From the NCBI GenBank assembly GCA_963674825.1, contig OY771587.1, positions 64,001-128,000 on the forward strand: 64,000 nucleotides of DNA, given 5' to 3'. This document shows positions 1 to 64,000 of the stretch, piece by piece. Numbering within the stretch: position 1 is the first letter of the stretch; every line of letters starts with the position of its first letter. This DNA comes from Candidatus Cloacimonadales bacterium. Lineage in GTDB: Bacteria > Cloacimonadota > Cloacimonadia > Cloacimonadales > JAIOQZ01. A program made the position numbers and the translations under genes. The notes below the pieces were generated by a model. It saw nothing but the letters and a program-made list of their open reading frames with translations, was not told the DNA's origin and made no database searches.

Positions 1-644
1 GCTACGGTCACGAAATCGCTGCCATCGCTGAACGGATAGCAGATGTGCCAGAGTTTTCCGGTCTCGTCCTCGTGCTCCACTTCGTCGTTGGAGAGCGCGG
101 TATTACAGCGCGGGCACCAGTTGATGATGTAGTTGCCCTTGTAGATCAAATCTTTTTCGTAGAGGTGCACGAACACCTTTCTGACCGCCTTGGAGAGGAC
201 GTCGTCCATGGTATAACGTTCGCGGGACCAGTCGCAGGAAGCCCCAAGCTGCTTGAGCTGCTCGATGATGCGTCCGCCCTTCTGCTCCTTCCACTCCCAT
301 ATGCGTTCCACGAGCTTATCGCGGCCCACGTCGAAGCGGGTAAGACCCTCTTTGGCGAGTTCTTTTTCCACCACGTTCTGGGTGGCGATACCGGCGTGAT
401 CCACACCGGGCAGCCAGAGCGTCGGGTGGCCTGTCATCCGCTGATAGCGCACCATCACGTCCTGATAGGTGTTGTTGAGCACGTGGCCCATGTGCAAAAT
501 GCCGGTGACGTTCGGCGGCGGAATCAGGATTGTATAAGGCTTTTTATCGGGATCGATCTTCGGCGTGAAATGGCCGTTGTCCATCCAGAATTTATACCAC
601 TTTTTCTCTTTGGTCTGAGGTTCGTATATTTTGTCGATTTCCAT
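1..644 (-). CDS. valS: Valyl-tRNA synthetase, N-terminal part (continues beyond the window start)
   Basis: Hand translation from ATG at 644 (SD AAGGAG upstream): MEIDKIYEPQ...PPPNVTGILHMGH (HIGH-type motif)...PGVDHAGIATQ...GASCDWSRERYT...WCPRCNTALS. Absent from the ORF track because it has no stop in the window. Confidence 0.97.
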   Translation of the reverse strand, partial: MEIDKIYEPQTKEKKWYKFWMDNGHFTPKIDPDKKPYTILIPPPNVTGILHMGHVLNNTYQDVMVRYQRMTGHPTLWLPGVDHAGIATQNVVEKELAKEGLTRFDVGRDKLVERIWEWKEQKGGRIIEQLKQLGASCDWSRERYTMDDVLSKAVRKVFVHLYEKDLIYKGNYIINWCPRCNTALSNDEVEHEDETGKLWHICYPFSDGSDFVTV

Positions 645-704
645 GCAAATCTCCTTTGTATGCCAATGATTACATCGGTTTCAAGAGGTCAATGTTTTTC
701 CTCA

Positions 705-826
705 CCCCCCTGATAAGGGGGGACAAAGGGGGGGTGTTTTTTATTTCGGAAGAATTGGGAAACCCCCTTCAATTCCTGATGAGAGATCCGGGTTTACTTC
801 GTAAAACCAGCACCTTATCAGCAGGA
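705..826. repeat. REP-like inverted doublet (CCCCCCTGATAAGGGGGG family); the second arm is interrupted by a 36-nt insert
   Basis: 705-735 reads ccccccTGATAAgggggg-acaaa-ggggggg. 762-826 is a degenerate reverse-complement copy: accccc-ttcaattcc-[insert 777-812]-ccttatcag. Confidence 0.7.
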
Positions 827-840
827 TGAATAAGGACTTG

Positions 841-1371
841 CTACGCCAGACCTTTGATCTTCAGCGCTTTCTGGATGAAATGGCGGTGGGAAGCAAAGGC
901 GATTGGCGGCAGGTCGCTGAGAGGGACAAAACTGGCTTCTGCAGCGTCATCGCCTGCAAGAAGCCGACCTCCCTCAGCCTTCATGAGAAAGCCGAACGAA
1001 ATGATACTCTGGTAGATTGGCGATGATCCCACGAAGTAGCCCAAAAATTGCTCGTTGCGCCCGATGAGACCGGTCTCTTCCTCGAGCTCGCGCACGGATG
1101 TCTCTTCCGGCGTCTGTTCGATCTCGATGTAGCCGCTGGGAAGCGCCCACTCACCCGCCTTGGGCTCGTTTTTGCGCAGGATTACCAGCAGCCGGTCTTC
1201 TTCGTCGAACACCACGCACGCCGCCGCCGGAACCGGGTTCTTGTAGTAAACCCAGCCGCAGCTCTTGCAGTGCGGACGCTCGCGCCCTTCGTGATCCACC
1301 CGAATATCGAGCTCGCCACCGCACCGGACACAGTAGTTGATACCGTCGTAGGTTGGTTTCATCGTTTCCAT
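841..1371 (-). CDS. NUDIX hydrolase with N-terminal zinc ribbon (ADP-ribose pyrophosphatase-like)
   Basis: CxxC...CxxC followed by YKNPVP; Nudix box GYIEIEQTPEETSVRELEEETG. Confidence 0.92.
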   Translation of the reverse strand: METMKPTYDGINYCVRCGGELDIRVDHEGRERPHCKSCGWVYYKNPVPAAACVVFDEEDRLLVILRKNEPKAGEWALPSGYIEIEQTPEETSVRELEEETGLIGRNEQFLGYFVGSSPIYQSIISFGFLMKAEGGRLLAGDDAAEASFVPLSDLPPIAFASHRHFIQKALKIKGLA

Positions 1372-1585
1372 AGGCTAACAGCGTAAGGATGGGGTGTTTT
1401 TGTCAAGGGGGAAAATCACGAAAATCCTGAATAAGATGAAAGCACTTTTGAAATTATTCTCTTGACGTATTTAATCTCTTTTACCAAAGCTTGAATACAA
1501 TAAGATATGAGTAACCAATGTCTTCAGTCCATTGAACATGTATGGTTCGGAACTGGTTCAAGAAGAAGTATTAAGGAGAAAGCTT

Positions 1586-2182
1586 ATGCTCAATTTTCTA
1601 CGAACACCTAATCAGATTGACCCGGACACCCAAACTACTCTTCTTGAACTTTATCGATCATATGTTAACGACGAGCATGTCATGATCAACTCTATTTACA
1701 AATCCCTCAATTTCTACTCTGGGTTATGCACATCAATAATTGCTGGTGCTTTTTATGTTTTACTCGCCCACAAAAACAACAATCTCTCACCAATAATTGT
1801 TATTTCGGCAGGGATACTAATTTTTTTCATTGCATCTACTGGGTATAAATCATGTCAATCAAATTACAAACGGCAATTAGAATCTATTGTGAAGAGATTT
1901 AAAATTGAAGCTTTGCTTAACCTCGACGAGGAACCATATATCCATAAAAAATACTATGTCAGTGAAGGCTTATTACTCAAGAGGTATGAGGATACAAACA
2001 TGAAATTTAAGACCTCGAGTGACTTTGTGAGAGATAAAATGGATGCTGGCTTTGTCAGAATTGCAAAAATGCTCTTCATCGCCTATAAAGTTGCTGGGAT
2101 CTTCATCGCATTAATTGGATTATACCAAATAGTATTTCCAATACTCCCCAATACTATCCAGTTCATATCTATCATATTTTAA
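1586..2182 (+). CDS. AT-rich hypothetical integral membrane protein (about 3 TM helices)
   Basis: ORF 1532..2182; likelier start is ATG 1586 after AAGGAG. Hydrophobic stretches YSGLCTSIIAGAFYVLL, PIIVISAGILIFFIAS and MLFIAYKVAGIFIALIG. Clearly lower GC than its neighbours. Confidence 0.7.
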   Translation: MLNFLRTPNQIDPDTQTTLLELYRSYVNDEHVMINSIYKSLNFYSGLCTSIIAGAFYVLLAHKNNNLSPIIVISAGILIFFIASTGYKSCQSNYKRQLESIVKRFKIEALLNLDEEPYIHKKYYVSEGLLLKRYEDTNMKFKTSSDFVRDKMDAGFVRIAKMLFIAYKVAGIFIALIGLYQIVFPILPNTIQFISIIF

Positions 2183-2233
2183 ATTCGCCACACACACATC
2201 CTCCCATGCATCTCCACGTTCTCCACCACCACA

Positions 2234-3058
2234 TCACACGCCGACGGGCATCTGCTTGATAAGCGCGAAACCTTTTTCGGCGACGCCGTGGCGGATCCGG
2301 GAGCGGTCGAGGTAGTTCTGGCAGGTATCGGCAAGCTTGTAGTAGGGCACAAAGACAATCCCCCCGCGGAATGGGAGCTCGAGATCGGGATCATCGCCGG
2401 TTTCTGAGATGACGAAGCGCCGGTTTGCCAGCAGATAGGAGCATCGGACGATCTCGAAGACCTGCGCCGGGTAGTAGTGGATGTTCAGGACGATCTTTGC
2501 CCGTGCGATCAAGGCGTCGCGCTCCGGGCCATAGACGTCGTACAGATGCCTTACCTCGAGTCCGCGCCGCATCAGTTCTTCCAGCACGTCGCGTCGTCGC
2601 TCGTTCATGGAACCGTAGTGCAGCACGTCGATATCCTCTTTATCGGGGTCGGACGGAATGCGCGTCAGCTCCGGCACATAGCCGATCCGGCAGAGCGTGA
2701 TATCGTGTATGCCCAGTTGCCTGAGCATGTCGATGTTGCGCTGGCTGTAATCCCAGACGCGGTGCTTGCGGAGCAGCTCGAGGTAACGCTCGGTTAGCCA
2801 GGGCGAACCGATGAAGATTTGTTCGAGATTGTAGATGATGCTGTCAGGCGGGATCTCGATATCTGGATAACGGGTGGCGAGGATCGCCCCCAGTACAATC
2901 GCCGTCCCTTGAATCTGACTGGGATCGTGGACGACCGGCACGTGCAGGCCTTTCTCGCGATAGGCGTAGTGCAGGCTCTCCGCGACTTCATCGAAGCTGT
3001 GCACCGCGTTGTTGCCCGGCGGTGAGATAATCCAGATGGTCAAGCGGCCATCAACCAT
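2234..3058 (-). CDS. Putative glycosyltransferase (GT-B-like, single-domain type)
   Basis: IIYNLEQ, WDYS, DIDVLHYGSMNERR, VYGPERDALIARAKIVLNIHYY, FEIVR and FVISE motifs. ATG 3058 overlaps the ribD stop. Confidence 0.75.
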   Translation of the reverse strand: MVDGRLTIWIISPPGNNAVHSFDEVAESLHYAYREKGLHVPVVHDPSQIQGTAIVLGAILATRYPDIEIPPDSIIYNLEQIFIGSPWLTERYLELLRKHRVWDYSQRNIDMLRQLGIHDITLCRIGYVPELTRIPSDPDKEDIDVLHYGSMNERRRDVLEELMRRGLEVRHLYDVYGPERDALIARAKIVLNIHYYPAQVFEIVRCSYLLANRRFVISETGDDPDLELPFRGGIVFVPYYKLADTCQNYLDRSRIRHGVAEKGFALIKQMPVGV

Positions 3059-4109
3059 GCCTTGCAGCCTCCACCACCACATCCTCACCAAGCTTCTGCG
3101 CCGATTCGATCGACCAGCGCTTTGCGTCGCCTATGGTGGCTGCGAGAGGGCTCTGGATGAAGGTGTGCGGTCCACCGAGAAGGGTGTTTCCGTAGAAGAT
3201 GACGAGCCGGTCGCAGAGGTTCTGCTCGAGCAGGGCGGTGACGAGCGTCGGGCCGGCCTCCACCATCACCATCATGATGCCGCGCTCGTAGAGGGTTGTG
3301 AATACGTCTTGCAGCGAGCTATATGGGAAGAGCTCCACTCCGGTGCCGGAGAGGGCGTTCGGCGTGCCCGGATCGGTGAAAATCCAGGTGGGCTGCTGCC
3401 CGGCGGTGGTAACAATCTGTGATTCGCGCGGAGTACGGAGATTTCTATCGAGGATAGCACGCACGGGTATTCCGCAGTTGCCCTCGAGTCGGACATTGAA
3501 CATGGGATCGTCGGCAAGCACGGTGCCGATGCCGGTGAGAATGCAGTCGGAACGGTCACGCATACGGTGCACGAGCTCGCGGGATTTTTCGCCGGTAATC
3601 CACCGTGAGGAGCCATCTTGCGCTGCAATGCGTCCGTCCAGCGATGCGGCGATTTTCAGGGTGATGTACGGGCGTTTGAGCTCCGATGAGACCAGGTAGG
3701 GCCTGAGCTGCCTGCGGATCGCGTCCGCCATGACACCGTAGGTGACTTCGATGCCTTTCTCGCGCAGGATGCCACCAGAAAGGTTGCAGACTTTCGGGTT
3801 GGGGTCTTCGATGCCGACAAACACACGCGCAATACCGGCCCGAATGATGGCGTCGGTACAGGGAGGCGTGCGGCCCCAGTGGCAGCAGGGTTCCAGTGTG
3901 ACGTAGATGTCCGCGCCACGGGCGTTCTCGCCTGCCGCTTTGAGCGCGACCACCTCGGCGTGATCCTGACCGCACGGCTGCGTGTGGCCCTCGCCGATGA
4001 TCTTGCCGTCTTTTACGACGACCGCGCCCACGAACGGATTGGGGGATGTTCGGCCAATCGCTTGCTCCGCCAGTTCCATGGCACGCTGCATGAAGTCGTT
4101 GTGTTGCAT
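3051..4109 (-). CDS. ribD: Bifunctional riboflavin deaminase/reductase RibD
   Basis: TSPNPFVGAV, HAE, TLEPCCHWGRTPPC, SLDG, GIGTVLADDP. Confidence 0.97.
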   Translation of the reverse strand: MQHNDFMQRAMELAEQAIGRTSPNPFVGAVVVKDGKIIGEGHTQPCGQDHAEVVALKAAGENARGADIYVTLEPCCHWGRTPPCTDAIIRAGIARVFVGIEDPNPKVCNLSGGILREKGIEVTYGVMADAIRRQLRPYLVSSELKRPYITLKIAASLDGRIAAQDGSSRWITGEKSRELVHRMRDRSDCILTGIGTVLADDPMFNVRLEGNCGIPVRAILDRNLRTPRESQIVTTAGQQPTWIFTDPGTPNALSGTGVELFPYSSLQDVFTTLYERGIMMVMVEAGPTLVTALLEQNLCDRLVIFYGNTLLGGPHTFIQSPLAATIGDAKRWSIESAQKLGEDVVVEAARHG

Positions 4110-4121
4110 TGCGAAGACCTC

Positions 4122-4805
4122 TTACGATACATCGTCGGGAGAAGCGTACGGAATGGGATCTTTCACGCCGGCACGTTCGAACGCCTTGAGCCTGAGATAG
4201 CAGCTATCGCAGGTGCCGCACGCGACATCGTTGTTGCGGTAACAGCTCCAGCTTAGCTCGAACGGCACCCCGAGATCTACGCCGAGTTTGATGATCTCGG
4301 CTTTGTTCATGTGGATCACGGGCGCGACGATGCGGATGTGGGTGTCGTCCTTCGTTCCGGCCTCTATGGCCTTGCCAAGATGCTCGTAGAAGACCTCCCG
4401 GCAATCCGGGTAGCCGCTGGAATCCTCTTCCACGGCACCAATATAGACGCTGTCTGCGCCGAGAACCTCCGCCCAACTCACCGCGATGCAGACAAGGTGT
4501 GCATTTCGGAAGGGAACGTAGGTGTCGGGGATCCCGTCAGCACCGGGCGTAAAATCTTTCACCTCGATGGACGCGTCGGTCAATGCAGAGCCGCCGATAT
4601 CGGCGAGGTAGGAGATATCCACTGATTTCGCCCCATCTGGCTGGAAGTAGTCGCACAGCTTCTCGAACAGCTCGAGCTCCTTGCGCTCAGTGCGCTGGCC
4701 GTAATTCGCGTGCAAAAAATAGACGCGATCGGAGTCGCGCTTCGCGATGGCGGCGGTAACCAGGCTGTCCATTCCTCCGCTCACCAGCACAATCGATTGT
4801 TTCAT
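4122..4805 (-). CDS. queC: 7-cyano-7-deazaguanine synthase QueC
   Basis: SGGMDS PP-loop, YGQR, TYVPFRN, GYPDCR, SCY...CGTCDSC. Start moved to ATG 4805 because the ORF-track extension lies in REP DNA. Confidence 0.97.
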   Translation of the reverse strand: MKQSIVLVSGGMDSLVTAAIAKRDSDRVYFLHANYGQRTERKELELFEKLCDYFQPDGAKSVDISYLADIGGSALTDASIEVKDFTPGADGIPDTYVPFRNAHLVCIAVSWAEVLGADSVYIGAVEEDSSGYPDCREVFYEHLGKAIEAGTKDDTHIRIVAPVIHMNKAEIIKLGVDLGVPFELSWSCYRNNDVACGTCDSCYLRLKAFERAGVKDPIPYASPDDVS

Positions 4806-4824
4806 AGTGTGTCCTTTGTCGTAA

Positions 4825-5056
4825 GAGATCCTCATCTCCGCCGTGTTGAGAGATCCAGGGTTTTCATTCATCAAACCCTACTCTTCTCCCATAAGTGGGA
4901 GAAGGAGCTAAAACAACCATCTCAACTTTAACGTCCCAACGATATCTCAGAGACCCTCATCCCCCGCCTTCTCCCACAAGTGGGAGAAGGAGCTAACAGC
5001 CATCTCAACTTTACCGTCCCCTCGCCCACTTGTGGGAGAGGGACAGGGTGAGGGCT
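4825..5056. repeat. REP cluster (CCCTCATCCCCCGCCTTCTCCC-N-GGGAGAAGG family) at the 3' side of the DUF559 gene
   Basis: Copy with 39-nt insert at 4829-4908; clean copy at about 4953-4992; inverted copy tcccctcgcccacttgtgggagagggacagggtgaggg at about 5018-5055. Confidence 0.85.
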
Positions 5057-5061
5057 CTCCT

Positions 5062-5424
5062 TCACTGATCATGTCTTAGATTATCCAATGCATCGGCAAT
5101 CCTTGTCAACACAGAGTCAATATTCTGCAATACCTCTCCATTGGTGAACCGAATCACACGATAACCATTATCCTGCAGAAAATCAGTTCTTGAATCGTCG
5201 TGTAATCGATTGAAATCTTCGTCGTGATGTCCCCCATCCAGTTCAATCACAAGTTTCAGTCCAATACAAGCAAAATCAGCAATATATGTCTTAATAGGGT
5301 GCTGTCGCCTGAATTTGTATCCGAACAATCGCCTGTTCTGCAAATGGGCCCACAAATGTTGTTCAGCCCTTGTCGGTGCTTTTCTCATTTCCCGAGCAAA
5401 CGATAGTACATGTTTATTGATCAC
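5062..5424 (-). CDS. DUF559 / very-short-patch-repair-like endonuclease domain protein
   Basis: AREMRKAPTRAEQHLW, KFRRQHPI, ADFAC, IELDGGHH, GYRVIRFTN; flanked on both sides by REP doublets. Confidence 0.93.
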   Translation of the reverse strand: MINKHVLSFAREMRKAPTRAEQHLWAHLQNRRLFGYKFRRQHPIKTYIADFACIGLKLVIELDGGHHDEDFNRLHDDSRTDFLQDNGYRVIRFTNGEVLQNIDSVLTRIADALDNLRHDQ

Positions 5425-5437
5425 TGGATTTTCCTTT

Positions 5438-5583
5438 TGAGACCCTCATCCCCCGTGTTGAGAGATACAGGGTTTTCATTCTTCAAACCCTACACTTCTC
5501 CCATAAGTGGAAGAAGGGCGAGAACAACAATCTCGCAATTGCCGTCCCCTCGCCCACTTGTGGGAGAGGGACAGGGTAAGGGC
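5438..5583. repeat. REP doublet at the 5' side of the DUF559 gene; the first arm carries a 39-nt insert
   Basis: gaccctcatcccccg-[5456-5494]-cttctcccataagtggaagaagg ... tcccctcgcccacttgtgggagagggacagggtaaggg. Confidence 0.85.
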
Positions 5584-5610
5584 TTCCCATAATCATAACA
5601 AATGCTATAT

Positions 5611-5967
5611 CTATGCTTCGTCCTCTCTATGCCAGGGCGGCGAGACGATGCAATAGAAGATCAGGGTTTCGTCGGAGATGTTCTCGATCCACTGCTCCGC
5701 CCCTTTGGGAATATGTACGATATCACCAATGGAAACCGTATCCGTTTCGCTACCGATATGCACCCGACCCGCACCCTGCACAATAATGTACACTTCATCG
5801 GATGTCTTCAGGCTATGCGGCGTCGATTTCTCCCCGGGATCGAGCGATGCCAGCGCAATGCTGTATGGCGTGTCGATTCCCGTGTGTCGGGGATGGAAGA
5901 CCTCGCGGATCAGGGTTTCGTCGGTCGCGACAAACTCCGGTCGATCGGTGCCGCGAAAGATGTTCAT
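5611..5967 (-). CDS. Cupin domain protein
   Basis: STPHSLKTSDEVYIIVQGAG and GDIVHIPKGAEQWIEN cupin motifs. Confidence 0.88.
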   Translation of the reverse strand: MNIFRGTDRPEFVATDETLIREVFHPRHTGIDTPYSIALASLDPGEKSTPHSLKTSDEVYIIVQGAGRVHIGSETDTVSIGDIVHIPKGAEQWIENISDETLIFYCIVSPPWHREDEA

Positions 5968-7397
5968 GCCTCTTCCCCATTGACCTGCGCCGCTGCATCA
6001 CGCATACTGAGCGGATCTACATACAGCGTCTTCTGGTCGGTGTAGGTGACGAATCCCGGTGCTGCACCGCGTGGCTTGCGTACGTAGCGGATTTGCGTCA
6101 TATCCACAGGCACGTTGCTCGATTTCTTCGCCTTACTGTAGTATGCTGCCAGTCGTGCAGCGAGGTTGACGATCTCGGGCGAGGGTTCCTTCTTCTTATA
6201 GTTGCGTAGAACCACGTGAGATCCCTTGAAGATGCGGCTGTGAAACCACCAGTCCCAAGGCTTGGCAAAACGGGTCGTGAGTTGATCGTTCTCCGTGGAA
6301 GTCCGTCCGATGAAGATTTCCCAGCCCTCGTCGATCCAGAGCCGACGATAAGGTGCTTTTTGGCCTTTTCCATCAGGCTTCGAGATCTCGTTTTTAGAGA
6401 AATCCTTCAGCGTGAGGTAGTCGGATTCGTCCTCGAGATCAAAGATCCAGCGGTCGAGCTCCTCGATTTCCGCTTCGGTTCGTTCGATCTGCTCCTGGAT
6501 AACCTTAGCCCCGTTCTTCGCCTTGCGGTACTTTTTCAGATACCGCTCGATGTTCTGCTGCGGCGAAAGCTCTGGCAATAGCGCTATTTCGATCTCTTTT
6601 TGCTCAGGATCGTAGTAGTCGATCAGGGTAATGCTGACCTGGCCCTTTTTCAGCGCGCGGTAATTGGCCTTGAGCAGCTCTCCTGCCTGCAGGAATTCGG
6701 ATTCCTTCGCGGATTGGATAAGCTCGCTCTGCTGTTTATCCAGCTTTCTGGCCTTCTTCTTGCGATCCCGCTGGATCGCCTTGAGGATATCGCTCTTAAG
6801 ACGCTCTGCTCGTTCGCCGAGTTGCTTCTTGTAGTAAAAATCATGCAGGTATGTGTCGATATCGTCGTACGAGGTTCCCAGAAGCGTCAAATCGGCATCG
6901 CTGTCATTCTGAGTAAAACCGGCAGGAGGCGGTTCGTAGACGACACCCGGTAAAATCTGGCGATGCTGATTCTCGGCATAGCTGAAGCGTCGAAGGGAAT
7001 CGAAGATGGTACCATCCTGAACCAGGATGAGGTTGGTAAATCGCGGGATCAGCTCGGCAACAAGGATTAGCTCCTCCTGCTGACCCTCGATCGAGGTACG
7101 GAAGAAATGAAATGAGACAATGCGGTCCGTTTCGCTTATCGAGACTGCACCCAATCTCGCATGCTGAAGTCTGTGGATAATCGGACTGATGTCTGTCGCT
7201 GGCTTGAATGGAAGCCGCGTCTTGCGGACGGAGAAACAGAACGGATTGCCGGAGAACAGCGATACCTGCAAGTCCTTCTTCGCCTTGGAGAAGGATAGCA
7301 GATACTGGTCTTCAAAGCGCATGATGTCCGTCAGCAGCGGCTTTGATGCGGTCAAATCCTGTTCATCGACCCATTTTTTCAGGTAAATGTAATCCAT
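5964..7397 (-). CDS. NFACT family protein (RqcH/FbpA-like ribosome quality control)
   Basis: DRIV...ELIPRFTNLIL, QILPGVVY, coiled coil, NIERYLKKYRKAK; NFACT-R domain IGRTSTENDQLT...WFH...GSHV...AAYYSKA...VRKPRGA. Confidence 0.9.
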   Translation of the reverse strand: MDYIYLKKWVDEQDLTASKPLLTDIMRFEDQYLLSFSKAKKDLQVSLFSGNPFCFSVRKTRLPFKPATDISPIIHRLQHARLGAVSISETDRIVSFHFFRTSIEGQQEELILVAELIPRFTNLILVQDGTIFDSLRRFSYAENQHRQILPGVVYEPPPAGFTQNDSDADLTLLGTSYDDIDTYLHDFYYKKQLGERAERLKSDILKAIQRDRKKKARKLDKQQSELIQSAKESEFLQAGELLKANYRALKKGQVSITLIDYYDPEQKEIEIALLPELSPQQNIERYLKKYRKAKNGAKVIQEQIERTEAEIEELDRWIFDLEDESDYLTLKDFSKNEISKPDGKGQKAPYRRLWIDEGWEIFIGRTSTENDQLTTRFAKPWDWWFHSRIFKGSHVVLRNYKKKEPSPEIVNLAARLAAYYSKAKKSSNVPVDMTQIRYVRKPRGAAPGFVTYTDQKTLYVDPLSMRDAAAQVNGEEA

Positions 7398-7437
7398 CGT
7401 TATGCTGCTTTCGGTACTTTTACGCTACAAGGTTTCC

Positions 7438-7770
7438 CTAAATATCGTAGGCAGTTCCGTCTTTTACGACGCGTTCCACGATGAAACGATCCTCATCGTA
7501 GAAACCCGTGACTTCGATGAATTCGAATTTTACCAGCTTCAGGTCGTATTCTTCCAGTAGAAAATCGTCATTGGGCAAGCCAAGTTTGAGCTTCTGCTTA
7601 TTGGGAAGCTGAAGAATCCATGTCTCATCTTCATAGAGCAGCTTGCCCTTGAAGGTATAAAGCTTTCCGACATCCTCTTCGCCGTTCGGGCTCGATGCAG
7701 CAATAGCCATGAGCGCGCCAAGCTGGAAGAGAATCAACGCCGTCAGGACGATCGTGATGATCTTTTTCAT
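7438..7770 (-). CDS. Hypothetical exported protein
   Basis: N-terminal signal-like segment MKKIITIVLTALILFQLGALMA; beta-rich mature part; SD AGGAG. Confidence 0.7.
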   Translation of the reverse strand: MKKIITIVLTALILFQLGALMAIAASSPNGEEDVGKLYTFKGKLLYEDETWILQLPNKQKLKLGLPNDDFLLEEYDLKLVKFEFIEVTGFYDEDRFIVERVVKDGTAYDI

Positions 7771-7784
7771 AGAAACTCCTGTCG

Positions 7785-8159
7785 TTATTTCTTTTTCTTG
7801 AGCGAGATCACCAGCTCATACTCGTTGGGCGGACGATCCCAGATTTTTTTGTCGAGATAGGCGACCGGATTGTTCATCAGTTCGGATTCCTTAACCTCCG
7901 TAAACCGATTGTCGTCTTCAACGACCCAGTACACCTTCTCTTTCCTGGTCGGTTCAACCTTCTTCGTTGCCATAATTTCTCCTGCAAGTTCATATTCCGG
8001 GTGGTTTTCCACAAAGTCAAGCAAAGCTTTGATATCGACGTTGGATTTATAGATATGACACTTTTTTCGGCAATTGACGGCGCAGACAAAGATGCTCTCG
8101 AACCTGCGGGATCGAGGGCAAATGATGCTTGTCTTATCCTTATGGAATTTGCGCGCCAT
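7785..8159 (-). CDS. Hypothetical protein with Cys-rich N-terminus
   Basis: Tightly spaced within the operon; ICPRSRRFESIFVCAVNCRKKCH. Confidence 0.7.
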   Translation of the reverse strand: MARKFHKDKTSIICPRSRRFESIFVCAVNCRKKCHIYKSNVDIKALLDFVENHPEYELAGEIMATKKVEPTRKEKVYWVVEDDNRFTEVKESELMNNPVAYLDKKIWDRPPNEYELVISLKKKK

Positions 8160-8172
8160 CGGTATTCCTGTG

Positions 8173-9048
8173 TTAAATCAGTTTATAATCTTTGAGAACC
8201 TTCTCCAGACGTTTTACCTTATCGTCATCCATGGGAGCTAACGGAAGCCGGATTTCGTCTTCGATCATACCCATCATCGCCAGCGCGGTTTTCACTGGGA
8301 TGGGGTTGGTATCGAAGAACATCGCAGCGTTGATCTCGATCAGCTCCTGGTGCAATTTCAACGCAGTTGCGTAATCACCCTTCAGGCAGGTTTCGGTCAT
8401 GTCGCTAACCTTTTTCGGCATCACATTCGCTGTAACCGAGATAACGCCCTTCGCTCCGCAGGCCATCAGTGGCATGTTGAGCGCATCTTCGCCGGACATC
8501 ACGGAAAAGTCGTCGCGTGTGTCGCGAGCAACGATGGAAGCCTTAATCAGGTCAGCACTCGCTGCTTTGAGCCCGATGATTCGCGGACATTCGTTAGCAA
8601 GCCGGAGGATTGTTTCGGTCGCCATGTTGACGCCGGTACGCCCCGGAACATTGTAAATGACAATAGGGATATCGGTCTGGTCGTGAACTTCTTTAAAGAA
8701 GCGATAGAGCCCTTCTTGATTGGGTTTGTTGTAGTAGGGTGTGATAACCAGCGCATACTGCACGCCGTAGTCTTTTGCACGGGCGGTCGCGGAGACGGTA
8801 TTGCCCAAGCTGTTTGTGCCGGTACCGAGCATGATCGGCAGCTTGCCGTCGATACGCTGTACACAGAAACGAACCATGCGATCTTTTTCATCGCTCGCCA
8901 GCGCAGGCGATTCACCCGTGGTTCCGTTCAGAAGGATGCCATGGGTGCCGTTTTGAAGGTGAAAATCGATCAGTTTTTCGAGGGCGTTGTAATCGATGCC
9001 ATTCTTTTTAAAAGGCGTAACGAGCGCTACGTAGGAACCTTGCAGCAT
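8173..9048 (-). CDS. dapA: 4-hydroxy-tetrahydrodipicolinate synthase
   Basis: GSYVALVTPF, NGTTGES, PYYNKP, IYNVPGRTG, GLK, NPIPVK. Confidence 0.97.
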   Translation of the reverse strand: MLQGSYVALVTPFKKNGIDYNALEKLIDFHLQNGTHGILLNGTTGESPALASDEKDRMVRFCVQRIDGKLPIMLGTGTNSLGNTVSATARAKDYGVQYALVITPYYNKPNQEGLYRFFKEVHDQTDIPIVIYNVPGRTGVNMATETILRLANECPRIIGLKAASADLIKASIVARDTRDDFSVMSGEDALNMPLMACGAKGVISVTANVMPKKVSDMTETCLKGDYATALKLHQELIEINAAMFFDTNPIPVKTALAMMGMIEDEIRLPLAPMDDDKVKRLEKVLKDYKLI

Positions 9049-9060
9049 GTATCCTCCTTG

Positions 9061-9558
9061 TTATCGGGGTGTTCCGCCGTCAAAGCCGATCTGACGCCAG
9101 GCTTCGTAGAGAATGACGGCGACACTGTTGGACAGATTGATGGACCGTATCGCGTCCGTCATCGGAACTCTGATGTTCCGTTCACGGTACGCGTCGAGAA
9201 GCTTTTCGGGTAGCCCGGAGGTCTCAGGACCAAAGACAAATACATCGCCCTGACGGTAGTCGAAGGCAGTATAAGACGTTTTTGATTTTGTGGTACAGAG
9301 GAAAATTCTGTCAACTGGAAATTGCTCCACGCAGGCCTTAAAAGAGTCGTGCAGAACGGGATCCAGTTCGTGCCAGTAATCTAATCCTGCTCGTTTCAAA
9401 TACTTATCGGTTATCAGGAAGCGCATGGGTTTGATGATATGAAGCCGTGCATTCATTCCCAGGCATAGCCGGCCGATATTGCCGGTGTTGGATGGGATCT
9501 CGGGACGATACAGCACCACATGGAAGTTTGGAGCGGCTACTTCCACTCTTTCTCCCAC
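9061..9558 (-). CDS. trmL: tRNA (cytidine/uridine-2'-O)-methyltransferase TrmL
   Basis: PEIPSNTGNIGRLC, RAGLDYW, FGPETSGL, RSINLSNSVA (SPOUT). Exact start uncertain. Confidence 0.93.
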   Translation of the reverse strand: MGERVEVAAPNFHVVLYRPEIPSNTGNIGRLCLGMNARLHIIKPMRFLITDKYLKRAGLDYWHELDPVLHDSFKACVEQFPVDRIFLCTTKSKTSYTAFDYRQGDVFVFGPETSGLPEKLLDAYRERNIRVPMTDAIRSINLSNSVAVILYEAWRQIGFDGGTPR

Positions 9559-10553
9559 TTGCGGCGAAGGTAGTCCTCTGTCATATTCTCATCCTTGCCC
9601 CACTTGCGCGAAAAATCTTTCACCGGCAGTTCAACGACTTTGAACGCCTCCGGTAATTCAACCTTCTCGTGGATGGGGAATTTCCAGGCATGCTTCGGGA
9701 TTTGCTTCTGGAAAGGCTTGCTCATCATATACTCGATATAGCGCTTTGCGAGATCGTTATGGCGAGCCCCACGTACAACCGCGGCACATTCGTAGATCTG
9801 ATATCCGCCTTCCTGAAGATTGTAAAGCTTGTAGCGATCAGATTCGCCATCCGCATATAGCCGCGCATAGCGTGTAAGTTCGACCATCGAGATCGTTGCT
9901 TCACCCGCCATAAAGCGATTGAAAGCATCCTCTTCCGAATCGGTCATCATCCTGATATTCGGCTTCATGCTGCGCCAGATTTTGGGAAAACCGAAGACAT
10001 TGCCAAATGCAGCCGTGAAGCGGTAGAATCCCTTACCGATATTTGTCGTGAAAGGATCCGGAATGATGATGGAATCCTTCCAGTCATGATCGGTAATCTG
10101 GCCGAATGTGGTCGGCGGATTCGGCGTGGCTTCCGTATCGTAAATGAAACCCACATAGGTGTATTCGTAAGGCGTCATATAGCCTTCGGCATCGACTCGA
10201 TGCTTTACCGGTACCGCGTATTCGCGCTCCGGGATAAACGGAATCAGCACACTATCCGCCATCGCAAGCTCTTGAAACACATCTCCCAGCCCCACCACAA
10301 GGTCAGATTGCGGATGCTCCTTTTCCGCTCGTAACGTATCCAGAAGCGCTCCGGCGTTTTCGGTTACGCGAAAGAAAATCTTGCACTTGTGCTTACTCTC
10401 GAATTCAGCGCGGGTAAGTTCACCCAGTGTATCGACGTAATTGCGCGTCGCCAGGATATTGAAGACAGCCACACGCTGTTTCTGTTCCTGCTGTTGTCCG
10501 CATGAGACCAGCAGGATTGCAATCGAGATAATTATCAATATCTTGCGCATCAA
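9537..10553 (-). CDS. Thiamine-binding-protein-like ABC substrate-binding lipoprotein (TbpA/ThiB family)
   Basis: Lipobox LLVSC; EFE...CKI...GALL, DLVVG, PYEYTY, PDPFT, EGGYQIYE and FQ...WKFP resemble ThiB. Confidence 0.75.
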   Translation of the reverse strand: MMRKILIIISIAILLVSCGQQQEQKQRVAVFNILATRNYVDTLGELTRAEFESKHKCKIFFRVTENAGALLDTLRAEKEHPQSDLVVGLGDVFQELAMADSVLIPFIPEREYAVPVKHRVDAEGYMTPYEYTYVGFIYDTEATPNPPTTFGQITDHDWKDSIIIPDPFTTNIGKGFYRFTAAFGNVFGFPKIWRSMKPNIRMMTDSEEDAFNRFMAGEATISMVELTRYARLYADGESDRYKLYNLQEGGYQIYECAAVVRGARHNDLAKRYIEYMMSKPFQKQIPKHAWKFPIHEKVELPEAFKVVELPVKDFSRKWGKDENMTEDYLRRKWEKEWK

Positions 10554-11299
10554 ACTCCTCCAAACAGAACGGATGCGACAACAAAGTCCATCAGCAGAAT
10601 CAATATCGATGTATAGACCACAGTCAACGTCGATGCACGGCCCACACCCTCAGCGCCGTTTGCCGCTCGGGAACCTATAAAACAGCCTATCGTAGTGATG
10701 ATCAGACCGAAGACAAACGCTTTAACCAGTCCGCCCCAAAGATCAGGAGAATCGAACATTCTGCGCATGTTGTTGAAAAACTCGAAAGTACTGATTCCAT
10801 AGCGGAACCTCGCCACCAGATAACCGGAAACGATTCCGATGAAATTCGAATAGATCGTAAGCATCGGCAGAACGATCATTCCTGCAATCACGCGCGGAAG
10901 ATAGAGGAAATCGACCGGATCGATAGCAAGCGATTCCAGAGCGTCAAGCTGCTCACTAACCTTCATGGTGCCGATCTCCGCCGCAATGGATGCACCTACG
11001 CGTCCGGCAAGAACAAGCGCGGTGAGAACCGGTGCGAGCTCGATCATCATCGATTTGCCTACCATCACGCCGATGAGCTCCGTCGGGATATAGCCACTGG
11101 TCTGATAGGATGCTTGTAGTGCAGTGACCATACCGGTGAAACCCGAGGTGACAGTGATGAGCAGGATGGAATCGAAGCCCATTCGCTTGACCTGTGTTAT
11201 AATCTGATAGGAGCGTTTAGGCAATTGGGGTATATGGAAAATCAGTGATTCGATAAAGAGGACGAATGCGCCGATTTTACTGAAGAAAGTGCGTATCAT
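10550..11299 (-). CDS. mlaE: MlaE family ABC transporter permease
   Basis: ELAPVLTALVLAGRVGASIAAEIGTMKVSEQLDAL; LVKAFVFG; GAEGVGRAST. Confidence 0.92.
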   Translation of the reverse strand: MIRTFFSKIGAFVLFIESLIFHIPQLPKRSYQIITQVKRMGFDSILLITVTSGFTGMVTALQASYQTSGYIPTELIGVMVGKSMMIELAPVLTALVLAGRVGASIAAEIGTMKVSEQLDALESLAIDPVDFLYLPRVIAGMIVLPMLTIYSNFIGIVSGYLVARFRYGISTFEFFNNMRRMFDSPDLWGGLVKAFVFGLIITTIGCFIGSRAANGAEGVGRASTLTVVYTSILILLMDFVVASVLFGGV

Positions 11300-12666
11300 C
11301 GAAGTGGATCGTAATTACGGAAACTGACGATCTCGCCGATGAATTCAAGCTTCACCGTTCCGATCGCGCCATGACGGTTCTTCCCGATGATAATCTCGGC
11401 AAGCCCCAGATCTTCCGAATCTTTGTTGTAGTATTCGTCGCGATAGATAAACATCACGATGTCCGCATCCTGCTCGATCGCACCCGATTCACGGAGGTCG
11501 GCGAGGCGAGGTCGCTTGTCGTCGCGGTTTTCCAAGCCACGGTTGAGCTGCGAAAGTGCGATTACCGGCAAGCTGAGTTCTTTGGCGAGCACCTTGAGCG
11601 CACGAGAGATCTCTGAGATCTCCTGCTGACGGCTATCGCGGTTTCGCTTGGACGACATAAGCTGTAGGTAGTCGATTACAATCAGGTCGAGACCGCCCAG
11701 TTCCGCTTTGAGTCGACGGCACTTGGCACGGATGTCCAGCGCTGTGTTGGAACCGGAGTCGTCGATATAGATGTGCTTACCATGAAAAGCGTCGGCAACG
11801 CGAGTGATCTCGCGCAGCTTGTCCTGCGTCATGCCGTAGCCCTTGAGCATGTTGTCCATGCTGACCTCGGAGTTCGAAGAGAGCATACGCATGAGAAGCT
11901 CTTCGGCTTCCATCTCCATGGTGAAGATGGCTACCTTGAGGTTGTGATGCACCGCCGCGTTAAACCCGATATTCAGGGCGAACGCAGATTTACCCATCGC
12001 AGGACGGGCAGCGAGAACGATGAATTGACCGCTGCGGAAACCGCCGGTTGCCTTATCGAGGTCGTAAAAACCGGTGGGGACGCCCAAGACATTGGTCTTG
12101 TTGGCTGCGACATCCTCGATGTTCTGCAGAGTTTCGGGGATAATATCGGTGACCTTGACGAACGTCTTGAGGTTGGAGCGTTCGGCTATACTGAAGATGC
12201 CCTGTTCCGCTTCGTCGATGATATCATCGACCGGCAGATTCTGGTTGTAAGCACTCTCGATAATCTCGGTGCTTCTCTGGATCAACATTCGGAGCAGCGC
12301 TTTTTCGAGGACAATATTGGCGTGGTACTCGATATTCGCACCACTGAGCACAACGTCCGACAGCTCGATAATATACTGTTTTCCGCCTGCTTTCTCCAGC
12401 ATGTTGGCGGTCTCGACGCCCTTGCGAGTCTTGATTTCAGTGCGTTCAAGCCGGTTCATCAGCGTGATGACGTCGATCTCGGTGTTGTCCTCAAACAGCT
12501 CGCTGATAGCACGGAAAATATACTTGTGCGGTGTATGATAAAAATGCTCTTCACCCAGCTTTTCGATCGCCTTGGCTACTGCGGAGGGATCGATAAGCAT
12601 CGCGGAAAGCACGGCAGCTTCGGCGTTGAGATCCTTGGGGAGGGTGCGCTCCACTTTGGGTGGCAT
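11296..12666 (-). CDS. dnaB: Replicative DNA helicase
   Basis: AARPAMGKS Walker A, IDYLQL, LSQLNR, DLRESGAIEQDAD, KNRHG. Confidence 0.98.
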   Translation of the reverse strand: MPPKVERTLPKDLNAEAAVLSAMLIDPSAVAKAIEKLGEEHFYHTPHKYIFRAISELFEDNTEIDVITLMNRLERTEIKTRKGVETANMLEKAGGKQYIIELSDVVLSGANIEYHANIVLEKALLRMLIQRSTEIIESAYNQNLPVDDIIDEAEQGIFSIAERSNLKTFVKVTDIIPETLQNIEDVAANKTNVLGVPTGFYDLDKATGGFRSGQFIVLAARPAMGKSAFALNIGFNAAVHHNLKVAIFTMEMEAEELLMRMLSSNSEVSMDNMLKGYGMTQDKLREITRVADAFHGKHIYIDDSGSNTALDIRAKCRRLKAELGGLDLIVIDYLQLMSSKRNRDSRQQEISEISRALKVLAKELSLPVIALSQLNRGLENRDDKRPRLADLRESGAIEQDADIVMFIYRDEYYNKDSEDLGLAEIIIGKNRHGAIGTVKLEFIGEIVSFRNYDPLR

Positions 12667-12680
12667 ATTGACTCCTGAAA

Positions 12681-13361
12681 TTACAATGCGTTATAGACAT
12701 CCCGGATGCGCTGTAAATCGACCCAGGCGGCTTTTTTAAAGCTGGGATTTCGCAGAAGCGCTGCCGGGTGATAGGTCGCAAACGTGCGGATGCCGCGATA
12801 CTGATGCTCGCCCTGGCGCATGTTGCTGAGCGTCGCGTGCGTTTCCAGCAGAGCCTGCGCGGCAACACGTCCCAGAAGGACAATAATCTGCGGTTTGATG
12901 ATATCGATCTGCTGGTCGAGCAGCGGACGGCATGCAGCTACTTCTTCCGGGTTGGGATCGCGGTTGTTAGGCGGTCGGCATTTGACCATGTTGCCGATGA
13001 AAATATCTTCGCGCTTGATGTTAATAGCAGCCAGCATCTTGTCCAGAAGCTGACCGGCAGCTCCGACGAACGGCTTGCCAACGCGGTCTTCGTTTGCGCC
13101 GGGTCCCTCGCCGATGAGCATCATCTTTGCGCGGGGATTACCGGCACCATATACGAATTTATTCCGACCTTCCGAAAGCACGCACTTTGTGCAGTTGCGG
13201 TTTGCCTCTTCAAGCCGGGCAAGCACTTCACCAGGTTCGCCGGTTACTGGCACCGTAGCAGGTTGCAGCGCTTGTTCGAAGACGCTTTTATCGATGAATA
13301 CTTCGTCGATGCCCGAAACCTTCAAATAGTCCAGGTAGTTCCGGATCGATTTCCGTATCAT
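12681..13361 (-). CDS. Uracil-DNA glycosylase family 4
   Basis: CTKCVL, IGEGPG, PFVGAAG, NMVKCRPP, TYHPAALLRNP. Confidence 0.95.
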   Translation of the reverse strand: MIRKSIRNYLDYLKVSGIDEVFIDKSVFEQALQPATVPVTGEPGEVLARLEEANRNCTKCVLSEGRNKFVYGAGNPRAKMMLIGEGPGANEDRVGKPFVGAAGQLLDKMLAAINIKREDIFIGNMVKCRPPNNRDPNPEEVAACRPLLDQQIDIIKPQIIVLLGRVAAQALLETHATLSNMRQGEHQYRGIRTFATYHPAALLRNPSFKKAAWVDLQRIRDVYNAL

Positions 13362-13373
13362 GATGTTAGAGCG

Positions 13374-13595
13374 CTATTCCGTTTCGAGTTCCGACTCGAG
13401 AGGCTCGTCCGCGATATAATCCGGGATTTCGTTTTCCGCTACGTGCTCAAGAGCGATCGCGGTAAGCTTTTCGTCGAATTTATCCTTAACTGTGGATGGC
13501 AGATCGCTCAATCTTCTTACTTCAAGGTTGGCAAGCTGCAGGAATAAATAGTTCATATTGTTTCTTTCGAGAAATTGGTCAACTTTCGGATTCAC
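13374..13595 (-). CDS. rpoZ: Probable divergent RNA polymerase omega subunit
   Basis: GTG start at 13595 after GGAGG, overlapping the gmk end. 73 aa with NYLFLQLANLEVRRL and KLTAIALEHVAENEI, resembling omega motifs; canonical gmk-rpoZ position. Confidence 0.6.
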   Translation of the reverse strand: MNPKVDQFLERNNMNYLFLQLANLEVRRLSDLPSTVKDKFDEKLTAIALEHVAENEIPDYIADEPLESELETE

Positions 13596-14229
13596 GATCC
13601 GTACCTCCGTAGAATTTATCTTCAATATTACGATACCGGCTAATCCGGCATTCTTCAGCCCGAATAATCGATTCAACTTCGAGAATCGCGTCTTCCAGGT
13701 CGTCATTCACCACCAAGTAATCGAAATGGTTCCGGTGCTCCAGTTCCATCCTGGCATTTTCGAGCCTGAGCGCGATAGTCTCTGCGGAATCGGTTCCGCG
13801 CTTTGTCAGCCGGTCTTCCAGCGTTGCGAGATCGGGCGGTATCATGAAAATCGTGACCATCGGCAAACCGCTTCGCATTACCGAAAGCGCACCTTGAACA
13901 TCGATATCCAGGATTACATGCCGTCCCTGCAAGAGCTGGCCGGTGATATAATCACGCGAGGTGCCGTACATGTTGCCGTGCACCTCTGCGTGTTCTAAAA
14001 AACGTTTCTCCTCGAGCAGCCTGTCAAATTCCTCGCGATCGAGGAAGAAATAATCCAAGCCATCCTGTTCCGCACCGCGCGGTTTACGCGTGGTGTAGGA
14101 GATCGAATAGACGATCGGAATCGCGTCTTCCCGGCGGCGCTGCATCACCTGGCGCAGAACCGTCGATTTGCCGCCTCCCGAAGGCGCGATCAAGATGATG
14201 AGAAAGCTGCTTCGCGGACAATCGGTCAT
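13579..14229 (-). CDS. gmk: Guanylate kinase
   Basis: APSGGGKST, SYTTRKPR, DYFF, YGTS, LDIDVQGA, RGTDS. Confidence 0.97.
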   Translation of the reverse strand: MTDCPRSSFLIILIAPSGGGKSTVLRQVMQRRREDAIPIVYSISYTTRKPRGAEQDGLDYFFLDREEFDRLLEEKRFLEHAEVHGNMYGTSRDYITGQLLQGRHVILDIDVQGALSVMRSGLPMVTIFMIPPDLATLEDRLTKRGTDSAETIALRLENARMELEHRNHFDYLVVNDDLEDAILEVESIIRAEECRISRYRNIEDKFYGGTDRESES

Positions 14230-14232
14230 GAT

Positions 14233-14610
14233 TTATTCTTCGATCATTTCCTTGTAATCTTCAGCATCCATAAGTTCGTCCAGCTCGCTGGGATCGGACA
14301 TCTTGATCTTGATGATCCAGCCCTTGTCGAACGCGGATTTGTTGATCAGTTCAGGCTCGTCTTCCAGCGCTTCGTTCACAGCGATAACTTCGCCCGAAAC
14401 GGGACAGATCAGGTCTTCAACAGCTTTCACGGCTTCAACGGAACCAAACGCTTCTCCAGCTTCGATTTCGTCTTCAACTTCCGGAAGCTCAACATAAACG
14501 ATATCACCAAGCTCGTGCTGCGCGAAATCGGTAATGCCGATAACAGCATTGCCGCCTTCTTTTTTCACCCATTCGTGCGATTCTGTGTAGTAAAGACCTT
14601 TCTTGACCAT
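14233..14610 (-). CDS. gcvH: Glycine cleavage system H protein
   Basis: YTESHEW, GITDFAQHELGDIV, VEAVKA (lipoyl-Lys), PVSGEV. Confidence 0.97.
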   Translation of the reverse strand: MVKKGLYYTESHEWVKKEGGNAVIGITDFAQHELGDIVYVELPEVEDEIEAGEAFGSVEAVKAVEDLICPVSGEVIAVNEALEDEPELINKSAFDKGWIIKIKMSDPSELDELMDAEDYKEMIEE

Positions 14611-14740
14611 TTGTTCCTCCAGAACATCTTATTTTATAGCACACAGATATTTAGCGTATCGTATCAATCAAATCAAGTGCGCAGTGGTGTCAAGAAATTC
14701 CTGTCAGAATGTTGTGGTTATTCGTGCTGCTCCTTCTCTA

Positions 14741-14989
14741 TGTCATCCCGAGCAGCGCAACGCGCGTAGCGATGGAGAAGGCAGATAGTTAATAATTCCA
14801 GGATTTGTACAAAAACTAACAAGACGTCTGCGTACCATGGAGAGAAATGCCAAGCTGGGGCTTGGCGCTCCAAAGGGAATAGATATGCAGGCAGTTTGGA
14901 AGATTCGAATTTCATGCAAATTCACAAGTGCCTGCGGTCCATGAGAAAAATTGAAAAGAGATACGGACGAGGACGTCCGCGTTCCCAGG
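14741..14989. repeat. Intergenic cluster of mixed REP-type palindromes
   Basis: GCCAAGCTGGGGCTTGGCGCTCCAA at 14844-14877 (same family as the RAYT flanks); GGACGAGGACGTCCGCGTTCCCAGG at 14963-14989; TGTCATCCCGAGC... at 14741. Confidence 0.7.
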
Positions 14990-14994
14990 GCATT

Positions 14995-15028
14995 AAAAAA
15001 GCCCCTCTCCTCTTACGAGGAAAGGGGC
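14995..15028 (-). terminator. Rho-independent terminator of the dsbD-Omp28 cluster
   Basis: Minus strand reads GCCCCTTTCCTC-GTAA-GAGGAGAGGGGC-TTTTTT, about 30 nt after the stop at 15061. Confidence 0.85.
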
Positions 15029-15060
15029 AATACTTCGGTTTGACTATGTCAAATCCGAAA

Positions 15061-17310
15061 CTATTTGATCAGCGCCATCTTTTGGATTGCGCTGCCGGTC
15101 TTTGTGGTCAGGCGAGCGAAGTAGATACCGCTCGAGACTTTCTTACCGTTATCGTCGTGACCATTCCAAACAACACTGGTTCCAGATTCGACCACGTCGT
15201 TATCGACGAGGGTACGAATCAGCTGACCCTTGATATTGTAAACAGCAAGGGTAATCGGCTGGTTGTCCGGGATGTTGAGCGAAATGGAGGTCTCAGGATT
15301 GAACGGGTTGGGATAAACCGCGATGGAAAGACCGTTCACTTCGGGAGCAATCGGATCTTCTTCGCTATCCATCCAGGGATTACCCATTCCACCGTAAGCA
15401 CCCATATCGGCTACAAGCGTGCCCATGGCAGGCCAGAGCGGTGAACCGGAGTTATCCGGATCTTCCATGTCTTGCTGATCGCCATTGGGATCGCCAGCAT
15501 CGATACAAGGTGACTCATCGGTCAGATACCATTCTGCTGCAAGGATATCATCAACGATACCAGCTTCGGCAGTTGGATTCGCGAAGAGCGGGTCCGCATC
15601 GATATTGCCGGTTCCGTCGTAGCCACCCGAAATACAGTTGTAGGTAGCGTAGAAATCGCCAAGCAGGTCGAGGAGCGGATCGTCTTCACCGATGATGATA
15701 TTGTTGGTGAGGGTCATATCCGAGTTGTACAGGAAGATGGTAGCGCCAGAGCTTCCTGCGCAGAGGTTGTTCGCGATGGTGTTATTGATAAGCACCGGAG
15801 CCGAATTCTCACGAGCACTGATCGCGCCAGACTGGTTAGCCTGGTTGTTCACGATGAAGTTGTTCGAAAGAACGGGCGAGGATGTTTCCATACCGATCGC
15901 ACCGGCAAGCGAACCGCCATTGTTGTTACCGAAGAAGCTCTTGCTGATAGAGACATCACCGGCGTTCAACATCTGGATCGCACCGCCCTGATCGGAAGCT
16001 GTGTTGCCGATGAAGCGGCAGTTCTGGATATCCACACCGGATTCTTCGATATAGATCGCGCTTTCGTCCGCGTTGTAGAACTCGCAGTTGTAAAGCATTG
16101 AAGTATTCTGGTTTGCGCCGATGAAATCGACACCGTTCCAAGTGTTGCGATCCGGTGTATTGAACATGATGGCGTCATCATCGGTAGCGTCAGCGATCAG
16201 CGTACCATTGACGATCATTCCGGTACCGGTCTGGCCGGTGATAACCGTACCCGGCTCGATAACGAGCTGAGATCCGGCTGGAACAACGATATCGCCAAGC
16301 AAGTGATACTCGCCGTACTGGGGATCCCAGTGACCGGCTACGTTACCGTAGATATTGCCAGTGTCCATCACATAGACGTAATCTTCCATGGTGATGGTGT
16401 CTGTTTGCTCACCGTCGGAAACGGTAAGGGATACAGTGTAAGAACCCGGTTCGGTATAAACCCATGCCGGATCTTCTTCTTCGCTATCGATTTCGCCGTC
16501 GCCGTCGAAATCCCATTCCCATGATACGAGGCCACCAGGAGGCATCGAAAGGCTGGTGAACTGAACGCCCAGCGCGGGAGGTCCGGACACAACGTCCGCC
16601 GTGAAATTCGCGCCAAACTGCATCAGTTCGCTCATCGCTGCCTGATGGATGGTGTGATCGCCGGAGATCGTCTGAATCAGAACGACGCCGCGGAGATCAT
16701 CAACACTGTCATATTCGAAATCGGCTCCAAGTGTCGCAGAGTAGGTTCCGGTCTCGCCTGTAACGGAGAGATCGAAATCCTGTGCTTCATAGCGACGCAC
16801 AACACAGAAGTAGTCGTCTGTATAATGCTGAGTGACGATGAACATGATCTTGTTGTTGTCCGTATCGATATCTCCAGTCATCAGAACATCAGCCTGAATC
16901 AGGAAGTTATCGGGATCGGACTGAACAAAAGCAACATTGATTTCCGCCGGAGCATCGTTACCGATTATCTGGTTGTATTTAACCAGATAACGCGGATAGG
17001 TCGTTCCGCCACCGACGTCTTCAAGGTAACCGCCGAACTGCGCATGCGGGATACCGCTTACGCCGTACATGCTTCCACGAGGGCTATAGTTAGGGCTCGT
17101 GGGGCAGGTTGCCTCATTGGTTCCACCATTCCAGATCAAAGGGATAACATTCTCGTTATCCGTGTTCAATTGAAGCAGCCCAGACCGAGCTGCGGGACAG
17201 TAGCCGCACCATGTCTGCGTAAACACTTCGCCGACCACCTGTATCTGGGTAGCCATTGCAAGTGACGCAGCAAGGAGCAGCAGCAAGAAGACGACTAATC
17301 TTCTAGACAT
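15061..17310 (-). CDS. Secreted multidomain protein: Omp28-like thioredoxin (WCGYC) + PKD + right-handed beta-helix + FlgD-Ig/T9SS-like CTD
   Basis: Signal peptide; EVFTQTWCGYCP...GIPH; PKD WEWDFDGDG...PGSYTVSLTV; N-rich beta-helix repeats; YPNPFNPETSI...YNIKGQ...WNGHDDNGKKVSSGIYF...KMALIK. Confidence 0.85.
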   Translation of the reverse strand: MSRRLVVFLLLLLAASLAMATQIQVVGEVFTQTWCGYCPAARSGLLQLNTDNENVIPLIWNGGTNEATCPTSPNYSPRGSMYGVSGIPHAQFGGYLEDVGGGTTYPRYLVKYNQIIGNDAPAEINVAFVQSDPDNFLIQADVLMTGDIDTDNNKIMFIVTQHYTDDYFCVVRRYEAQDFDLSVTGETGTYSATLGADFEYDSVDDLRGVVLIQTISGDHTIHQAAMSELMQFGANFTADVVSGPPALGVQFTSLSMPPGGLVSWEWDFDGDGEIDSEEEDPAWVYTEPGSYTVSLTVSDGEQTDTITMEDYVYVMDTGNIYGNVAGHWDPQYGEYHLLGDIVVPAGSQLVIEPGTVITGQTGTGMIVNGTLIADATDDDAIMFNTPDRNTWNGVDFIGANQNTSMLYNCEFYNADESAIYIEESGVDIQNCRFIGNTASDQGGAIQMLNAGDVSISKSFFGNNNGGSLAGAIGMETSSPVLSNNFIVNNQANQSGAISARENSAPVLINNTIANNLCAGSSGATIFLYNSDMTLTNNIIIGEDDPLLDLLGDFYATYNCISGGYDGTGNIDADPLFANPTAEAGIVDDILAAEWYLTDESPCIDAGDPNGDQQDMEDPDNSGSPLWPAMGTLVADMGAYGGMGNPWMDSEEDPIAPEVNGLSIAVYPNPFNPETSISLNIPDNQPITLAVYNIKGQLIRTLVDNDVVESGTSVVWNGHDDNGKKVSSGIYFARLTTKTGSAIQKMALIK

Positions 17311-17394
17311 CAAGTTCCTCCTTACGTTGCTGTTACGTTCTACGTAATAGTATATTTATTATGCAGAAATTTCAAAGATCGTTGCCGGAGGCCG

Positions 17395-19641
17395 TTACTT
17401 TATCAACGCCATCCTTGTGGTGACGGTGTGATTTCCGGCTGTCATTCGTGCGAAGTAGATACCACTTGAAACCGATTTACCTGCATTGTCGATGCCCTTC
17501 CATGTCAGATTCATCGACTGCGGTTTCTCGTTGTCGAGCAGCGTGTAAACCTTCTGACCACGAATGTTGTAGATCGCGACAGTCACTGGCTTCTGGCTCT
17601 CTTGAGCACTAAGCTGAAGCTGGATGGTCGTCTCAGGATTGAACGGGTTCGGGTAGACACTCATGCCGATCGAGCTGACGCTCGGCGGAATGGTCTCGTC
17701 TTCGTCGTTATCGACGTACGGAGCTCCGTCGCCGCCATACGCGCCCATATCGTTGGTCAGCGAGCCCATCGCCGGCCAAAGAGCATATCCTGTGTTGTCG
17801 GGGTCTTCCTGATCGTAGTAATCCTGCATGGGATTACCTGCATCGATACAGGGTGAACCTTCCTGAAGGAACCAGCGTGCCGCAACGCCGTCGTAATCGA
17901 CGCCACTGCCGGCAGACGGAGATGTGAACATCGGATCGGCATCGATATTCATCGTTCCTTCCCAACCACCTTCGATGTTCGAGAAATCAACCATCGGTGT
18001 ACTGTTGAGCGAATAGATGATCGAGCCTTCACCGCGCAAAATGCTGTTCATGATTTGCGGAGCTGCGTTGAACGTGAATATCGCACCACCGGATGTACCG
18101 GTATAGGTGTTATTCGCAATGGTATTGTTGTAGAAAATCGGTTCACTTCCACTCTTGAAGATCGCAGCACCGGCCGACATGCCTGTGTTGTTCACGAAAA
18201 TATTGTTCATGACTTCCGCTGAAGATGTCGTCATCTGAATCGCGCCGGAATTACTCGTACTGCTATTGTTCGCGAAAAGGCAACCGTTGATAGAGACATC
18301 AGGTGCGCTTGTCAGGTCAATCGCCGCAGGAACGCTTGCGCTGTGATTGTCATAGAACCAGCAGCCATCTACTTCCAGCGGGGCCGCATCGACGGTAATC
18401 ACCGTGTTCGTCGCACCGGAGAAACGGCAGTTGACAAACTGGTTATCCTGTTCCGTGTAGCGAATCTTCATACCCTTCCAGCTACCGTCTTCTATCGGAC
18501 GGAATACAATGGGATCACCATTACCGGCGTTCGCCACGATGCGTCCATTCACTTCGAATAGTGCGTTATTGGAAAGGATGATCTCCACACCAGGATTGAT
18601 CGTAAGCACCTCGCCTTCTTCGACTTTCACATCCCCGACGATCTCGTAGGGGCTGTATGTCGTGACCCAGGTACCTGCAACCGGTCCGGACGTGTTGCTG
18701 CCATCAGTGACCGTAATCAAGCCCTGAGCAACCGTTGTGGAGCTTTCATCATCTGTGTGGATGGTAAGACTTACGTCATAGACTCCAGGCGTGTCATAGA
18801 TCCAGAATGTGTTCTCATCCTGGCTGTCGATCGTACCATCGCCATTGAAATCCCATTCCCATGCGGTGATTTCACCAGCCGGGAAAGAATGGCTTTCGAA
18901 GCTTACAACCAGGTTCGCAGGTCCCTGCGTAATGCTGGCATCGATCACGGCAAGTGTTCCGGTGAACGGTGTCGAGACAGCCTGCAAGACTGGATGATTC
19001 CCTGAAAGACTCTGTACGACGACAACTGCTTTTACCCCCTGAAGATCCCAGGAAGAATCAAGTGTGACCGGATATTCGAAGTAGCCGGTTTGGCCCGACT
19101 GAGTAAGATCGAAGGTCTCGGCGTTATAATCCACTACGGTACAGAAGTATTCGTCGGTGAACGCATATGTGAGCATGTAGATGATACGATTGTTTGATGT
19201 GGTAACATTGCCGGTAAGCTCTACATTCGCCATGATAGCGAGCTCGCCGGAATTGTTGGTTCCCAGTTCGATATCGATATCGATCGGAGAGTTGTCATTG
19301 ATGATGCTGTTGTATTCAGTCAGATAGTAGGGATACATATCTGTACCGCCGCCGGAAACCTGTTCGGTTCCGCCGAAAACAGCAGTTGGAAGTCCGCTTA
19401 CACCATAAAGGTTGTACCGCGTACTATAACCGGGACTCGGATGTTCGCCATCACCCTCCCAGATGAGCGGAACGACGTTGTCGTTCTGTTCGAATAACTG
19501 AAGAAGCCCAGACCGGGCGTCAGGACAGTAGGGGCACCACGTTTCCGTGAAAACCTCCGCCAGTACCCCTATCTGCGTCGCCTGTAACAGCAACGCCGAC
19601 ATGAGCATCAGCAGGAGGAGCAGTAGTCGATTGGATATCAC
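17395..19641 (-). CDS. Secreted multidomain protein, paralog of 15061..17310 (WCPYC thioredoxin + PKD + beta-helix + CTD)
   Basis: GTG start at 19641 after AAGGAGG; EVFTETWCPYCP; WEWDFNGDG; SPCIDAGNP...LWPAMG...DMGAYGG; YPNPFNPETTI...SSGIYF...RMALIK. Confidence 0.85.
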   Translation of the reverse strand: MISNRLLLLLLMLMSALLLQATQIGVLAEVFTETWCPYCPDARSGLLQLFEQNDNVVPLIWEGDGEHPSPGYSTRYNLYGVSGLPTAVFGGTEQVSGGGTDMYPYYLTEYNSIINDNSPIDIDIELGTNNSGELAIMANVELTGNVTTSNNRIIYMLTYAFTDEYFCTVVDYNAETFDLTQSGQTGYFEYPVTLDSSWDLQGVKAVVVVQSLSGNHPVLQAVSTPFTGTLAVIDASITQGPANLVVSFESHSFPAGEITAWEWDFNGDGTIDSQDENTFWIYDTPGVYDVSLTIHTDDESSTTVAQGLITVTDGSNTSGPVAGTWVTTYSPYEIVGDVKVEEGEVLTINPGVEIILSNNALFEVNGRIVANAGNGDPIVFRPIEDGSWKGMKIRYTEQDNQFVNCRFSGATNTVITVDAAPLEVDGCWFYDNHSASVPAAIDLTSAPDVSINGCLFANNSSTSNSGAIQMTTSSAEVMNNIFVNNTGMSAGAAIFKSGSEPIFYNNTIANNTYTGTSGGAIFTFNAAPQIMNSILRGEGSIIYSLNSTPMVDFSNIEGGWEGTMNIDADPMFTSPSAGSGVDYDGVAARWFLQEGSPCIDAGNPMQDYYDQEDPDNTGYALWPAMGSLTNDMGAYGGDGAPYVDNDEDETIPPSVSSIGMSVYPNPFNPETTIQLQLSAQESQKPVTVAIYNIRGQKVYTLLDNEKPQSMNLTWKGIDNAGKSVSSGIYFARMTAGNHTVTTRMALIK

Positions 19642-19700
19642 TCCAGCCTCCTTTGTATTTGTTGACACGTAATTTTCGTACAGCACATATTTATGCTAAG

Positions 19701-21074
19701 CTATTTCAGCAGAAGCATCTTTTTAGCAGCGGTGTTCGTTTCCCCTTCGAGGCGATAGTAATATACGCCGCTGGTTACATCGTTGTTATTGTCGTCTTTG
19801 CCATCCCAGACCACGCTGCCCTGACCCTGATGTGTTTTCAGGCCGGTGATTCGTCTTACCTGCTGACCACGAACATTGTAGATTACAAGGTCGGTGTTCT
19901 GAGGATTGTCGTTTGTCAGCGCGAAGCGGATAGTTGTTTCCGGGTTGAACGGATTCGGTGAGTTCTGTCCAAGCACCACTCCTGCAAACGGGACTGTGTC
20001 TTCATTTGTGGGGCTGCCGGTTTCATAAGTGAAATGGATCGTATTTGTGGTTCCATGCTCAGGAACAATATTGAAATTGAAATCTGCAAGGCCATTGGAA
20101 TTAATGTTCGGGATGTTGAAATCCAATGCCATGGTTTCGCCCTGTGCCAGTGTGAATTCCCATTCTGTCGGGTGGCAGCCGCCTTCACCGGCTTCGTCAA
20201 CATGACAGAACATGACCATCCAGCTTTCCGGAGCTGAATTAACCTCGATCGAAGCCGTGAACGACATCTCGATGCCCAAGTTCTTCACAAAGAAATGTTC
20301 GCTTTCATACTGATACATCTCGCCAGCATAAGCCGGTCCGGTTACGTCAGTTTCAAATGGAACGCCGATGCGATAAGCATTGCTTGAAACAGCATAGTTC
20401 GAAGCAGTTTGAACGATCGTGTTGTCGTTATCCTGAACATACGCGATTATGTTCAAGTTTGTGGAAACCCAGCCGGCATCGATGGTGAATGTACCGGTGA
20501 ATGTCTGCTCGGAACCCTGTCCGGTAATTGCAATACCCTCATGAAGGATTTGACGAGCTACGTGGGTAGCGTTGGCCAGATCATCTTCAATAAGGATAAA
20601 ACGGATGTTTCCGGTAGTGATTTCAAATGTGTCAGAAAGCATCTCAACCGATACGCTGTACGCGCCGGTTGCTGCATCGAAACTGTCGATCATGATGTCG
20701 ATCGGAGATGCGTCAAATTTGCTTCCCTCAACGATCGCGGAATAATCCGTGCCATCAGCCACGGTATCGCCACCACCAACAACGGTTGACGCACCATTGA
20801 ATACCGCGGTGGGGAATTCGGTAAGGCCATACAGAGCGATCATCGCGTCCACATCCTCATTGCCCAATTCGCCATTGAAATATTGAACCGGTACCCAGAA
20901 GGATTTATCCCAGTTAGATTCAGTAGCAGCCATACCATCCTGAGCATCTTGCTGCTCCCCTGCGGTAAGGTCATTTCCAATCTCAGCCATCATGATCTTT
21001 GGCGTTGCCGTGAATGTGGCGAAAAGCCCGACCGCCATCAAGCTGATAATCATGATTAAATTCACACGCTTCAT
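19701..21074 (-). CDS. Secreted Omp28-like protein lacking CxxC, with Ig-like domain and T9SS-like CTD
   Basis: ATG 21074 after GGAGG; YGLTEFPTAVFNG...GGG aligns with the neighbouring paralogs; FCHVDEAGEGGCH; QNSPNPFNPETTI...SGVYYY...KMLLLK. Confidence 0.8.
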   Translation of the reverse strand: MKRVNLIMIISLMAVGLFATFTATPKIMMAEIGNDLTAGEQQDAQDGMAATESNWDKSFWVPVQYFNGELGNEDVDAMIALYGLTEFPTAVFNGASTVVGGGDTVADGTDYSAIVEGSKFDASPIDIMIDSFDAATGAYSVSVEMLSDTFEITTGNIRFILIEDDLANATHVARQILHEGIAITGQGSEQTFTGTFTIDAGWVSTNLNIIAYVQDNDNTIVQTASNYAVSSNAYRIGVPFETDVTGPAYAGEMYQYESEHFFVKNLGIEMSFTASIEVNSAPESWMVMFCHVDEAGEGGCHPTEWEFTLAQGETMALDFNIPNINSNGLADFNFNIVPEHGTTNTIHFTYETGSPTNEDTVPFAGVVLGQNSPNPFNPETTIRFALTNDNPQNTDLVIYNVRGQQVRRITGLKTHQGQGSVVWDGKDDNNNDVTSGVYYYRLEGETNTAAKKMLLLK

Positions 21075-21111
21075 TGTATCCTCCAATATCAATATATTAT
21101 TTTCAATTTAT

Positions 21112-21258
21112 CCCTCATCCCCCGCCTTCTCCCACTTCATGGGCGAAGGAGCTATAAGGATGCCCTTGGGGGCCGTCGCTACGGTCTCCATTGAACCCTC
21201 AACCCATCTCACATGTCGCGTTCCCTCTCTCGCTTGCGGGAGAGAAACAGGGTGAGGG
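21112..21258. repeat. REP doublet (same family as the DUF559 flanks) inside the cluster
   Basis: ccctcatcccccgccttctcccacttcatgggcgaagg ... ccctctctcgcttgcgggagagaaacagggtgaggg. Confidence 0.8.
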
Positions 21259-21262
21259 TTTC

Positions 21263-22759
21263 CTAAAACGTCGTCGTCAGTTCCAGCAAAACGCCTTCAA
21301 AGGCAGATTGCTGGCGGCAGATTCCATTACGGCAGACCTTGCCGCCTTTCTGCTTGCCTGCGAACAATGTCATATAGGTATCATCGGTGATGGGCGCGGA
21401 CACTTCTCCACCTACCCACCACGGTGCTTTGTCGATATCGCCCGTTTCTTCGTATTCGGTCTCGGCTGTCAGCGACATATTCCAGGAATTGATCGCCCAA
21501 TCGACCTGAAGAAGCGGTTCCACATGATCGGCTTCAACCTGACCATGCTTCTTGGTTACCATTTCGTATTCGGCACGCGCCATTACCGGCATTTCGAATA
21601 GATAGAAATCGAATGCCAGTGCGGGTGTGACTTCCTTTTCCCAAGTTTCGTTCACTTCGTTGCGATACTCGAGATGCTCGAAGTCCGCAGTAATGGTGAA
21701 CGATTCGAATTCGTGCTTCCCCTGCAGGAAGAGGTTCGCTTGCTGGTAGTCGTCATCCGAGCTCCAGGCTTCGGCGTAATTTACAAGCACTTCCGTCGCG
21801 TAATCCGGGATGAAACGGACTTCGCCCATAAATCCCTCTTCGTCCTCACCCGGCTTGAGTCCGCTTTCGGTAAGCGGCTCGTCGGCGTGGTTCATAGTGG
21901 GGATATCCTGTAGCGGCTCGATGGAATCGGTGCGGTAGTTGAAGTCTTCGTACTTCTTGTAAGCACCGGTGATGGTGAACATAGGAACGTAGATGGTCAT
22001 GTTGGTATAGAGGCCCTCGCCGTCACGGTTTTCGGTAAGCAGCTCGGTCTCTTTCATTTTAGCATATTCACCGTAGAAATCAATGATATCCATGTTGAAA
22101 TTTACATGACCGCCGATGGTGGTCAACTTCGAGAATTTATCGGTCTCGGAATTGGTCTCCGGATCGATCGTGGTGTAGCCCTGGCGTAATCCGAGCAAGG
22201 TCATGCCCATGCGCAGCGGCTTGGCGATCTTCACTTCGAGATCAGCACCGGAGACGATATCGTTCTTGTCGTCACCATTGCGTTCGATGGGGTAAGCGGC
22301 GTACATGCCCTGGACAGTAAAGATATCGCGGGTGTAGCGGACCTTGGCACCTTCGAGGCGTGTATCGTGATCAAGGTCGTCGTCTTCCCAACTGCGGAAG
22401 ATCATACCAGAGCCATAAGAGCCTTCCATCGTACCGGCATGCGCCATGAGGTTTTCGGTTTCATAGGTGATCCAGCGTTCGTCCCATTGGTAAGAGATAT
22501 CCTCTTCCTCGAGCTGATCGACCATCTCACCTTCATAGCTGCTGTACTTAGGATATCCGGCAATGAACGCCATGCCGAACGTCACATTCTTATAATTAAG
22601 GCGGAACGAAAAATCATCTTCGAAATAATGCTTCAAGGAATCGCCTTCCGCCTCGCGATAGCGGTATTCAATTTCATTCACGCCGGTGATGGAGAAGGTT
22701 TCCTCCGCGAAAATCAGAGCCGACGAGATGACAAGTAATATCAGAATCAAATATCTCAT
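21263..22759 (-). CDS. Outer-membrane beta-barrel protein (DUF6029-like)
   Basis: Signal peptide; alternating beta-strand pattern; YGSGMIFRSWED; C-terminal GGKVCRNGICR...GVLLELTTTF ending in Phe. Confidence 0.8.
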   Translation of the reverse strand: MRYLILILLVISSALIFAEETFSITGVNEIEYRYREAEGDSLKHYFEDDFSFRLNYKNVTFGMAFIAGYPKYSSYEGEMVDQLEEEDISYQWDERWITYETENLMAHAGTMEGSYGSGMIFRSWEDDDLDHDTRLEGAKVRYTRDIFTVQGMYAAYPIERNGDDKNDIVSGADLEVKIAKPLRMGMTLLGLRQGYTTIDPETNSETDKFSKLTTIGGHVNFNMDIIDFYGEYAKMKETELLTENRDGEGLYTNMTIYVPMFTITGAYKKYEDFNYRTDSIEPLQDIPTMNHADEPLTESGLKPGEDEEGFMGEVRFIPDYATEVLVNYAEAWSSDDDYQQANLFLQGKHEFESFTITADFEHLEYRNEVNETWEKEVTPALAFDFYLFEMPVMARAEYEMVTKKHGQVEADHVEPLLQVDWAINSWNMSLTAETEYEETGDIDKAPWWVGGEVSAPITDDTYMTLFAGKQKGGKVCRNGICRQQSAFEGVLLELTTTF

Positions 22760-22768
22760 GCCTTCCGC

Positions 22769-23266
22769 CTATTCGCCTGTGACCGGCTCGGGATTTAGAG
22801 CTTTCACGATCTCTTCTTCCAGGTGCTTCTCGTCGCCCTTCTGGTAGCCTACATGCGAAAAGACGATCTCGCTGTCCTTGTTGATAATCAGCGTATGTGG
22901 CGGATTCTGCGCGTTGAGGGCTTTATAGACCTTCATTTCCGGATCGAGAAGGGTCAGGAATTCGAAGCGATTTTTCACATAGCGAACAGCGTCTTGCTTC
23001 TTGGAGGGCTTATCTACCGAGATACAGACAACCGTGATCTCGTCCTTATATTTCTTCTGGAGAACGTCCAGCTCAGGCATTTCCTTTTTACAGTTTTTGC
23101 ACCAGGTGGCCCAGAAGCTGATCACGACAGGTCCCTTTTCCAAAAGCTTGGAGAGAGTAACCTGATCCCCATTGATATCTTCAAGAGAAAAATCCTGTGC
23201 TTTATCTGCCGCGAAAAGTCCCGCAGACAGTGCCGCTATCATGATTGTGATTAAAATCGTACGCAT
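22769..23266 (-). CDS. TlpA family disulfide reductase (periplasmic thioredoxin)
   Basis: Signal peptide; DFSLEDING; SFWATWCKNCKKEMP; PHTLII. Confidence 0.93.
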   Translation of the reverse strand: MRTILITIMIAALSAGLFAADKAQDFSLEDINGDQVTLSKLLEKGPVVISFWATWCKNCKKEMPELDVLQKKYKDEITVVCISVDKPSKKQDAVRYVKNRFEFLTLLDPEMKVYKALNAQNPPHTLIINKDSEIVFSHVGYQKGDEKHLEEEIVKALNPEPVTGE

Positions 23267-23280
23267 CGTAACTCTCCTTC

Positions 23281-24690
23281 CTATATACCTTCGATCGGAA
23301 CTTCGATCACGTTATAAACTTTGCAATCGTTCGCATATTCTGCATGCATGGTCTGAAGCCACATGACCAAAACCGCATCATCCGGCATGTCACCTTCGTA
23401 GTTGATCACGAGACTGTAGCCGGTACCGCCATCATACCCCATAAGCTCATCGATTGGGTTTTTTCCCTTCCAGAGCACCGCGTTGTGGTAATAACCACCA
23501 CTGTTAGACTGTGCGGTCTCTTCAATAATGGCGTAGCGGAGATAAAGATCGGTATCGTCAAAATATTCATCCAGTGAGTAATCGAGCCATACACTCAGTT
23601 CCTGCTCCGTAGCTCCCCACTTGGCTGTTGCTTTCGAGATCTCGGCCTGCGCATTGATTGAGGCGTAATCGAGAAGCGGTGTTTCATACTGAGATTGGTT
23701 GGAGATACCACCATTCTTGACGAGCTGTCCCTGAAATACCGCGGTCGGGCATTCGATGCTGCCGAGATAGTAATCCAGCAGATCGTCGTTGTCGTCATAG
23801 AAGCCATCATAGCTATCACTGATATGGTATTCAACGTAGTAGAAGATATCGCCATAAAGTTCTTTGAGGTCATGAAGCGCTTCTTCGGATGTCGGGCAGT
23901 TCGGGCACCAGGTACCGGTGAAGAGCTCGACCAGCACTTTCTGCTTGCTGGTGTCCGGTGCCTCGTTTCCATTGCCGCAGAATCTGTATTCACCACCGAC
24001 AACCGTATACGTGTCATCAACCCGCAGCGTATAGCCGGTGGAATTTTCTGTAAGCTCATATACAAACTTGCTTTCGTACTCGTCGTGATCGAGGACTTCG
24101 TAATCTACGCCAAGCGATGGTGACATATCGTCGAACAGGCCAAACAGCGAATCACGGTCAACACCATTATTGTAGTAGTCGTCTGTGAAGAAATATTCGA
24201 GTGAGGTGAAGTCGTTCGCGACAATCGCATCCAATAGATCTGTGAAATAGGCGGCCTGCCTGTCACTGAAAGATTCCACAGCACCATTGCCGACAAACTT
24301 GAATTCGCCGTTGATCTTACGAACGTAGTCGGTCATCGTTACGGTATTGTAGCCATCAATATTGATGGCATCCAGATACAGAACCCATTTCAAGATGGAA
24401 ACTTCACCCTCTTGGTATTTCTGGATTTGCACGGTGGACTGATACTGATAATCTCCGTAATTCTGTGCGAAAAGCGACAGCATATCCGAGTAGCTCTGGC
24501 CGTCGTTCATGTAGTCGTTATCATAGTATTGCATCAGAGCGGAAAGGTCATCGGCAGTACGGATCGAAGCAACCGCATCGGAAAGATCGTCGAAGAAATC
24601 GGTAAGGTTTTTGTCGAACTCATTGTCGAAACGATCACAGCCGGACAACGCCAGTAGCACCGCCACGACAAGCAAGAATAATCTCTTCAT
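23281..24690 (-). CDS. Lipoprotein with two NTF2-like repeats and an Omp28-like thioredoxin domain
   Basis: ATG 24690; lipobox LALSGC; two repeats ending FKFVGNG and YRFCGNG; VLVELFTGTWCPNCP...YH...CPTAVFQG. Confidence 0.82.
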   Translation of the reverse strand: MKRLFLLVVAVLLALSGCDRFDNEFDKNLTDFFDDLSDAVASIRTADDLSALMQYYDNDYMNDGQSYSDMLSLFAQNYGDYQYQSTVQIQKYQEGEVSILKWVLYLDAINIDGYNTVTMTDYVRKINGEFKFVGNGAVESFSDRQAAYFTDLLDAIVANDFTSLEYFFTDDYYNNGVDRDSLFGLFDDMSPSLGVDYEVLDHDEYESKFVYELTENSTGYTLRVDDTYTVVGGEYRFCGNGNEAPDTSKQKVLVELFTGTWCPNCPTSEEALHDLKELYGDIFYYVEYHISDSYDGFYDDNDDLLDYYLGSIECPTAVFQGQLVKNGGISNQSQYETPLLDYASINAQAEISKATAKWGATEQELSVWLDYSLDEYFDDTDLYLRYAIIEETAQSNSGGYYHNAVLWKGKNPIDELMGYDGGTGYSLVINYEGDMPDDAVLVMWLQTMHAEYANDCKVYNVIEVPIEGI

Positions 24691-24747
24691 ATCAGAACTC
24701 CAGTCATTATTTCCTAATGAAACCAATCGACAGCATCTTATCAAGGA

Positions 24748-26460
24748 TTATTTGCCGATTTCTTTTAATTCATCTTTGACCATCGGTTTTGTGATGATCT
24801 CCGGGAATACCACCGGTTCATCCTCGCCTGGCCTGTAGAGAAGATAAAGAGGAACACCTGCACGGTCAAACTTGTGCAGCCATTCAATGATAAGCGGATC
24901 CTTGCGTGTGTTGTCACCTCTTAGAAGTTCTACGCCATATTTCTCGAATTGCTCTTCCATATCTTCTGTGAAAAGGACGGTCTTCTCGTTGGCTTTACAG
25001 GTCATGCACCATTCAGCACCGAAATCCACAAATACCGGCTTACCGTCATCGATATATTCCTGAAGCAATTCCGGCGAGAATTTCTGCCAGCCTTCTTCCA
25101 CCTCGGCCCCGCCTTCAGTGCTTTCGAACCGTAGCAGGAACATTGCCGAGAAGACCACTACAGCAATTGCCGCGATGAGCGCAATCCACTGCTGTGACTT
25201 CTTGTGGTGAGGCTTCGCAAAGCTACCGTAGATCCAAGACGCCAGTGCCAAAGCCGCGATGAACCAGAGCACACGCATGAAGTTTCCGCCACCACCAACC
25301 AGCGCATAAACAGTGTTCAGCAGAAAGATGGTGGTTCCCATAAGAAGGAAGCCCATGAATTCTTTGAATACATTCATCCAATTGCCGGGCTTGGGGATTG
25401 CCTTGATCACGCCAGGCCAAAATGCCAGTAAGATGAACGGGAAGGCCAGGCCGAGCCCGATCAGCAGGAAAAAAACGATAATTAAGAGAGGTGGCTGGAT
25501 AAAAGCGAACCCGAGCGCTGCTCCAAGGAATGGAGCCGTGCAAGGTGTTGCCAGAAGAACCGCCACAATCCCGCTGAGGAACGATCCCCAGTGGCCGGTC
25601 TTGCCGGAAGCTTTCGAAGCCAGGCTCATCCCCGGTGCGGAGATGATGAAGACGTCGAACAGCGACAGGCCGAAAACGAAGATGAGCGAGGTCAGAACCA
25701 TCACGAACCCGAAGTTCTGGAACTGGAATCCCCAGCCCACCGACTCGCCCGAAAGCTTTATAATGATCACCACAGCGGCAAGCACGAGGAACGAGACCAG
25801 GATTCCCGCTGTGTAAGCCAGCGACCCTTTCATAATCTCTTTCTTGTGATGCTGGCTCTGGTTGACCAGGTGAATAGCCTTGATAGAAAGCACAGGCAGG
25901 ACGCATGGCATGATGTTCAAGATCAAACCACCGATGAATGCCATTAGCAGGAACTTGATAATATCGACTGCGGATGTTCCAGCTTTCGAGACAGTTTCCG
26001 GCTCTGCCGATTTCTCAGACACGACAGCGGTCAGCTTGAACGGTGCGGAAACTTCAAACTCCTCCGGAAACAGACACGAACCCTGCTCATTGCAGATCTG
26101 GAAACCGGCTGCCACGTTTAGTGTGTAATCTCCAGGAGCGACATCTTTTCCAAGCTGCATTGAACGCTTGACAACGACTGTTCCAGTATATTCGATGAGG
26201 CCGTCTTCGTCAGTGTGTCCATCAGGATATTCAGTTTTACCGAACGTAAAGCCGTCCATTTCCGTCGGCTCGATATAAAAATATTCTTCTTGAAATGTCT
26301 GATGCATCCCCTCAGGGAATATGTAGGTAACGTGAAGATACGCCTTGCCGTCGGAACCGATTTCCTGCGGCAAGATTTCCGCTTTGATAATTGTTTCCTG
26401 TGCAAAAAGAGCAGTAGAAAGGAGCAGGAACAGGAGAGTTATAATCCCCAACGACCTCAT
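24748..26460 (-). CDS. dsbD: Thiol:disulfide interchange protein DsbD (alpha, beta and gamma domains)
   Basis: ATG 26460 after GGAGG; alpha QICNEQGSC; TM NIMPCVLP and ATPCTAPFLG; gamma DFGAEWCMTC...GVPLY. Confidence 0.93.
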   Translation of the reverse strand: MRSLGIITLLFLLLSTALFAQETIIKAEILPQEIGSDGKAYLHVTYIFPEGMHQTFQEEYFYIEPTEMDGFTFGKTEYPDGHTDEDGLIEYTGTVVVKRSMQLGKDVAPGDYTLNVAAGFQICNEQGSCLFPEEFEVSAPFKLTAVVSEKSAEPETVSKAGTSAVDIIKFLLMAFIGGLILNIMPCVLPVLSIKAIHLVNQSQHHKKEIMKGSLAYTAGILVSFLVLAAVVIIIKLSGESVGWGFQFQNFGFVMVLTSLIFVFGLSLFDVFIISAPGMSLASKASGKTGHWGSFLSGIVAVLLATPCTAPFLGAALGFAFIQPPLLIIVFFLLIGLGLAFPFILLAFWPGVIKAIPKPGNWMNVFKEFMGFLLMGTTIFLLNTVYALVGGGGNFMRVLWFIAALALASWIYGSFAKPHHKKSQQWIALIAAIAVVVFSAMFLLRFESTEGGAEVEEGWQKFSPELLQEYIDDGKPVFVDFGAEWCMTCKANEKTVLFTEDMEEQFEKYGVELLRGDNTRKDPLIIEWLHKFDRAGVPLYLLYRPGEDEPVVFPEIITKPMVKDELKEIGK

Positions 26461-26772
26461 GAAAAACCTCCATGAATCCAATGTGTTTGGTTTTTTTCGA
26501 TCGGTCTCGATCTGGTTACAGTTGAAACGCAACATCGTCTATTTTGTTCACAGCGTCAATTATTTTTATTATCAAATGACGCCTCGAATTCAGTCGATAA
26601 TCCTAACCATTTCTTTAATAACGTGTTGCAATTCCAAACAATCTTCGCCATTTTCACGTAAACAGGCGTATAACTCCGTTTACGTCAAGAAAAAATATCT
26701 CTTGCATAAATCCCCGCGCTGATGTAATCGGGGATTCAATGATCTAGAAGGATTATGCAAAAAGGAGTCCAG

Positions 26773-28839
26773 ATGTCCAACTATTTTATGGAAACCCAGC
26801 ATCATGAATGGATTCTAACGAATCGACTCGGTGGCTATTGCCTTGGCACCGGGAATCTCGTCAACCAGCGCAAATACCACGGACTGCTCATCGCGGGATT
26901 ACGCAATATGGAGCGATGGCATCTGGTGGAAAGTATGGAAGAGAAGATTGAGTGGCGTGGCGAAGAGATATACCTCGATAGCAACAACTACAGCAACTGC
27001 ATCTATCCAGAGGGATTTCTTCACCTGGTCAAATCCTGGCTTCTGCCCTACCCAACCTTCCTCTATTCCACCGCGCACCACGACGACGCCATCCTGATCC
27101 TCAAAGAGATCATGATGGACAAAGAATCCAACACCGTGATGATCCGCTATACAAACCTCGGAGACCATCAGCTTCATTTCCAGCTGCGACCCAAGCTCTC
27201 CATGAGATTGCACCACGACCTGAATGCCCCTGGCACATGGGACAACGAACAGCTCAACACCATCATCGGGATTCAGGGCGAACGCTCCTTCACCACCTTC
27301 AGACCCAGCAACCGTCTGGAGCTGTGCGGCTGTTCATCCATGGGTGAGTTCCACTACGAAACGATTATCTACCGCAACGTATATTACCCATGGGAAGTGA
27401 TGCTCGGCTACAAAGGTACCGGCGACATGATCGCTCCGGTGCGGCTCGATTTCGACCTCAAAGTAGGCGAGCACAATTGCGTGCTGTTCAGTAACGAACC
27501 AGTCGAAGATACCGAAACCATGATCAAACGGATCACCAATTATCATGGAGATATGCCCAAGCCGTCAGACTACCCAGTACGTAAGCCGGACCACTCCATT
27601 CTTGAGAATCTCGACATGAAAGATTCGAAGCTGTTCAATGTACAAGACTACCGTAAGCTACTGCATCTGGCTTACGATGACTTCGTACTGGAAGCGGACA
27701 TCATCGCCGGATTCCCGTGGTTCGGAGCCTGGGGACGCGACACGATGATCTCGCTGGAAGGACTTTATCACACAGCCGATGGCATCGACACGGCCTGGGA
27801 AATTCTGAATCGCTACGGCAAGAAGATCCGGCGCGGCCTGCTTCCCAATGTACTGCCCGAATCGGGAGCAAAAGCGAATTACGACTCAATCGATGCGGCA
27901 CTTTGGTACGTTACGAGGTTGCATCAGGTAGCCAGCCGCAAAGCCGAAGCACTTACAACCAAGAAAGATAAGCGCGCGATATGGGAAACTGCTTTCAAAT
28001 ACGCCGACAAGGTTATTGAAGGTATTATGAAGCACAAGACCCACTATCACATCCGCGAAGATGGGCTGGTGGAGCTGCAGAAGAACTTCGCCAACGCAAC
28101 CTGGATGGATGCTCGTATCGACGGCAAAGAAGTCACGCCAAGGCACGGAGCGCCTATCGAGATCAACGCGCTATGGTTCAACGCTCTTAAGTTCTACGGG
28201 CTCATCCATGAAAGCCTGATGGAGCTGCTGCCCAAAAAGGAACGCTTCAAGCTCTTCATCAATTTGACCGAGATGATCGACAAGGTACACGCGGCGTTCG
28301 ATAAATTCTGGATGGGCGATTACCTCGCCGACCGATTGGAGGGTGATAAGCGCATCGAGGAAGTTCGTCCGAATGCAGTAATCGCGTGCGGTCTGCCCTT
28401 TGAGATCGTCGATTACGATAAGATGAAGATGGTCTTCGAACATGCAAAGAAGGAGCTCTACACCGAGTATGGACTCCGCACCCTTTCACCGAAGGACTAC
28501 CGCTTCAGAAAGAAATACATCGGCTCGCAGATCGAGCGCGACAAGGCATATCATCAGGGAACCGTGTGGGCCTGGCCGCTGGAAACCTACGCCAAATTGT
28601 TCGTCAGAATCTACGAGGAAGAACTTACCAAACAGGATTTGCAGGAGGGACTGGTGGATATTATCCACAAATTCCGCAACGGGTTCCTGCGAGGCCACAT
28701 CGCGTCGGTTGCTGAAGTATGGGACGGCGATAAACCGCACTTCCCCAAGGGTTGCCCTGCGCAAGCCTGGAGCGTGGCAGCAGTCTACAATATCGAAAAA
28801 ATGATCGAACACCTTAGCGATGAAGAGGATAACCAATGA
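26773..28839 (+). CDS. Glycogen debranching enzyme (amylo-alpha-1,6-glucosidase, GH133 archaeal-type)
   Basis: EWILTNRLGGY, RKYHGLL, AGFPWFGAWGRDTMI, TWMDA, EINALW, YHQGTVW, GCPAQAWS. Confidence 0.93.
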   Translation: MSNYFMETQHHEWILTNRLGGYCLGTGNLVNQRKYHGLLIAGLRNMERWHLVESMEEKIEWRGEEIYLDSNNYSNCIYPEGFLHLVKSWLLPYPTFLYSTAHHDDAILILKEIMMDKESNTVMIRYTNLGDHQLHFQLRPKLSMRLHHDLNAPGTWDNEQLNTIIGIQGERSFTTFRPSNRLELCGCSSMGEFHYETIIYRNVYYPWEVMLGYKGTGDMIAPVRLDFDLKVGEHNCVLFSNEPVEDTETMIKRITNYHGDMPKPSDYPVRKPDHSILENLDMKDSKLFNVQDYRKLLHLAYDDFVLEADIIAGFPWFGAWGRDTMISLEGLYHTADGIDTAWEILNRYGKKIRRGLLPNVLPESGAKANYDSIDAALWYVTRLHQVASRKAEALTTKKDKRAIWETAFKYADKVIEGIMKHKTHYHIREDGLVELQKNFANATWMDARIDGKEVTPRHGAPIEINALWFNALKFYGLIHESLMELLPKKERFKLFINLTEMIDKVHAAFDKFWMGDYLADRLEGDKRIEEVRPNAVIACGLPFEIVDYDKMKMVFEHAKKELYTEYGLRTLSPKDYRFRKKYIGSQIERDKAYHQGTVWAWPLETYAKLFVRIYEEELTKQDLQEGLVDIIHKFRNGFLRGHIASVAEVWDGDKPHFPKGCPAQAWSVAAVYNIEKMIEHLSDEEDNQ

Positions 28840-30182
28840 GAATCCTAATGTACACATGGGAATTCCCGCCGCTTATCGCGGGAGGGCTTGGCATGGCCTG
28901 TTACGGCATGGTTAAAGCGCTCCTGAAGCAGAATGTAGAGATTGACCTGATCATTCCAACCCGGGAAGCAGTCTATTTCCCGATGCGCACGCCCGAGGAC
29001 GCCGATACCCTGCCGGTTGTGTTTCTCGACGAGAAGAAGCAGGAAGAATACTATACAACCACCTTTGAGGACGATAACCAACGTTTCAAGTACATCGGTA
29101 TCACCGAAGCGCCCGAGACCTATAAGCAGGTTGAAGAGATCAGCGAATCGATCCGGCTTGCTGTGGAAGAGCAAACCGATGAGGACGAAGAGAAAATTGA
29201 TCGCGAACCTGGCTACGAAGACATCTGGGACAACATCGCACACCATTTGATGGGAAGCGACGAGATCTTCAAACGGGTGCAGGAATACACCCTGCGCGCG
29301 GAACGCTACGCAAAAATCCTCCAATATGATGCCATCCATTCGCACGATTGGCTCTGCTATCCGGCAGGTATGATCGCACGAAAAATATCCGGCAAACCGC
29401 TGGTTTCACATATCCATGCCACCGAATTCGATCGCGCCGGAGGGCCGGGCAATCCGAACGTCCACAACATCGAATTCACCGGCATGACTTACGCCGATTA
29501 CGTGATCGCCGTCTCACAATACACCGCGGAAATGATCATCTCCCGCTACCGGATTGACACCGGTAAAATCCGTATCGTGCACAACGCCTACATCGTCGAT
29601 GACAACATCCAGAAATGCGAGAAGCGTCTCTTCCACGGCACGACGATTCTTTTCCTGGGGCGAATCACGCTGCAGAAAGGGCCGGAGTTCTTCCTCGACG
29701 TGGCCAAAAGCGTGTTGGAGAAGCATCCCGACGCGCGATTCATCATGGCTGGCAGCGGTGACATGGCACGCAAGATCATCCAGCGCTCAGCCGCGCTCAA
29801 GATGCGAAACCGCTTCCTCTTCACTGGATTCCTGAACCGCAAGGAAGTCGACGACATCCTGAAGATGTCCGATATCTATATGCTTCCATCCATCTCCGAG
29901 CCATTCGGTATCGCGCCTCTGGAAGCGATGGCCTACGGCGTCACGGCCGTGATCTCTAAGCAGTCGGGAGTATCGGAAGTTGTAGAGAACGCATACAAGA
30001 TCGATTTCTGGGATGTGCCGCGCATGGTGAAGGTGATCAACGACCTGATCGAGCACCCCGCAAAGCGCCGCAAGATCGGTATCGCGGGAATGCAGGAAGT
30101 CAATCAGATCCAATGGGACGACGCCGCGACAAAGATCAAGGCGGTCTATCAAGAAGCAATCGACGAATTTCAGCAGCAATAA
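28836..30182 (+). CDS. Glycosyltransferase family 4
   Basis: WEFPP...GGLG, HDW, HATE, GRITLQKG, EPFGIAPLEA. Confidence 0.93.
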   Translation: MRILMYTWEFPPLIAGGLGMACYGMVKALLKQNVEIDLIIPTREAVYFPMRTPEDADTLPVVFLDEKKQEEYYTTTFEDDNQRFKYIGITEAPETYKQVEEISESIRLAVEEQTDEDEEKIDREPGYEDIWDNIAHHLMGSDEIFKRVQEYTLRAERYAKILQYDAIHSHDWLCYPAGMIARKISGKPLVSHIHATEFDRAGGPGNPNVHNIEFTGMTYADYVIAVSQYTAEMIISRYRIDTGKIRIVHNAYIVDDNIQKCEKRLFHGTTILFLGRITLQKGPEFFLDVAKSVLEKHPDARFIMAGSGDMARKIIQRSAALKMRNRFLFTGFLNRKEVDDILKMSDIYMLPSISEPFGIAPLEAMAYGVTAVISKQSGVSEVVENAYKIDFWDVPRMVKVINDLIEHPAKRRKIGIAGMQEVNQIQWDDAATKIKAVYQEAIDEFQQQ

Positions 30183-30194
30183 ACGGAGCGCATT

Positions 30195-31436
30195 ATGTTG
30201 AACATCGTATTTTATTTCCAGGTTCATCAACCCTACCGGCTTCGGCATCTGAACATCCTCAACGCCCGATCCGCCGAAGACTATTTCGATAACGGCCTCA
30301 ATCAGATCGTCATGCAGCGCGTTGCCGACCGCTGCTATCTCCCCGCGAATCAGCTCATGCTCAAGCTGCTCAGGAGGTTCCACGGCAAGTTCAAGATAGC
30401 CTATTCCATCACCGGATGCGCCATCGAACAGATGAAGCTCTACGCGCCCGAAGCACTGGAATCGTTCCACGCTCTCATCGATACCGGCCACGTCGAGATG
30501 ATCGGCGAGACCTATTATCACTCGCTTTCGAGTCTTTACGACGTCGATGAATTTCTGGAACAGGTGGGCCAGCACAAGAAAATGCTGAAGGAGGAGTTCG
30601 GCGTCACACCTACCGTCTTCCGCAACACTGAGCTGATCTACGACGACATGCTCTCAAACCTGATCTATGAGGAAGAGGGCTTCAAGGTAATCCTCACCGA
30701 GGGCGCTGACCGCATCCTGCGCTGGAGAAAACCGCTCCACGCTTACAAAAATTTCACCAAGGACATCTTCCTGCTGCTCAAGCACTACAAGCTGTCCGAC
30801 GACATCGCGTTCCGCTTCTCCGATCCTGAGTGGGACGAATATCCGCTCACCACGGAGAAATTCGTGGACTGGATCAACAAGCTCAACCTGAGCGAGACGG
30901 ATGACCGCAACCTGTTCCTCAATATTTTCATCGACTACGAGACCTTCGGTGAACATCAGTGGGCCGAAAGCGGTATCTTCAAGTTCATGGAGAAGCTGCC
31001 TGAGACGGTGCTGGTGCAGCCCAACCTCGGCTTTTGTTTCCCTTCGGAGGTGGAGAAATTCACCAATTACCAACCCGAGAGCATCACCGTACCCGAGCCG
31101 GTCTCCTGGGCCGATCTCGACCGTGATCTCTCCGCATGGCTGGAAAACGACATGCAGTTTAACGCGATCGAAACGCTCTACGAGCTGCTGCATAAGATCA
31201 AACAGGAGAATCGTACCGATCTGCTTCGAACCGCTCGACTCCTTTCGACGTCCGACCATTTCTACTATATGTCCACCAAGTATTTCCAGGATGGCGACGT
31301 CCATAAGTACTTCTCGCCTTACGACTCACCGGAACAGGCGTATATTTACTACATCAATGCGCTGGCGGACCTTGAGGAGAAATTGAAAGAGCCTTGCGAA
31401 TCGGTTGCTAATGACGCGGCAAATGCAACAGGATAA
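30195..31436 (+). CDS. Glycoside hydrolase family 57 (alpha-amylase-like)
   Basis: FQVHQP, ETYYHS, FRNTELIY, LSDDIAFRFS, DYETFGEHQW, TSDHFYYM. Confidence 0.94.
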   Translation: MLNIVFYFQVHQPYRLRHLNILNARSAEDYFDNGLNQIVMQRVADRCYLPANQLMLKLLRRFHGKFKIAYSITGCAIEQMKLYAPEALESFHALIDTGHVEMIGETYYHSLSSLYDVDEFLEQVGQHKKMLKEEFGVTPTVFRNTELIYDDMLSNLIYEEEGFKVILTEGADRILRWRKPLHAYKNFTKDIFLLLKHYKLSDDIAFRFSDPEWDEYPLTTEKFVDWINKLNLSETDDRNLFLNIFIDYETFGEHQWAESGIFKFMEKLPETVLVQPNLGFCFPSEVEKFTNYQPESITVPEPVSWADLDRDLSAWLENDMQFNAIETLYELLHKIKQENRTDLLRTARLLSTSDHFYYMSTKYFQDGDVHKYFSPYDSPEQAYIYYINALADLEEKLKEPCESVANDAANATG

Positions 31437-31600
31437 ATTCACGGTGAATTGGAACAAAAATCGTAAAACATGGTTCTGTTATAAAGAACGTATAAGAGGT
31501 GTCGGCAAGATTCCGCACCGACTGGGCGAAAATAACGGTTGACGCAACAGTGACTGCGTTAAAAAATACGCGTTACGATCATGAAAGGTGTCTGAAGTTT

Positions 31601-33646
31601 ATGCTGAAAAGGTTTACATGGATATTAGCGCTAATGGCAATAGCTGTTTGTGCGCACGCAATCCATATCGATTATATTCCGAATCCCGATGGCGGGGATA
31701 TCGCCCTGCGCGACCAGCAGGATGTATATTACCACAACGAACGGGATGACCAGCACTGGTACGGAACCAACCGATGGGCAGTCTATTTCGACCTGCTGTC
31801 CTATTTCCCGGGAAGCGATACCGTGTCCATCATTCCGACTGAAGCTGTTTTCTTCTGTCCGAGCAATCTCGATGGTGATACCGTCACCCTGACGGTCTGT
31901 GGCAATAACGACAGCGACCAGCCGGATGAGACGAACATTTACGCGATAGCCACCGAGGAAGGAAACCTGTATGGCTGGAATACCATCGATCTTGACGGTA
32001 TAACCGAGAGCCTCTATGATTTCTGGATCATCATCGATTACGAAACACACCATTACTCGTCAAGCCCGGAGCAGAGCAGCTACATCGCTGCCAGCGGTAC
32101 GGGCGGCACGCACAGCTACTACTGGGATCCCGATTACGGCAGTAACGGATGGTTCCTCAATATGTCGCTCAGTGGATTCGAAAGCGAATTCATCATCGGC
32201 GTCAACGGAGACTTTGTCTATCCCGAGGAATACCGAGATATCCGGCTCGACAGCGTCGGCGCAAATGTGATATCAGGAAATCATACAAATATTTACCCTA
32301 CATGGCAAATCACCAATCGTTCGGCAGTTACACTTGAAGATGTTACAGTAACCTATTCTATTGAACCACCTGACGATTTACCGAATGGTGGCTTTACAGC
32401 TACCTCCGATCCATTTTCAATCGATGCAGGGGAAACTATCACGGGGATTGCGGATAGTTGCTTGACACTTGGACGGCCAAAGCTGCAAATGATTATCGAA
32501 GCAGAAGTTTCGTATCCTGGAAGCGATGAGCTCGATGCAAGCCAATCCAATAATTCCGGGACGCATCTTCAGGAGATTTTCCTGACGGCTCGAAGCCATG
32601 CTTTTATCGAGAATGCCGTCCGAAGCGAAGACCCGGCAACCAGCATGATATGGGAATTGCAGGATAGCGAGATCGACCCGGAAACATCCATCATACTGAA
32701 CTACTTTCCAGATATGTCGGATACTCTTCTCTACTGTCAGGACGCGGTGTCACGATTCAGCCAGTACGAGCTTTTCGGCTATCCTAACACGATCGTCCAG
32801 GGTCTCAACAAAATCAACGGCTACAGCGGTGAAGAAACCTATGTCGATTCATTGCAACGATACCATGACAACACGCTCGCGACGAACACTTTTGTTTCAC
32901 TCGATGGTTACGATATACGAACATGGGAAGATGGCGAATATCTCTGCCGCATCTATCTCACAAACGACAGTACCTATGTTTTCGACAGCTACATCCAGAA
33001 TCTTGTCTTTTACGCAGCCCTGGTCGAAGAAGGAATCACCGTCGGAGATATGACGATTCCGGGCTATACGCTGATCGAGTTTCTGCCGGATTCAACAGGA
33101 GTCGTGGGCGTACAAAACGATGAGCTGCTTTGCGATTCGACTGCAACCTATAATTTTGACTTCAACATCAACAATATCGAAGCGATCCAGGATACATCCA
33201 ACCACTTCGAAAACCTGTCGGTCCTGATGTTCCTGCAATTCGAGTCGGAATCATGGAATCGTAAGAGCTGGATCGAATACGCGACGGTCGTTCCATTATC
33301 CTCATTCATCGATGAAGCTGTAGGCGTGGACGACGAAACTGCGCCTGTCGTTCCGGACGTATCGGTCTATCCGAATCCGTTCAGGCCGGGGCAGAATGTT
33401 TATATCGAATTACCGCAGACGAAATCGCGCAGCCTGAAGCAGGTGACCGTGGATGTCTATAACATCCGTGGACAACGAGTACGAAGAATCGTGCGGGAAC
33501 AAGACGAGATCGCCAGCGGTATCTATTGGGACGGACGTAACCAGCAGGGCAGAATCGTTTCGACAGGCATTTATCTAATGCGCATCGAAGCAAATGACGG
33601 TAATTCCGCGAGTGTTCTGCATAAAAACTGCCTCCTTATCAAATAA
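31601..33646 (+). CDS. Secreted protein with degenerate Omp28-like domain and T9SS-like CTD
   Basis: Signal peptide from ATG 31601; AFIENAV...RFSQYELFGYPNTIVQG; YPNPFRP...YNIRGQ...WDGRNQQG...TGIYL...CLLIK. Confidence 0.8.
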   Translation: MLKRFTWILALMAIAVCAHAIHIDYIPNPDGGDIALRDQQDVYYHNERDDQHWYGTNRWAVYFDLLSYFPGSDTVSIIPTEAVFFCPSNLDGDTVTLTVCGNNDSDQPDETNIYAIATEEGNLYGWNTIDLDGITESLYDFWIIIDYETHHYSSSPEQSSYIAASGTGGTHSYYWDPDYGSNGWFLNMSLSGFESEFIIGVNGDFVYPEEYRDIRLDSVGANVISGNHTNIYPTWQITNRSAVTLEDVTVTYSIEPPDDLPNGGFTATSDPFSIDAGETITGIADSCLTLGRPKLQMIIEAEVSYPGSDELDASQSNNSGTHLQEIFLTARSHAFIENAVRSEDPATSMIWELQDSEIDPETSIILNYFPDMSDTLLYCQDAVSRFSQYELFGYPNTIVQGLNKINGYSGEETYVDSLQRYHDNTLATNTFVSLDGYDIRTWEDGEYLCRIYLTNDSTYVFDSYIQNLVFYAALVEEGITVGDMTIPGYTLIEFLPDSTGVVGVQNDELLCDSTATYNFDFNINNIEAIQDTSNHFENLSVLMFLQFESESWNRKSWIEYATVVPLSSFIDEAVGVDDETAPVVPDVSVYPNPFRPGQNVYIELPQTKSRSLKQVTVDVYNIRGQRVRRIVREQDEIASGIYWDGRNQQGRIVSTGIYLMRIEANDGNSASVLHKNCLLIK

Positions 33647-33668
33647 GGCAGTGAAAGCGACGTAGTAT

Positions 33669-34733
33669 TTGAGAACGAAGACCATATTCGATCGGACATT
33701 TGACGAATACAGTGGTGTACTGCACGTTCATACCCAATATTCGTTCGATTGCGATGTCGCACTTTCGCGCATTATTCGCGCAGCAAAAAGAGCCAACGTC
33801 GATTTCATCATGATCAACGACCATCATAATTTCGCCGCGAAAGACGATCCTGCCGTTCGCGAAGAGAAAGATCTGATCATCCTTGCCGGCGCAGAGGTGA
33901 ACGACAAAGGTGGCAACAATCATTATCTCGTTTACGGTACCGATCATGTGCATTCCAAGATCCCAACGCCCGAGTATATGCAAAAATACGCAGCCGAAGG
34001 AATTCATGGCTTTATCGCACACCCGAAGGAACGCCGTAGAACCAAGAAATATCGCAAATATCCCTGGCTCGAAAAGGATGTTCGACATGCCGCCGGAATG
34101 GAGATATGGAATTTCACATCGAGCTGGATCGGCAAGCTGATCCCTACGCTCAACGCCATTCCGATGCTCCTTTTCCCGGGTTGCTACGTGCGGAAACCAC
34201 TACCGGAGAACCTGAGGCTCTGGGACAAGTGGAATCTCGAAGGTTTGCGTATGACGGGGATTGGGACCGCGGATGTCCATGGTACTCGCATGAAGCTTCC
34301 AGGCTTCAAGTTTCGAGTACTCTCTCATGAGCGCCTTATGAGAATGCTTCGGACGCAGGTACTTCTCGATGAAGACACCGAGCCAACACCTATCAATATA
34401 TACCGCGCCATGCAGCGCGGAAACTGCTACGTCGTTAATCAATCTATCGGCGCACCGTTCAACTTCTATGCCGGGATCGTAGATCCGGACGGCAACGGCG
34501 CGACTTATGGCGAGGATATCGATTTCCAGAAGAATCTTACCCTGTATTTCAATCTGCCGATGAGCTCGAAAGTCGTATTGATTCATAACGGTAAGAAGAT
34601 CGCCCAAGAACGCGATCAACGTGGTAAGTTCGCCATCACCCAGCCGGGATTCTATCGGCTGGAGATCTCGCGATTCGGGAAAGGGTGGATTTATACCAAC
34701 CCCATTTACGTAAATGACACAAGAAAAGATTGA
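33669..34733 (+). CDS. PHP-domain metallohydrolase
   Basis: LHVHTQYS, INDH, GAEV, AHP, ADVH. Confidence 0.85.
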   Translation: MRTKTIFDRTFDEYSGVLHVHTQYSFDCDVALSRIIRAAKRANVDFIMINDHHNFAAKDDPAVREEKDLIILAGAEVNDKGGNNHYLVYGTDHVHSKIPTPEYMQKYAAEGIHGFIAHPKERRRTKKYRKYPWLEKDVRHAAGMEIWNFTSSWIGKLIPTLNAIPMLLFPGCYVRKPLPENLRLWDKWNLEGLRMTGIGTADVHGTRMKLPGFKFRVLSHERLMRMLRTQVLLDEDTEPTPINIYRAMQRGNCYVVNQSIGAPFNFYAGIVDPDGNGATYGEDIDFQKNLTLYFNLPMSSKVVLIHNGKKIAQERDQRGKFAITQPGFYRLEISRFGKGWIYTNPIYVNDTRKD

Positions 34734-34805
34734 TTCACACTTGTGGGTCTGAAAAAAATAAAAGATGATCCACGCATGTGGTTCTAAAAAAATGAAAGGC
34801 TAATC

Positions 34806-35750
34806 ATGGAAAAGATCTTTATTGAGGATTTGCAACATTATTTGAACGAAGAGATTGTCACCTACTTTCTGGTTACGCAGAAAGAGCTTAGAGACGGCAA
34901 GAGAGACCAGTATATCCGGCTGAGACTGACCGATAAATCGGGCAATATCAACGGCAATATCTGGAGCAATGTCAAGCAGCTGAAGGATCTCTTCAAGGAA
35001 GGCGACATCGTCAAGATCAAGGGCATCGTAATCTCCTACAAGGAGCAAAACCAGATCACAGTCAACAACATCCGCCGAGCGAAAGAGGATGAATACGACA
35101 TCTCCGAGTTCGTGCCCAAGACATCCAAGGATGTCAAGGACCTCTCCGACGCACTCTTCCACTACATCGACAACATCAACGATGAATACATAAAGCAGCT
35201 TCTGGAAAGCATCTTCGGTGATAAGGAATTCTTCTCGAAGTTTTCACAAGCTCCCGCTGCGAAAAGCTGGCACCACAACTACATGGGTGGATTGATCGAG
35301 CACACCGTTTCTGTCACTAAGATTTGCGATTTTGCTTCGCATATGTATCCGGTGCAGAAGGACATCCTCATGGCCGGCGCAATGCTGCATGATTCGGGGA
35401 AAGTATACGAATACAGCATGCGTCCCGCAATCGACTTCACGCCCATCGGAAGGCTGGTTGGTCACATCTGCCTTGCGGACGAAATGGTAACCAAGAAAGC
35501 AGCTGAGATCAACAACTTTCCCGAAAACACGCTGCTTAAAATCAGGCACCTGATCCTCTCGCATCATGGCGAGTTCGAGAAAGGCTCCTGCCGACTGCCG
35601 CAGATGCTCGAAGCGATTGTGCTGCATTACGCCGACAATCTCGATGCACAGACGATCGGTGTGAACCAGCTCGTTGAGACCGCTCTCAAGTCAGATTCCG
35701 AGTGGACCGAGTACGACAAACTCAACAACCGGTACTTCTATATAGGTTGA
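34806..35750 (+). CDS. yhaM: 3'-5' exoribonuclease YhaM family (OB fold + HD)
   Basis: LTDKSG OB fold; PAAKSWHH...GGLIEH, LHDSGK, LSHHG, ADNLDA. Confidence 0.9.
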   Translation: MEKIFIEDLQHYLNEEIVTYFLVTQKELRDGKRDQYIRLRLTDKSGNINGNIWSNVKQLKDLFKEGDIVKIKGIVISYKEQNQITVNNIRRAKEDEYDISEFVPKTSKDVKDLSDALFHYIDNINDEYIKQLLESIFGDKEFFSKFSQAPAAKSWHHNYMGGLIEHTVSVTKICDFASHMYPVQKDILMAGAMLHDSGKVYEYSMRPAIDFTPIGRLVGHICLADEMVTKKAAEINNFPENTLLKIRHLILSHHGEFEKGSCRLPQMLEAIVLHYADNLDAQTIGVNQLVETALKSDSEWTEYDKLNNRYFYIG

Positions 35751-35751
35751 T

Positions 35752-36531
35752 ATGTTTCAGACCACGGTACTCGCGAGCGGAAGCAAGGGCAACGCGATCC
35801 TGATCCGCACGGATCAGACCAAGCTGCTGCTGGATGCGGGGCTTTCAGCGAAAAGACTGTTCGGTTTTATCGAACAACTGCGGATGACGCCCGGTAATAT
35901 CAAGGGGATCATCCTCAGTCACGAGCACAGCGATCACAGTAATGGTGTGGGCGTCTTGTGCCGTAAGCTGAAGATACCGCTCTACGCGACTCGTCCCACT
36001 TTCGACGCATGCAGCCACAAGGTGGGCAATATTCCCGCCGGTGTGCATTTCATCGAGCCGGGATCATCCATATGGATCGACGATCTGGAGGTGCATCCGT
36101 TCAGTTCGTCGCACGATGCGGTCGATTCCTGCAACTTCACCTTCACTAACCGTGAAGGTCGCAAGCTGGCAGTCGTTACCGACGCCGGCTATCCCACGAA
36201 ATTGATGATTGAAAAGATAAAGAACGCATCGTCTCTGATCCTCGAATCGAACCACGATGTCCAGATGCTGTTGGATGGGCCTTATCCCTGGCAGCTCAAA
36301 CAACGGGTTCGGAGCCGGCAGGGCCATCTCTCCAATGAACAGGCGGTTGGCGTACTTAATCAGGTGCTGCATGCTGAACTGAAAAACCTGATTCTGGCGC
36401 ACCTCAGTGAGACCAACAACACGCCGGAGATCGCTCGAAAGACGATGGAAGACTATCTAAATGAAATACGGCATCCGGTGAAGCTCTTTGTAGCCTTACA
36501 GGATCAGCCGACGGAGTTGATCGAGGTATAG
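35752..36531 (+). CDS. MBL-fold metallohydrolase (YycJ/WalJ-like)
   Basis: LASGSKGN, SHEHSDH, SHDA, ESNHD, GHLSN, HLSETNN. Confidence 0.92.
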   Translation: MFQTTVLASGSKGNAILIRTDQTKLLLDAGLSAKRLFGFIEQLRMTPGNIKGIILSHEHSDHSNGVGVLCRKLKIPLYATRPTFDACSHKVGNIPAGVHFIEPGSSIWIDDLEVHPFSSSHDAVDSCNFTFTNREGRKLAVVTDAGYPTKLMIEKIKNASSLILESNHDVQMLLDGPYPWQLKQRVRSRQGHLSNEQAVGVLNQVLHAELKNLILAHLSETNNTPEIARKTMEDYLNEIRHPVKLFVALQDQPTELIEV

Positions 36532-36629
36532 GGATTTGATCCATCCCAACTTCCGAATGTGCCACAGGCTCTTCTGATTGTTGGAATGGAGAATGATGTT
36601 TCCGAGTTTGTGAATACAAAGGAGCAATA

Positions 36630-39084
<2,455 letters not shown>

Positions 39085-39100
39085 TAGAAAGGACGATACT

Positions 39101-39904
39101 ATGAAAAGCGTAACATCGTTTCAAGAGATGAAAACCCGTGGCGAAAAGATCACGATGCTTACCGCGTACGACTATCCTACCGCGCGTGCAGTCGAGAAAG
39201 CTGGCGCAGACCTTATCCTCGTCGGAGATAGCCTGGGGATGGTGGTGCTGGGGTACGAAAACACACTTCAGGTGACGATGGATGACATCATCCACCACAC
39301 CAAAGCAGTACGTCGCGGCGCGAAGGACACATTCGTCATCAGCGATATGCCATACCGTAGCTTCCATCTCGATTTGCGCACAACCAAAGAAAACGCCTTC
39401 CGGCTGATTATCGAAGCCGGAGCAAATGCCGTGAAGCTCGAAGGTGGCAGCGAAAGCCGCCTGGAAGCGATCCGGGCTATCGTCGATTGCGAAATTCCCG
39501 TGGTCGCGCATCTGGGCCTGACCCCGCAATCGGTGAATAAATTTGGTGGCTACAAAGTGCAGGGCAAGAGTGATGCCGCATCCGAGCAGCTATCCACAAT
39601 GGCGAAAAGGATCGAAGAAGCCGGTGCATTCATGGTGGTTCTGGAAGGCATCCCGGAAGCATTGGGCAGAAAGATCTCGCAGGAGCTGACCATCCCGACA
39701 ATCGGCATCGGCGCAGGACGCCACACCGACGGTCAGGTGCTGGTATTCCACGACCTGCTTGGCTTCAGCGATTTCAAACCGAAATTCGTCGAGCTCTATG
39801 AAAACCTCAATACGACCATACCTAAAGCGCTGGAAACGTGGTGTAACGATGTACGCGAAAAACGGTTTCCTGAACGGAAGCAGGTTTATTTTCCCGAAGA
39901 ATAA
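39101..39904 (+). CDS. panB: 3-methyl-2-oxobutanoate hydroxymethyltransferase
   Basis: MLTAYD, LVGDSLG, DMPY, VKLEGG, HLGLTPQ, IGIGAG, GQVLV. Confidence 0.97.
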   Translation: MKSVTSFQEMKTRGEKITMLTAYDYPTARAVEKAGADLILVGDSLGMVVLGYENTLQVTMDDIIHHTKAVRRGAKDTFVISDMPYRSFHLDLRTTKENAFRLIIEAGANAVKLEGGSESRLEAIRAIVDCEIPVVAHLGLTPQSVNKFGGYKVQGKSDAASEQLSTMAKRIEEAGAFMVVLEGIPEALGRKISQELTIPTIGIGAGRHTDGQVLVFHDLLGFSDFKPKFVELYENLNTTIPKALETWCNDVREKRFPERKQVYFPEE

Positions 39905-39916
39905 GGAGAACCATAC

Positions 39917-40540
39917 ATGAATGATATGAACATGATCGAACAAACCCCGGAAGAAAAGCTCGCTGCCGTGGGCAGACTCAAGAAAAACCTCGAAGACAGC
40001 TTCGTGAGCCTCGGCACTTTGCTCTCCGAAATCAAACGCAGTAAAATTTTCAAGCTTCGGGGATACAAGACGTTCAAGGACTTCATCGAGACCGAATACG
40101 CCATGGCGGGAAGTTTCGCAACCAAGCTGATCAACGTTCACGAGCTATTCATCCAGGAACTGGACATCAACGAAGGTTCTCTGAAAGAAATCGGATTCGA
40201 CAAGCTCAACATGATCAAACCGCTGATGAAAGACTGCGCCTACGAGGAGACCGAGCATTGGCTCACCAAGGCTCAAGAACTTCCCACACCGGAACTCCGC
40301 GAAGAAGTCAAGACCGAAAAAGAGCGCCGCAACCGTAAAGACAAGACGCTCAAAGAAGTCTTTATCGACCAGTTCTTCGAAATGATGATAACCAGCTTCA
40401 ACTGCAGCCGTAAGGACCTCAACTACAAGCTCGCAATATACTTCCAGGACATGGATCTCACGCAGGTGAAAGATTCGATCCGGCTCAAACAGCGGAAACT
40501 CGAAGAAGCACAGCAGATGGAGGGAATGCCGCAGGGTTGA
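39917..40540 (+). CDS. Hypothetical alpha-helical protein (DUF3102-like pattern)
   Basis: SD AAGGAG; SFVSLGTLLSEIK...GYKTFKDFIE...ATKLI. Confidence 0.75.
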   Translation: MNDMNMIEQTPEEKLAAVGRLKKNLEDSFVSLGTLLSEIKRSKIFKLRGYKTFKDFIETEYAMAGSFATKLINVHELFIQELDINEGSLKEIGFDKLNMIKPLMKDCAYEETEHWLTKAQELPTPELREEVKTEKERRNRKDKTLKEVFIDQFFEMMITSFNCSRKDLNYKLAIYFQDMDLTQVKDSIRLKQRKLEEAQQMEGMPQG

Positions 40541-40611
40541 TAATAGAATCGTGTCTCAAAACAGTGTGTCACACAAACTTTGAAAAACAATGACATTATA
40601 AAGAGGTTCTT

Positions 40612-42168
40612 ATGAGACAACTAAAGATACTTTGGGTTGACGATGAAGTCGAACTCCTCAAACCGTTCGTGATCTTCCTCGAAGATAAGGGATATCATGT
40701 AACCACAGCCACCAACGGCACAGACGCCATCGCATGGGTTGTCAAAGAGAAATTCGATCTCGTTCTCCTGGACGAGATGATGCCCGGTCTGGATGGACTC
40801 ACCACCTTGCTCGAAATCCGTAAAATCAACGCCTCTCTCCCCATCGTGATGGTCACCAAGAGTGAAGAGGAAGGCCTGATGGATAGGGCGATCGCAAGGC
40901 AGATCACAGATTACCTTATCAAACCCATCAACCCGAACCAAATTATCATGGCCGTGAAGAAGATCTTCCAGGCGGACGAGATTCGCCAGAACCAGATCGG
41001 CGAAGAATATTCACGCTTTTCCGCACAACTCAATCAGCGGCTCTTCGCAGCGCCAGACTGGGATGAATGGAAGAGCATCTACCACGATATTTGCCAATGG
41101 GATATCCTGATCGACGAGATCAACGATCCCAGCCTCGCACACATGCATTTCCTCGAGAAGCGCAACAGTAACACCGAGTTCTGCAACTACATCGAAGAAA
41201 ACTACGCCAACTGGCTCAAGAGCGATGAACGTCCGACCTTCTCGTTTGACGTGATCTCGGAATATATCTCACCAGTCTTCGAGGAACAGAAACCGGTTTA
41301 TTTCATTATCCTCGACTGTATGCGCCTGGATCAATACTTCGCGCTGGAGCCGTTCATCCGTGAGCTCTTCAACGTCGATCTTCAGCTTTATTACTCGATC
41401 CTTCCCACGGCAACACCCTATTCGCGCAATGCGCTCTTTAGTGGCCTGCTGCCGTCCGATATAGCCAAAAACTTCCCAGAATACTGGACCGATACGCATG
41501 ATCAGGACAACAGCCGCAACCGCAACGAGCATCAGCTTCTCGACGCGCACCTGAACGACCTCGGCCACAACCTCGAACCGAGCTCCAAGTACGTAAAGAT
41601 CTTCAATATCGAAGAGGGCAACTTCGTAATCCGCAAGCTCGAATCTTGGTCCAAAGAAAAGCTGGTCGTGCTGGTATATAATTTCCTCGACCTGCTGGCG
41701 CACCACCGCTCCAAAGATCAGATCCTCCAGGAGACGATCCCGGATGAAGAAGCGCTGCGTGCATTTACCAAGCACTGGTTTATGCATTCGTCTCTCTACG
41801 AGGCACTCAAGCAAATTGCCAAGCAGGACGCGACGGTCATTATTACTACCGACCACGGTTCGATCCGCGTAAACCGCGCTACGCAGGCAATTGGTGATCG
41901 AGATACAACTATCACTGTTCGCTACAAGGAAGGCAAAAACCTAACCTGCAACGAACGCCACGCGGTTTACGTCAAAAAGCCGTCATCCTATGGCCTGCCT
42001 ACCCGCAACATCATCGATAACTTTATCTTCGCGAAAGACGATTATTATTTCGTCTATCCGAATTCCTATCATCAATACCAGAAGCAATACAACGGTACTT
42101 TCCAGCATGGTGGAATATCCATGCAGGAGATGATCCTGCCGCTGGCCGTGTGCAGAAGTAAGCATTAG
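40612..42168 (+). CDS. porX: Response regulator with PglZ/alkaline-phosphatase-like domain (PorX-like)
   Basis: REC ILWVDDE...LDEMMP...TKSEEE...KP; PglZ DCMRLDQ, ILPTATPYSRN, TTDHG, RYKEGKNL, YPN, TFQHGGISMQEM. Confidence 0.88.
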   Translation: MRQLKILWVDDEVELLKPFVIFLEDKGYHVTTATNGTDAIAWVVKEKFDLVLLDEMMPGLDGLTTLLEIRKINASLPIVMVTKSEEEGLMDRAIARQITDYLIKPINPNQIIMAVKKIFQADEIRQNQIGEEYSRFSAQLNQRLFAAPDWDEWKSIYHDICQWDILIDEINDPSLAHMHFLEKRNSNTEFCNYIEENYANWLKSDERPTFSFDVISEYISPVFEEQKPVYFIILDCMRLDQYFALEPFIRELFNVDLQLYYSILPTATPYSRNALFSGLLPSDIAKNFPEYWTDTHDQDNSRNRNEHQLLDAHLNDLGHNLEPSSKYVKIFNIEEGNFVIRKLESWSKEKLVVLVYNFLDLLAHHRSKDQILQETIPDEEALRAFTKHWFMHSSLYEALKQIAKQDATVIITTDHGSIRVNRATQAIGDRDTTITVRYKEGKNLTCNERHAVYVKKPSSYGLPTRNIIDNFIFAKDDYYFVYPNSYHQYQKQYNGTFQHGGISMQEMILPLAVCRSKH

Positions 42169-42218
42169 AATATCTTCGCGCTGTCTCCCACAAGTGACGG
42201 TGTGAATATAGATTAACA

Positions 42219-42248
42219 GCAGGGGCAGGTTTATCAGCCTGCCCCTGC
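42219..42248. terminator. Perfect 11-bp hairpin after porX (terminator or REP-like)
   Basis: GCAGGGGCAGG-tttatcag-CCTGCCCCTGC; no clear T-tract on the plus strand. Confidence 0.5.
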
Positions 42249-42272
42249 ATCATACAACGGAATCGGAGCCGA

Positions 42273-43127
42273 ATGCCAGACATCATCAATCTCATCTCGC
42301 AATACGATTTCATGCGCAACGCGGTGATCGCGGCGATCTTCGCCAGCATCCTCTGTGGCATGACTGGAACCCTCGTGGTTATCAAGCGGATCGCGCTCAT
42401 CAGCGGTGGAATTGCGCATACGGTGTTGGGGGGGGTTGGGCTTTTCTATTATCTCGGATGGAATCCGTATCTGGGAGCGTTTATCACTTCAATCGTCGCG
42501 GCCATCATCATCGGCCTTGTGAAGCTCCACGCCGGTGAGCATGAAGATACGCTAATCAGCGCCATGTGGGCCATCGGAATGGCGTCCGGCATCCTTTTCA
42601 TGCAGCTAAAGCCAGGCTACAACCGCAACTTGATGTCTTATTTGTTTGGGAATATCCTGCTGGTGGACAGCTTTGACCTTATCGTACTTGGCTCCATGAC
42701 ACTGGTGGTCATGGTCGTTATCATACTGCTCTACCGGCAATTTCTCGCCATCTCGTTCGACCAGGAATTTGCGGGACTGCGTGGACTGCACGCTGAGTTC
42801 CTCTACATCCTGATCCTATGCATGATTGCTCTGACCATCGTCGTTCTCACCACTATTGTGGGCCTTATCCTTGCTATCGCGCTACTTACATTGCCGGCGG
42901 CCATCGCGGCCCTCTTCACTAAAACTCCCGGCGCGATGATGCTAACGGCAATGGTTTTCAGCCTGCTATTTTCACTGGGTGGACTTTTCATTTCGTACGA
43001 ACCCGGGCTTGCTCCTGGCTCCACGATCATCATTATCAGTGGAATTGCGTATTTTTTTGCTATAATCGCAAAAAAAGTGGTCAAACGGTTCGCGCAACAG
43101 CGTAATATCAACCGGAAAGCAATCTAA
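42273..43127 (+). CDS. Mn/Zn ABC transporter permease (ZnuB/MntB family)
   Basis: FMRNA, GIAH, SYLFGNIL, SFDQEFA, VGLIL, LPAA. Confidence 0.93.
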   Translation: MPDIINLISQYDFMRNAVIAAIFASILCGMTGTLVVIKRIALISGGIAHTVLGGVGLFYYLGWNPYLGAFITSIVAAIIIGLVKLHAGEHEDTLISAMWAIGMASGILFMQLKPGYNRNLMSYLFGNILLVDSFDLIVLGSMTLVVMVVIILLYRQFLAISFDQEFAGLRGLHAEFLYILILCMIALTIVVLTTIVGLILAIALLTLPAAIAALFTKTPGAMMLTAMVFSLLFSLGGLFISYEPGLAPGSTIIIISGIAYFFAIIAKKVVKRFAQQRNINRKAI

Positions 43128-43365
43128 TCCATTGTATCACCTATCGATAGAAAACAGCAGACAATCCTTTTATCCAGCCTATTCCTGAATCCAATTTGGT
43201 ATAGTTCGCGTTTCAAAGATGCCTTGGGCTTAGAAAAAAGGAAAAACCGATAAAAAACGCTTTACAATATATCTCATATAATGGAATATTTCGAATGGAA
43301 TAAAATGAGCTAAATAGTGTCAGTAATACTGGGGAAAATTTCGAGGCTAATATCGAGGTAATACG

Positions 43366-44442
43366 ATGACTCAGGAAGATTTCTTTGATCGGCTCAAACT
43401 GAACCGTCTATTTTCGGATGTTGACAAATCACTTCTTTGCGAAGTATCGAAAGAATGCTTTGTGGAACGCTCTTTTTACAAGGGCGAAACGATTATTAAA
43501 CAGGACGAAGTCTCAGCGGATCTCTTTCTGATCCTGATGGGAAGAGTCCAGATCAGCAAGATATTGCCTGACGGCGAGCGCGTTGAACTAATCCAGAAAG
43601 GTCCGAACGAATTCATTGGCGAGATTGGGCTGCTTCTCACATCGAGCCGCTCAGCCACGGTCACTTGCCTTACAGACGTGAAAATCGTGCAGATCACACC
43701 TGAAGCATTTTCGCATATTCTCAAGAAAATTCCCACGATCCGCAAAAATGTATTAAAGAATATTATCGAAATCGTGTTTGATGATGACCAGCGCGTTGTG
43801 AATGAAATCATTAAGGGCAACCTCCTGGCCGAGATGTTCAACGCTATCAGCGACCAGACCAAACGACTGGAGTCGCTCAACCGGCAGCTCAAGGACGTCA
43901 ACACCGAGCTCGAAAAGAAAAACAAAAAGCTTTATGAACTTGCAACCTACGATTACCTCACCAAGCTTTACAATCGCGCGTTCGTCATGGATATGTTTTC
44001 CAAAGAATTCAGCAAGTCCAAGCGCCACAACCATGAACTTTCCTGCCTGCTGCTTGATATCGACAACTTTAAGAAGATCAACGACACCTACGGGCATCTC
44101 ACAGGTGACGTCGTTTTGCGACAGATCGGTCTTCGCCTGAAAGAAGGCATTCGCGAACAGGATATCGTGGGACGCTATGGTGGTGAAGAATTTCTCATCG
44201 TGCTTCCGGATACCAGTCTTGAACAGGCAAATATCGTCGCGGAAAAGGTACGGAAGCGAATCGAAGCGCTCGAGGTGCGATCCAACGAGACGATGCTCAA
44301 GGTAACGATCAGTATCGGCGTCTCGGACATCAACGTCAACCAACCGAATAAGGTTGACGAACTGCTTTACCAGGCCGACACAGCGCTATATCGTGCCAAA
44401 AGGGACGGAAAGAACCGCACGGTACTCTTTTCAGCCAAATGA
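43366..44442 (+). CDS. Diguanylate cyclase with N-terminal cyclic-nucleotide-binding domain
   Basis: cNMP cassette FIGEIGLL...RSATV; DYLTKLYNR, DIDNFKKINDTYGH, RxxD (REQD), RYGGEEF. Confidence 0.93.
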   Translation: MTQEDFFDRLKLNRLFSDVDKSLLCEVSKECFVERSFYKGETIIKQDEVSADLFLILMGRVQISKILPDGERVELIQKGPNEFIGEIGLLLTSSRSATVTCLTDVKIVQITPEAFSHILKKIPTIRKNVLKNIIEIVFDDDQRVVNEIIKGNLLAEMFNAISDQTKRLESLNRQLKDVNTELEKKNKKLYELATYDYLTKLYNRAFVMDMFSKEFSKSKRHNHELSCLLLDIDNFKKINDTYGHLTGDVVLRQIGLRLKEGIREQDIVGRYGGEEFLIVLPDTSLEQANIVAEKVRKRIEALEVRSNETMLKVTISIGVSDINVNQPNKVDELLYQADTALYRAKRDGKNRTVLFSAK

Positions 44443-44448
44443 GCTATT

Positions 44449-45702
44449 ATGCTTAACGAACAACAGAAACTGGACGCACTGATACGGTTGGGTACGGAGC
44501 TCAACCAGGTAAATGATCTCGATCTCCTTCTTGAACACCTTTTGACCGTTGCCCGGAAATTCGTGAATGCAGACGCGGGAACTGTCTATGTACGCCGCGG
44601 CGAGGATTTCTATTTCTTTCTTTTACAAAATGACACGCAAGAGGGCAAGGGCGACGACGCCAAGATCCAGCTACCTGGTGCAATCTTCCGCAAACCTGTG
44701 CGACCGGACAGCATCGCCGGGTACGTTGCGAGGACCGGAGAATTTCTCAACATTCCAGACGCTCATCACATACCAACAGATGCTCCATACAGCTTCAATG
44801 TACAATACGATAACGAATCCGGTTACCGTACCGGCTCGATGCTAACCATCCCGCTAAACAACAAACGTGGCCTTCCGCTTGGAATCCTCCAAATTATCAA
44901 TGCTCATGATGCAGATGGTAACATTGTCAGTTTTTCCGAGGCGGATGAACGAATCATGTTCCATTTTGCCACCATCGCGGCAATCGCTCTCGAACGAGCT
45001 CAGATGACACGTGCATTGCTGCTACGGATGATCCGCATGGCAGAGCTACGCGATCCCAAGGAAACCGGCGCACACGTTAACCGTGTGGGAAGCTTCTCGG
45101 TAGCGCTTTATCAGGAATGGGCAAAGCGGCACAATATCCCGGAGGACGAGGTTGTCCGCTGGCGGGATATCCTGCGCATGGCTGCAATGCTGCACGACGC
45201 AGGGAAAGTTGGCATTTCCGATTCTATCTTGAAGAAACCGGGGCGCCTCACTGATGAAGAACGCAAGATCATGAACCAGCACAGCTTGTTCGGGGCGCAG
45301 CTCTTCAGTGACATCCAGTCCGATTTTGATGAAATCGCATCGAAAGTAGCGCTCAATCATCACGAAAACTGGGATGGGACAGGATATCCAGGGCATATCG
45401 ACAGCGTGACCGGCAAACCGCTCCAAGGATATGAGAATCCAGATGGTACCGCGCGCGGCAAGATCGGAGATGAAACACCACTTTTCGGCAGAATCGTCAA
45501 ACTCGCGGATGTATATGACGCACTTTCCAGCCAGCGCTGCTACAAGCCTGCCTGGGATGAGGAACGAGTGCTTCAGGTGATTCTGGAAGAATCGGGGACA
45601 TCCTTTGATCCGGAGTTGGTGGAAATCTTTATGGAAAACCTTGATACAATGCGCACCATCCAACAACGATATGCCGAAGACCAGGCGGATAATCATGCGT
45701 AA
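44449..45702 (+). CDS. GAF + HD-GYP phosphodiesterase
   Basis: GAF SIAGYVA...NIPDA...SMLTIP; RDPKETGAHV, LHDAGK, HHENWDGTGYP, ADVYDAL. Confidence 0.92.
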   Translation: MLNEQQKLDALIRLGTELNQVNDLDLLLEHLLTVARKFVNADAGTVYVRRGEDFYFFLLQNDTQEGKGDDAKIQLPGAIFRKPVRPDSIAGYVARTGEFLNIPDAHHIPTDAPYSFNVQYDNESGYRTGSMLTIPLNNKRGLPLGILQIINAHDADGNIVSFSEADERIMFHFATIAAIALERAQMTRALLLRMIRMAELRDPKETGAHVNRVGSFSVALYQEWAKRHNIPEDEVVRWRDILRMAAMLHDAGKVGISDSILKKPGRLTDEERKIMNQHSLFGAQLFSDIQSDFDEIASKVALNHHENWDGTGYPGHIDSVTGKPLQGYENPDGTARGKIGDETPLFGRIVKLADVYDALSSQRCYKPAWDEERVLQVILEESGTSFDPELVEIFMENLDTMRTIQQRYAEDQADNHA

Positions 45703-46108
45703 GCAAATATTCATCATATTCGTCTTGACGCTTTGCGGCATTCTTCTTGCCTCGGTTGAGGATAAGCTTCGAGAAGGTCGGATTCTATTTGCCAAGGGGA
45801 ACTACCGTCAAGCGCTGGAGATTGCGAACGAGATCATCGAGACCGATCCCCACAACGCGCCTGCCTTTCATCTTAAGGGTGACTGCTGGTTTAAAATCGG
45901 CAAGAAGAAACCCGCGCTGGAAGCTTTCCTGAACGCTGTAAAATACGACGCTAAAGATGCGGAGGCGTATCTCAAGATTGGTGGGCTCTATTACCTGGAT
46001 CAGCAGGTTGATAAAGCGGTCGAGTACGTAAAAAAGGCTGCGGATCTCGGCGATAAGCGCGCGATCAATATTCTCAAGCGCTACGAAGAACATCAGTCAA
46101 CGAACTGA
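45695..46108 (+). CDS. Exported TPR-repeat protein
   Basis: Signal peptide from ATG 45695; TPR-like helices (DPHNAPAFHLKG, DAEAYLKIG). Confidence 0.85.
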   Translation: MRKQIFIIFVLTLCGILLASVEDKLREGRILFAKGNYRQALEIANEIIETDPHNAPAFHLKGDCWFKIGKKKPALEAFLNAVKYDAKDAEAYLKIGGLYYLDQQVDKAVEYVKKAADLGDKRAINILKRYEEHQSTN

Positions 46109-46162
46109 GCCGCATCCCGTTAGAGCATAGCATTTCCTGAATTCGAAGGAATCGCATAAAGC

Positions 46163-47329
46163 ATGAATATCACAGTCAAGAAATTCGGCGGTACCTCTGT
46201 CGGAACCATCGAACGAATCAAGCATGTAGCAAGATTGATCGCTGACGACCACGAAGTGAACCCGTTCATGGTCGTGGTGGTCTCGGCGATGGGGCATACG
46301 ACCGACGAGCTTGTGAAGCTGGCATACGAAGTTTCAGACAGACCATCGGAACGTGAGATGGACATGCTTCTCACCGCGGGTGAGCGTATCAGCATGTCGC
46401 TACTCTCCATTGCGCTGCACAAATACGGTATCGATTCGATTTCTTTCACCGGATCGCAAAGCGGTATCATTACAGATACACATCATGGCAACGCCAAGAT
46501 CCTCAATGTAAGCGCTTATCGCCTCTGGGAAGAGCTCGAGAAAGAGAAAGTCGTGATCGTTGCCGGATTCCAGGGTGTAAGTCAGCTAAAAGAGATCACA
46601 ACGCTTGGGCGTGGCGGATCAGACACAACCGCTGTAGCGCTCGCGTGCTATCTTGACGCTGTTTCCTGCGAAATCTATACAGATGTTCCAGGCATTTTCA
46701 CAGCTGACCCAAATCGGATCCCGCTGTCCCGTAAAATCGACGAAGTGGAATTCGAAACCGCGCTTGCACTTGCCTACAATGGTTGCTCGGTTATCCACCC
46801 CAGGGCAGTAGAGTATGCGATGAACTTTAATAAAACGATCGAGATTAAATCGTCGATGACAAACGAGCCGGGGACACTGATTAAAAAGGATTGTTTGATG
46901 GAAGAGAAAAAAGTAACGGCTATTACAACGCGCAATTCGCTATGTTCTATGCGTTTGGACATGGATTCCGCTTCCGGCTCCACTTTCCTCGAGGAGCTTT
47001 CCGACATAGGAATCGATATTTTTCACTATGCAATCGAGGATTCACACATTATACTATTATACGTCGAAAGTGGGAGTGTATCCCGAATTCGAATGAAGGC
47101 TGATCAGTCCGGCGTTGAGCCCGAAGTTCGGGATGAAATTTCCGCTATCACACTTGCAGGAAAACACATCTGGAACGATATGAAACTGGTCGCCGATATA
47201 ATGAATGAAATTGGTCGCGACAGTGCGTTCAGTATTGCGCATTCATATCGCAGCATTACGCTGTTCGTACCCGAAACGGAAGAAGAGAGAATCGCAGCTC
47301 GACTGCATAAAAAATTTCTTGAAGGATAA
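46163..47329 (+). CDS. lysC: Aspartate kinase
   Basis: KFGGTSV, VVSAMG, TAGERIS, VAGFQG, TLGRGGSDTTA, YTDV. Confidence 0.95.
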   Translation: MNITVKKFGGTSVGTIERIKHVARLIADDHEVNPFMVVVVSAMGHTTDELVKLAYEVSDRPSEREMDMLLTAGERISMSLLSIALHKYGIDSISFTGSQSGIITDTHHGNAKILNVSAYRLWEELEKEKVVIVAGFQGVSQLKEITTLGRGGSDTTAVALACYLDAVSCEIYTDVPGIFTADPNRIPLSRKIDEVEFETALALAYNGCSVIHPRAVEYAMNFNKTIEIKSSMTNEPGTLIKKDCLMEEKKVTAITTRNSLCSMRLDMDSASGSTFLEELSDIGIDIFHYAIEDSHIILLYVESGSVSRIRMKADQSGVEPEVRDEISAITLAGKHIWNDMKLVADIMNEIGRDSAFSIAHSYRSITLFVPETEEERIAARLHKKFLEG

Positions 47330-47334
47330 GATAG

Positions 47335-47709
47335 ATGAGTTTGAGCACGACAGTCCTGCTTGTCGAAGATGATGCAACACTTGCTGAGCTGGCAAGAGAA
47401 ATGCTGGCGATGTTTGGCATAGAAGTATTGGTTGCCGAATCAATGGAACTCGCAATAGAGAACTATCAACAGCGTGTCACTGATATCCGGCTGGTTATTT
47501 TCGATATGAATCTGGAAAAGGCTACCGGCATCGAAGTTTTCGAAGCGCTCAAAGAAATAGATGATGATTTCGTATCCATTCTCGCATCCGGCATGATTAC
47601 CGACATGGATATCAAGAAGTACAAGGACATGGGATTCAACGAGATCATCAAGAAGCCGTACAGCTTCAAGAATCTGAAAGAGATCATTACCGGTTATCTG
47701 GAAGGGTAA
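47335..47709 (+). CDS. Single-domain response regulator
   Basis: LLVEDD, IFDMNL, ASG, KPY. Confidence 0.9.
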   Translation: MSLSTTVLLVEDDATLAELAREMLAMFGIEVLVAESMELAIENYQQRVTDIRLVIFDMNLEKATGIEVFEALKEIDDDFVSILASGMITDMDIKKYKDMGFNEIIKKPYSFKNLKEIITGYLEG

Positions 47710-47825
47710 CGGGCGAGTTTTACCGATTCCATTCAAGCAGACAAGCGTCCGCCAATATAGCATATTCAGATAATTAAAATACCTATCCCACAATCATAAC
47801 TGGTGACTCGTAACTTGTTACTACC

Positions 47826-48539
47826 CTACTTCCTCAACGCTATCTTCAGATCCTCGATGGTGGGTGATTCCATCTCCAGAATTGTATAGCCTGAGCCGAT
47901 ATCCTTGAGGTAGTGTGCATCGGAGTTGCGAATCAGCGAATAGCTAGCGGCAGCAGGATAATCAGCGAGGAATTTCTCAACGTCACAATTGGCAGTGATA
48001 CCCAATGCAATAATCAGCGGATTAGCTGGAAAGAACCCAAGCTGGCTGATCAGACTGTAGGTAGCAGCATTCACGTGTGCCGGGAAGCCGAAGCCACCGT
48101 ATTGATTGATCATTTCGAGCGTGGTATCAAGATCCCACATCACTGAGTTCAGTAGCGCTTTCTCCTCGCAGCGAACGATGTTTTCATCATCATCTACCAC
48201 GACCTGGTCTCCAAAATACTCCGGATCGTTTGGGATCGGTGGGAGCGCTTCGTATAGCTCCCGGTCGAATTGCATGGCTTTCTCTTCATCGTCGAAAAGC
48301 CCCACAACATGGATTTCCTCCATAGTCTGGATTTCGACGCCGAAGAAGCAGGCGATTCCGGCGGCGCTAGCAGCGCGATGGAAGACCGCGCTGTTGGCCA
48401 GGGTATTGTGGTCCGTAATCGCGATGCAATCCAGCTTCTCTTCCAAGGCTCGACGGATAACGCTTGATGGCGACATTTCCAGCGAACCGCAAGGAGAAAG
48501 CACGGAATGGATGTGCAGATCACATTTCCAGGATTTCAA
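47826..48539 (-). CDS. PHP domain protein (hydrogenase regulatory operon type)
   Basis: DLHIHSVLSPC, ITDHN, GVEI..EEIH, PAH, NSDAH. Confidence 0.92.
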   Translation of the reverse strand: MKSWKCDLHIHSVLSPCGSLEMSPSSVIRRALEEKLDCIAITDHNTLANSAVFHRAASAAGIACFFGVEIQTMEEIHVVGLFDDEEKAMQFDRELYEALPPIPNDPEYFGDQVVVDDDENIVRCEEKALLNSVMWDLDTTLEMINQYGGFGFPAHVNAATYSLISQLGFFPANPLIIALGITANCDVEKFLADYPAAASYSLIRNSDAHYLKDIGSGYTILEMESPTIEDLKIALRK

Positions 48540-48542
48540 GCA

Positions 48543-48893
48543 TTACGCTCCGCTGTGCAGTTCTTGATAAAGAAGGCCAGCGATTTCAAAGGTAGTCAGC
48601 GGACTAACCACCAGCGCGATTTCTTCTTTCTCGGCGCGTTCGATGATCGTTGCTTCGGGCTTGAGATTACGAGCAAAAACCACTGCGGGAATTCCAGCCA
48701 GTGATGCCACGGCGATGACGTTCAGATGGCGCATGATGGTGATCCAAAGCTGCCCATCCTTCGCATTGCCCATAACGTCGCTAAGAAGATCGGAAACGTA
48801 GCCACCGGTGATAATTACCTCTTCGATACCATCTTTCTTTGTAATGATTTCTCCCTGGATGATTTCGGAGAATTTTTCGAGATCGATTTTCAT
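48543..48893 (-). CDS. DRTGG domain protein
   Basis: GGYVSDLLSDVMG, WITI..HLNVIAVA, TTFEIAG. Confidence 0.88.
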   Translation of the reverse strand: MKIDLEKFSEIIQGEIITKKDGIEEVIITGGYVSDLLSDVMGNAKDGQLWITIMRHLNVIAVASLAGIPAVVFARNLKPEATIIERAEKEEIALVVSPLTTFEIAGLLYQELHSGA

Positions 48894-49025
48894 AGCTGAT
48901 ACTCCAATACTGTGTATATTATTTCAAGGGATAATATTTCGACGCGTGAATCTCTGTAAACAAAAACCTTCAGGAAATGTGTTGATAATCGCTGTCTGTA
49001 TGAATCACTGCATAGAAATTATCCA

Positions 49026-49055
49026 TTGACAGGCTTTGAGAATTAATTATATCAT
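49026..49055 (+). promoter_or_regulatory. Putative sigma70-type promoter for the signalling block
   Basis: TTGACA (49026-49031), 18-nt spacer, TATCAT (49050-49055), about 100 nt upstream of ATG 49155. Confidence 0.5.
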
Positions 49056-49154
49056 ACCGTTCATGAGTAGGATTCGGAATCCGCTGCATTATCATGAGAT
49101 ACCGTAGCCTGAACGAATGATGTGGTGCAATGATTGACCTAATAATCTCAAGAT

Positions 49155-51881
49155 ATGGAGATTGCCGTGAATAAAATGCCGCTAAAACTCCTGTACGTCG
49201 ATGATGATCCGCAAATACGCAGCATCGTTGGTGAGATGATGCATACGCTCGCTGAAACGGTGTACATTGGCGAAAATGGTCAGGAAGGGCTCGAGCTCTA
49301 TAAAATGCACAAACCCGACCTCGTTGTTACCGACATCCGCATGCCGGTTATGAACGGGCTGGAAATGATCCGCAGGATTCGTGAACATGGCTCTGAAGCG
49401 AGATTCATTGTGATGTCCGCTCACGAGGAGACTGATTTCTTCCTTTCCGCAATCGACGTTGGCGTCAATGGCTTTCTGATTAAACCTATCGAAAGTCAGA
49501 AGCTTTCTTCTCTCGTGCGTGAATTGGGACGTTCCGCGATCCTTGAACGGCAGCTTCGCGAGGAAGAAGCTCAACGCAAGCAAATGCAGCAAGCACTCTC
49601 AGAGAGCGAACAACGCTATCAGATCGCAACACAAGCAGGGCGCGTCGGAGTTTGGGAGTGGTGCCTGGACACGGAAGAGATTTACTTCTACCCCACATTA
49701 AAACTTATCCTCGGCATTGAGGGTCAAGATATTGGATATCACGTTACCGATCTTGAAAAATTCTTGCCGGTTGCTGAAGCTAAACGCTTTATCAAGGCAG
49801 GCTACGACCACCTTGAGGGCAAAACGGAGCAGGTTGAGATCGAAGAACGTCTTTATTGCAGTGATTGCAAGACTCGGTACGTATTATTCCGCGGAAAGGC
49901 GATTTACGACGAAAAAGGAAATGCTAAGAAGCTGATCGGAACCGGCACAGATATCACGCAGCTACGTCAAGCGGAGGACAACCTCAAAAACGAGCGGAAC
50001 CTATTTATCCAGGGACCAGTCGTGATCCTTCGTTGGGATCCGATCAATCAAGATGAAATGCAGCTCGAATATGTTTCACCCAACTGCACGGATATCATCG
50101 GCTTCAGCAAAGAGCAGATCCTCGATGAAGCGGGTGGGTTCGATAATCTGATTCATATCAGCGATCGCCGTCGAGTGCTTGAAGAACGTGAATATTTCTT
50201 CTCCAAACCAAGTATTTCAAACTTTGAACACGCCCCGTTCCGCATCGTACATATCGAAGGCGATGTGATCTGGGTGAAGATGTATATTACCGTGATACGC
50301 GACAAACAGGGAGCGTTCAGTAACCTTCTGGGCTACGTTGTCGATATCACAGATCAGAAGCGCTACGAACAGGAGCTTCGGATCGCGAAAGATCAGGCGG
50401 AACGCGCAGCGACAGCAAAAAGTGAATTCCTGGCGAACATGAGCCATGAAATCCGCACACCGATGAATGCTGTTCTCGGGTTCGCGGAGTTGCTGGATCA
50501 ATTGGTGACGGACGAACGTCAACGCAGCTATTTGCAATCGATCAAATCAAGCGGCAAGAACCTCCTCACGCTTATCAACGACATTCTCGACCTATCCAAG
50601 ATCGAAGCCGGTAAGTTGGAGCTTCAGTTTGAGCCGGTAAGTCTTTACTCCCTTTTCGAGGAAATCCGTCATATCTTCAATGTACGAATCCAGGAAAAGG
50701 GACTCCAACTGCTGATCAATATCGATCAGAATCTACCGCCGAGCCTGCTTCTGGATGAAGTACGGCTGCGCCAGATTCTTTTCAACCTGATCGGTAATGC
50801 GGTGAAGTTCACCGATCGCGGTCATATTAGTCTCACTGCAGAAAAACGCGCTGATAGTCAGGATGGCAGCACCATTGATCTGGTATTCGAAATCGAAGAT
50901 ACCGGTATCGGCATCCCGATCGAATCGATTGAAAAAATCTTCGAGTCATTCCGTCAGCAGGACGGACAGAGCACCAAGAAATATGGAGGCACGGGCCTGG
51001 GGCTGACGATCACCAAGCGGCTGGTCGAGATGATGAATGGCCGGATCGCTGTCCGTAGCGTACTCAACAAAGGCTCAGTGTTCGAGATTGTTTTCCGCGA
51101 CGTGGCAATCTCAGCGCAATCGGCAAAAGTGAAGCGCGAAGAGCTCTTCGATCCAGATAAAATCACCTTTGAACCGGCTACCGTTCTCGTGGTCGATGAC
51201 ATAGAGAACAACCGGAATCTGGTTAAGGAATTCCTCTTGAGCCAACCGCTTACGATTATCGAAGCGAAGGATGGAAAAGAGGCGATCGAAGTTGCCCGAG
51301 CTAACAAGCCGGATATCATATTTATGGATATTCGTATGCCTATCATGAATGGTGATGAGGCAACGGAGATCCTGAAAAACGACGACGAGACGAAGGACAT
51401 CATCGTCATCGCGCTGACAGCGTCGGTGATGAAATCGGATATCGACCAGATCATGGAGAAAGGTTTCGACAGCTTCCTGAGAAAGCCTGTCCAGCGACAT
51501 GATCTGCTGAAAGAACTGGCTCAACACCTCGCGAATTCAGCTCCCGAGCAACCGGAAATTATCGAGCCGCAAGAATTCAGCTACAAGATGGAAGATATTG
51601 ATATCCGTCCGGAAATGCTGGATGAGCTGAACGATCGATTCAAAGAGACGTTCCAGTCGGCTCAGGCAAGTGGCGACATCGACGAAATAGGCTCATTTGC
51701 GGATGAACTGCAAGCCTTTGCACAAGAAAAAGCGATTCCCCCCGTGGAAGATTTTGCGCATCAATTGAAAACGCATGTTATGAATTTCGATATTGAGAGA
51801 ATGACAAACCTGTTTCAGCGTTTTCCCGTATTGGTTGAAGAACTTGAACAGTCCTGTAACGACAGCGGAGGTAAAGAATGA
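49155..51881 (+). CDS. Hybrid histidine kinase REC-PAS-PAS-HisKA-HATPase-REC
   Basis: DIRMP (twice), PAS DIT motifs, FLANMSHEIRTPMN, NLIGNAVKFT, DTGIG, GGTGLGL. Confidence 0.95.
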   Translation: MEIAVNKMPLKLLYVDDDPQIRSIVGEMMHTLAETVYIGENGQEGLELYKMHKPDLVVTDIRMPVMNGLEMIRRIREHGSEARFIVMSAHEETDFFLSAIDVGVNGFLIKPIESQKLSSLVRELGRSAILERQLREEEAQRKQMQQALSESEQRYQIATQAGRVGVWEWCLDTEEIYFYPTLKLILGIEGQDIGYHVTDLEKFLPVAEAKRFIKAGYDHLEGKTEQVEIEERLYCSDCKTRYVLFRGKAIYDEKGNAKKLIGTGTDITQLRQAEDNLKNERNLFIQGPVVILRWDPINQDEMQLEYVSPNCTDIIGFSKEQILDEAGGFDNLIHISDRRRVLEEREYFFSKPSISNFEHAPFRIVHIEGDVIWVKMYITVIRDKQGAFSNLLGYVVDITDQKRYEQELRIAKDQAERAATAKSEFLANMSHEIRTPMNAVLGFAELLDQLVTDERQRSYLQSIKSSGKNLLTLINDILDLSKIEAGKLELQFEPVSLYSLFEEIRHIFNVRIQEKGLQLLINIDQNLPPSLLLDEVRLRQILFNLIGNAVKFTDRGHISLTAEKRADSQDGSTIDLVFEIEDTGIGIPIESIEKIFESFRQQDGQSTKKYGGTGLGLTITKRLVEMMNGRIAVRSVLNKGSVFEIVFRDVAISAQSAKVKREELFDPDKITFEPATVLVVDDIENNRNLVKEFLLSQPLTIIEAKDGKEAIEVARANKPDIIFMDIRMPIMNGDEATEILKNDDETKDIIVIALTASVMKSDIDQIMEKGFDSFLRKPVQRHDLLKELAQHLANSAPEQPEIIEPQEFSYKMEDIDIRPEMLDELNDRFKETFQSAQASGDIDEIGSFADELQAFAQEKAIPPVEDFAHQLKTHVMNFDIERMTNLFQRFPVLVEELEQSCNDSGGKE

Positions 51882-53029
51882 ACGAGGATAAATACAGGCT
51901 GCTGCTGGTAGATGACGTGCCTAACAACATCATGGTTGCCGGAAATATCCTGCGAAAGATGAACTACTCGATCGTCTTCGCGACAAATGGACGAGAAGCG
52001 CTCGATCGCGTGAAGATGAACAGCTTCGATTTGATCCTGCTGGATATCATGATGCCTGAGATGGACGGCTTCGAGGTGTGTCGCAGGCTTAAGGGCGATC
52101 CGGCGACCAAGGATATCCCGATCATCTTCCTCACAGCCAAGATGGATACTGAAAGCATCGTTCAGGCATACGACGTCGGTGGACAGGACTTTGTCACCAA
52201 ACCTTTCAACGAAACCGAGCTGCTTGCCCGTATCAAGGTACATCTCGAGCTCAGCAAATCGCACGAGAAGCTTAGAAACATGAATGACAAGCTTCAGCAC
52301 GAGATCAATGAACGAACGCAACTCGAAGAGGAAATCCGCAAGAAAAACGAGGAACTCGACCGACGAGTCAAAGAACGCACTACCGAATTGCGTATCGAGA
52401 TCGAAGAACGCAAGAAAACCGGTGAAGCGCTTAAAAAGACTAATAACCGGCTAAATGAACTCACTTTCGAAATCATCTTCACCATGGCACGCCTGGTGGA
52501 AATTCGCGATCCGTACACCGCTGGTCATCAGCAGCGCGTGTGGCAACTCGCCCACGCAATCGGCGAAGAGATGAAACTCGAACAGAACAGCATGGAAGCG
52601 CTCAGAGCGGCAGCGATCGTTCACGATCTCGGTAAGATGTATATCCCCAGCGAGATTCTCTCCAAACCAGGCAGACTGGAGCCTGTTGAATTCGAATTTC
52701 TCAAGCTGCACCCATCCAAGGGATACGAAATCCTCAAAGCGATCGACTTCCCCTGGCCTGTCGCCGATATCGTGTATCAGCATCATGAGAGGATAAACGG
52801 AACCGGTTACCCGAACAAACTCACCGGTGACCAGATTCTCCCTGAAGCAAAGATCATCGCGGTTTCCGACGTTGTCGAAGCGATCTCGTCTCACCGTCCG
52901 TACCGTCCATCTTTGGGTATTGATTTTGCCCTTGAACAGATACAAAAGGAAAAAGGAACCTCCTTCGAAGCTGAAGTTGTAGACGCCTGTTTACGGGTAT
53001 TCCAAAATGGCTTCAGCTTTCAGAAGTAA
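51878..53029 (+). CDS. Response regulator with HD-GYP phosphodiesterase (RpfG-like)
   Basis: DIMMPEMDG; RDPYTAGH, HDLGK, HHERINGTGYP, HRPYR. Confidence 0.94.
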   Translation: MNEDKYRLLLVDDVPNNIMVAGNILRKMNYSIVFATNGREALDRVKMNSFDLILLDIMMPEMDGFEVCRRLKGDPATKDIPIIFLTAKMDTESIVQAYDVGGQDFVTKPFNETELLARIKVHLELSKSHEKLRNMNDKLQHEINERTQLEEEIRKKNEELDRRVKERTTELRIEIEERKKTGEALKKTNNRLNELTFEIIFTMARLVEIRDPYTAGHQQRVWQLAHAIGEEMKLEQNSMEALRAAAIVHDLGKMYIPSEILSKPGRLEPVEFEFLKLHPSKGYEILKAIDFPWPVADIVYQHHERINGTGYPNKLTGDQILPEAKIIAVSDVVEAISSHRPYRPSLGIDFALEQIQKEKGTSFEAEVVDACLRVFQNGFSFQK

Positions 53030-53045
53030 TTGACGATAAAGGATT

Positions 53046-53927
53046 ATGGATCTATCAAGCGAACCGATAATTACCATCAATGAGATCCTGAAGCTTGTCA
53101 ATCAGTCGTATATATCGACGATCCGACATAGCTTGATGGAAATATTCCGTGTGATTAACGATCCGGGAACAAGCGCCCGGGATCTCACCGAAATCATCGA
53201 ACACGATCCGCCTCTCTGTGCTAAAGTCATCCGACTCGCAAACTCCGCTTATTACGGGTCAAGACGCTATATTGACGAAATCAAGCAGGCAATCGTCTGG
53301 CTTGGCTTCAATACGGTCAAAGAACTCGCCCTGAGCCAGAAGATTTGCGAACTTTTCCACGGCGCTGACCAACTGATCGGCACCTACTCCCGGACAAACC
53401 TCTGGAAGCACAGTGCTGCGGTAGCGCTTTGTGGGAAGATGATATACCGTCGCGAGCTGCGCGATCCGGGTCAGGTCGTCTATACCGCCGGTCTACTACA
53501 CGATATTGGCATCATCATCGAAGATCAGTTTCTGCATGAAACGTTTGTAAAAAACGTGATCGAAGCGGAAAGCACCGAACAGGACCTCTATCTGGTAGAA
53601 AAAGCCAGACAAGGCATCACACACCAGCAGATCGGCTATGCGATCGCAGAGAATTGGGGTTTCCCAGTGAATTTGTCTGTCGGTATCGGCCACCACCACA
53701 CGCCAGTGCACGCAATTAGCGGAAATCAGCAGATGAATTACGTGCTGTATATTGCCAATTATGTATGCCAGAAGATGGAAATCGGATATTCGGATGCTCC
53801 GTATTCCGATGACGATACCTATGAAAAGTGTCTTAACGATCTTGGGATCGATCAGATTTCAATTGACCTGATTAGTGAAGATCTTATAAATGAGATTCTT
53901 AAAATGGAACAACATGGGTGGTTCTAA
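53046..53927 (+). CDS. HDOD domain protein
   Basis: DPPLCAKVIRLANSAYY, LG, WKHS, GLLHDIG, WGFP, HH. Confidence 0.93.
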   Translation: MDLSSEPIITINEILKLVNQSYISTIRHSLMEIFRVINDPGTSARDLTEIIEHDPPLCAKVIRLANSAYYGSRRYIDEIKQAIVWLGFNTVKELALSQKICELFHGADQLIGTYSRTNLWKHSAAVALCGKMIYRRELRDPGQVVYTAGLLHDIGIIIEDQFLHETFVKNVIEAESTEQDLYLVEKARQGITHQQIGYAIAENWGFPVNLSVGIGHHHTPVHAISGNQQMNYVLYIANYVCQKMEIGYSDAPYSDDDTYEKCLNDLGIDQISIDLISEDLINEILKMEQHGWF

Positions 53928-55267
53928 TCGTGCCTGAAAAGACCAAAGACCAGATTATCGACGAATTGCAACAGCACCACAAACTGCTGGAAACCAAACT
54001 GAGACACCTGAGCAACGACCTGGCGATGACCCGTCACGAATACGAAGTCGCGGCCAACAAGCATCTCGAGCTGATGAAAAGCCTCGAAGCGACCAATGTC
54101 GAGCTCGAACGGAAAAACCAGCTGATCACCGATCAGAACTACGAAATACGTGAACAGCGCAACGAGCTCAAGACGCAATACAGGTTCCTCCAGATCCTGC
54201 TCGACGATATTCCAAATCCCATTTTCCACAAGAATCGCAACGGTGTATATATCGGTTGCAACAAGGCTTTCAAATCTTTCTTCGGCAGGAAGGAAGAAGA
54301 GATCATCGGCAGAACTGAATACGACTTCTTCTCAGCCGATCTGGCAGACTTCTATACAGAGCAGGACCGTGAATTGATGGCTTCCGGAGGAATCCAGCAT
54401 TACGAAGCCAAAGTCATGAACAAAGACGGCGACCTGCACGATATCATCTACAATAAAACAGTATTCTACGACCTCGAAGGCCGCGTTGCAGGTATCATCG
54501 GTGTCATGGAAGACATAACCAAGGTCAGACAGGCGAACAAAGCGCTTGAGGAATCTGAGAAGAACCTCATGGAAGCCAATGCAGCCAAGGACAAATTCTT
54601 TTCCATCATCGCACATGCGCTAAAGAATCCGCTCAACGCGTTACTGCTTACCAGCGAATTCCTTTCTCAGAAGATCACATCACTGCCACCAGAAAAACAG
54701 CAGAGTATGATCGACAACATGACCGATTCGACCAAACGCCTTTCCAATCTACTGGAGGACCTCCTTACCTGGGCTCGCACGCAGGTTGGGAAAATGCCGT
54801 TCTTCCCCGAGCAACTCGATCTTAACATCATTACCGACGAATGCATCGAGCTCTACGAAACAAACATCCAAGATAAACAGCTCGAGGTGATTAACCAGCT
54901 TGAGGATGGCGATTTTGCGTATGCAGATAAAAACATGGTGCGTACGATCATACGGAATCTGGTTTCTAACGCGATCAAATTCACTCATCGTGAAGGCAGG
55001 ATTGTCATCTCGCGCAAGGAATGTGAAGATTATATTGAAGTTGTTGTAGAAGATACCGGTGTCGGTATATGTCCGGAAGATCTCAAGAATCTATTCCGAA
55101 TCGATACTCATTTCACCACGCGTGGTACGGAAAATGAATCAGGAACCGGACTCGGGCTCCTGCTTTGCAACGAATTCGCTGAGCGAAATCGCGGACGACT
55201 GGCTGTCGAAAGTGAAGAAGGCAAGGGCAGTAAATTTATGGTCATCCTTCCCCGCAGGGAAAGCTGA
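53918..55267 (+). CDS. PAS sensor histidine kinase with atypical H-box
   Basis: IPNPIF..N..G.YIGCN PAS; FFSIIAHALKNP; RNLVSNAIKFT; DTGVG; GTGLGL. Confidence 0.92.
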   Translation: MVLIVPEKTKDQIIDELQQHHKLLETKLRHLSNDLAMTRHEYEVAANKHLELMKSLEATNVELERKNQLITDQNYEIREQRNELKTQYRFLQILLDDIPNPIFHKNRNGVYIGCNKAFKSFFGRKEEEIIGRTEYDFFSADLADFYTEQDRELMASGGIQHYEAKVMNKDGDLHDIIYNKTVFYDLEGRVAGIIGVMEDITKVRQANKALEESEKNLMEANAAKDKFFSIIAHALKNPLNALLLTSEFLSQKITSLPPEKQQSMIDNMTDSTKRLSNLLEDLLTWARTQVGKMPFFPEQLDLNIITDECIELYETNIQDKQLEVINQLEDGDFAYADKNMVRTIIRNLVSNAIKFTHREGRIVISRKECEDYIEVVVEDTGVGICPEDLKNLFRIDTHFTTRGTENESGTGLGLLLCNEFAERNRGRLAVESEEGKGSKFMVILPRRES

Positions 55268-55274
55268 TCTTACA

Positions 55275-56543
55275 TTATTTCGATTTTTTTCTCCGAAGCA
55301 GCACCACACAATCTTCAATCGTCGCTTTCCCCAAAACAATATCCTCGGCCAGCGCCATGCATGTAGGTGAGCCGCATGCGCTGCAATTCAATCCTGGAAG
55401 CTTGTTGTTGATTTCGTTGATCTGTTTCATCTTGTTGATGGCTTGTTTGATATCTGTATCCAGCTTGTGCATTGAGCGCGGTTCGAGTGGAAGAATCCCG
55501 AACTGACCATTCTCGAATAGCTCCATCAGATGCTCTTCATTCAAGTCGCCGATCTTGTTATCAGTAAGAAAACGTTTGATCCGGCTGGTAGCGACGAAGG
55601 GATTCTCTACATTCAGATTTCCGCCGACACACCCACTGATGCAATTCCAGCATACTATGTAATCGAACTTCTCAATCTGGTGATTCTCCACTGCGGAAAG
55701 GATGCGTATCACGTTTTTTACACCACTTACCGCCATCGTTTTCAGCTCTTTGTCACCTACTTGATCCGACTTCATGCCCGAGATTGCCCAGGTGTGGCCA
55801 CGGATCAGGTTGTTCGGGCGACGGGTGCCATTATCCGGCACAACGGAAAGTACACGATTGTAGATTTCACCAATTGAGAAAGCACCCTCTTCTATCTGCT
55901 TGTAGGCAGCTTCAGGTTGGTGAACAGCTACAACATGCGCGATGCACGGAACGATCTGGAAAATGCCGATTTCAGATTCCTTGAAACCCTTTTCTTCCAT
56001 GGTCCGCTGGCGATAATATTGTGACAGGATACTCATGGGAGCTTCGAGCGGCAACACATTCTCCAAAAGCGATGGGAACCGCACCTGGATAAGGCGCACA
56101 ACAGCCGGACAGCTACTGGAAATCAACGGTCTGACACTCGGATTATCCTGAATAGTCTTCCGAACAAGTTCCAGCATCAGCCGCGCAACTTCGGCTTCAT
56201 CCGCAACCTCGTCGAATCCGAGGTCGAGAATCGTCTGCCGAGCCTGGTCGTAGCCAATGGTTTCCTTAAACTGAGAAGCGAACGCGGATGATAGAATCGC
56301 GATCTTGTATTTATAATTCTTGATGATATCGAGGGAGTCCGCTTTGGGAGTCAGAGCTTTGTAGTTACAGGTCTGAATGCACCTGCCGCAATCGATACAA
56401 CGATCTGCATCGATCTGAACCTTGCCCTGCCGGACGCGAATAGCTTCTGTGGGACATACAGCGACACAGTGTGTGCAGCCGGTGCAATTATCGATATTGA
56501 CCTTTATTGCGTGAAAATACTCTTTTATTTCTTCCATATACAA
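55275..56543 (-). CDS. [FeFe]-hydrogenase large-subunit-like Fe-S protein (probably sensory or non-catalytic)
   Basis: Two [4Fe-4S] motifs CTGCTHCVAVCP and CIDCGRCIQTC; SSSCPA, VPCIAH, NCISGCVGG; C-terminal PGLNCSACGSPTC...C. Confidence 0.88.
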   Translation of the reverse strand: MYMEEIKEYFHAIKVNIDNCTGCTHCVAVCPTEAIRVRQGKVQIDADRCIDCGRCIQTCNYKALTPKADSLDIIKNYKYKIAILSSAFASQFKETIGYDQARQTILDLGFDEVADEAEVARLMLELVRKTIQDNPSVRPLISSSCPAVVRLIQVRFPSLLENVLPLEAPMSILSQYYRQRTMEEKGFKESEIGIFQIVPCIAHVVAVHQPEAAYKQIEEGAFSIGEIYNRVLSVVPDNGTRRPNNLIRGHTWAISGMKSDQVGDKELKTMAVSGVKNVIRILSAVENHQIEKFDYIVCWNCISGCVGGNLNVENPFVATSRIKRFLTDNKIGDLNEEHLMELFENGQFGILPLEPRSMHKLDTDIKQAINKMKQINEINNKLPGLNCSACGSPTCMALAEDIVLGKATIEDCVVLLRRKKSK

Positions 56544-56546
56544 TCC

Positions 56547-57038
56547 CTAAAAATATACAAGAACTTCCAACCTCGTGTTTTGACCCTTTGCAGAAACGAT
56601 GTGCATTACATCTGAATTTTTCTGGATGTTTGGCAGACCAAGGCCTGCTCCAAATCCCATTTCTCTGACCTGATCATCCGCAGTTGACCAACCGGGTGTC
56701 ATGGCTTTCTCCAGATTCTCCACACCTGGGCCACGATCCAGCAGAATGATATAGACGCGATCACCGTAGATATTGGCAGAAATCGTACCACCATGCGAAT
56801 GGGCAATGATATTTATTTCCGCTTCATAGGATGCAATCGCTACACGGCGCAGGATTTTCGAATCCACGCCAAGCCGTTTGAGAAGCAGCTTGATATCCGC
56901 TGAAGCTTTCCCTCCGTTCACGAAATCCCGTGCTTCGATTCCGAGATGATGTGTCATCTCCGGTTCCGGGGGATTTGCAAGAAATTCCCGTGCTTCGGCT
57001 TCGTCGATCCCTTCGGAAAAGTGCCAGTGCTCAGCCAT
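56547..57038 (-). CDS. Anti-sigma-factor-type Ser/Thr kinase (RsbT-like)
   Basis: ATG 57038 overlapping the upstream stop; YEAEIN, DRGPG, GWSTA, GFGAGLGLPN. Confidence 0.9.
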   Translation of the reverse strand: MAEHWHFSEGIDEAEAREFLANPPEPEMTHHLGIEARDFVNGGKASADIKLLLKRLGVDSKILRRVAIASYEAEINIIAHSHGGTISANIYGDRVYIILLDRGPGVENLEKAMTPGWSTADDQVREMGFGAGLGLPNIQKNSDVMHIVSAKGQNTRLEVLVYF

Positions 57039-57384
57039 CGATCTTACAGCTCCGCAATCCGACATTGTAAAGAATACCGGATGTCTTGTAAAGCGTGAAT
57101 TTCGTAAGGATAAGCGGCAGATCGCGTTCTTCCGCCATCTCGATGAGTTCATCTGCCGGACGTTTTCCGCGTACGAAAACGATACCGAGAACGTCGATCA
57201 TGTCGGAAAGTCGAATAATCTGTGGATTGGTCAGGCCCGTCAACAATAAAGTTGCTTCTTTTGTACAGTGCAGAATGTCACTGATCAGATCCGATCCGAA
57301 CGCGCACGAAATTTCCTGCTCCAGATCTGCATTCGGAGTCAGGAGTTCGCCCTCGAGCGCTTCCAAGATGTCTTTTAGCTTCAT
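57031..57384 (-). CDS. DRTGG domain protein
   Basis: AFGSDLISDIL, LLTGLTNPQIIR, IVFVRGKRP. Confidence 0.9.
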   Translation of the reverse strand: MKLKDILEALEGELLTPNADLEQEISCAFGSDLISDILHCTKEATLLLTGLTNPQIIRLSDMIDVLGIVFVRGKRPADELIEMAEERDLPLILTKFTLYKTSGILYNVGLRSCKIDG

Positions 57385-58040
57385 TGTTCTTCCTTTGTGT
57401 TTATCGTGCATTCATCGAAACGAACGACTTTTTTCCTTTCGATTTCTCTGAGCCTCCCGCAGAAATCTTCCAATTTCCGGTAGAGCGCGTCGATGGAATT
57501 CGAATTCTCGATAGCTAAATCTGATAGCGATAATTTTTTGTCAATATTCGTTTGTGAACGAATACGTCGTAATATCTCATCTGTCTCCAGATTGTCACGT
57601 TTTTTCAGGCGATCAAGCTGTGTTTGTTCATCGACGTGAATCAGTAAAATGAAATCTACGCAATGTTCCAGACCACTCTCGAATAATAAGGGGATTTCTA
57701 CAATCACAATGTCTTTCTCAAGACTATCGATACGAGCTGAAAGATCGTTACGAATCTCAGGATGGACGATCGCGGATAGCCTTGCAAGGCGCTCTCTGTT
57801 GCCGAATACATGCTTTCCAAGCACTTTGCGGTCTATTGCACCCTTACCATCGAGAATCATTTTACCAAAAACTTCCACCAGACGATTTATAATCTTCGGT
57901 TTCAGAAGTGCCTCATGGCCGAGGATATCCGTGGAAATTACCGGATAACCCCGATCTTCAAACCACCTTGCCGCTACGCTCTTGCCAGAGCCAATATTCC
58001 CCGTAAGGCCGATGATGAGCGGTCTCTTATCGCGTGGCAT
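57381..58040 (-). CDS. coaE: Dephospho-CoA kinase
   Basis: IGLTGNIGSGKS, IDRK, IVHP, EIPLLFE. Confidence 0.95.
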   Translation of the reverse strand: MPRDKRPLIIGLTGNIGSGKSVAARWFEDRGYPVISTDILGHEALLKPKIINRLVEVFGKMILDGKGAIDRKVLGKHVFGNRERLARLSAIVHPEIRNDLSARIDSLEKDIVIVEIPLLFESGLEHCVDFILLIHVDEQTQLDRLKKRDNLETDEILRRIRSQTNIDKKLSLSDLAIENSNSIDALYRKLEDFCGRLREIERKKVVRFDECTINTKEEQ

Positions 58041-58767
58041 CGGCAAGCACCTGCGCAAGCTTTTCCTTGGTGATGTCGGTCTCTATCTCACCGCCCTTGG
58101 CGTACGATATCTTGCCACTTTCTTCCGAGACGATGATGGCCAGCGCGTCCGTCTCTTCGGTCGCACCGATCGCCGCAAGGTGTCTTGTCCCGAATTTCTG
58201 CACAAACTCGACGTTCTGAGAGAGCGGCAGTACCACTTTTACCGCGTAGATGCGATCATCGCGCATGATCACCGCACCGTCGTGCAGGACGGTCTTGCGA
58301 TTGAATATGGTCAGCAGGAGCTTAGCGCTGAGTTTCGCTTCGATCACCTCGCCGGACTTGATGTAATCATTCAACTTCTGTTTGTCCTCAATAAGGATGA
58401 GAGCGCCCGTACGGCGGAAAGACATCGTCATAATCGCTTCCTGCAGAGGCGAATAGATAAACTTCTTTCGAGGCAGGAAGTAGGTGTTGATATTCTGATC
58501 ACCGAATTTCTTGATCATCTCGCGAATTTCGGGCTGAAAAATCACCACGAAGGCTATGAACCAGTAATCGCTGATGAGCTTGAAGATCGTCATCAGAAGC
58601 GTCATTTCCAGCATCACGGAGACGAGGTACAGCACCAGCACAAGGAAAAAGCCAATTAAAATCTGGTATCCGCCTCGACGCTTCATCGCCTTCATCACAC
58701 GGTAGAGGATCGCACTGACCAGCAGGATGTCGATGATATCTTTGAGGGTTGGGACGAAGAAGTTCAT
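58027..58767 (-). CDS. cdaA: Diadenylate cyclase CdaA (membrane-anchored DisA_N)
   Basis: Three TM helices, VIFQPEIR, GALI, HDGA, GTRHLAA, VSEESG. Confidence 0.92.
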   Translation of the reverse strand: MNFFVPTLKDIIDILLVSAILYRVMKAMKRRGGYQILIGFFLVLVLYLVSVMLEMTLLMTIFKLISDYWFIAFVVIFQPEIREMIKKFGDQNINTYFLPRKKFIYSPLQEAIMTMSFRRTGALILIEDKQKLNDYIKSGEVIEAKLSAKLLLTIFNRKTVLHDGAVIMRDDRIYAVKVVLPLSQNVEFVQKFGTRHLAAIGATEETDALAIIVSEESGKISYAKGGEIETDITKEKLAQVLADATR

Positions 58768-59963
58768 CGCGTTTCCCTTATCACCTGGAGGGTGTCGAGC
58801 AGTTCGCGATGAGGTTTGGGATCATGTACGCGAACGAGTGCGATATTCGCGGCATGCGCAAGCGCTGTCGTAGCCAGCGTGCCAGCAACCCGCTCCTGGG
58901 GATCTGACGGATAAATGCGCCCGATAAAACTCTTGCGCGATGCGCCGAGCAACACTGGCAATCCGAACACGTTGAACTCTTCCAGCTTCTTCAGGATAAT
59001 CAGGTTATCTTCATGACGTTTGCCGAAGCCCACGCCCGGATCGATCACCAAGTTGTGGATGCCGTTCTCGTTACACAGCTTGATGCGCTCGCAGAAAAAG
59101 CAAAGGATATCCTCGATAGTGTCATCGTAGTAAGGATCCTTCTGCATGTCACGCGGTGTACCAAGCATATGCATGAGGATCAACGGAATGGCGGGGTTTC
59201 CCTTCATAACGGCCAGCATATTTTCGTCGAAGCGTAACGCGCTGATATCGTTTACGATCAACGCACCTTTCTCGATCGCTGCCTCCGCGACTTTCGCCTT
59301 GTTGGTATCGATGGAAATAATGGTGTCGGGACGACGCTGCAAGATCTCTTCGATAACCGGGATTGTACGACGAATCTCCTCCTTGCCCGATACGGATTCT
59401 GAACCCGGGCGAGTCGATTCACCGCCGATGTCGATGATGTCCGCTCCGTCGTCAAGCATCTGTATGGCGTGATCTGCGGCGACTTTTATATCAACGTATG
59501 AACCACCGTCGGAGAACGAATCGGGCGTGACATTCAGGATGCCCATAATACGGGTGCGATCCAGTTCGAGGGTACGGTTGCCGCATTGCAATACATGGTT
59601 CTGTCTACCGAGTTCGTGACTGATCAGCCTTTTGAGATCTTCCTGGATAGCGGAAAGTCCGAAAATTGTTTGGTGGTCGAGCTTCTTGATGAGTTTGCGG
59701 ATTTTATCGGCGTTGCCCAGCAGGATGACATCGCTGATGGGCATGATGCCATTCACAACGCCTCTCGCGACGGCTGCGTCTCCGCCGATGGAGAGCATTT
59801 CCTGCTTCAGGATGTTGGCTGCACCGAGCTTGATGTTGGTGAGCTTGATGGCCATTTGCAGCGCTTTGGGCGCCATGACTTCGATCCCCTGGGTGGAGAC
59901 CTGGATTTTCTGCAGTTCCCTGCGCGCGTCCTGTAAATTCAGGATGGTTAGTTTACGGTTCAT
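58764..59963 (-). CDS. folP: Dihydropteroate synthase (long form with N-terminal extension)
   Basis: MGILNVTPDSFSDGG, IGGESTRPG, SIDT, NDIS, DPGVGFGK, SRKSF, RVHD; start at ATG 59963. Confidence 0.95.
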   Translation of the reverse strand: MNRKLTILNLQDARRELQKIQVSTQGIEVMAPKALQMAIKLTNIKLGAANILKQEMLSIGGDAAVARGVVNGIMPISDVILLGNADKIRKLIKKLDHQTIFGLSAIQEDLKRLISHELGRQNHVLQCGNRTLELDRTRIMGILNVTPDSFSDGGSYVDIKVAADHAIQMLDDGADIIDIGGESTRPGSESVSGKEEIRRTIPVIEEILQRRPDTIISIDTNKAKVAEAAIEKGALIVNDISALRFDENMLAVMKGNPAIPLILMHMLGTPRDMQKDPYYDDTIEDILCFFCERIKLCNENGIHNLVIDPGVGFGKRHEDNLIILKKLEEFNVFGLPVLLGASRKSFIGRIYPSDPQERVAGTLATTALAHAANIALVRVHDPKPHRELLDTLQVIRETR

Positions 59964-60106
59964 TATTTTTCTGTACCTTGTTTCGATAATATAATCAGAG
60001 ATGCCAGTTTCGCGTAATAGTTCTGTCTTGTTGCCCAATTACCTCGTCATGCCGAATAGCACAGAGTCCGTATCGAAGCACAAGGTTATTAGCATTCTAA
60101 TTACAG

Positions 60107-60135
60107 GAAATGCCAAGCTGGGGCTTGGCGCTCCG
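60107..60135. repeat. Single REP of the RAYT-flanking family
   Basis: gaaaTGCCAAGCTGGGGCTTGGCGCTCC. Confidence 0.85.
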
Positions 60136-60167
60136 AGAGATAAGTATATCCCCTGCCTCCTATCCCT

Positions 60168-60881
60168 CTACTTCAGCACGAACACAAACGTGATCGAACC
60201 AGTTTGTTCTTCGTCACCGGCGATGGGATTGAACTTCCACTTAGCGAGCGCGTCCGTGGCGACCGTATCGAAAGCTCCACCGGCTTTCTTGGTCACGATA
60301 AGGTCGTTCACCGTACCGTCAGGCGCAACCTTGAACTGAATACGAACCTCCGCGTTACGTTGCTCGGCATCGGGGTATTCCGGGATAACCTCTTTCTGGA
60401 TTTCTCGTGAAAGAATCTCGCCTTCAAGTAAGTAGCGCGACTCCTTGTTTCCACCGCTGCTCGCCTGATTGAGCAGGTCGTTGAGATAATTGTCCGAAGC
60501 CGTAGCGGCAGGTTTGTCACTCACATCCGTTGCTGTTCTTGAGAGCGCATCCTGATCAAGATTGCTGCTTGCGGGATCAAGCGGTTCGTCTTCATCCACG
60601 AACCGGTAGTCCTTCGTATCGATCTTCTTCGTCGGCATGGAGGCTTCAGACTGGGTGATCTCTTCCGAGACTTGCACGCGATCGAGCTTCTCGGGTATCT
60701 TACCCGTATCCGGTTGCTTGGTCAAATCGCCAGGCTGGTAAGGATCGGCGCGGAACTCGATCAGCTTGAGCTGCTCCATGATGGGCTGTGGTTCCATCTG
60801 GATGTGGATCAGAAGCGCGATCACCAAAAGGGCAGCATGGAAAAGGCCTGAAACAAGCCACGCGGTTTGAGTTCGGCTCAT
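60168..60881 (-). CDS. tonB: Energy transducer TonB
   Basis: TM SGLFHAALL (S-x3-H), linker, C-terminal PEYP...F.V..DG.V...W.F.P. Confidence 0.88.
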   Translation of the reverse strand: MSRTQTAWLVSGLFHAALLVIALLIHIQMEPQPIMEQLKLIEFRADPYQPGDLTKQPDTGKIPEKLDRVQVSEEITQSEASMPTKKIDTKDYRFVDEDEPLDPASSNLDQDALSRTATDVSDKPAATASDNYLNDLLNQASSGGNKESRYLLEGEILSREIQKEVIPEYPDAEQRNAEVRIQFKVAPDGTVNDLIVTKKAGGAFDTVATDALAKWKFNPIAGDEEQTGSITFVFVLK

Positions 60882-61294
60882 GGTGTCTCGTCCATCTGCA
60901 CGATCTGCGTACCGATGAAAAATTGCGTGGTGCCGGAGCGCTTGGCGATTTCCAGCAGGTCAACCACGTATTTGAGCGGCACGTTCTCGTCCGATTTAAT
61001 CACCACAACCTGCTCGGGATCGTCGATCAGCATCTCGCGAAGCCTCTGCGGAAGCATCTCGCGCTCGATCGCCGTCTCTTCGTCGTTGAGATAGATCTGG
61101 AGGTTTTCGGTCAGTGTGACCGTGATACGATCGCGATACTGGCTTTCCTTGGACGATGCTGCCGGAAGATTCACCTTGATCCCCGACTGTGTGATGAAAC
61201 TCGAGGAGATCAGGATGAAAATCAGCAACAGGAAGATGATGTCCGTAAAGGAGATCAACGCCACGGTCGTGATTCTCTTCTTGGTGATTCGCAT
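60878..61294 (-). CDS. exbD: Biopolymer transporter ExbD
   Basis: FTDIIFLLLIF, VNLP, IKSDENV. Confidence 0.93.
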   Translation of the reverse strand: MRITKKRITTVALISFTDIIFLLLIFILISSSFITQSGIKVNLPAASSKESQYRDRITVTLTENLQIYLNDEETAIEREMLPQRLREMLIDDPEQVVVIKSDENVPLKYVVDLLEIAKRSGTTQFFIGTQIVQMDETP

Positions 61295-61295
61295 G

Positions 61296-61964
61296 TTACT
61301 TCACCTTGCCAATCAGAATAATAAATTCGTTGATTGTGTCTTCCATCAAGCTATTGATCGATTCGACCTTGCCGACAAAGAAGTTGTGCAGGATGATCGC
61401 GAGAATACCCACGGTCAAACCGCCGATCGTCGTGATCAGCGCTTCCCAGATACCACCCGCGAGCAGACTGATATCCACGCCACCACCCGTCGCCTGGATC
61501 TTCATGAATACGCTTACCATACCGGTAACCGTGCCCAGGAAACCCACCAGTGGCGCGATCGCCGCGATGGTCGAAAGGGTGCCGAGGTTCTTCTCAAGCT
61601 TGTGAATCTCCACATCAGCCGCAGTGTGCATGGTTTCCTTGGTTGTCTCAAGGCCGAGCTCAAGTGACTTCAGGCCACGGCTGAGAACGGATGCGACAGG
61701 GCTTTCAGGGTTGGAATCGGCGACAACGATGGCTCGCTCGATTTGATCGGCTTTCACCAGGTCGATAATCTCGCCGGAAACGGTACCGAGATCCTTTTTC
61801 GCAGCGCTGATACGCAACCAGCGCTCGATGATGATCACAATAGAGATGAAGGAGATCAGAAGCAGCACGATCATCAGGGGGCCGCCCTTGGCTGCGATGG
61901 TGAAGATGTTCATCGTGGCTTCGTTTTGAAGGCTGTCGGCAATTGCCTGCGCGTTTAAATCCAT
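61296..61964 (-). CDS. exbB: MotA/TolQ/ExbB proton channel
   Basis: IAPLVGFLGTVTGM, GIWEALITTIGGL. Confidence 0.93.
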   Translation of the reverse strand: MDLNAQAIADSLQNEATMNIFTIAAKGGPLMIVLLLISFISIVIIIERWLRISAAKKDLGTVSGEIIDLVKADQIERAIVVADSNPESPVASVLSRGLKSLELGLETTKETMHTAADVEIHKLEKNLGTLSTIAAIAPLVGFLGTVTGMVSVFMKIQATGGGVDISLLAGGIWEALITTIGGLTVGILAIILHNFFVGKVESINSLMEDTINEFIILIGKVK

Positions 61965-62106
61965 GTATCCTCCGGAGGTAATATTGTTTTTATACGAATA
62001 AGCCTACGAGGTGGCTTCCTGTCAACAGAATTCGGGAGCTTCAGAAAACGCTTTACATAGTATAAACGAACGATTATCAAGGTCGTTACGTGCAACAGGA
62101 GGTACG

Positions 62107-62592
62107 ATGAAATTTTCGAGAAAACCGGTAGTCGCCGTGATCGGACGAAGCGGCGAAATACCCAAGGAACTTCACGATGCTGCATATGAAGTCGGTAAGC
62201 GACTGGCCGAGAATGGGATCGCGGTTGTTTGCGGTGGACGAGACGGCGTTATGGAAGCTGTATGCAAAGGTGCGAATTCTGCCGGCGGAACCACCATTGG
62301 TATCGCCATGGGTTACGACAAATCCGAATCGAATGAATATGTGGACTATATTATCCCCACCGGCATGACATACGCCCGAAACGTATGCGTCGTAGCGTCG
62401 GGCGATATGGTCATCGCGATTGGCGGAAGCTTCGGTACCCTCAGCGAGATCGCACACGCAATCAACCTCGATAAGCGGATTATCGGGCTGCATTCCTGGA
62501 CCCGATTGGAAGGATATCAGATCGACCACCAAATCGAGACTTGCGAGTCCGTGGATGCTGTGATGGAGATTGTTAGAAGCGAAATCGGGTGA
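62107..62592 (+). CDS. TIGR00725/LOG-like Rossmann-fold protein
   Basis: ATG 62107 after AGGAGG; CGGRDGVMEA, ARN, GGSFGTLSEIA. Confidence 0.9.
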   Translation: MKFSRKPVVAVIGRSGEIPKELHDAAYEVGKRLAENGIAVVCGGRDGVMEAVCKGANSAGGTTIGIAMGYDKSESNEYVDYIIPTGMTYARNVCVVASGDMVIAIGGSFGTLSEIAHAINLDKRIIGLHSWTRLEGYQIDHQIETCESVDAVMEIVRSEIG

Positions 62593-62615
62593 TTGACTTC
62601 GAAAAACATGAGAAA

Positions 62616-62726
62616 GAAAATGCCAAGCAGGTGCTTGGCGATCCAAAGAGGAAAAGAGATGCCAAGCTGGGGCTTGGCGATCCAAGGGGAAAGAGATGCC
62701 AAGCTGGTGCTTGGCGGTCCAAAGGG
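62616..62726. repeat. Three tandem REP units (GCCAAGC-N4-GCTTGGCG-TCCAA)
   Basis: Units about 38 nt apart, separated by purine-rich linkers such as AAAAGAGAT. Confidence 0.9.
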
Positions 62727-62743
62727 AGAGAAAGGCTAACCGA

Positions 62744-63065
62744 GAAGAACATCGTTTGGAGCGCCAAGCCCCAGCTTGGCATAGATGTTCTTCGAAACCA
62801 TAAAAAAGCCAAGAAGAACATCGTTTGGAGCGCTAAGCCCCAGCTTGGCATAGATGTTCTTCGAAACCACACAAACCAAGAAGAACATCGTTTGGAGCGC
62901 TAAGCCCCAGCTTGGCATAGATTTTCTTCGAAACCACACAAACCAAGAAGAACATCGTTTGGAGCGCCAAGCCCCAGCTTGGCATAGATGTTCTTCGAAA
63001 CCATAAAAAAGCCAAGAAGAACATCGTTTGGAGCGCCAAGCCCCAGCTTGGCATAGATGTTCTTC
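62744..63065. repeat. Array of five 50-nt units: opposite-orientation REP enclosed by a 10-bp inverted repeat
   Basis: GAAGAACATC-GTTTGGAGCG(C/T)AAGC-type core-CCCAGCTTGGCATA-GATGTTCTTC starting at 62744, 62813, 62880, 62947 and 63016; linkers of 19/17/17/19 nt. Confidence 0.95.
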
Positions 63066-63092
63066 GATAAACCCATGTGAAGAAGATAAGCA

Positions 63093-63722
63093 ATGAACAA
63101 TCAGCAACGATGGTACAACCGAGGCTACATACCACACTTCAACTCCAGCGAAGTAATCCAATTCATCACCTACAAGCTTCAAGACAGTATACCTCCCGAT
63201 ATCCAGACGCAGATAGATGCGCTTGAGAAATCGTCAGATGCTGATAATGCTCCCTTTCATCCCAAAATCGAGAAGATACTGGGGGCAGGATATGGATCAT
63301 GCGTTCTTCAACAGCCAGTCAATGCTCATTACGTGATCGACACATGGAAATTTCATCACCCACATAAGTATCACCTTTTTGCATGGGTTGTGATGCCAAA
63401 TCATGTCCATGTCCTGATCAAACCCAATAAAGATTGCCCCTTGTCGCAAATCGTTCAATCATGGAAAAGTTACACAGCAAAGCAGATAAAGAAAGAACAG
63501 ACAAACCCTCCCTCCAGGATAAAAATCTGGCAACGCGATTATTGGGATCGATTCATTCGTGATGAAGATGATTTTTATTCTACACTGAACTATATTCATG
63601 AAAATCCTGTTCGTGCCGGACTCGTAGAATCTGCGAAAGACTGGCAATATAGCAGCTATCATGACTGGTTTGAGAATGATGATCTCAAAGAGCAGAATTG
63701 GGACATGATATTCGAGAAATAG
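63093..63722 (+). mobile_element. REP-associated tyrosine transposase (RAYT, Y1/HUH family)
   Basis: RGYIPH, QFITYKL, WVVMPNHVH (HUH), WQRDYWDRFIR, YIHENPV (catalytic Tyr); REP arrays on both sides. Confidence 0.93.
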
Positions 63723-63904
63723 AGAAAGCCAAGCTGGTGCTTGGCGATCCAAGGGGAAAGAGATGCCAAGCAGGTGCTGGCGGTCCAAGGTGAAAAGAGA
63801 AGCCAAGCAGGTGCTGGCGATCCAAGGGGAAAGAGATGCCAAGCTGGTGCTTGGCGATCCAAAGGGGAAAAGAGAGGCCAAGCTGGGGCTGGCGGTCCAA
63901 GGTG
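63723..63904. repeat. Five tandem REP units downstream of RAYT
   Basis: GCCAAGC(T/A)GG(T/G)GC(T)TGGCG(A/G)TCCAA at 37-39 nt spacing. Confidence 0.92.
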
Positions 63905-63943
63905 AAAATCCCCCAGCCATCGAGAAACGACCGGGGGAATTTT
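63905..63943. terminator. Probable bidirectional terminator
   Basis: AAAATCCCCC...GGGGGAATTTT imperfect hairpin between convergent genes. Confidence 0.55.
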
Positions 63944-63951
63944 ATAGCAGA

Positions 63952-64000
63952 TTACTTGATTATCTTCGCGCCCTTGAGCATAGTGGTGTTGAACTGAATA
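63952..64000 (-). CDS. C-terminal end of an unidentified gene entering from the right
   Basis: Minus frame reads IQFNTTMLKGAKIIK* with TAA at 63952-63954, followed by the hairpin. Confidence 0.4.
   Translation of the reverse strand, partial: IQFNTTMLKGAKIIK

Follow-up and report, generated by a model that had tools for sequence, protein, structure and literature searches.

Where does a DsbD-type reductase send its electrons when its gene is followed by those of an outer-membrane barrel and of secreted thioredoxin-fold proteins? This question is raised by an operon at positions 15061-26460 of the window, the whole 64,000-nucleotide stretch of Candidatus Cloacimonadales DNA analysed here. The ORF listing of the window gives seven co-oriented ORFs, all on the minus strand, with intergenic gaps of 57, 14, 9, 188, 59 and 84 nt in gene order from DsbD to the last gene, G7. 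Directly past the last stop, the operon ends in an intrinsic-terminator-like hairpin on the minus strand (15001-15028), with 12 pairs, 8 of them GC, followed by TTTTTT; it is a consensus match only and is the strongest terminator-like site, while the number of such sites overall is not above that in shuffled sequence. The layout described in a first-pass annotation of this DNA, with its seven genes, gap sizes and terminator, was thus reproduced from the ORF coordinates and a hairpin scan. The same annotation called the 188-nt spacer between the barrel gene and G5 (21093-21262, unstranded) a REP element. This identity is only partly borne out: in a blastn-short search of the genome, two pieces of 22-32 nt (20-43 and 139-170 of the spacer) turn up again at 3 to 4 further sites. 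The flanks, GcvH and Gmk downstream and a divergent glycogen cluster upstream, are housekeeping genes unrelated to the operon. No regulator lies within or adjoining the operon, and no inner-membrane transporter gene lies in it.

DsbD and the redox background of the genome

The DsbD thiol-disulfide cascade starts at cytoplasmic thioredoxin. From DsbD/CcdA electrons reach CcmG, ResA, TlpA or DsbC/DsbG, and the branches known so far lead to clients in the periplasm, such as cytochrome c, Sco/CoxB and mis-oxidised proteins. The operon resembles these pathways in its three-domain DsbD with all six catalytic-type cysteines and in a secreted TlpA/ResA-type CxxC reductase two genes downstream, but it links these to a barrel and to lipoprotein and T9SS thioredoxin-fold proteins instead, without cytochrome c maturation. 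DsbD itself (24748-26460, minus strand, start taken at MRSLG...) consists of an N-terminal DsbD-alpha-like domain with a CX5C motif (C123/C129, CNEQGSC), a two-Cys transmembrane core (C186 and C307, both PC) and a C-terminal thioredoxin domain (C485/C488, WCMTC). It matches Pfam DsbD_TM (1.3e-18), Thioredoxin_7 (2.9e-14) and DsbD_N (6e-4), and NCBIfam NF001419 at 2.3e-49, which is under the family cut-off.

The genome is a single contig of 3.89 Mb, 99.6% complete, and its single DsbD_TM (PF02683) match is the operon gene. It contains SprA and PorU of the T9SS above their cut-offs; no match was found in it to PF01578 for cytochrome c maturation, to DsbB or to VKOR. CxxCH is also absent from all seven operon proteins. 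The first-pass view that DsbD has no cytochrome c role here is supported. The polarity of the pathway is likewise supported as reductive, since DsbD and TlpA are present, some orthologues of the operon proteins carry a UxxC motif, and DsbB and VKOR give no match.

Products downstream of DsbD

The second gene (G2; 23281-24690, minus strand) encodes a protein of HBP35/Omp28 type with a lipoprotein N-terminus, two NTF2-like repeats, a thioredoxin fold containing WCPNC (C262/C265) and a cis-Pro, and a beta-sandwich. Its CxxC is conserved in 72 of 72 loci, and C18, R20, C262, C265 and P315 are invariant in its alignment (A2), the N-terminus being Cys-x-Arg-Phe. The NCBIfam Omp28 lipoprotein match (4.2e-10) is under the cut-off. 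Against the PDB, the A2 profile finds thioredoxin 1fo5 at 2.4e-6 and HBP35 5y1a at 5e-3, and the AF2 model (pLDDT 85.4) has HBP35 5y1a as its best Foldseek match (E 1.1e-9, 256 columns). The N-terminus, CDRFDNEFD, is acidic, yet does not match the lipoprotein surface-export signals K-(D/E)2 or Q-A-(D/E)2 given in the accessible text of their description (PMC5080379). The third gene (G3; 22769-23266, minus strand) encodes a TlpA/ResA-type thiol-disulfide reductase (C56/C59, WCKNC) with a signal peptide and no lipobox, predicted to be secreted. It matches Pfam AhpC-TSA (3.9e-21), Redoxin (3.8e-19) and, weakly, SCO1-SenC (6.3e-3), and its alignment profile (A4) finds 2m72, an 'uncharacterized thioredoxin-like protein', first in the PDB at 6e-31, with ResA and TlpA next.

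The fourth gene (G4; 21263-22759, minus strand) encodes an outer-membrane DUF6029 protein, predicted to be a large, usher-like barrel of about 24 strands without plug domain or TonB box. Its fold matches include BtuB-BtuG and SusCD-type entries. The likeness to the FimD/PapC ushers is one of fold only (identity 6-8%): those proteins are pilin exporters with a built-in plug and periplasmic domains, whereas DUF6029 has neither domain and is set apart by an invariant C-terminal Cys hairpin. This hairpin, GGKVC476RNGIC481, precedes the last barrel strand and holds the only two cysteines of the barrel (C476/C481, CRNGIC), which flank the N-G turn that joins the final two long strands. A loop-length and C-terminus rule, applied without coordinates, puts the pair at the predicted tip of an extracellular hairpin. 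Lack of conservation of these cysteines had been named as a finding that would speak against a relay; the pair is kept in all of the 79 Cloacimonadota loci whose sequence extends to the C-terminus. It is also kept in all six distant DUF6029 members fetched, and a hairpin regex matches 65 of 75 unique metagenome barrels; DsbD lies within the locus in only 3 of the 75. Because it persists in distant members where DsbD is rarely in the locus, the hairpin is a hallmark of the DUF6029 family and not of its DsbD-linked version. A structural disulfide typically has this form, a CX4C that bridges a tight hairpin, and the pair could serve either as a redox way-station or as a structural staple. Since the barrel carries one Cys pair, this pair alone cannot span the membrane. 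The geometry of a single, predicted extracellular pair also fits a staple.

The remaining three products carry T9SS tails. G5 (19701-21074, minus strand) has a signal peptide, an Omp28-like domain without CxxC, a two-Cys beta-rich domain (C290/C300) and a T9SS type A C-terminal domain; it matches Pfam Omp28 (7.3e-9, 36.1 bits, cut-off 34.9) and Por_Secre_tail, and TIGR04183 above the cut-off with 31.9 bits. The first-pass claim of a cysteine pair in every product holds in that all motifs were found, but the CxxC of the G5 Omp28-like domain has been lost and its pair, CHVDEAGEGGC, lies in the separate beta-rich domain, where both Cys columns are above the 80% consensus line in a 51-row alignment. 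G6 (17395-19641, minus strand) begins at a GTG at 19641 with GGAGG five bases upstream, and has an HBP35-like thioredoxin domain (WCPYC), a PKD domain, a right-handed beta-helix region and a T9SS C-terminal domain (Pfam PKD_4 and Por_Secre_tail; TIGR04183 38.1 bits; NCBIfam Omp28_seleno 9.4e-13, under the cut-off). Its paralogue G7 (15061-17310, minus strand; WCGYC) combines a PKD domain (PKD_4), a beta-helix with a weak match to the copper-binding NosD (3.9e-4) and a T9SS tail (TIGR04183 40.5 bits; Omp28_seleno 4.2e-14, under the cut-off), and shows a local sequence match to HBP35 5y1a, VVGEVFTQTWCGYCP. Only five ORFs in the genome have an Omp28/HBP35-like domain, and four of them are in the operon.

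G5-G7 also match the Omp28-related selenoprotein family NF045500 at 1e-12 to 4e-14, below its cut-off of 200 bits. They use Cys, but three G6/G7 orthologues (L052/L074, L056 and L057) have selenocysteine at the first active-site position. UxxC likewise occurs in GOS_C, described in the accessible text as a Trx-like fold family with 74 Sec sequences (Zhang and Gladyshev, 2008; PMC2398784).

A T9SS-exported surface thioredoxin has a known precedent, unmentioned in the first-pass annotation, in HBP35 of P. gingivalis (PG0616, PDB 5Y1A). In HBP35 a W-C-G-Y-C-P thioredoxin-like domain directly follows the signal peptide, and is itself followed by a beta-sandwich and the T9SS C-terminal domain; compared with HBP35, G6 and G7 add PKD and beta-helix regions, and G2 differs in being a lipoprotein and in its NTF2-like repeats. 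HBP35 is one protein of 344 residues that has been investigated for its binding of hemin; it is exposed on the cell surface and reduces insulin in vitro through C48/C51, according to the accessible text of PMC2907840, which gives no link of HBP35 to DsbD, TlpA or a barrel. In the same species, Omp28 (PG2173), a family whose Pfam cut-off G5 passes, lies two locus tags from PG2175, which has a thioredoxin domain; both occur in outer-membrane vesicles, as stated in the accessible part of PMC13744359.

Conservation of the gene set

Synteny was followed in two partly overlapping sets. First, among 20 genomes that represent 12 Cloacimonadales families, TlpA is directly upstream of the barrel in all 20, and the order DsbD-lipoprotein-TlpA-barrel is kept in 18, the exceptions being L050, with a DsbD-alpha-like piece only, and L051, without the lipoprotein; G010, the sole sampled genome of a 13th family, gave no match. 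Second, in 80 loci from species-representative genomes, a strict distance rule places TlpA next to the barrel in 74 of 77 and the order list has it upstream in the other three, the lipoprotein is present in 69/69, DsbD is upstream in 54/56, and a gene of G5/G6/G7 type is downstream in 62/67.

Distant DUF6029 members P0038-P0042 are 21-23% identical to the window barrel over 49-89% of it, while the BLASTP match of P0043 (source name Lentimicrobiaceae) spans just 9%. Of the 75 unique metagenome loci, 70 have upstream sequence, and in 64 of these the barrel gene is immediately preceded by a co-oriented TlpA gene; in a 65th the barrel is split. In 55 of the 75 there is an Omp28-like ORF no more than 3.5 kb away, and all 68 such ORFs contain CxxC. 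TlpA and the barrel are even fused in frame in P0032 (648 aa; Pfam Redoxin, AhpC-TSA and DUF6029) and in one frame in L024, and since the two fusions are 44% identical, fusion has been maintained across divergence. The synteny within Cloacimonadota, the distant core trio and these fusions support the view that the operon genes belong together. The linkage of DUF6029, TlpA, Omp28 and DsbD put forward earlier is thus seen as a conserved set in Cloacimonadota, and as a core of TlpA, DUF6029 and Omp28 (CxxC) that is conserved far outside the phylum. A literature search found no paper describing the module and no published function for the trio.

Destination of the reducing power

The conserved gene set, the one DsbD, the T9SS and the lack of a genomic match for cytochrome c maturation, DsbB or VKOR together give good support to a reducing pathway dedicated to thioredoxin-fold proteins of the outer membrane and surface, and the operon is likely to carry reducing power to the outer membrane or the cell surface. 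In the mechanism that we favor tentatively, with a little less than even confidence, the conserved operon as a whole would lead from DsbD through TlpA at the 24-stranded barrel to surface proteins of Omp28/HBP35 type. DsbD would pass cytoplasmic electrons to periplasmic TlpA, by analogy with its service to CcmG, TlpA and ResA elsewhere. From TlpA, placed at or in the periplasmic mouth of the plugless barrel, the electrons would go to thioredoxin-fold proteins of the outer membrane and cell surface. The lipoprotein G2 and the T9SS substrates G5-G7 would receive them and act beyond the periplasm, where they would either reduce disulfides or further oxidised substrates outside the cell, such as those in proteins that a peptide fermenter digests, or protect surface thiols. 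The trans-envelope relay of the first-pass annotation draws support from gene linkage, Cys conservation, reductive polarity, the T9SS and a DsbD without cytochrome c role; its remaining part, passage across the outer membrane, is what we infer. MtrCAB of Shewanella may be compared for how it works only, there being no sequence relationship: its carriers are decaheme cytochromes, whereas those of the operon would be heme-free Cys/Sec pairs, with a protein-protein contact at each step. Habitats of such organisms are anoxic and often sulfidic, so the benefit of a surface reductase is not obvious.

Because T9SS cargo is folded while crossing the periplasm, G5-G7 could be served by TlpA before they are exported, with no need of a trans-membrane relay. 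On this account, which is rather unlikely yet the strongest of the competing ones, DsbD and TlpA keep the cysteines of barrel, lipoprotein and T9SS cargo reduced or paired during transit and supply nothing afterwards, the clustering reflecting the clients' need of a dedicated reductase. T9SS cargo and barrel precursors do transit the periplasm, every client has conserved Cys, TlpA-type proteins are client-specific maturation factors (ResA, CcmG, TlpA for cytochromes, Sco), and repair of mis-oxidation must be reductive where DsbB and VKOR have no match. It leaves unexplained, however, the translational adjacency of TlpA and barrel in nearly all loci and the two fusions, which count against it because a chaperone-like reductase needs no tethering to one client; moreover, these clients are catalysts in their own right, with a thioredoxin fold and in some cases selenocysteine, which suggests turnover rather than one-time folding.

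The barrel might instead be a channel that imports a small oxidised substrate (disulfides, polysulfide, selenium or metal species), captured at the surface by the Omp28-type proteins and reduced by TlpA at the periplasmic exit. A large plugless barrel next to a lipoprotein recalls a common uptake design of FCB bacteria, to which the BtuB-BtuG and SusCD-type fold matches also point, and HBP35 is a hemin-binding protein that supports growth when hemin is low (accessible text of PMC2907840). We regard such import as improbable: TonB box, plug and inner-membrane transporter are all missing from the operon, an open 24-strand pore would leak, and the Trx-fold proteins, numerous and equipped with beta-helix domains and T9SS tails, resemble extracellular enzymes, not binding lids. 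Slightly more doubtful still is a defence of the envelope against oxygen, in which TlpA and the Omp28-type proteins would be thiol peroxidases or repair surface proteins on exposure, with the barrel as an anchor only. The AhpC-TSA and Redoxin matches of TlpA would fit, as would the selenocysteine forms common in peroxiredoxin-like families (PMC2398784, accessible text), but the operon has no regulator in or beside it, a separate MarR-OsmC-AhpC/TSA cluster looks like the stress system, and the accessible text of PMC2907840 contains no positive result for protection by HBP35. Heme or metal handling, with CxxC binding hemin or metal and DsbD/TlpA maintaining its ligands in reduced form, the role of TlpA at the copper sites of Sco and CoxB, would agree with the hemin binding of HBP35 and the SCO1-SenC and NosD matches, but is very improbable, as that binding did not need the CxxC region (accessible text of PMC2907840), both matches are weak and under curated cut-offs, and the genome has no cytochrome c maturation match.

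DsbD probably has clients beyond the operon as well, because the MarR-OsmC-thioredoxin-AhpC/TSA cluster, at 3.812 Mb, holds two further TlpA-like ORFs, one with a lipoprotein-type N-terminus.

Operon layout and conservation

The seven minus-strand genes between 26460 and 15061 encode, in this order, DsbD (G1), a lipoprotein (G2), TlpA (G3), a DUF6029 barrel (G4) and three proteins with T9SS tails (G5 to G7), separated by gaps of 57, 14, 9, 188, 59 and 84 nt. These gaps and all the cysteine motifs listed in the first-pass annotation were recovered in the ORF translations, and its claim that CxxCH is absent from the cluster holds for every product (0/7). The sixth gene has a GTG start with GGAGG 5 bases upstream, and the last is followed by a terminator-like hairpin (15028-15001, minus strand), the strongest such site of the region. 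The 188-nt spacer (21093-21262), previously described as REP, does contain pieces of 22-32 nt that are found again at a few sites elsewhere in the genome, but these are not a classic abundant REP. The repeat is low-copy, with one copy inside the window at 4954-4977 (genome 68954-68977). Downstream lie genes unrelated to the operon (GcvH, guanylate kinase, UDG and DnaB), and upstream, divergent on the plus strand at 26755-31436, a glycogen cluster (GDE_N/GDE_C debranching enzyme, GT4/starch-synthase-like transferase and GH57), which is absent from the loci of the redox operon in relatives.

The linkage of the operon genes is real. Of 41 genomes examined from the order, 39 carry DUF6029, among them all 36 of good quality; TlpA is directly upstream of the barrel in 20/20 genomes from 12 families, and the order DsbD-lipoprotein-TlpA-barrel is kept in 18 of these 20. 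A second set, consisting of 80 loci from species-representative genomes and partially overlapping the 20 genomes, was scored by a strict distance rule. By this rule TlpA is present in 74/77 loci, the three misses being partial barrel hits with TlpA upstream in the gene-order list; the lipoprotein is present in 69/69, DsbD lies upstream in 54 of 56 and downstream in the remaining two, and a G5/G6/G7-type gene follows in 62 of 67. Of 44 loci, 18 have a beta-helix giant.

A scan of genome contigs returned relatives that were nearly all Cloacimonadota. The search for DUF6029 proteins reached five distant ones, P0038-P0042, with 21-23% identity to the window's barrel, and P0043, whose source names Lentimicrobiaceae and whose match spans just 9% of the query; a C-terminal CxGGxC hairpin is present in all six. 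With P0038-P0043 as queries, 80 metagenome loci with 75 unique barrels were collected, and HMMs of the Cloacimonadota orthologues were run against them. TlpA is directly upstream on the same strand in 64 of the 70 loci with upstream sequence, and in one more with a split barrel, and an Omp28-like ORF lies within 3.5 kb in 55/75, with CxxC in 68/68 such ORFs. Inspected by eye, these neighbours are of three kinds: short lipoproteins just downstream, in which C-D-x-[IV]-[ED] stands at the lipidated cysteine, longer lipoproteins encoded divergently upstream, and long proteins with an N-terminal thioredoxin domain and T9SS-like tails. The recurrence of TlpA and of CxxC-bearing Omp28-like ORFs at distant barrels thus defines a core of TlpA-DUF6029-Omp28(CxxC), to which Cloacimonadota add DsbD and a two-cysteine T9SS protein. 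The synteny of DUF6029, TlpA, Omp28 and DsbD, which the first-pass annotation had suggested as a check, extends to DsbD within Cloacimonadota, but at the distant loci only to the core trio, DsbD being found with 3 of the 75 unique barrels.

DsbD, TlpA and the DUF6029 barrel

By its domain matches, G1 is a three-domain DsbD. The transmembrane core (PF02683, DsbD_TM, 1.3e-18, residues 196-409) has one cysteine per half, C186 and C307 in the numbering of the 570-residue form, each within a PC motif; the N-terminal DsbD-alpha domain (DsbD_N, 6e-4, 20.2 bits against a Pfam cut-off of 25) carries the pair C123-X5-C129, and the C-terminal thioredoxin domain (Thioredoxin_7, 2.9e-14) the motif C485MTC488. 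Against NCBIfam NF001419 the protein scores 168.5 bits, under the 330-bit cut-off. It is the one DsbD_TM gene in a complete 3.89-Mb genome (one contig, 99.6% complete), in which no match was obtained for Cytochrom_C_asm, DsbB or VKOR. A DsbD inside such an operon, in a whole genome without matches for the usual DsbD roles, appears to be what is new in the window. In eight loci of relatives (L035, L048, L061, L063, L104, L116, L124 and L128), a second, short DsbD-alpha-like gene, recognised as a double DsbD hit, lies just upstream of DsbD.

Elsewhere in the genome (G000:C1:3811000-3813500; L213:5092-7447), genes for a glutaredoxin-like protein, MarR, OsmC, Thioredoxin_2 and an AhpC/TSA lipoprotein form a cluster that resembles a stress unit against organic peroxides. 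Two further TlpA-like ORFs lie in it, and the N-terminus of one of them is of lipoprotein type; the exported thioredoxins of the cluster would also need the single DsbD, which is therefore probably not exclusive to the operon.

G3 matches AhpC-TSA (3.9e-21) and Redoxin (3.8e-19) in Pfam, and its nearest solved relatives are 2m72 (6e-31), ResA and TlpA. Its N-terminus is hydrophobic without a lipobox cysteine, and C56, C59 and P123 are invariant in the alignment of its orthologues. With this signal peptide, thioredoxin fold, CxxC and cis-proline, G3 is, as judged from its sequence, a secreted reductase of the TlpA/ResA/CcmG type.

G4, which is single-copy in the genome, scores 90 bits for DUF6029 (PF19494), where the Pfam gathering threshold is 27. 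Its AF2 model (pLDDT 84.1) has about 24 strands and no separate plug domain, and together with the C-terminal aromatic residue F498 it has the predicted character of an outer-membrane beta-barrel. The hairpin GGK[VI]CxxGxC is kept in 79/79 Cloacimonadota loci that reach the C-terminus, so that the conservation of the barrel cysteines, on which the first-pass annotation had made its proposal depend, is borne out. In the DSSP string the two cysteines flank the N478-G479 turn joining strands 461-477 and 480-497, the membrane-embedded halves of which are the C-proximal and N-proximal ends, respectively. From this string, the turn lengths and F498, the Lys/Arg-rich hairpin tip with its cysteine pair is predicted to be extracellular.

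Two proteins, P0032 (with Redoxin, AhpC-TSA and DUF6029 domains in Pfam) and that of locus L024, are in-frame fusions with TlpA at the N-terminal end of the barrel, and they are 44% identical to each other. Because the N-terminus of an outer-membrane barrel is periplasmic, the fusion tethers TlpA to the periplasmic rim, and this tethering is all that it indicates. A complex prediction with barrel residues 20-498, TlpA 20-165 and G2 238-469 yielded no verdict, with scores of 0.02 and 0.01 where the mark is 0.32; it scored G2 as the partner and left TlpA unscored, with no controls, and so speaks neither for nor against binding. DUF6029 has been tied by HHpred to Wzi-like polysaccharide porins, without redox context (PMC9603273). 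Polysaccharide export was set aside as a function here: the operon contains no OPX, Wzx/Wzy or glycosyltransferase gene, and the adjoining glycogen genes are divergent and not seen at the loci of relatives.

Thioredoxin-fold proteins probably directed to the surface

In the AF2 model of G2 (pLDDT 85.4), two NTF2-like repeats are followed by a thioredoxin fold and a beta-sandwich; the top Foldseek match of the model is HBP35, the surface thioredoxin of Porphyromonas gingivalis (5y1a, E 1.1e-9, TM 0.52 on target). The family profile matches thioredoxins (1fo5, 2.4e-6), no Pfam family was found at E <= 0.01, and NF033782 gave 39.3 bits, cut-off 150. CxxC and the cis-proline are invariant in the alignment of G2 orthologues, and CxxC is kept in 72/72 loci. 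Judged by its model, G2 belongs with the HBP35-like surface thioredoxins in combining thioredoxin fold, CxxC and beta-sandwich; whereas HBP35 ends in a T9SS C-terminal domain, G2 has a lipobox in its place. The N-terminus of G2 is unlike the published lipoprotein export signal and is uninformative on surface exposure. Behind the lipidated cysteine, C-[DNE]-R-[FY] is conserved in Cloacimonadota (alignment residues 18-21), and C-D-x-[IV]-[ED] is seen in the distant metagenome Omp28-type lipoproteins; such residues may serve in sorting or docking.

The genome encodes the T9SS components SprA (503.5 bits) and PorU (593.5 bits), and TIGR04183 is above cut-off in G5, G6 and G7. In a phmmer search with the T9SS C-terminal domain of G7, about 205 ORFs gave a match, a very large cargo set for 3.9 Mb. 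G5 passes the Omp28 cut-off (PF11551, 36.1 bits, cut-off 34.9) and G6 scores 21.1 bits. G5 has an Omp28 domain without CxxC, a two-cysteine beta-rich domain and the T9SS tail; a protein-atlas search with its middle domain returned only T9SS-tail clusters, below 0.9. In G6 and G7 an HBP35-like CxxC domain (local match to 5y1a) stands right behind the signal peptide and is followed by PKD, a beta-helix region and the T9SS tail. An iterated search joins G2, G5, G6 and G7 with one further ORF, so that four of the five Omp28/HBP35-like ORFs of the genome lie in the operon. The fifth is a solitary plus-strand gene outside the window (G000:C1:7588-8601; L214:2589-3602), encoding a 338-aa protein of about HBP35 size with CDGC instead of WCxxC and a T9SS tail.

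Three orthologues of G6/G7 have an in-frame TGA at the first cysteine of CxxC (L052:11573, in a genome shared with L074; L056:12353; L057:5516), giving the active sites WUSYC, WUGYC and GUPYC when read as selenocysteine. They are likely selenoproteins and fit the NCBIfam 'Omp28-related selenoprotein', and their UxxC motifs argue for catalysis. Each UGA has a small hairpin some 15 nt to its 3′ side; the fold z-scores are 0.62, -0.47 and -0.02, none significant, and the hairpins are only a hint of SECIS. The contigs of L056 and L057 are recorded as Armatimonadota and carry the full Cloacimonadota-type operon with a barrel identity of 35%; mis-binning or mislabelling could account for the label.

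A proposed reducing path to the outer membrane

To our knowledge, all characterised DsbD/CcdA pathways end in the periplasm, no route is known for thiol reducing power to the bacterial surface, and the electron source of surface thioredoxins such as HBP35 is unexplained. That the operon constitutes a new branch of the DsbD-dependent reducing pathways ending at the outer membrane is well supported. In its upstream half this branch is a DsbD-TlpA cascade of the ordinary kind, and the proteins further along it, G2 and G5 to G7, are relatives of HBP35. DsbD would reduce TlpA, as suggested by their linkage in one operon with the genome's sole DsbD_TM; TlpA would work at the barrel, and the Omp28/HBP35-type proteins would accept the electrons, at the outer membrane or on the surface.

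The first-pass annotation had carried the electrons on across the membrane. The gene set, its conservation and its reductive character stand, but a relay through the barrel is tentative, somewhat short of an even chance, because a single cysteine pair cannot alone carry electrons through the membrane and may be a structural staple. A heme-free wire, in which DsbD-reduced TlpA plugs the periplasmic mouth of the usher-sized DUF6029 barrel and through it, possibly via the cysteine hairpin, re-reduces surface cysteine or selenocysteine thioredoxins of the Omp28/HBP35 type, is doubtful. If the relay is false, the operon would still encode a widespread system dedicated to the maturation of cysteine proteins of the outer membrane; maturation confined to the periplasm is, as a reading of its own, rather unlikely. 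Import of substrates followed by their reduction is improbable, and defence against stress slightly more so. Heme or metal handling is very hard to credit.

In the searchable literature, which leaves out subscription journals and bioRxiv supplements, we found no published link between DUF6029, TlpA and Omp28, no paper on Omp28 as a selenoprotein, and nothing related to TlpA with type IX secretion. For HBP35, and for it alone among these proteins, surface location and CxxC-dependent disulfide reduction (of insulin) are shown, in a study that gives the physiological role of the thioredoxin domain as unknown (PMC2907840).

The operon unites the only DsbD of the cell with a reductase, a predicted plug-less 24-strand barrel and apparently surface-directed thioredoxin-fold proteins, some probably with selenocysteine, in an arrangement kept across the phylum and with a core that recurs far beyond it. 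It thereby supplies a working hypothesis for DUF6029 and Omp28. Were the relay true, it would be a principle new to the bioenergetics of the envelope and to redox biology; were the thiol wire true, FCB bacteria would gain a renewable extracellular disulfide reductase, and the source of HBP35's electrons in P. gingivalis would be explained. In that species, PG2175, with a thioredoxin domain, and PG2173, an Omp28 protein, are two tags apart, and both are reported in vesicles in a proteomic study (PMC13744359).
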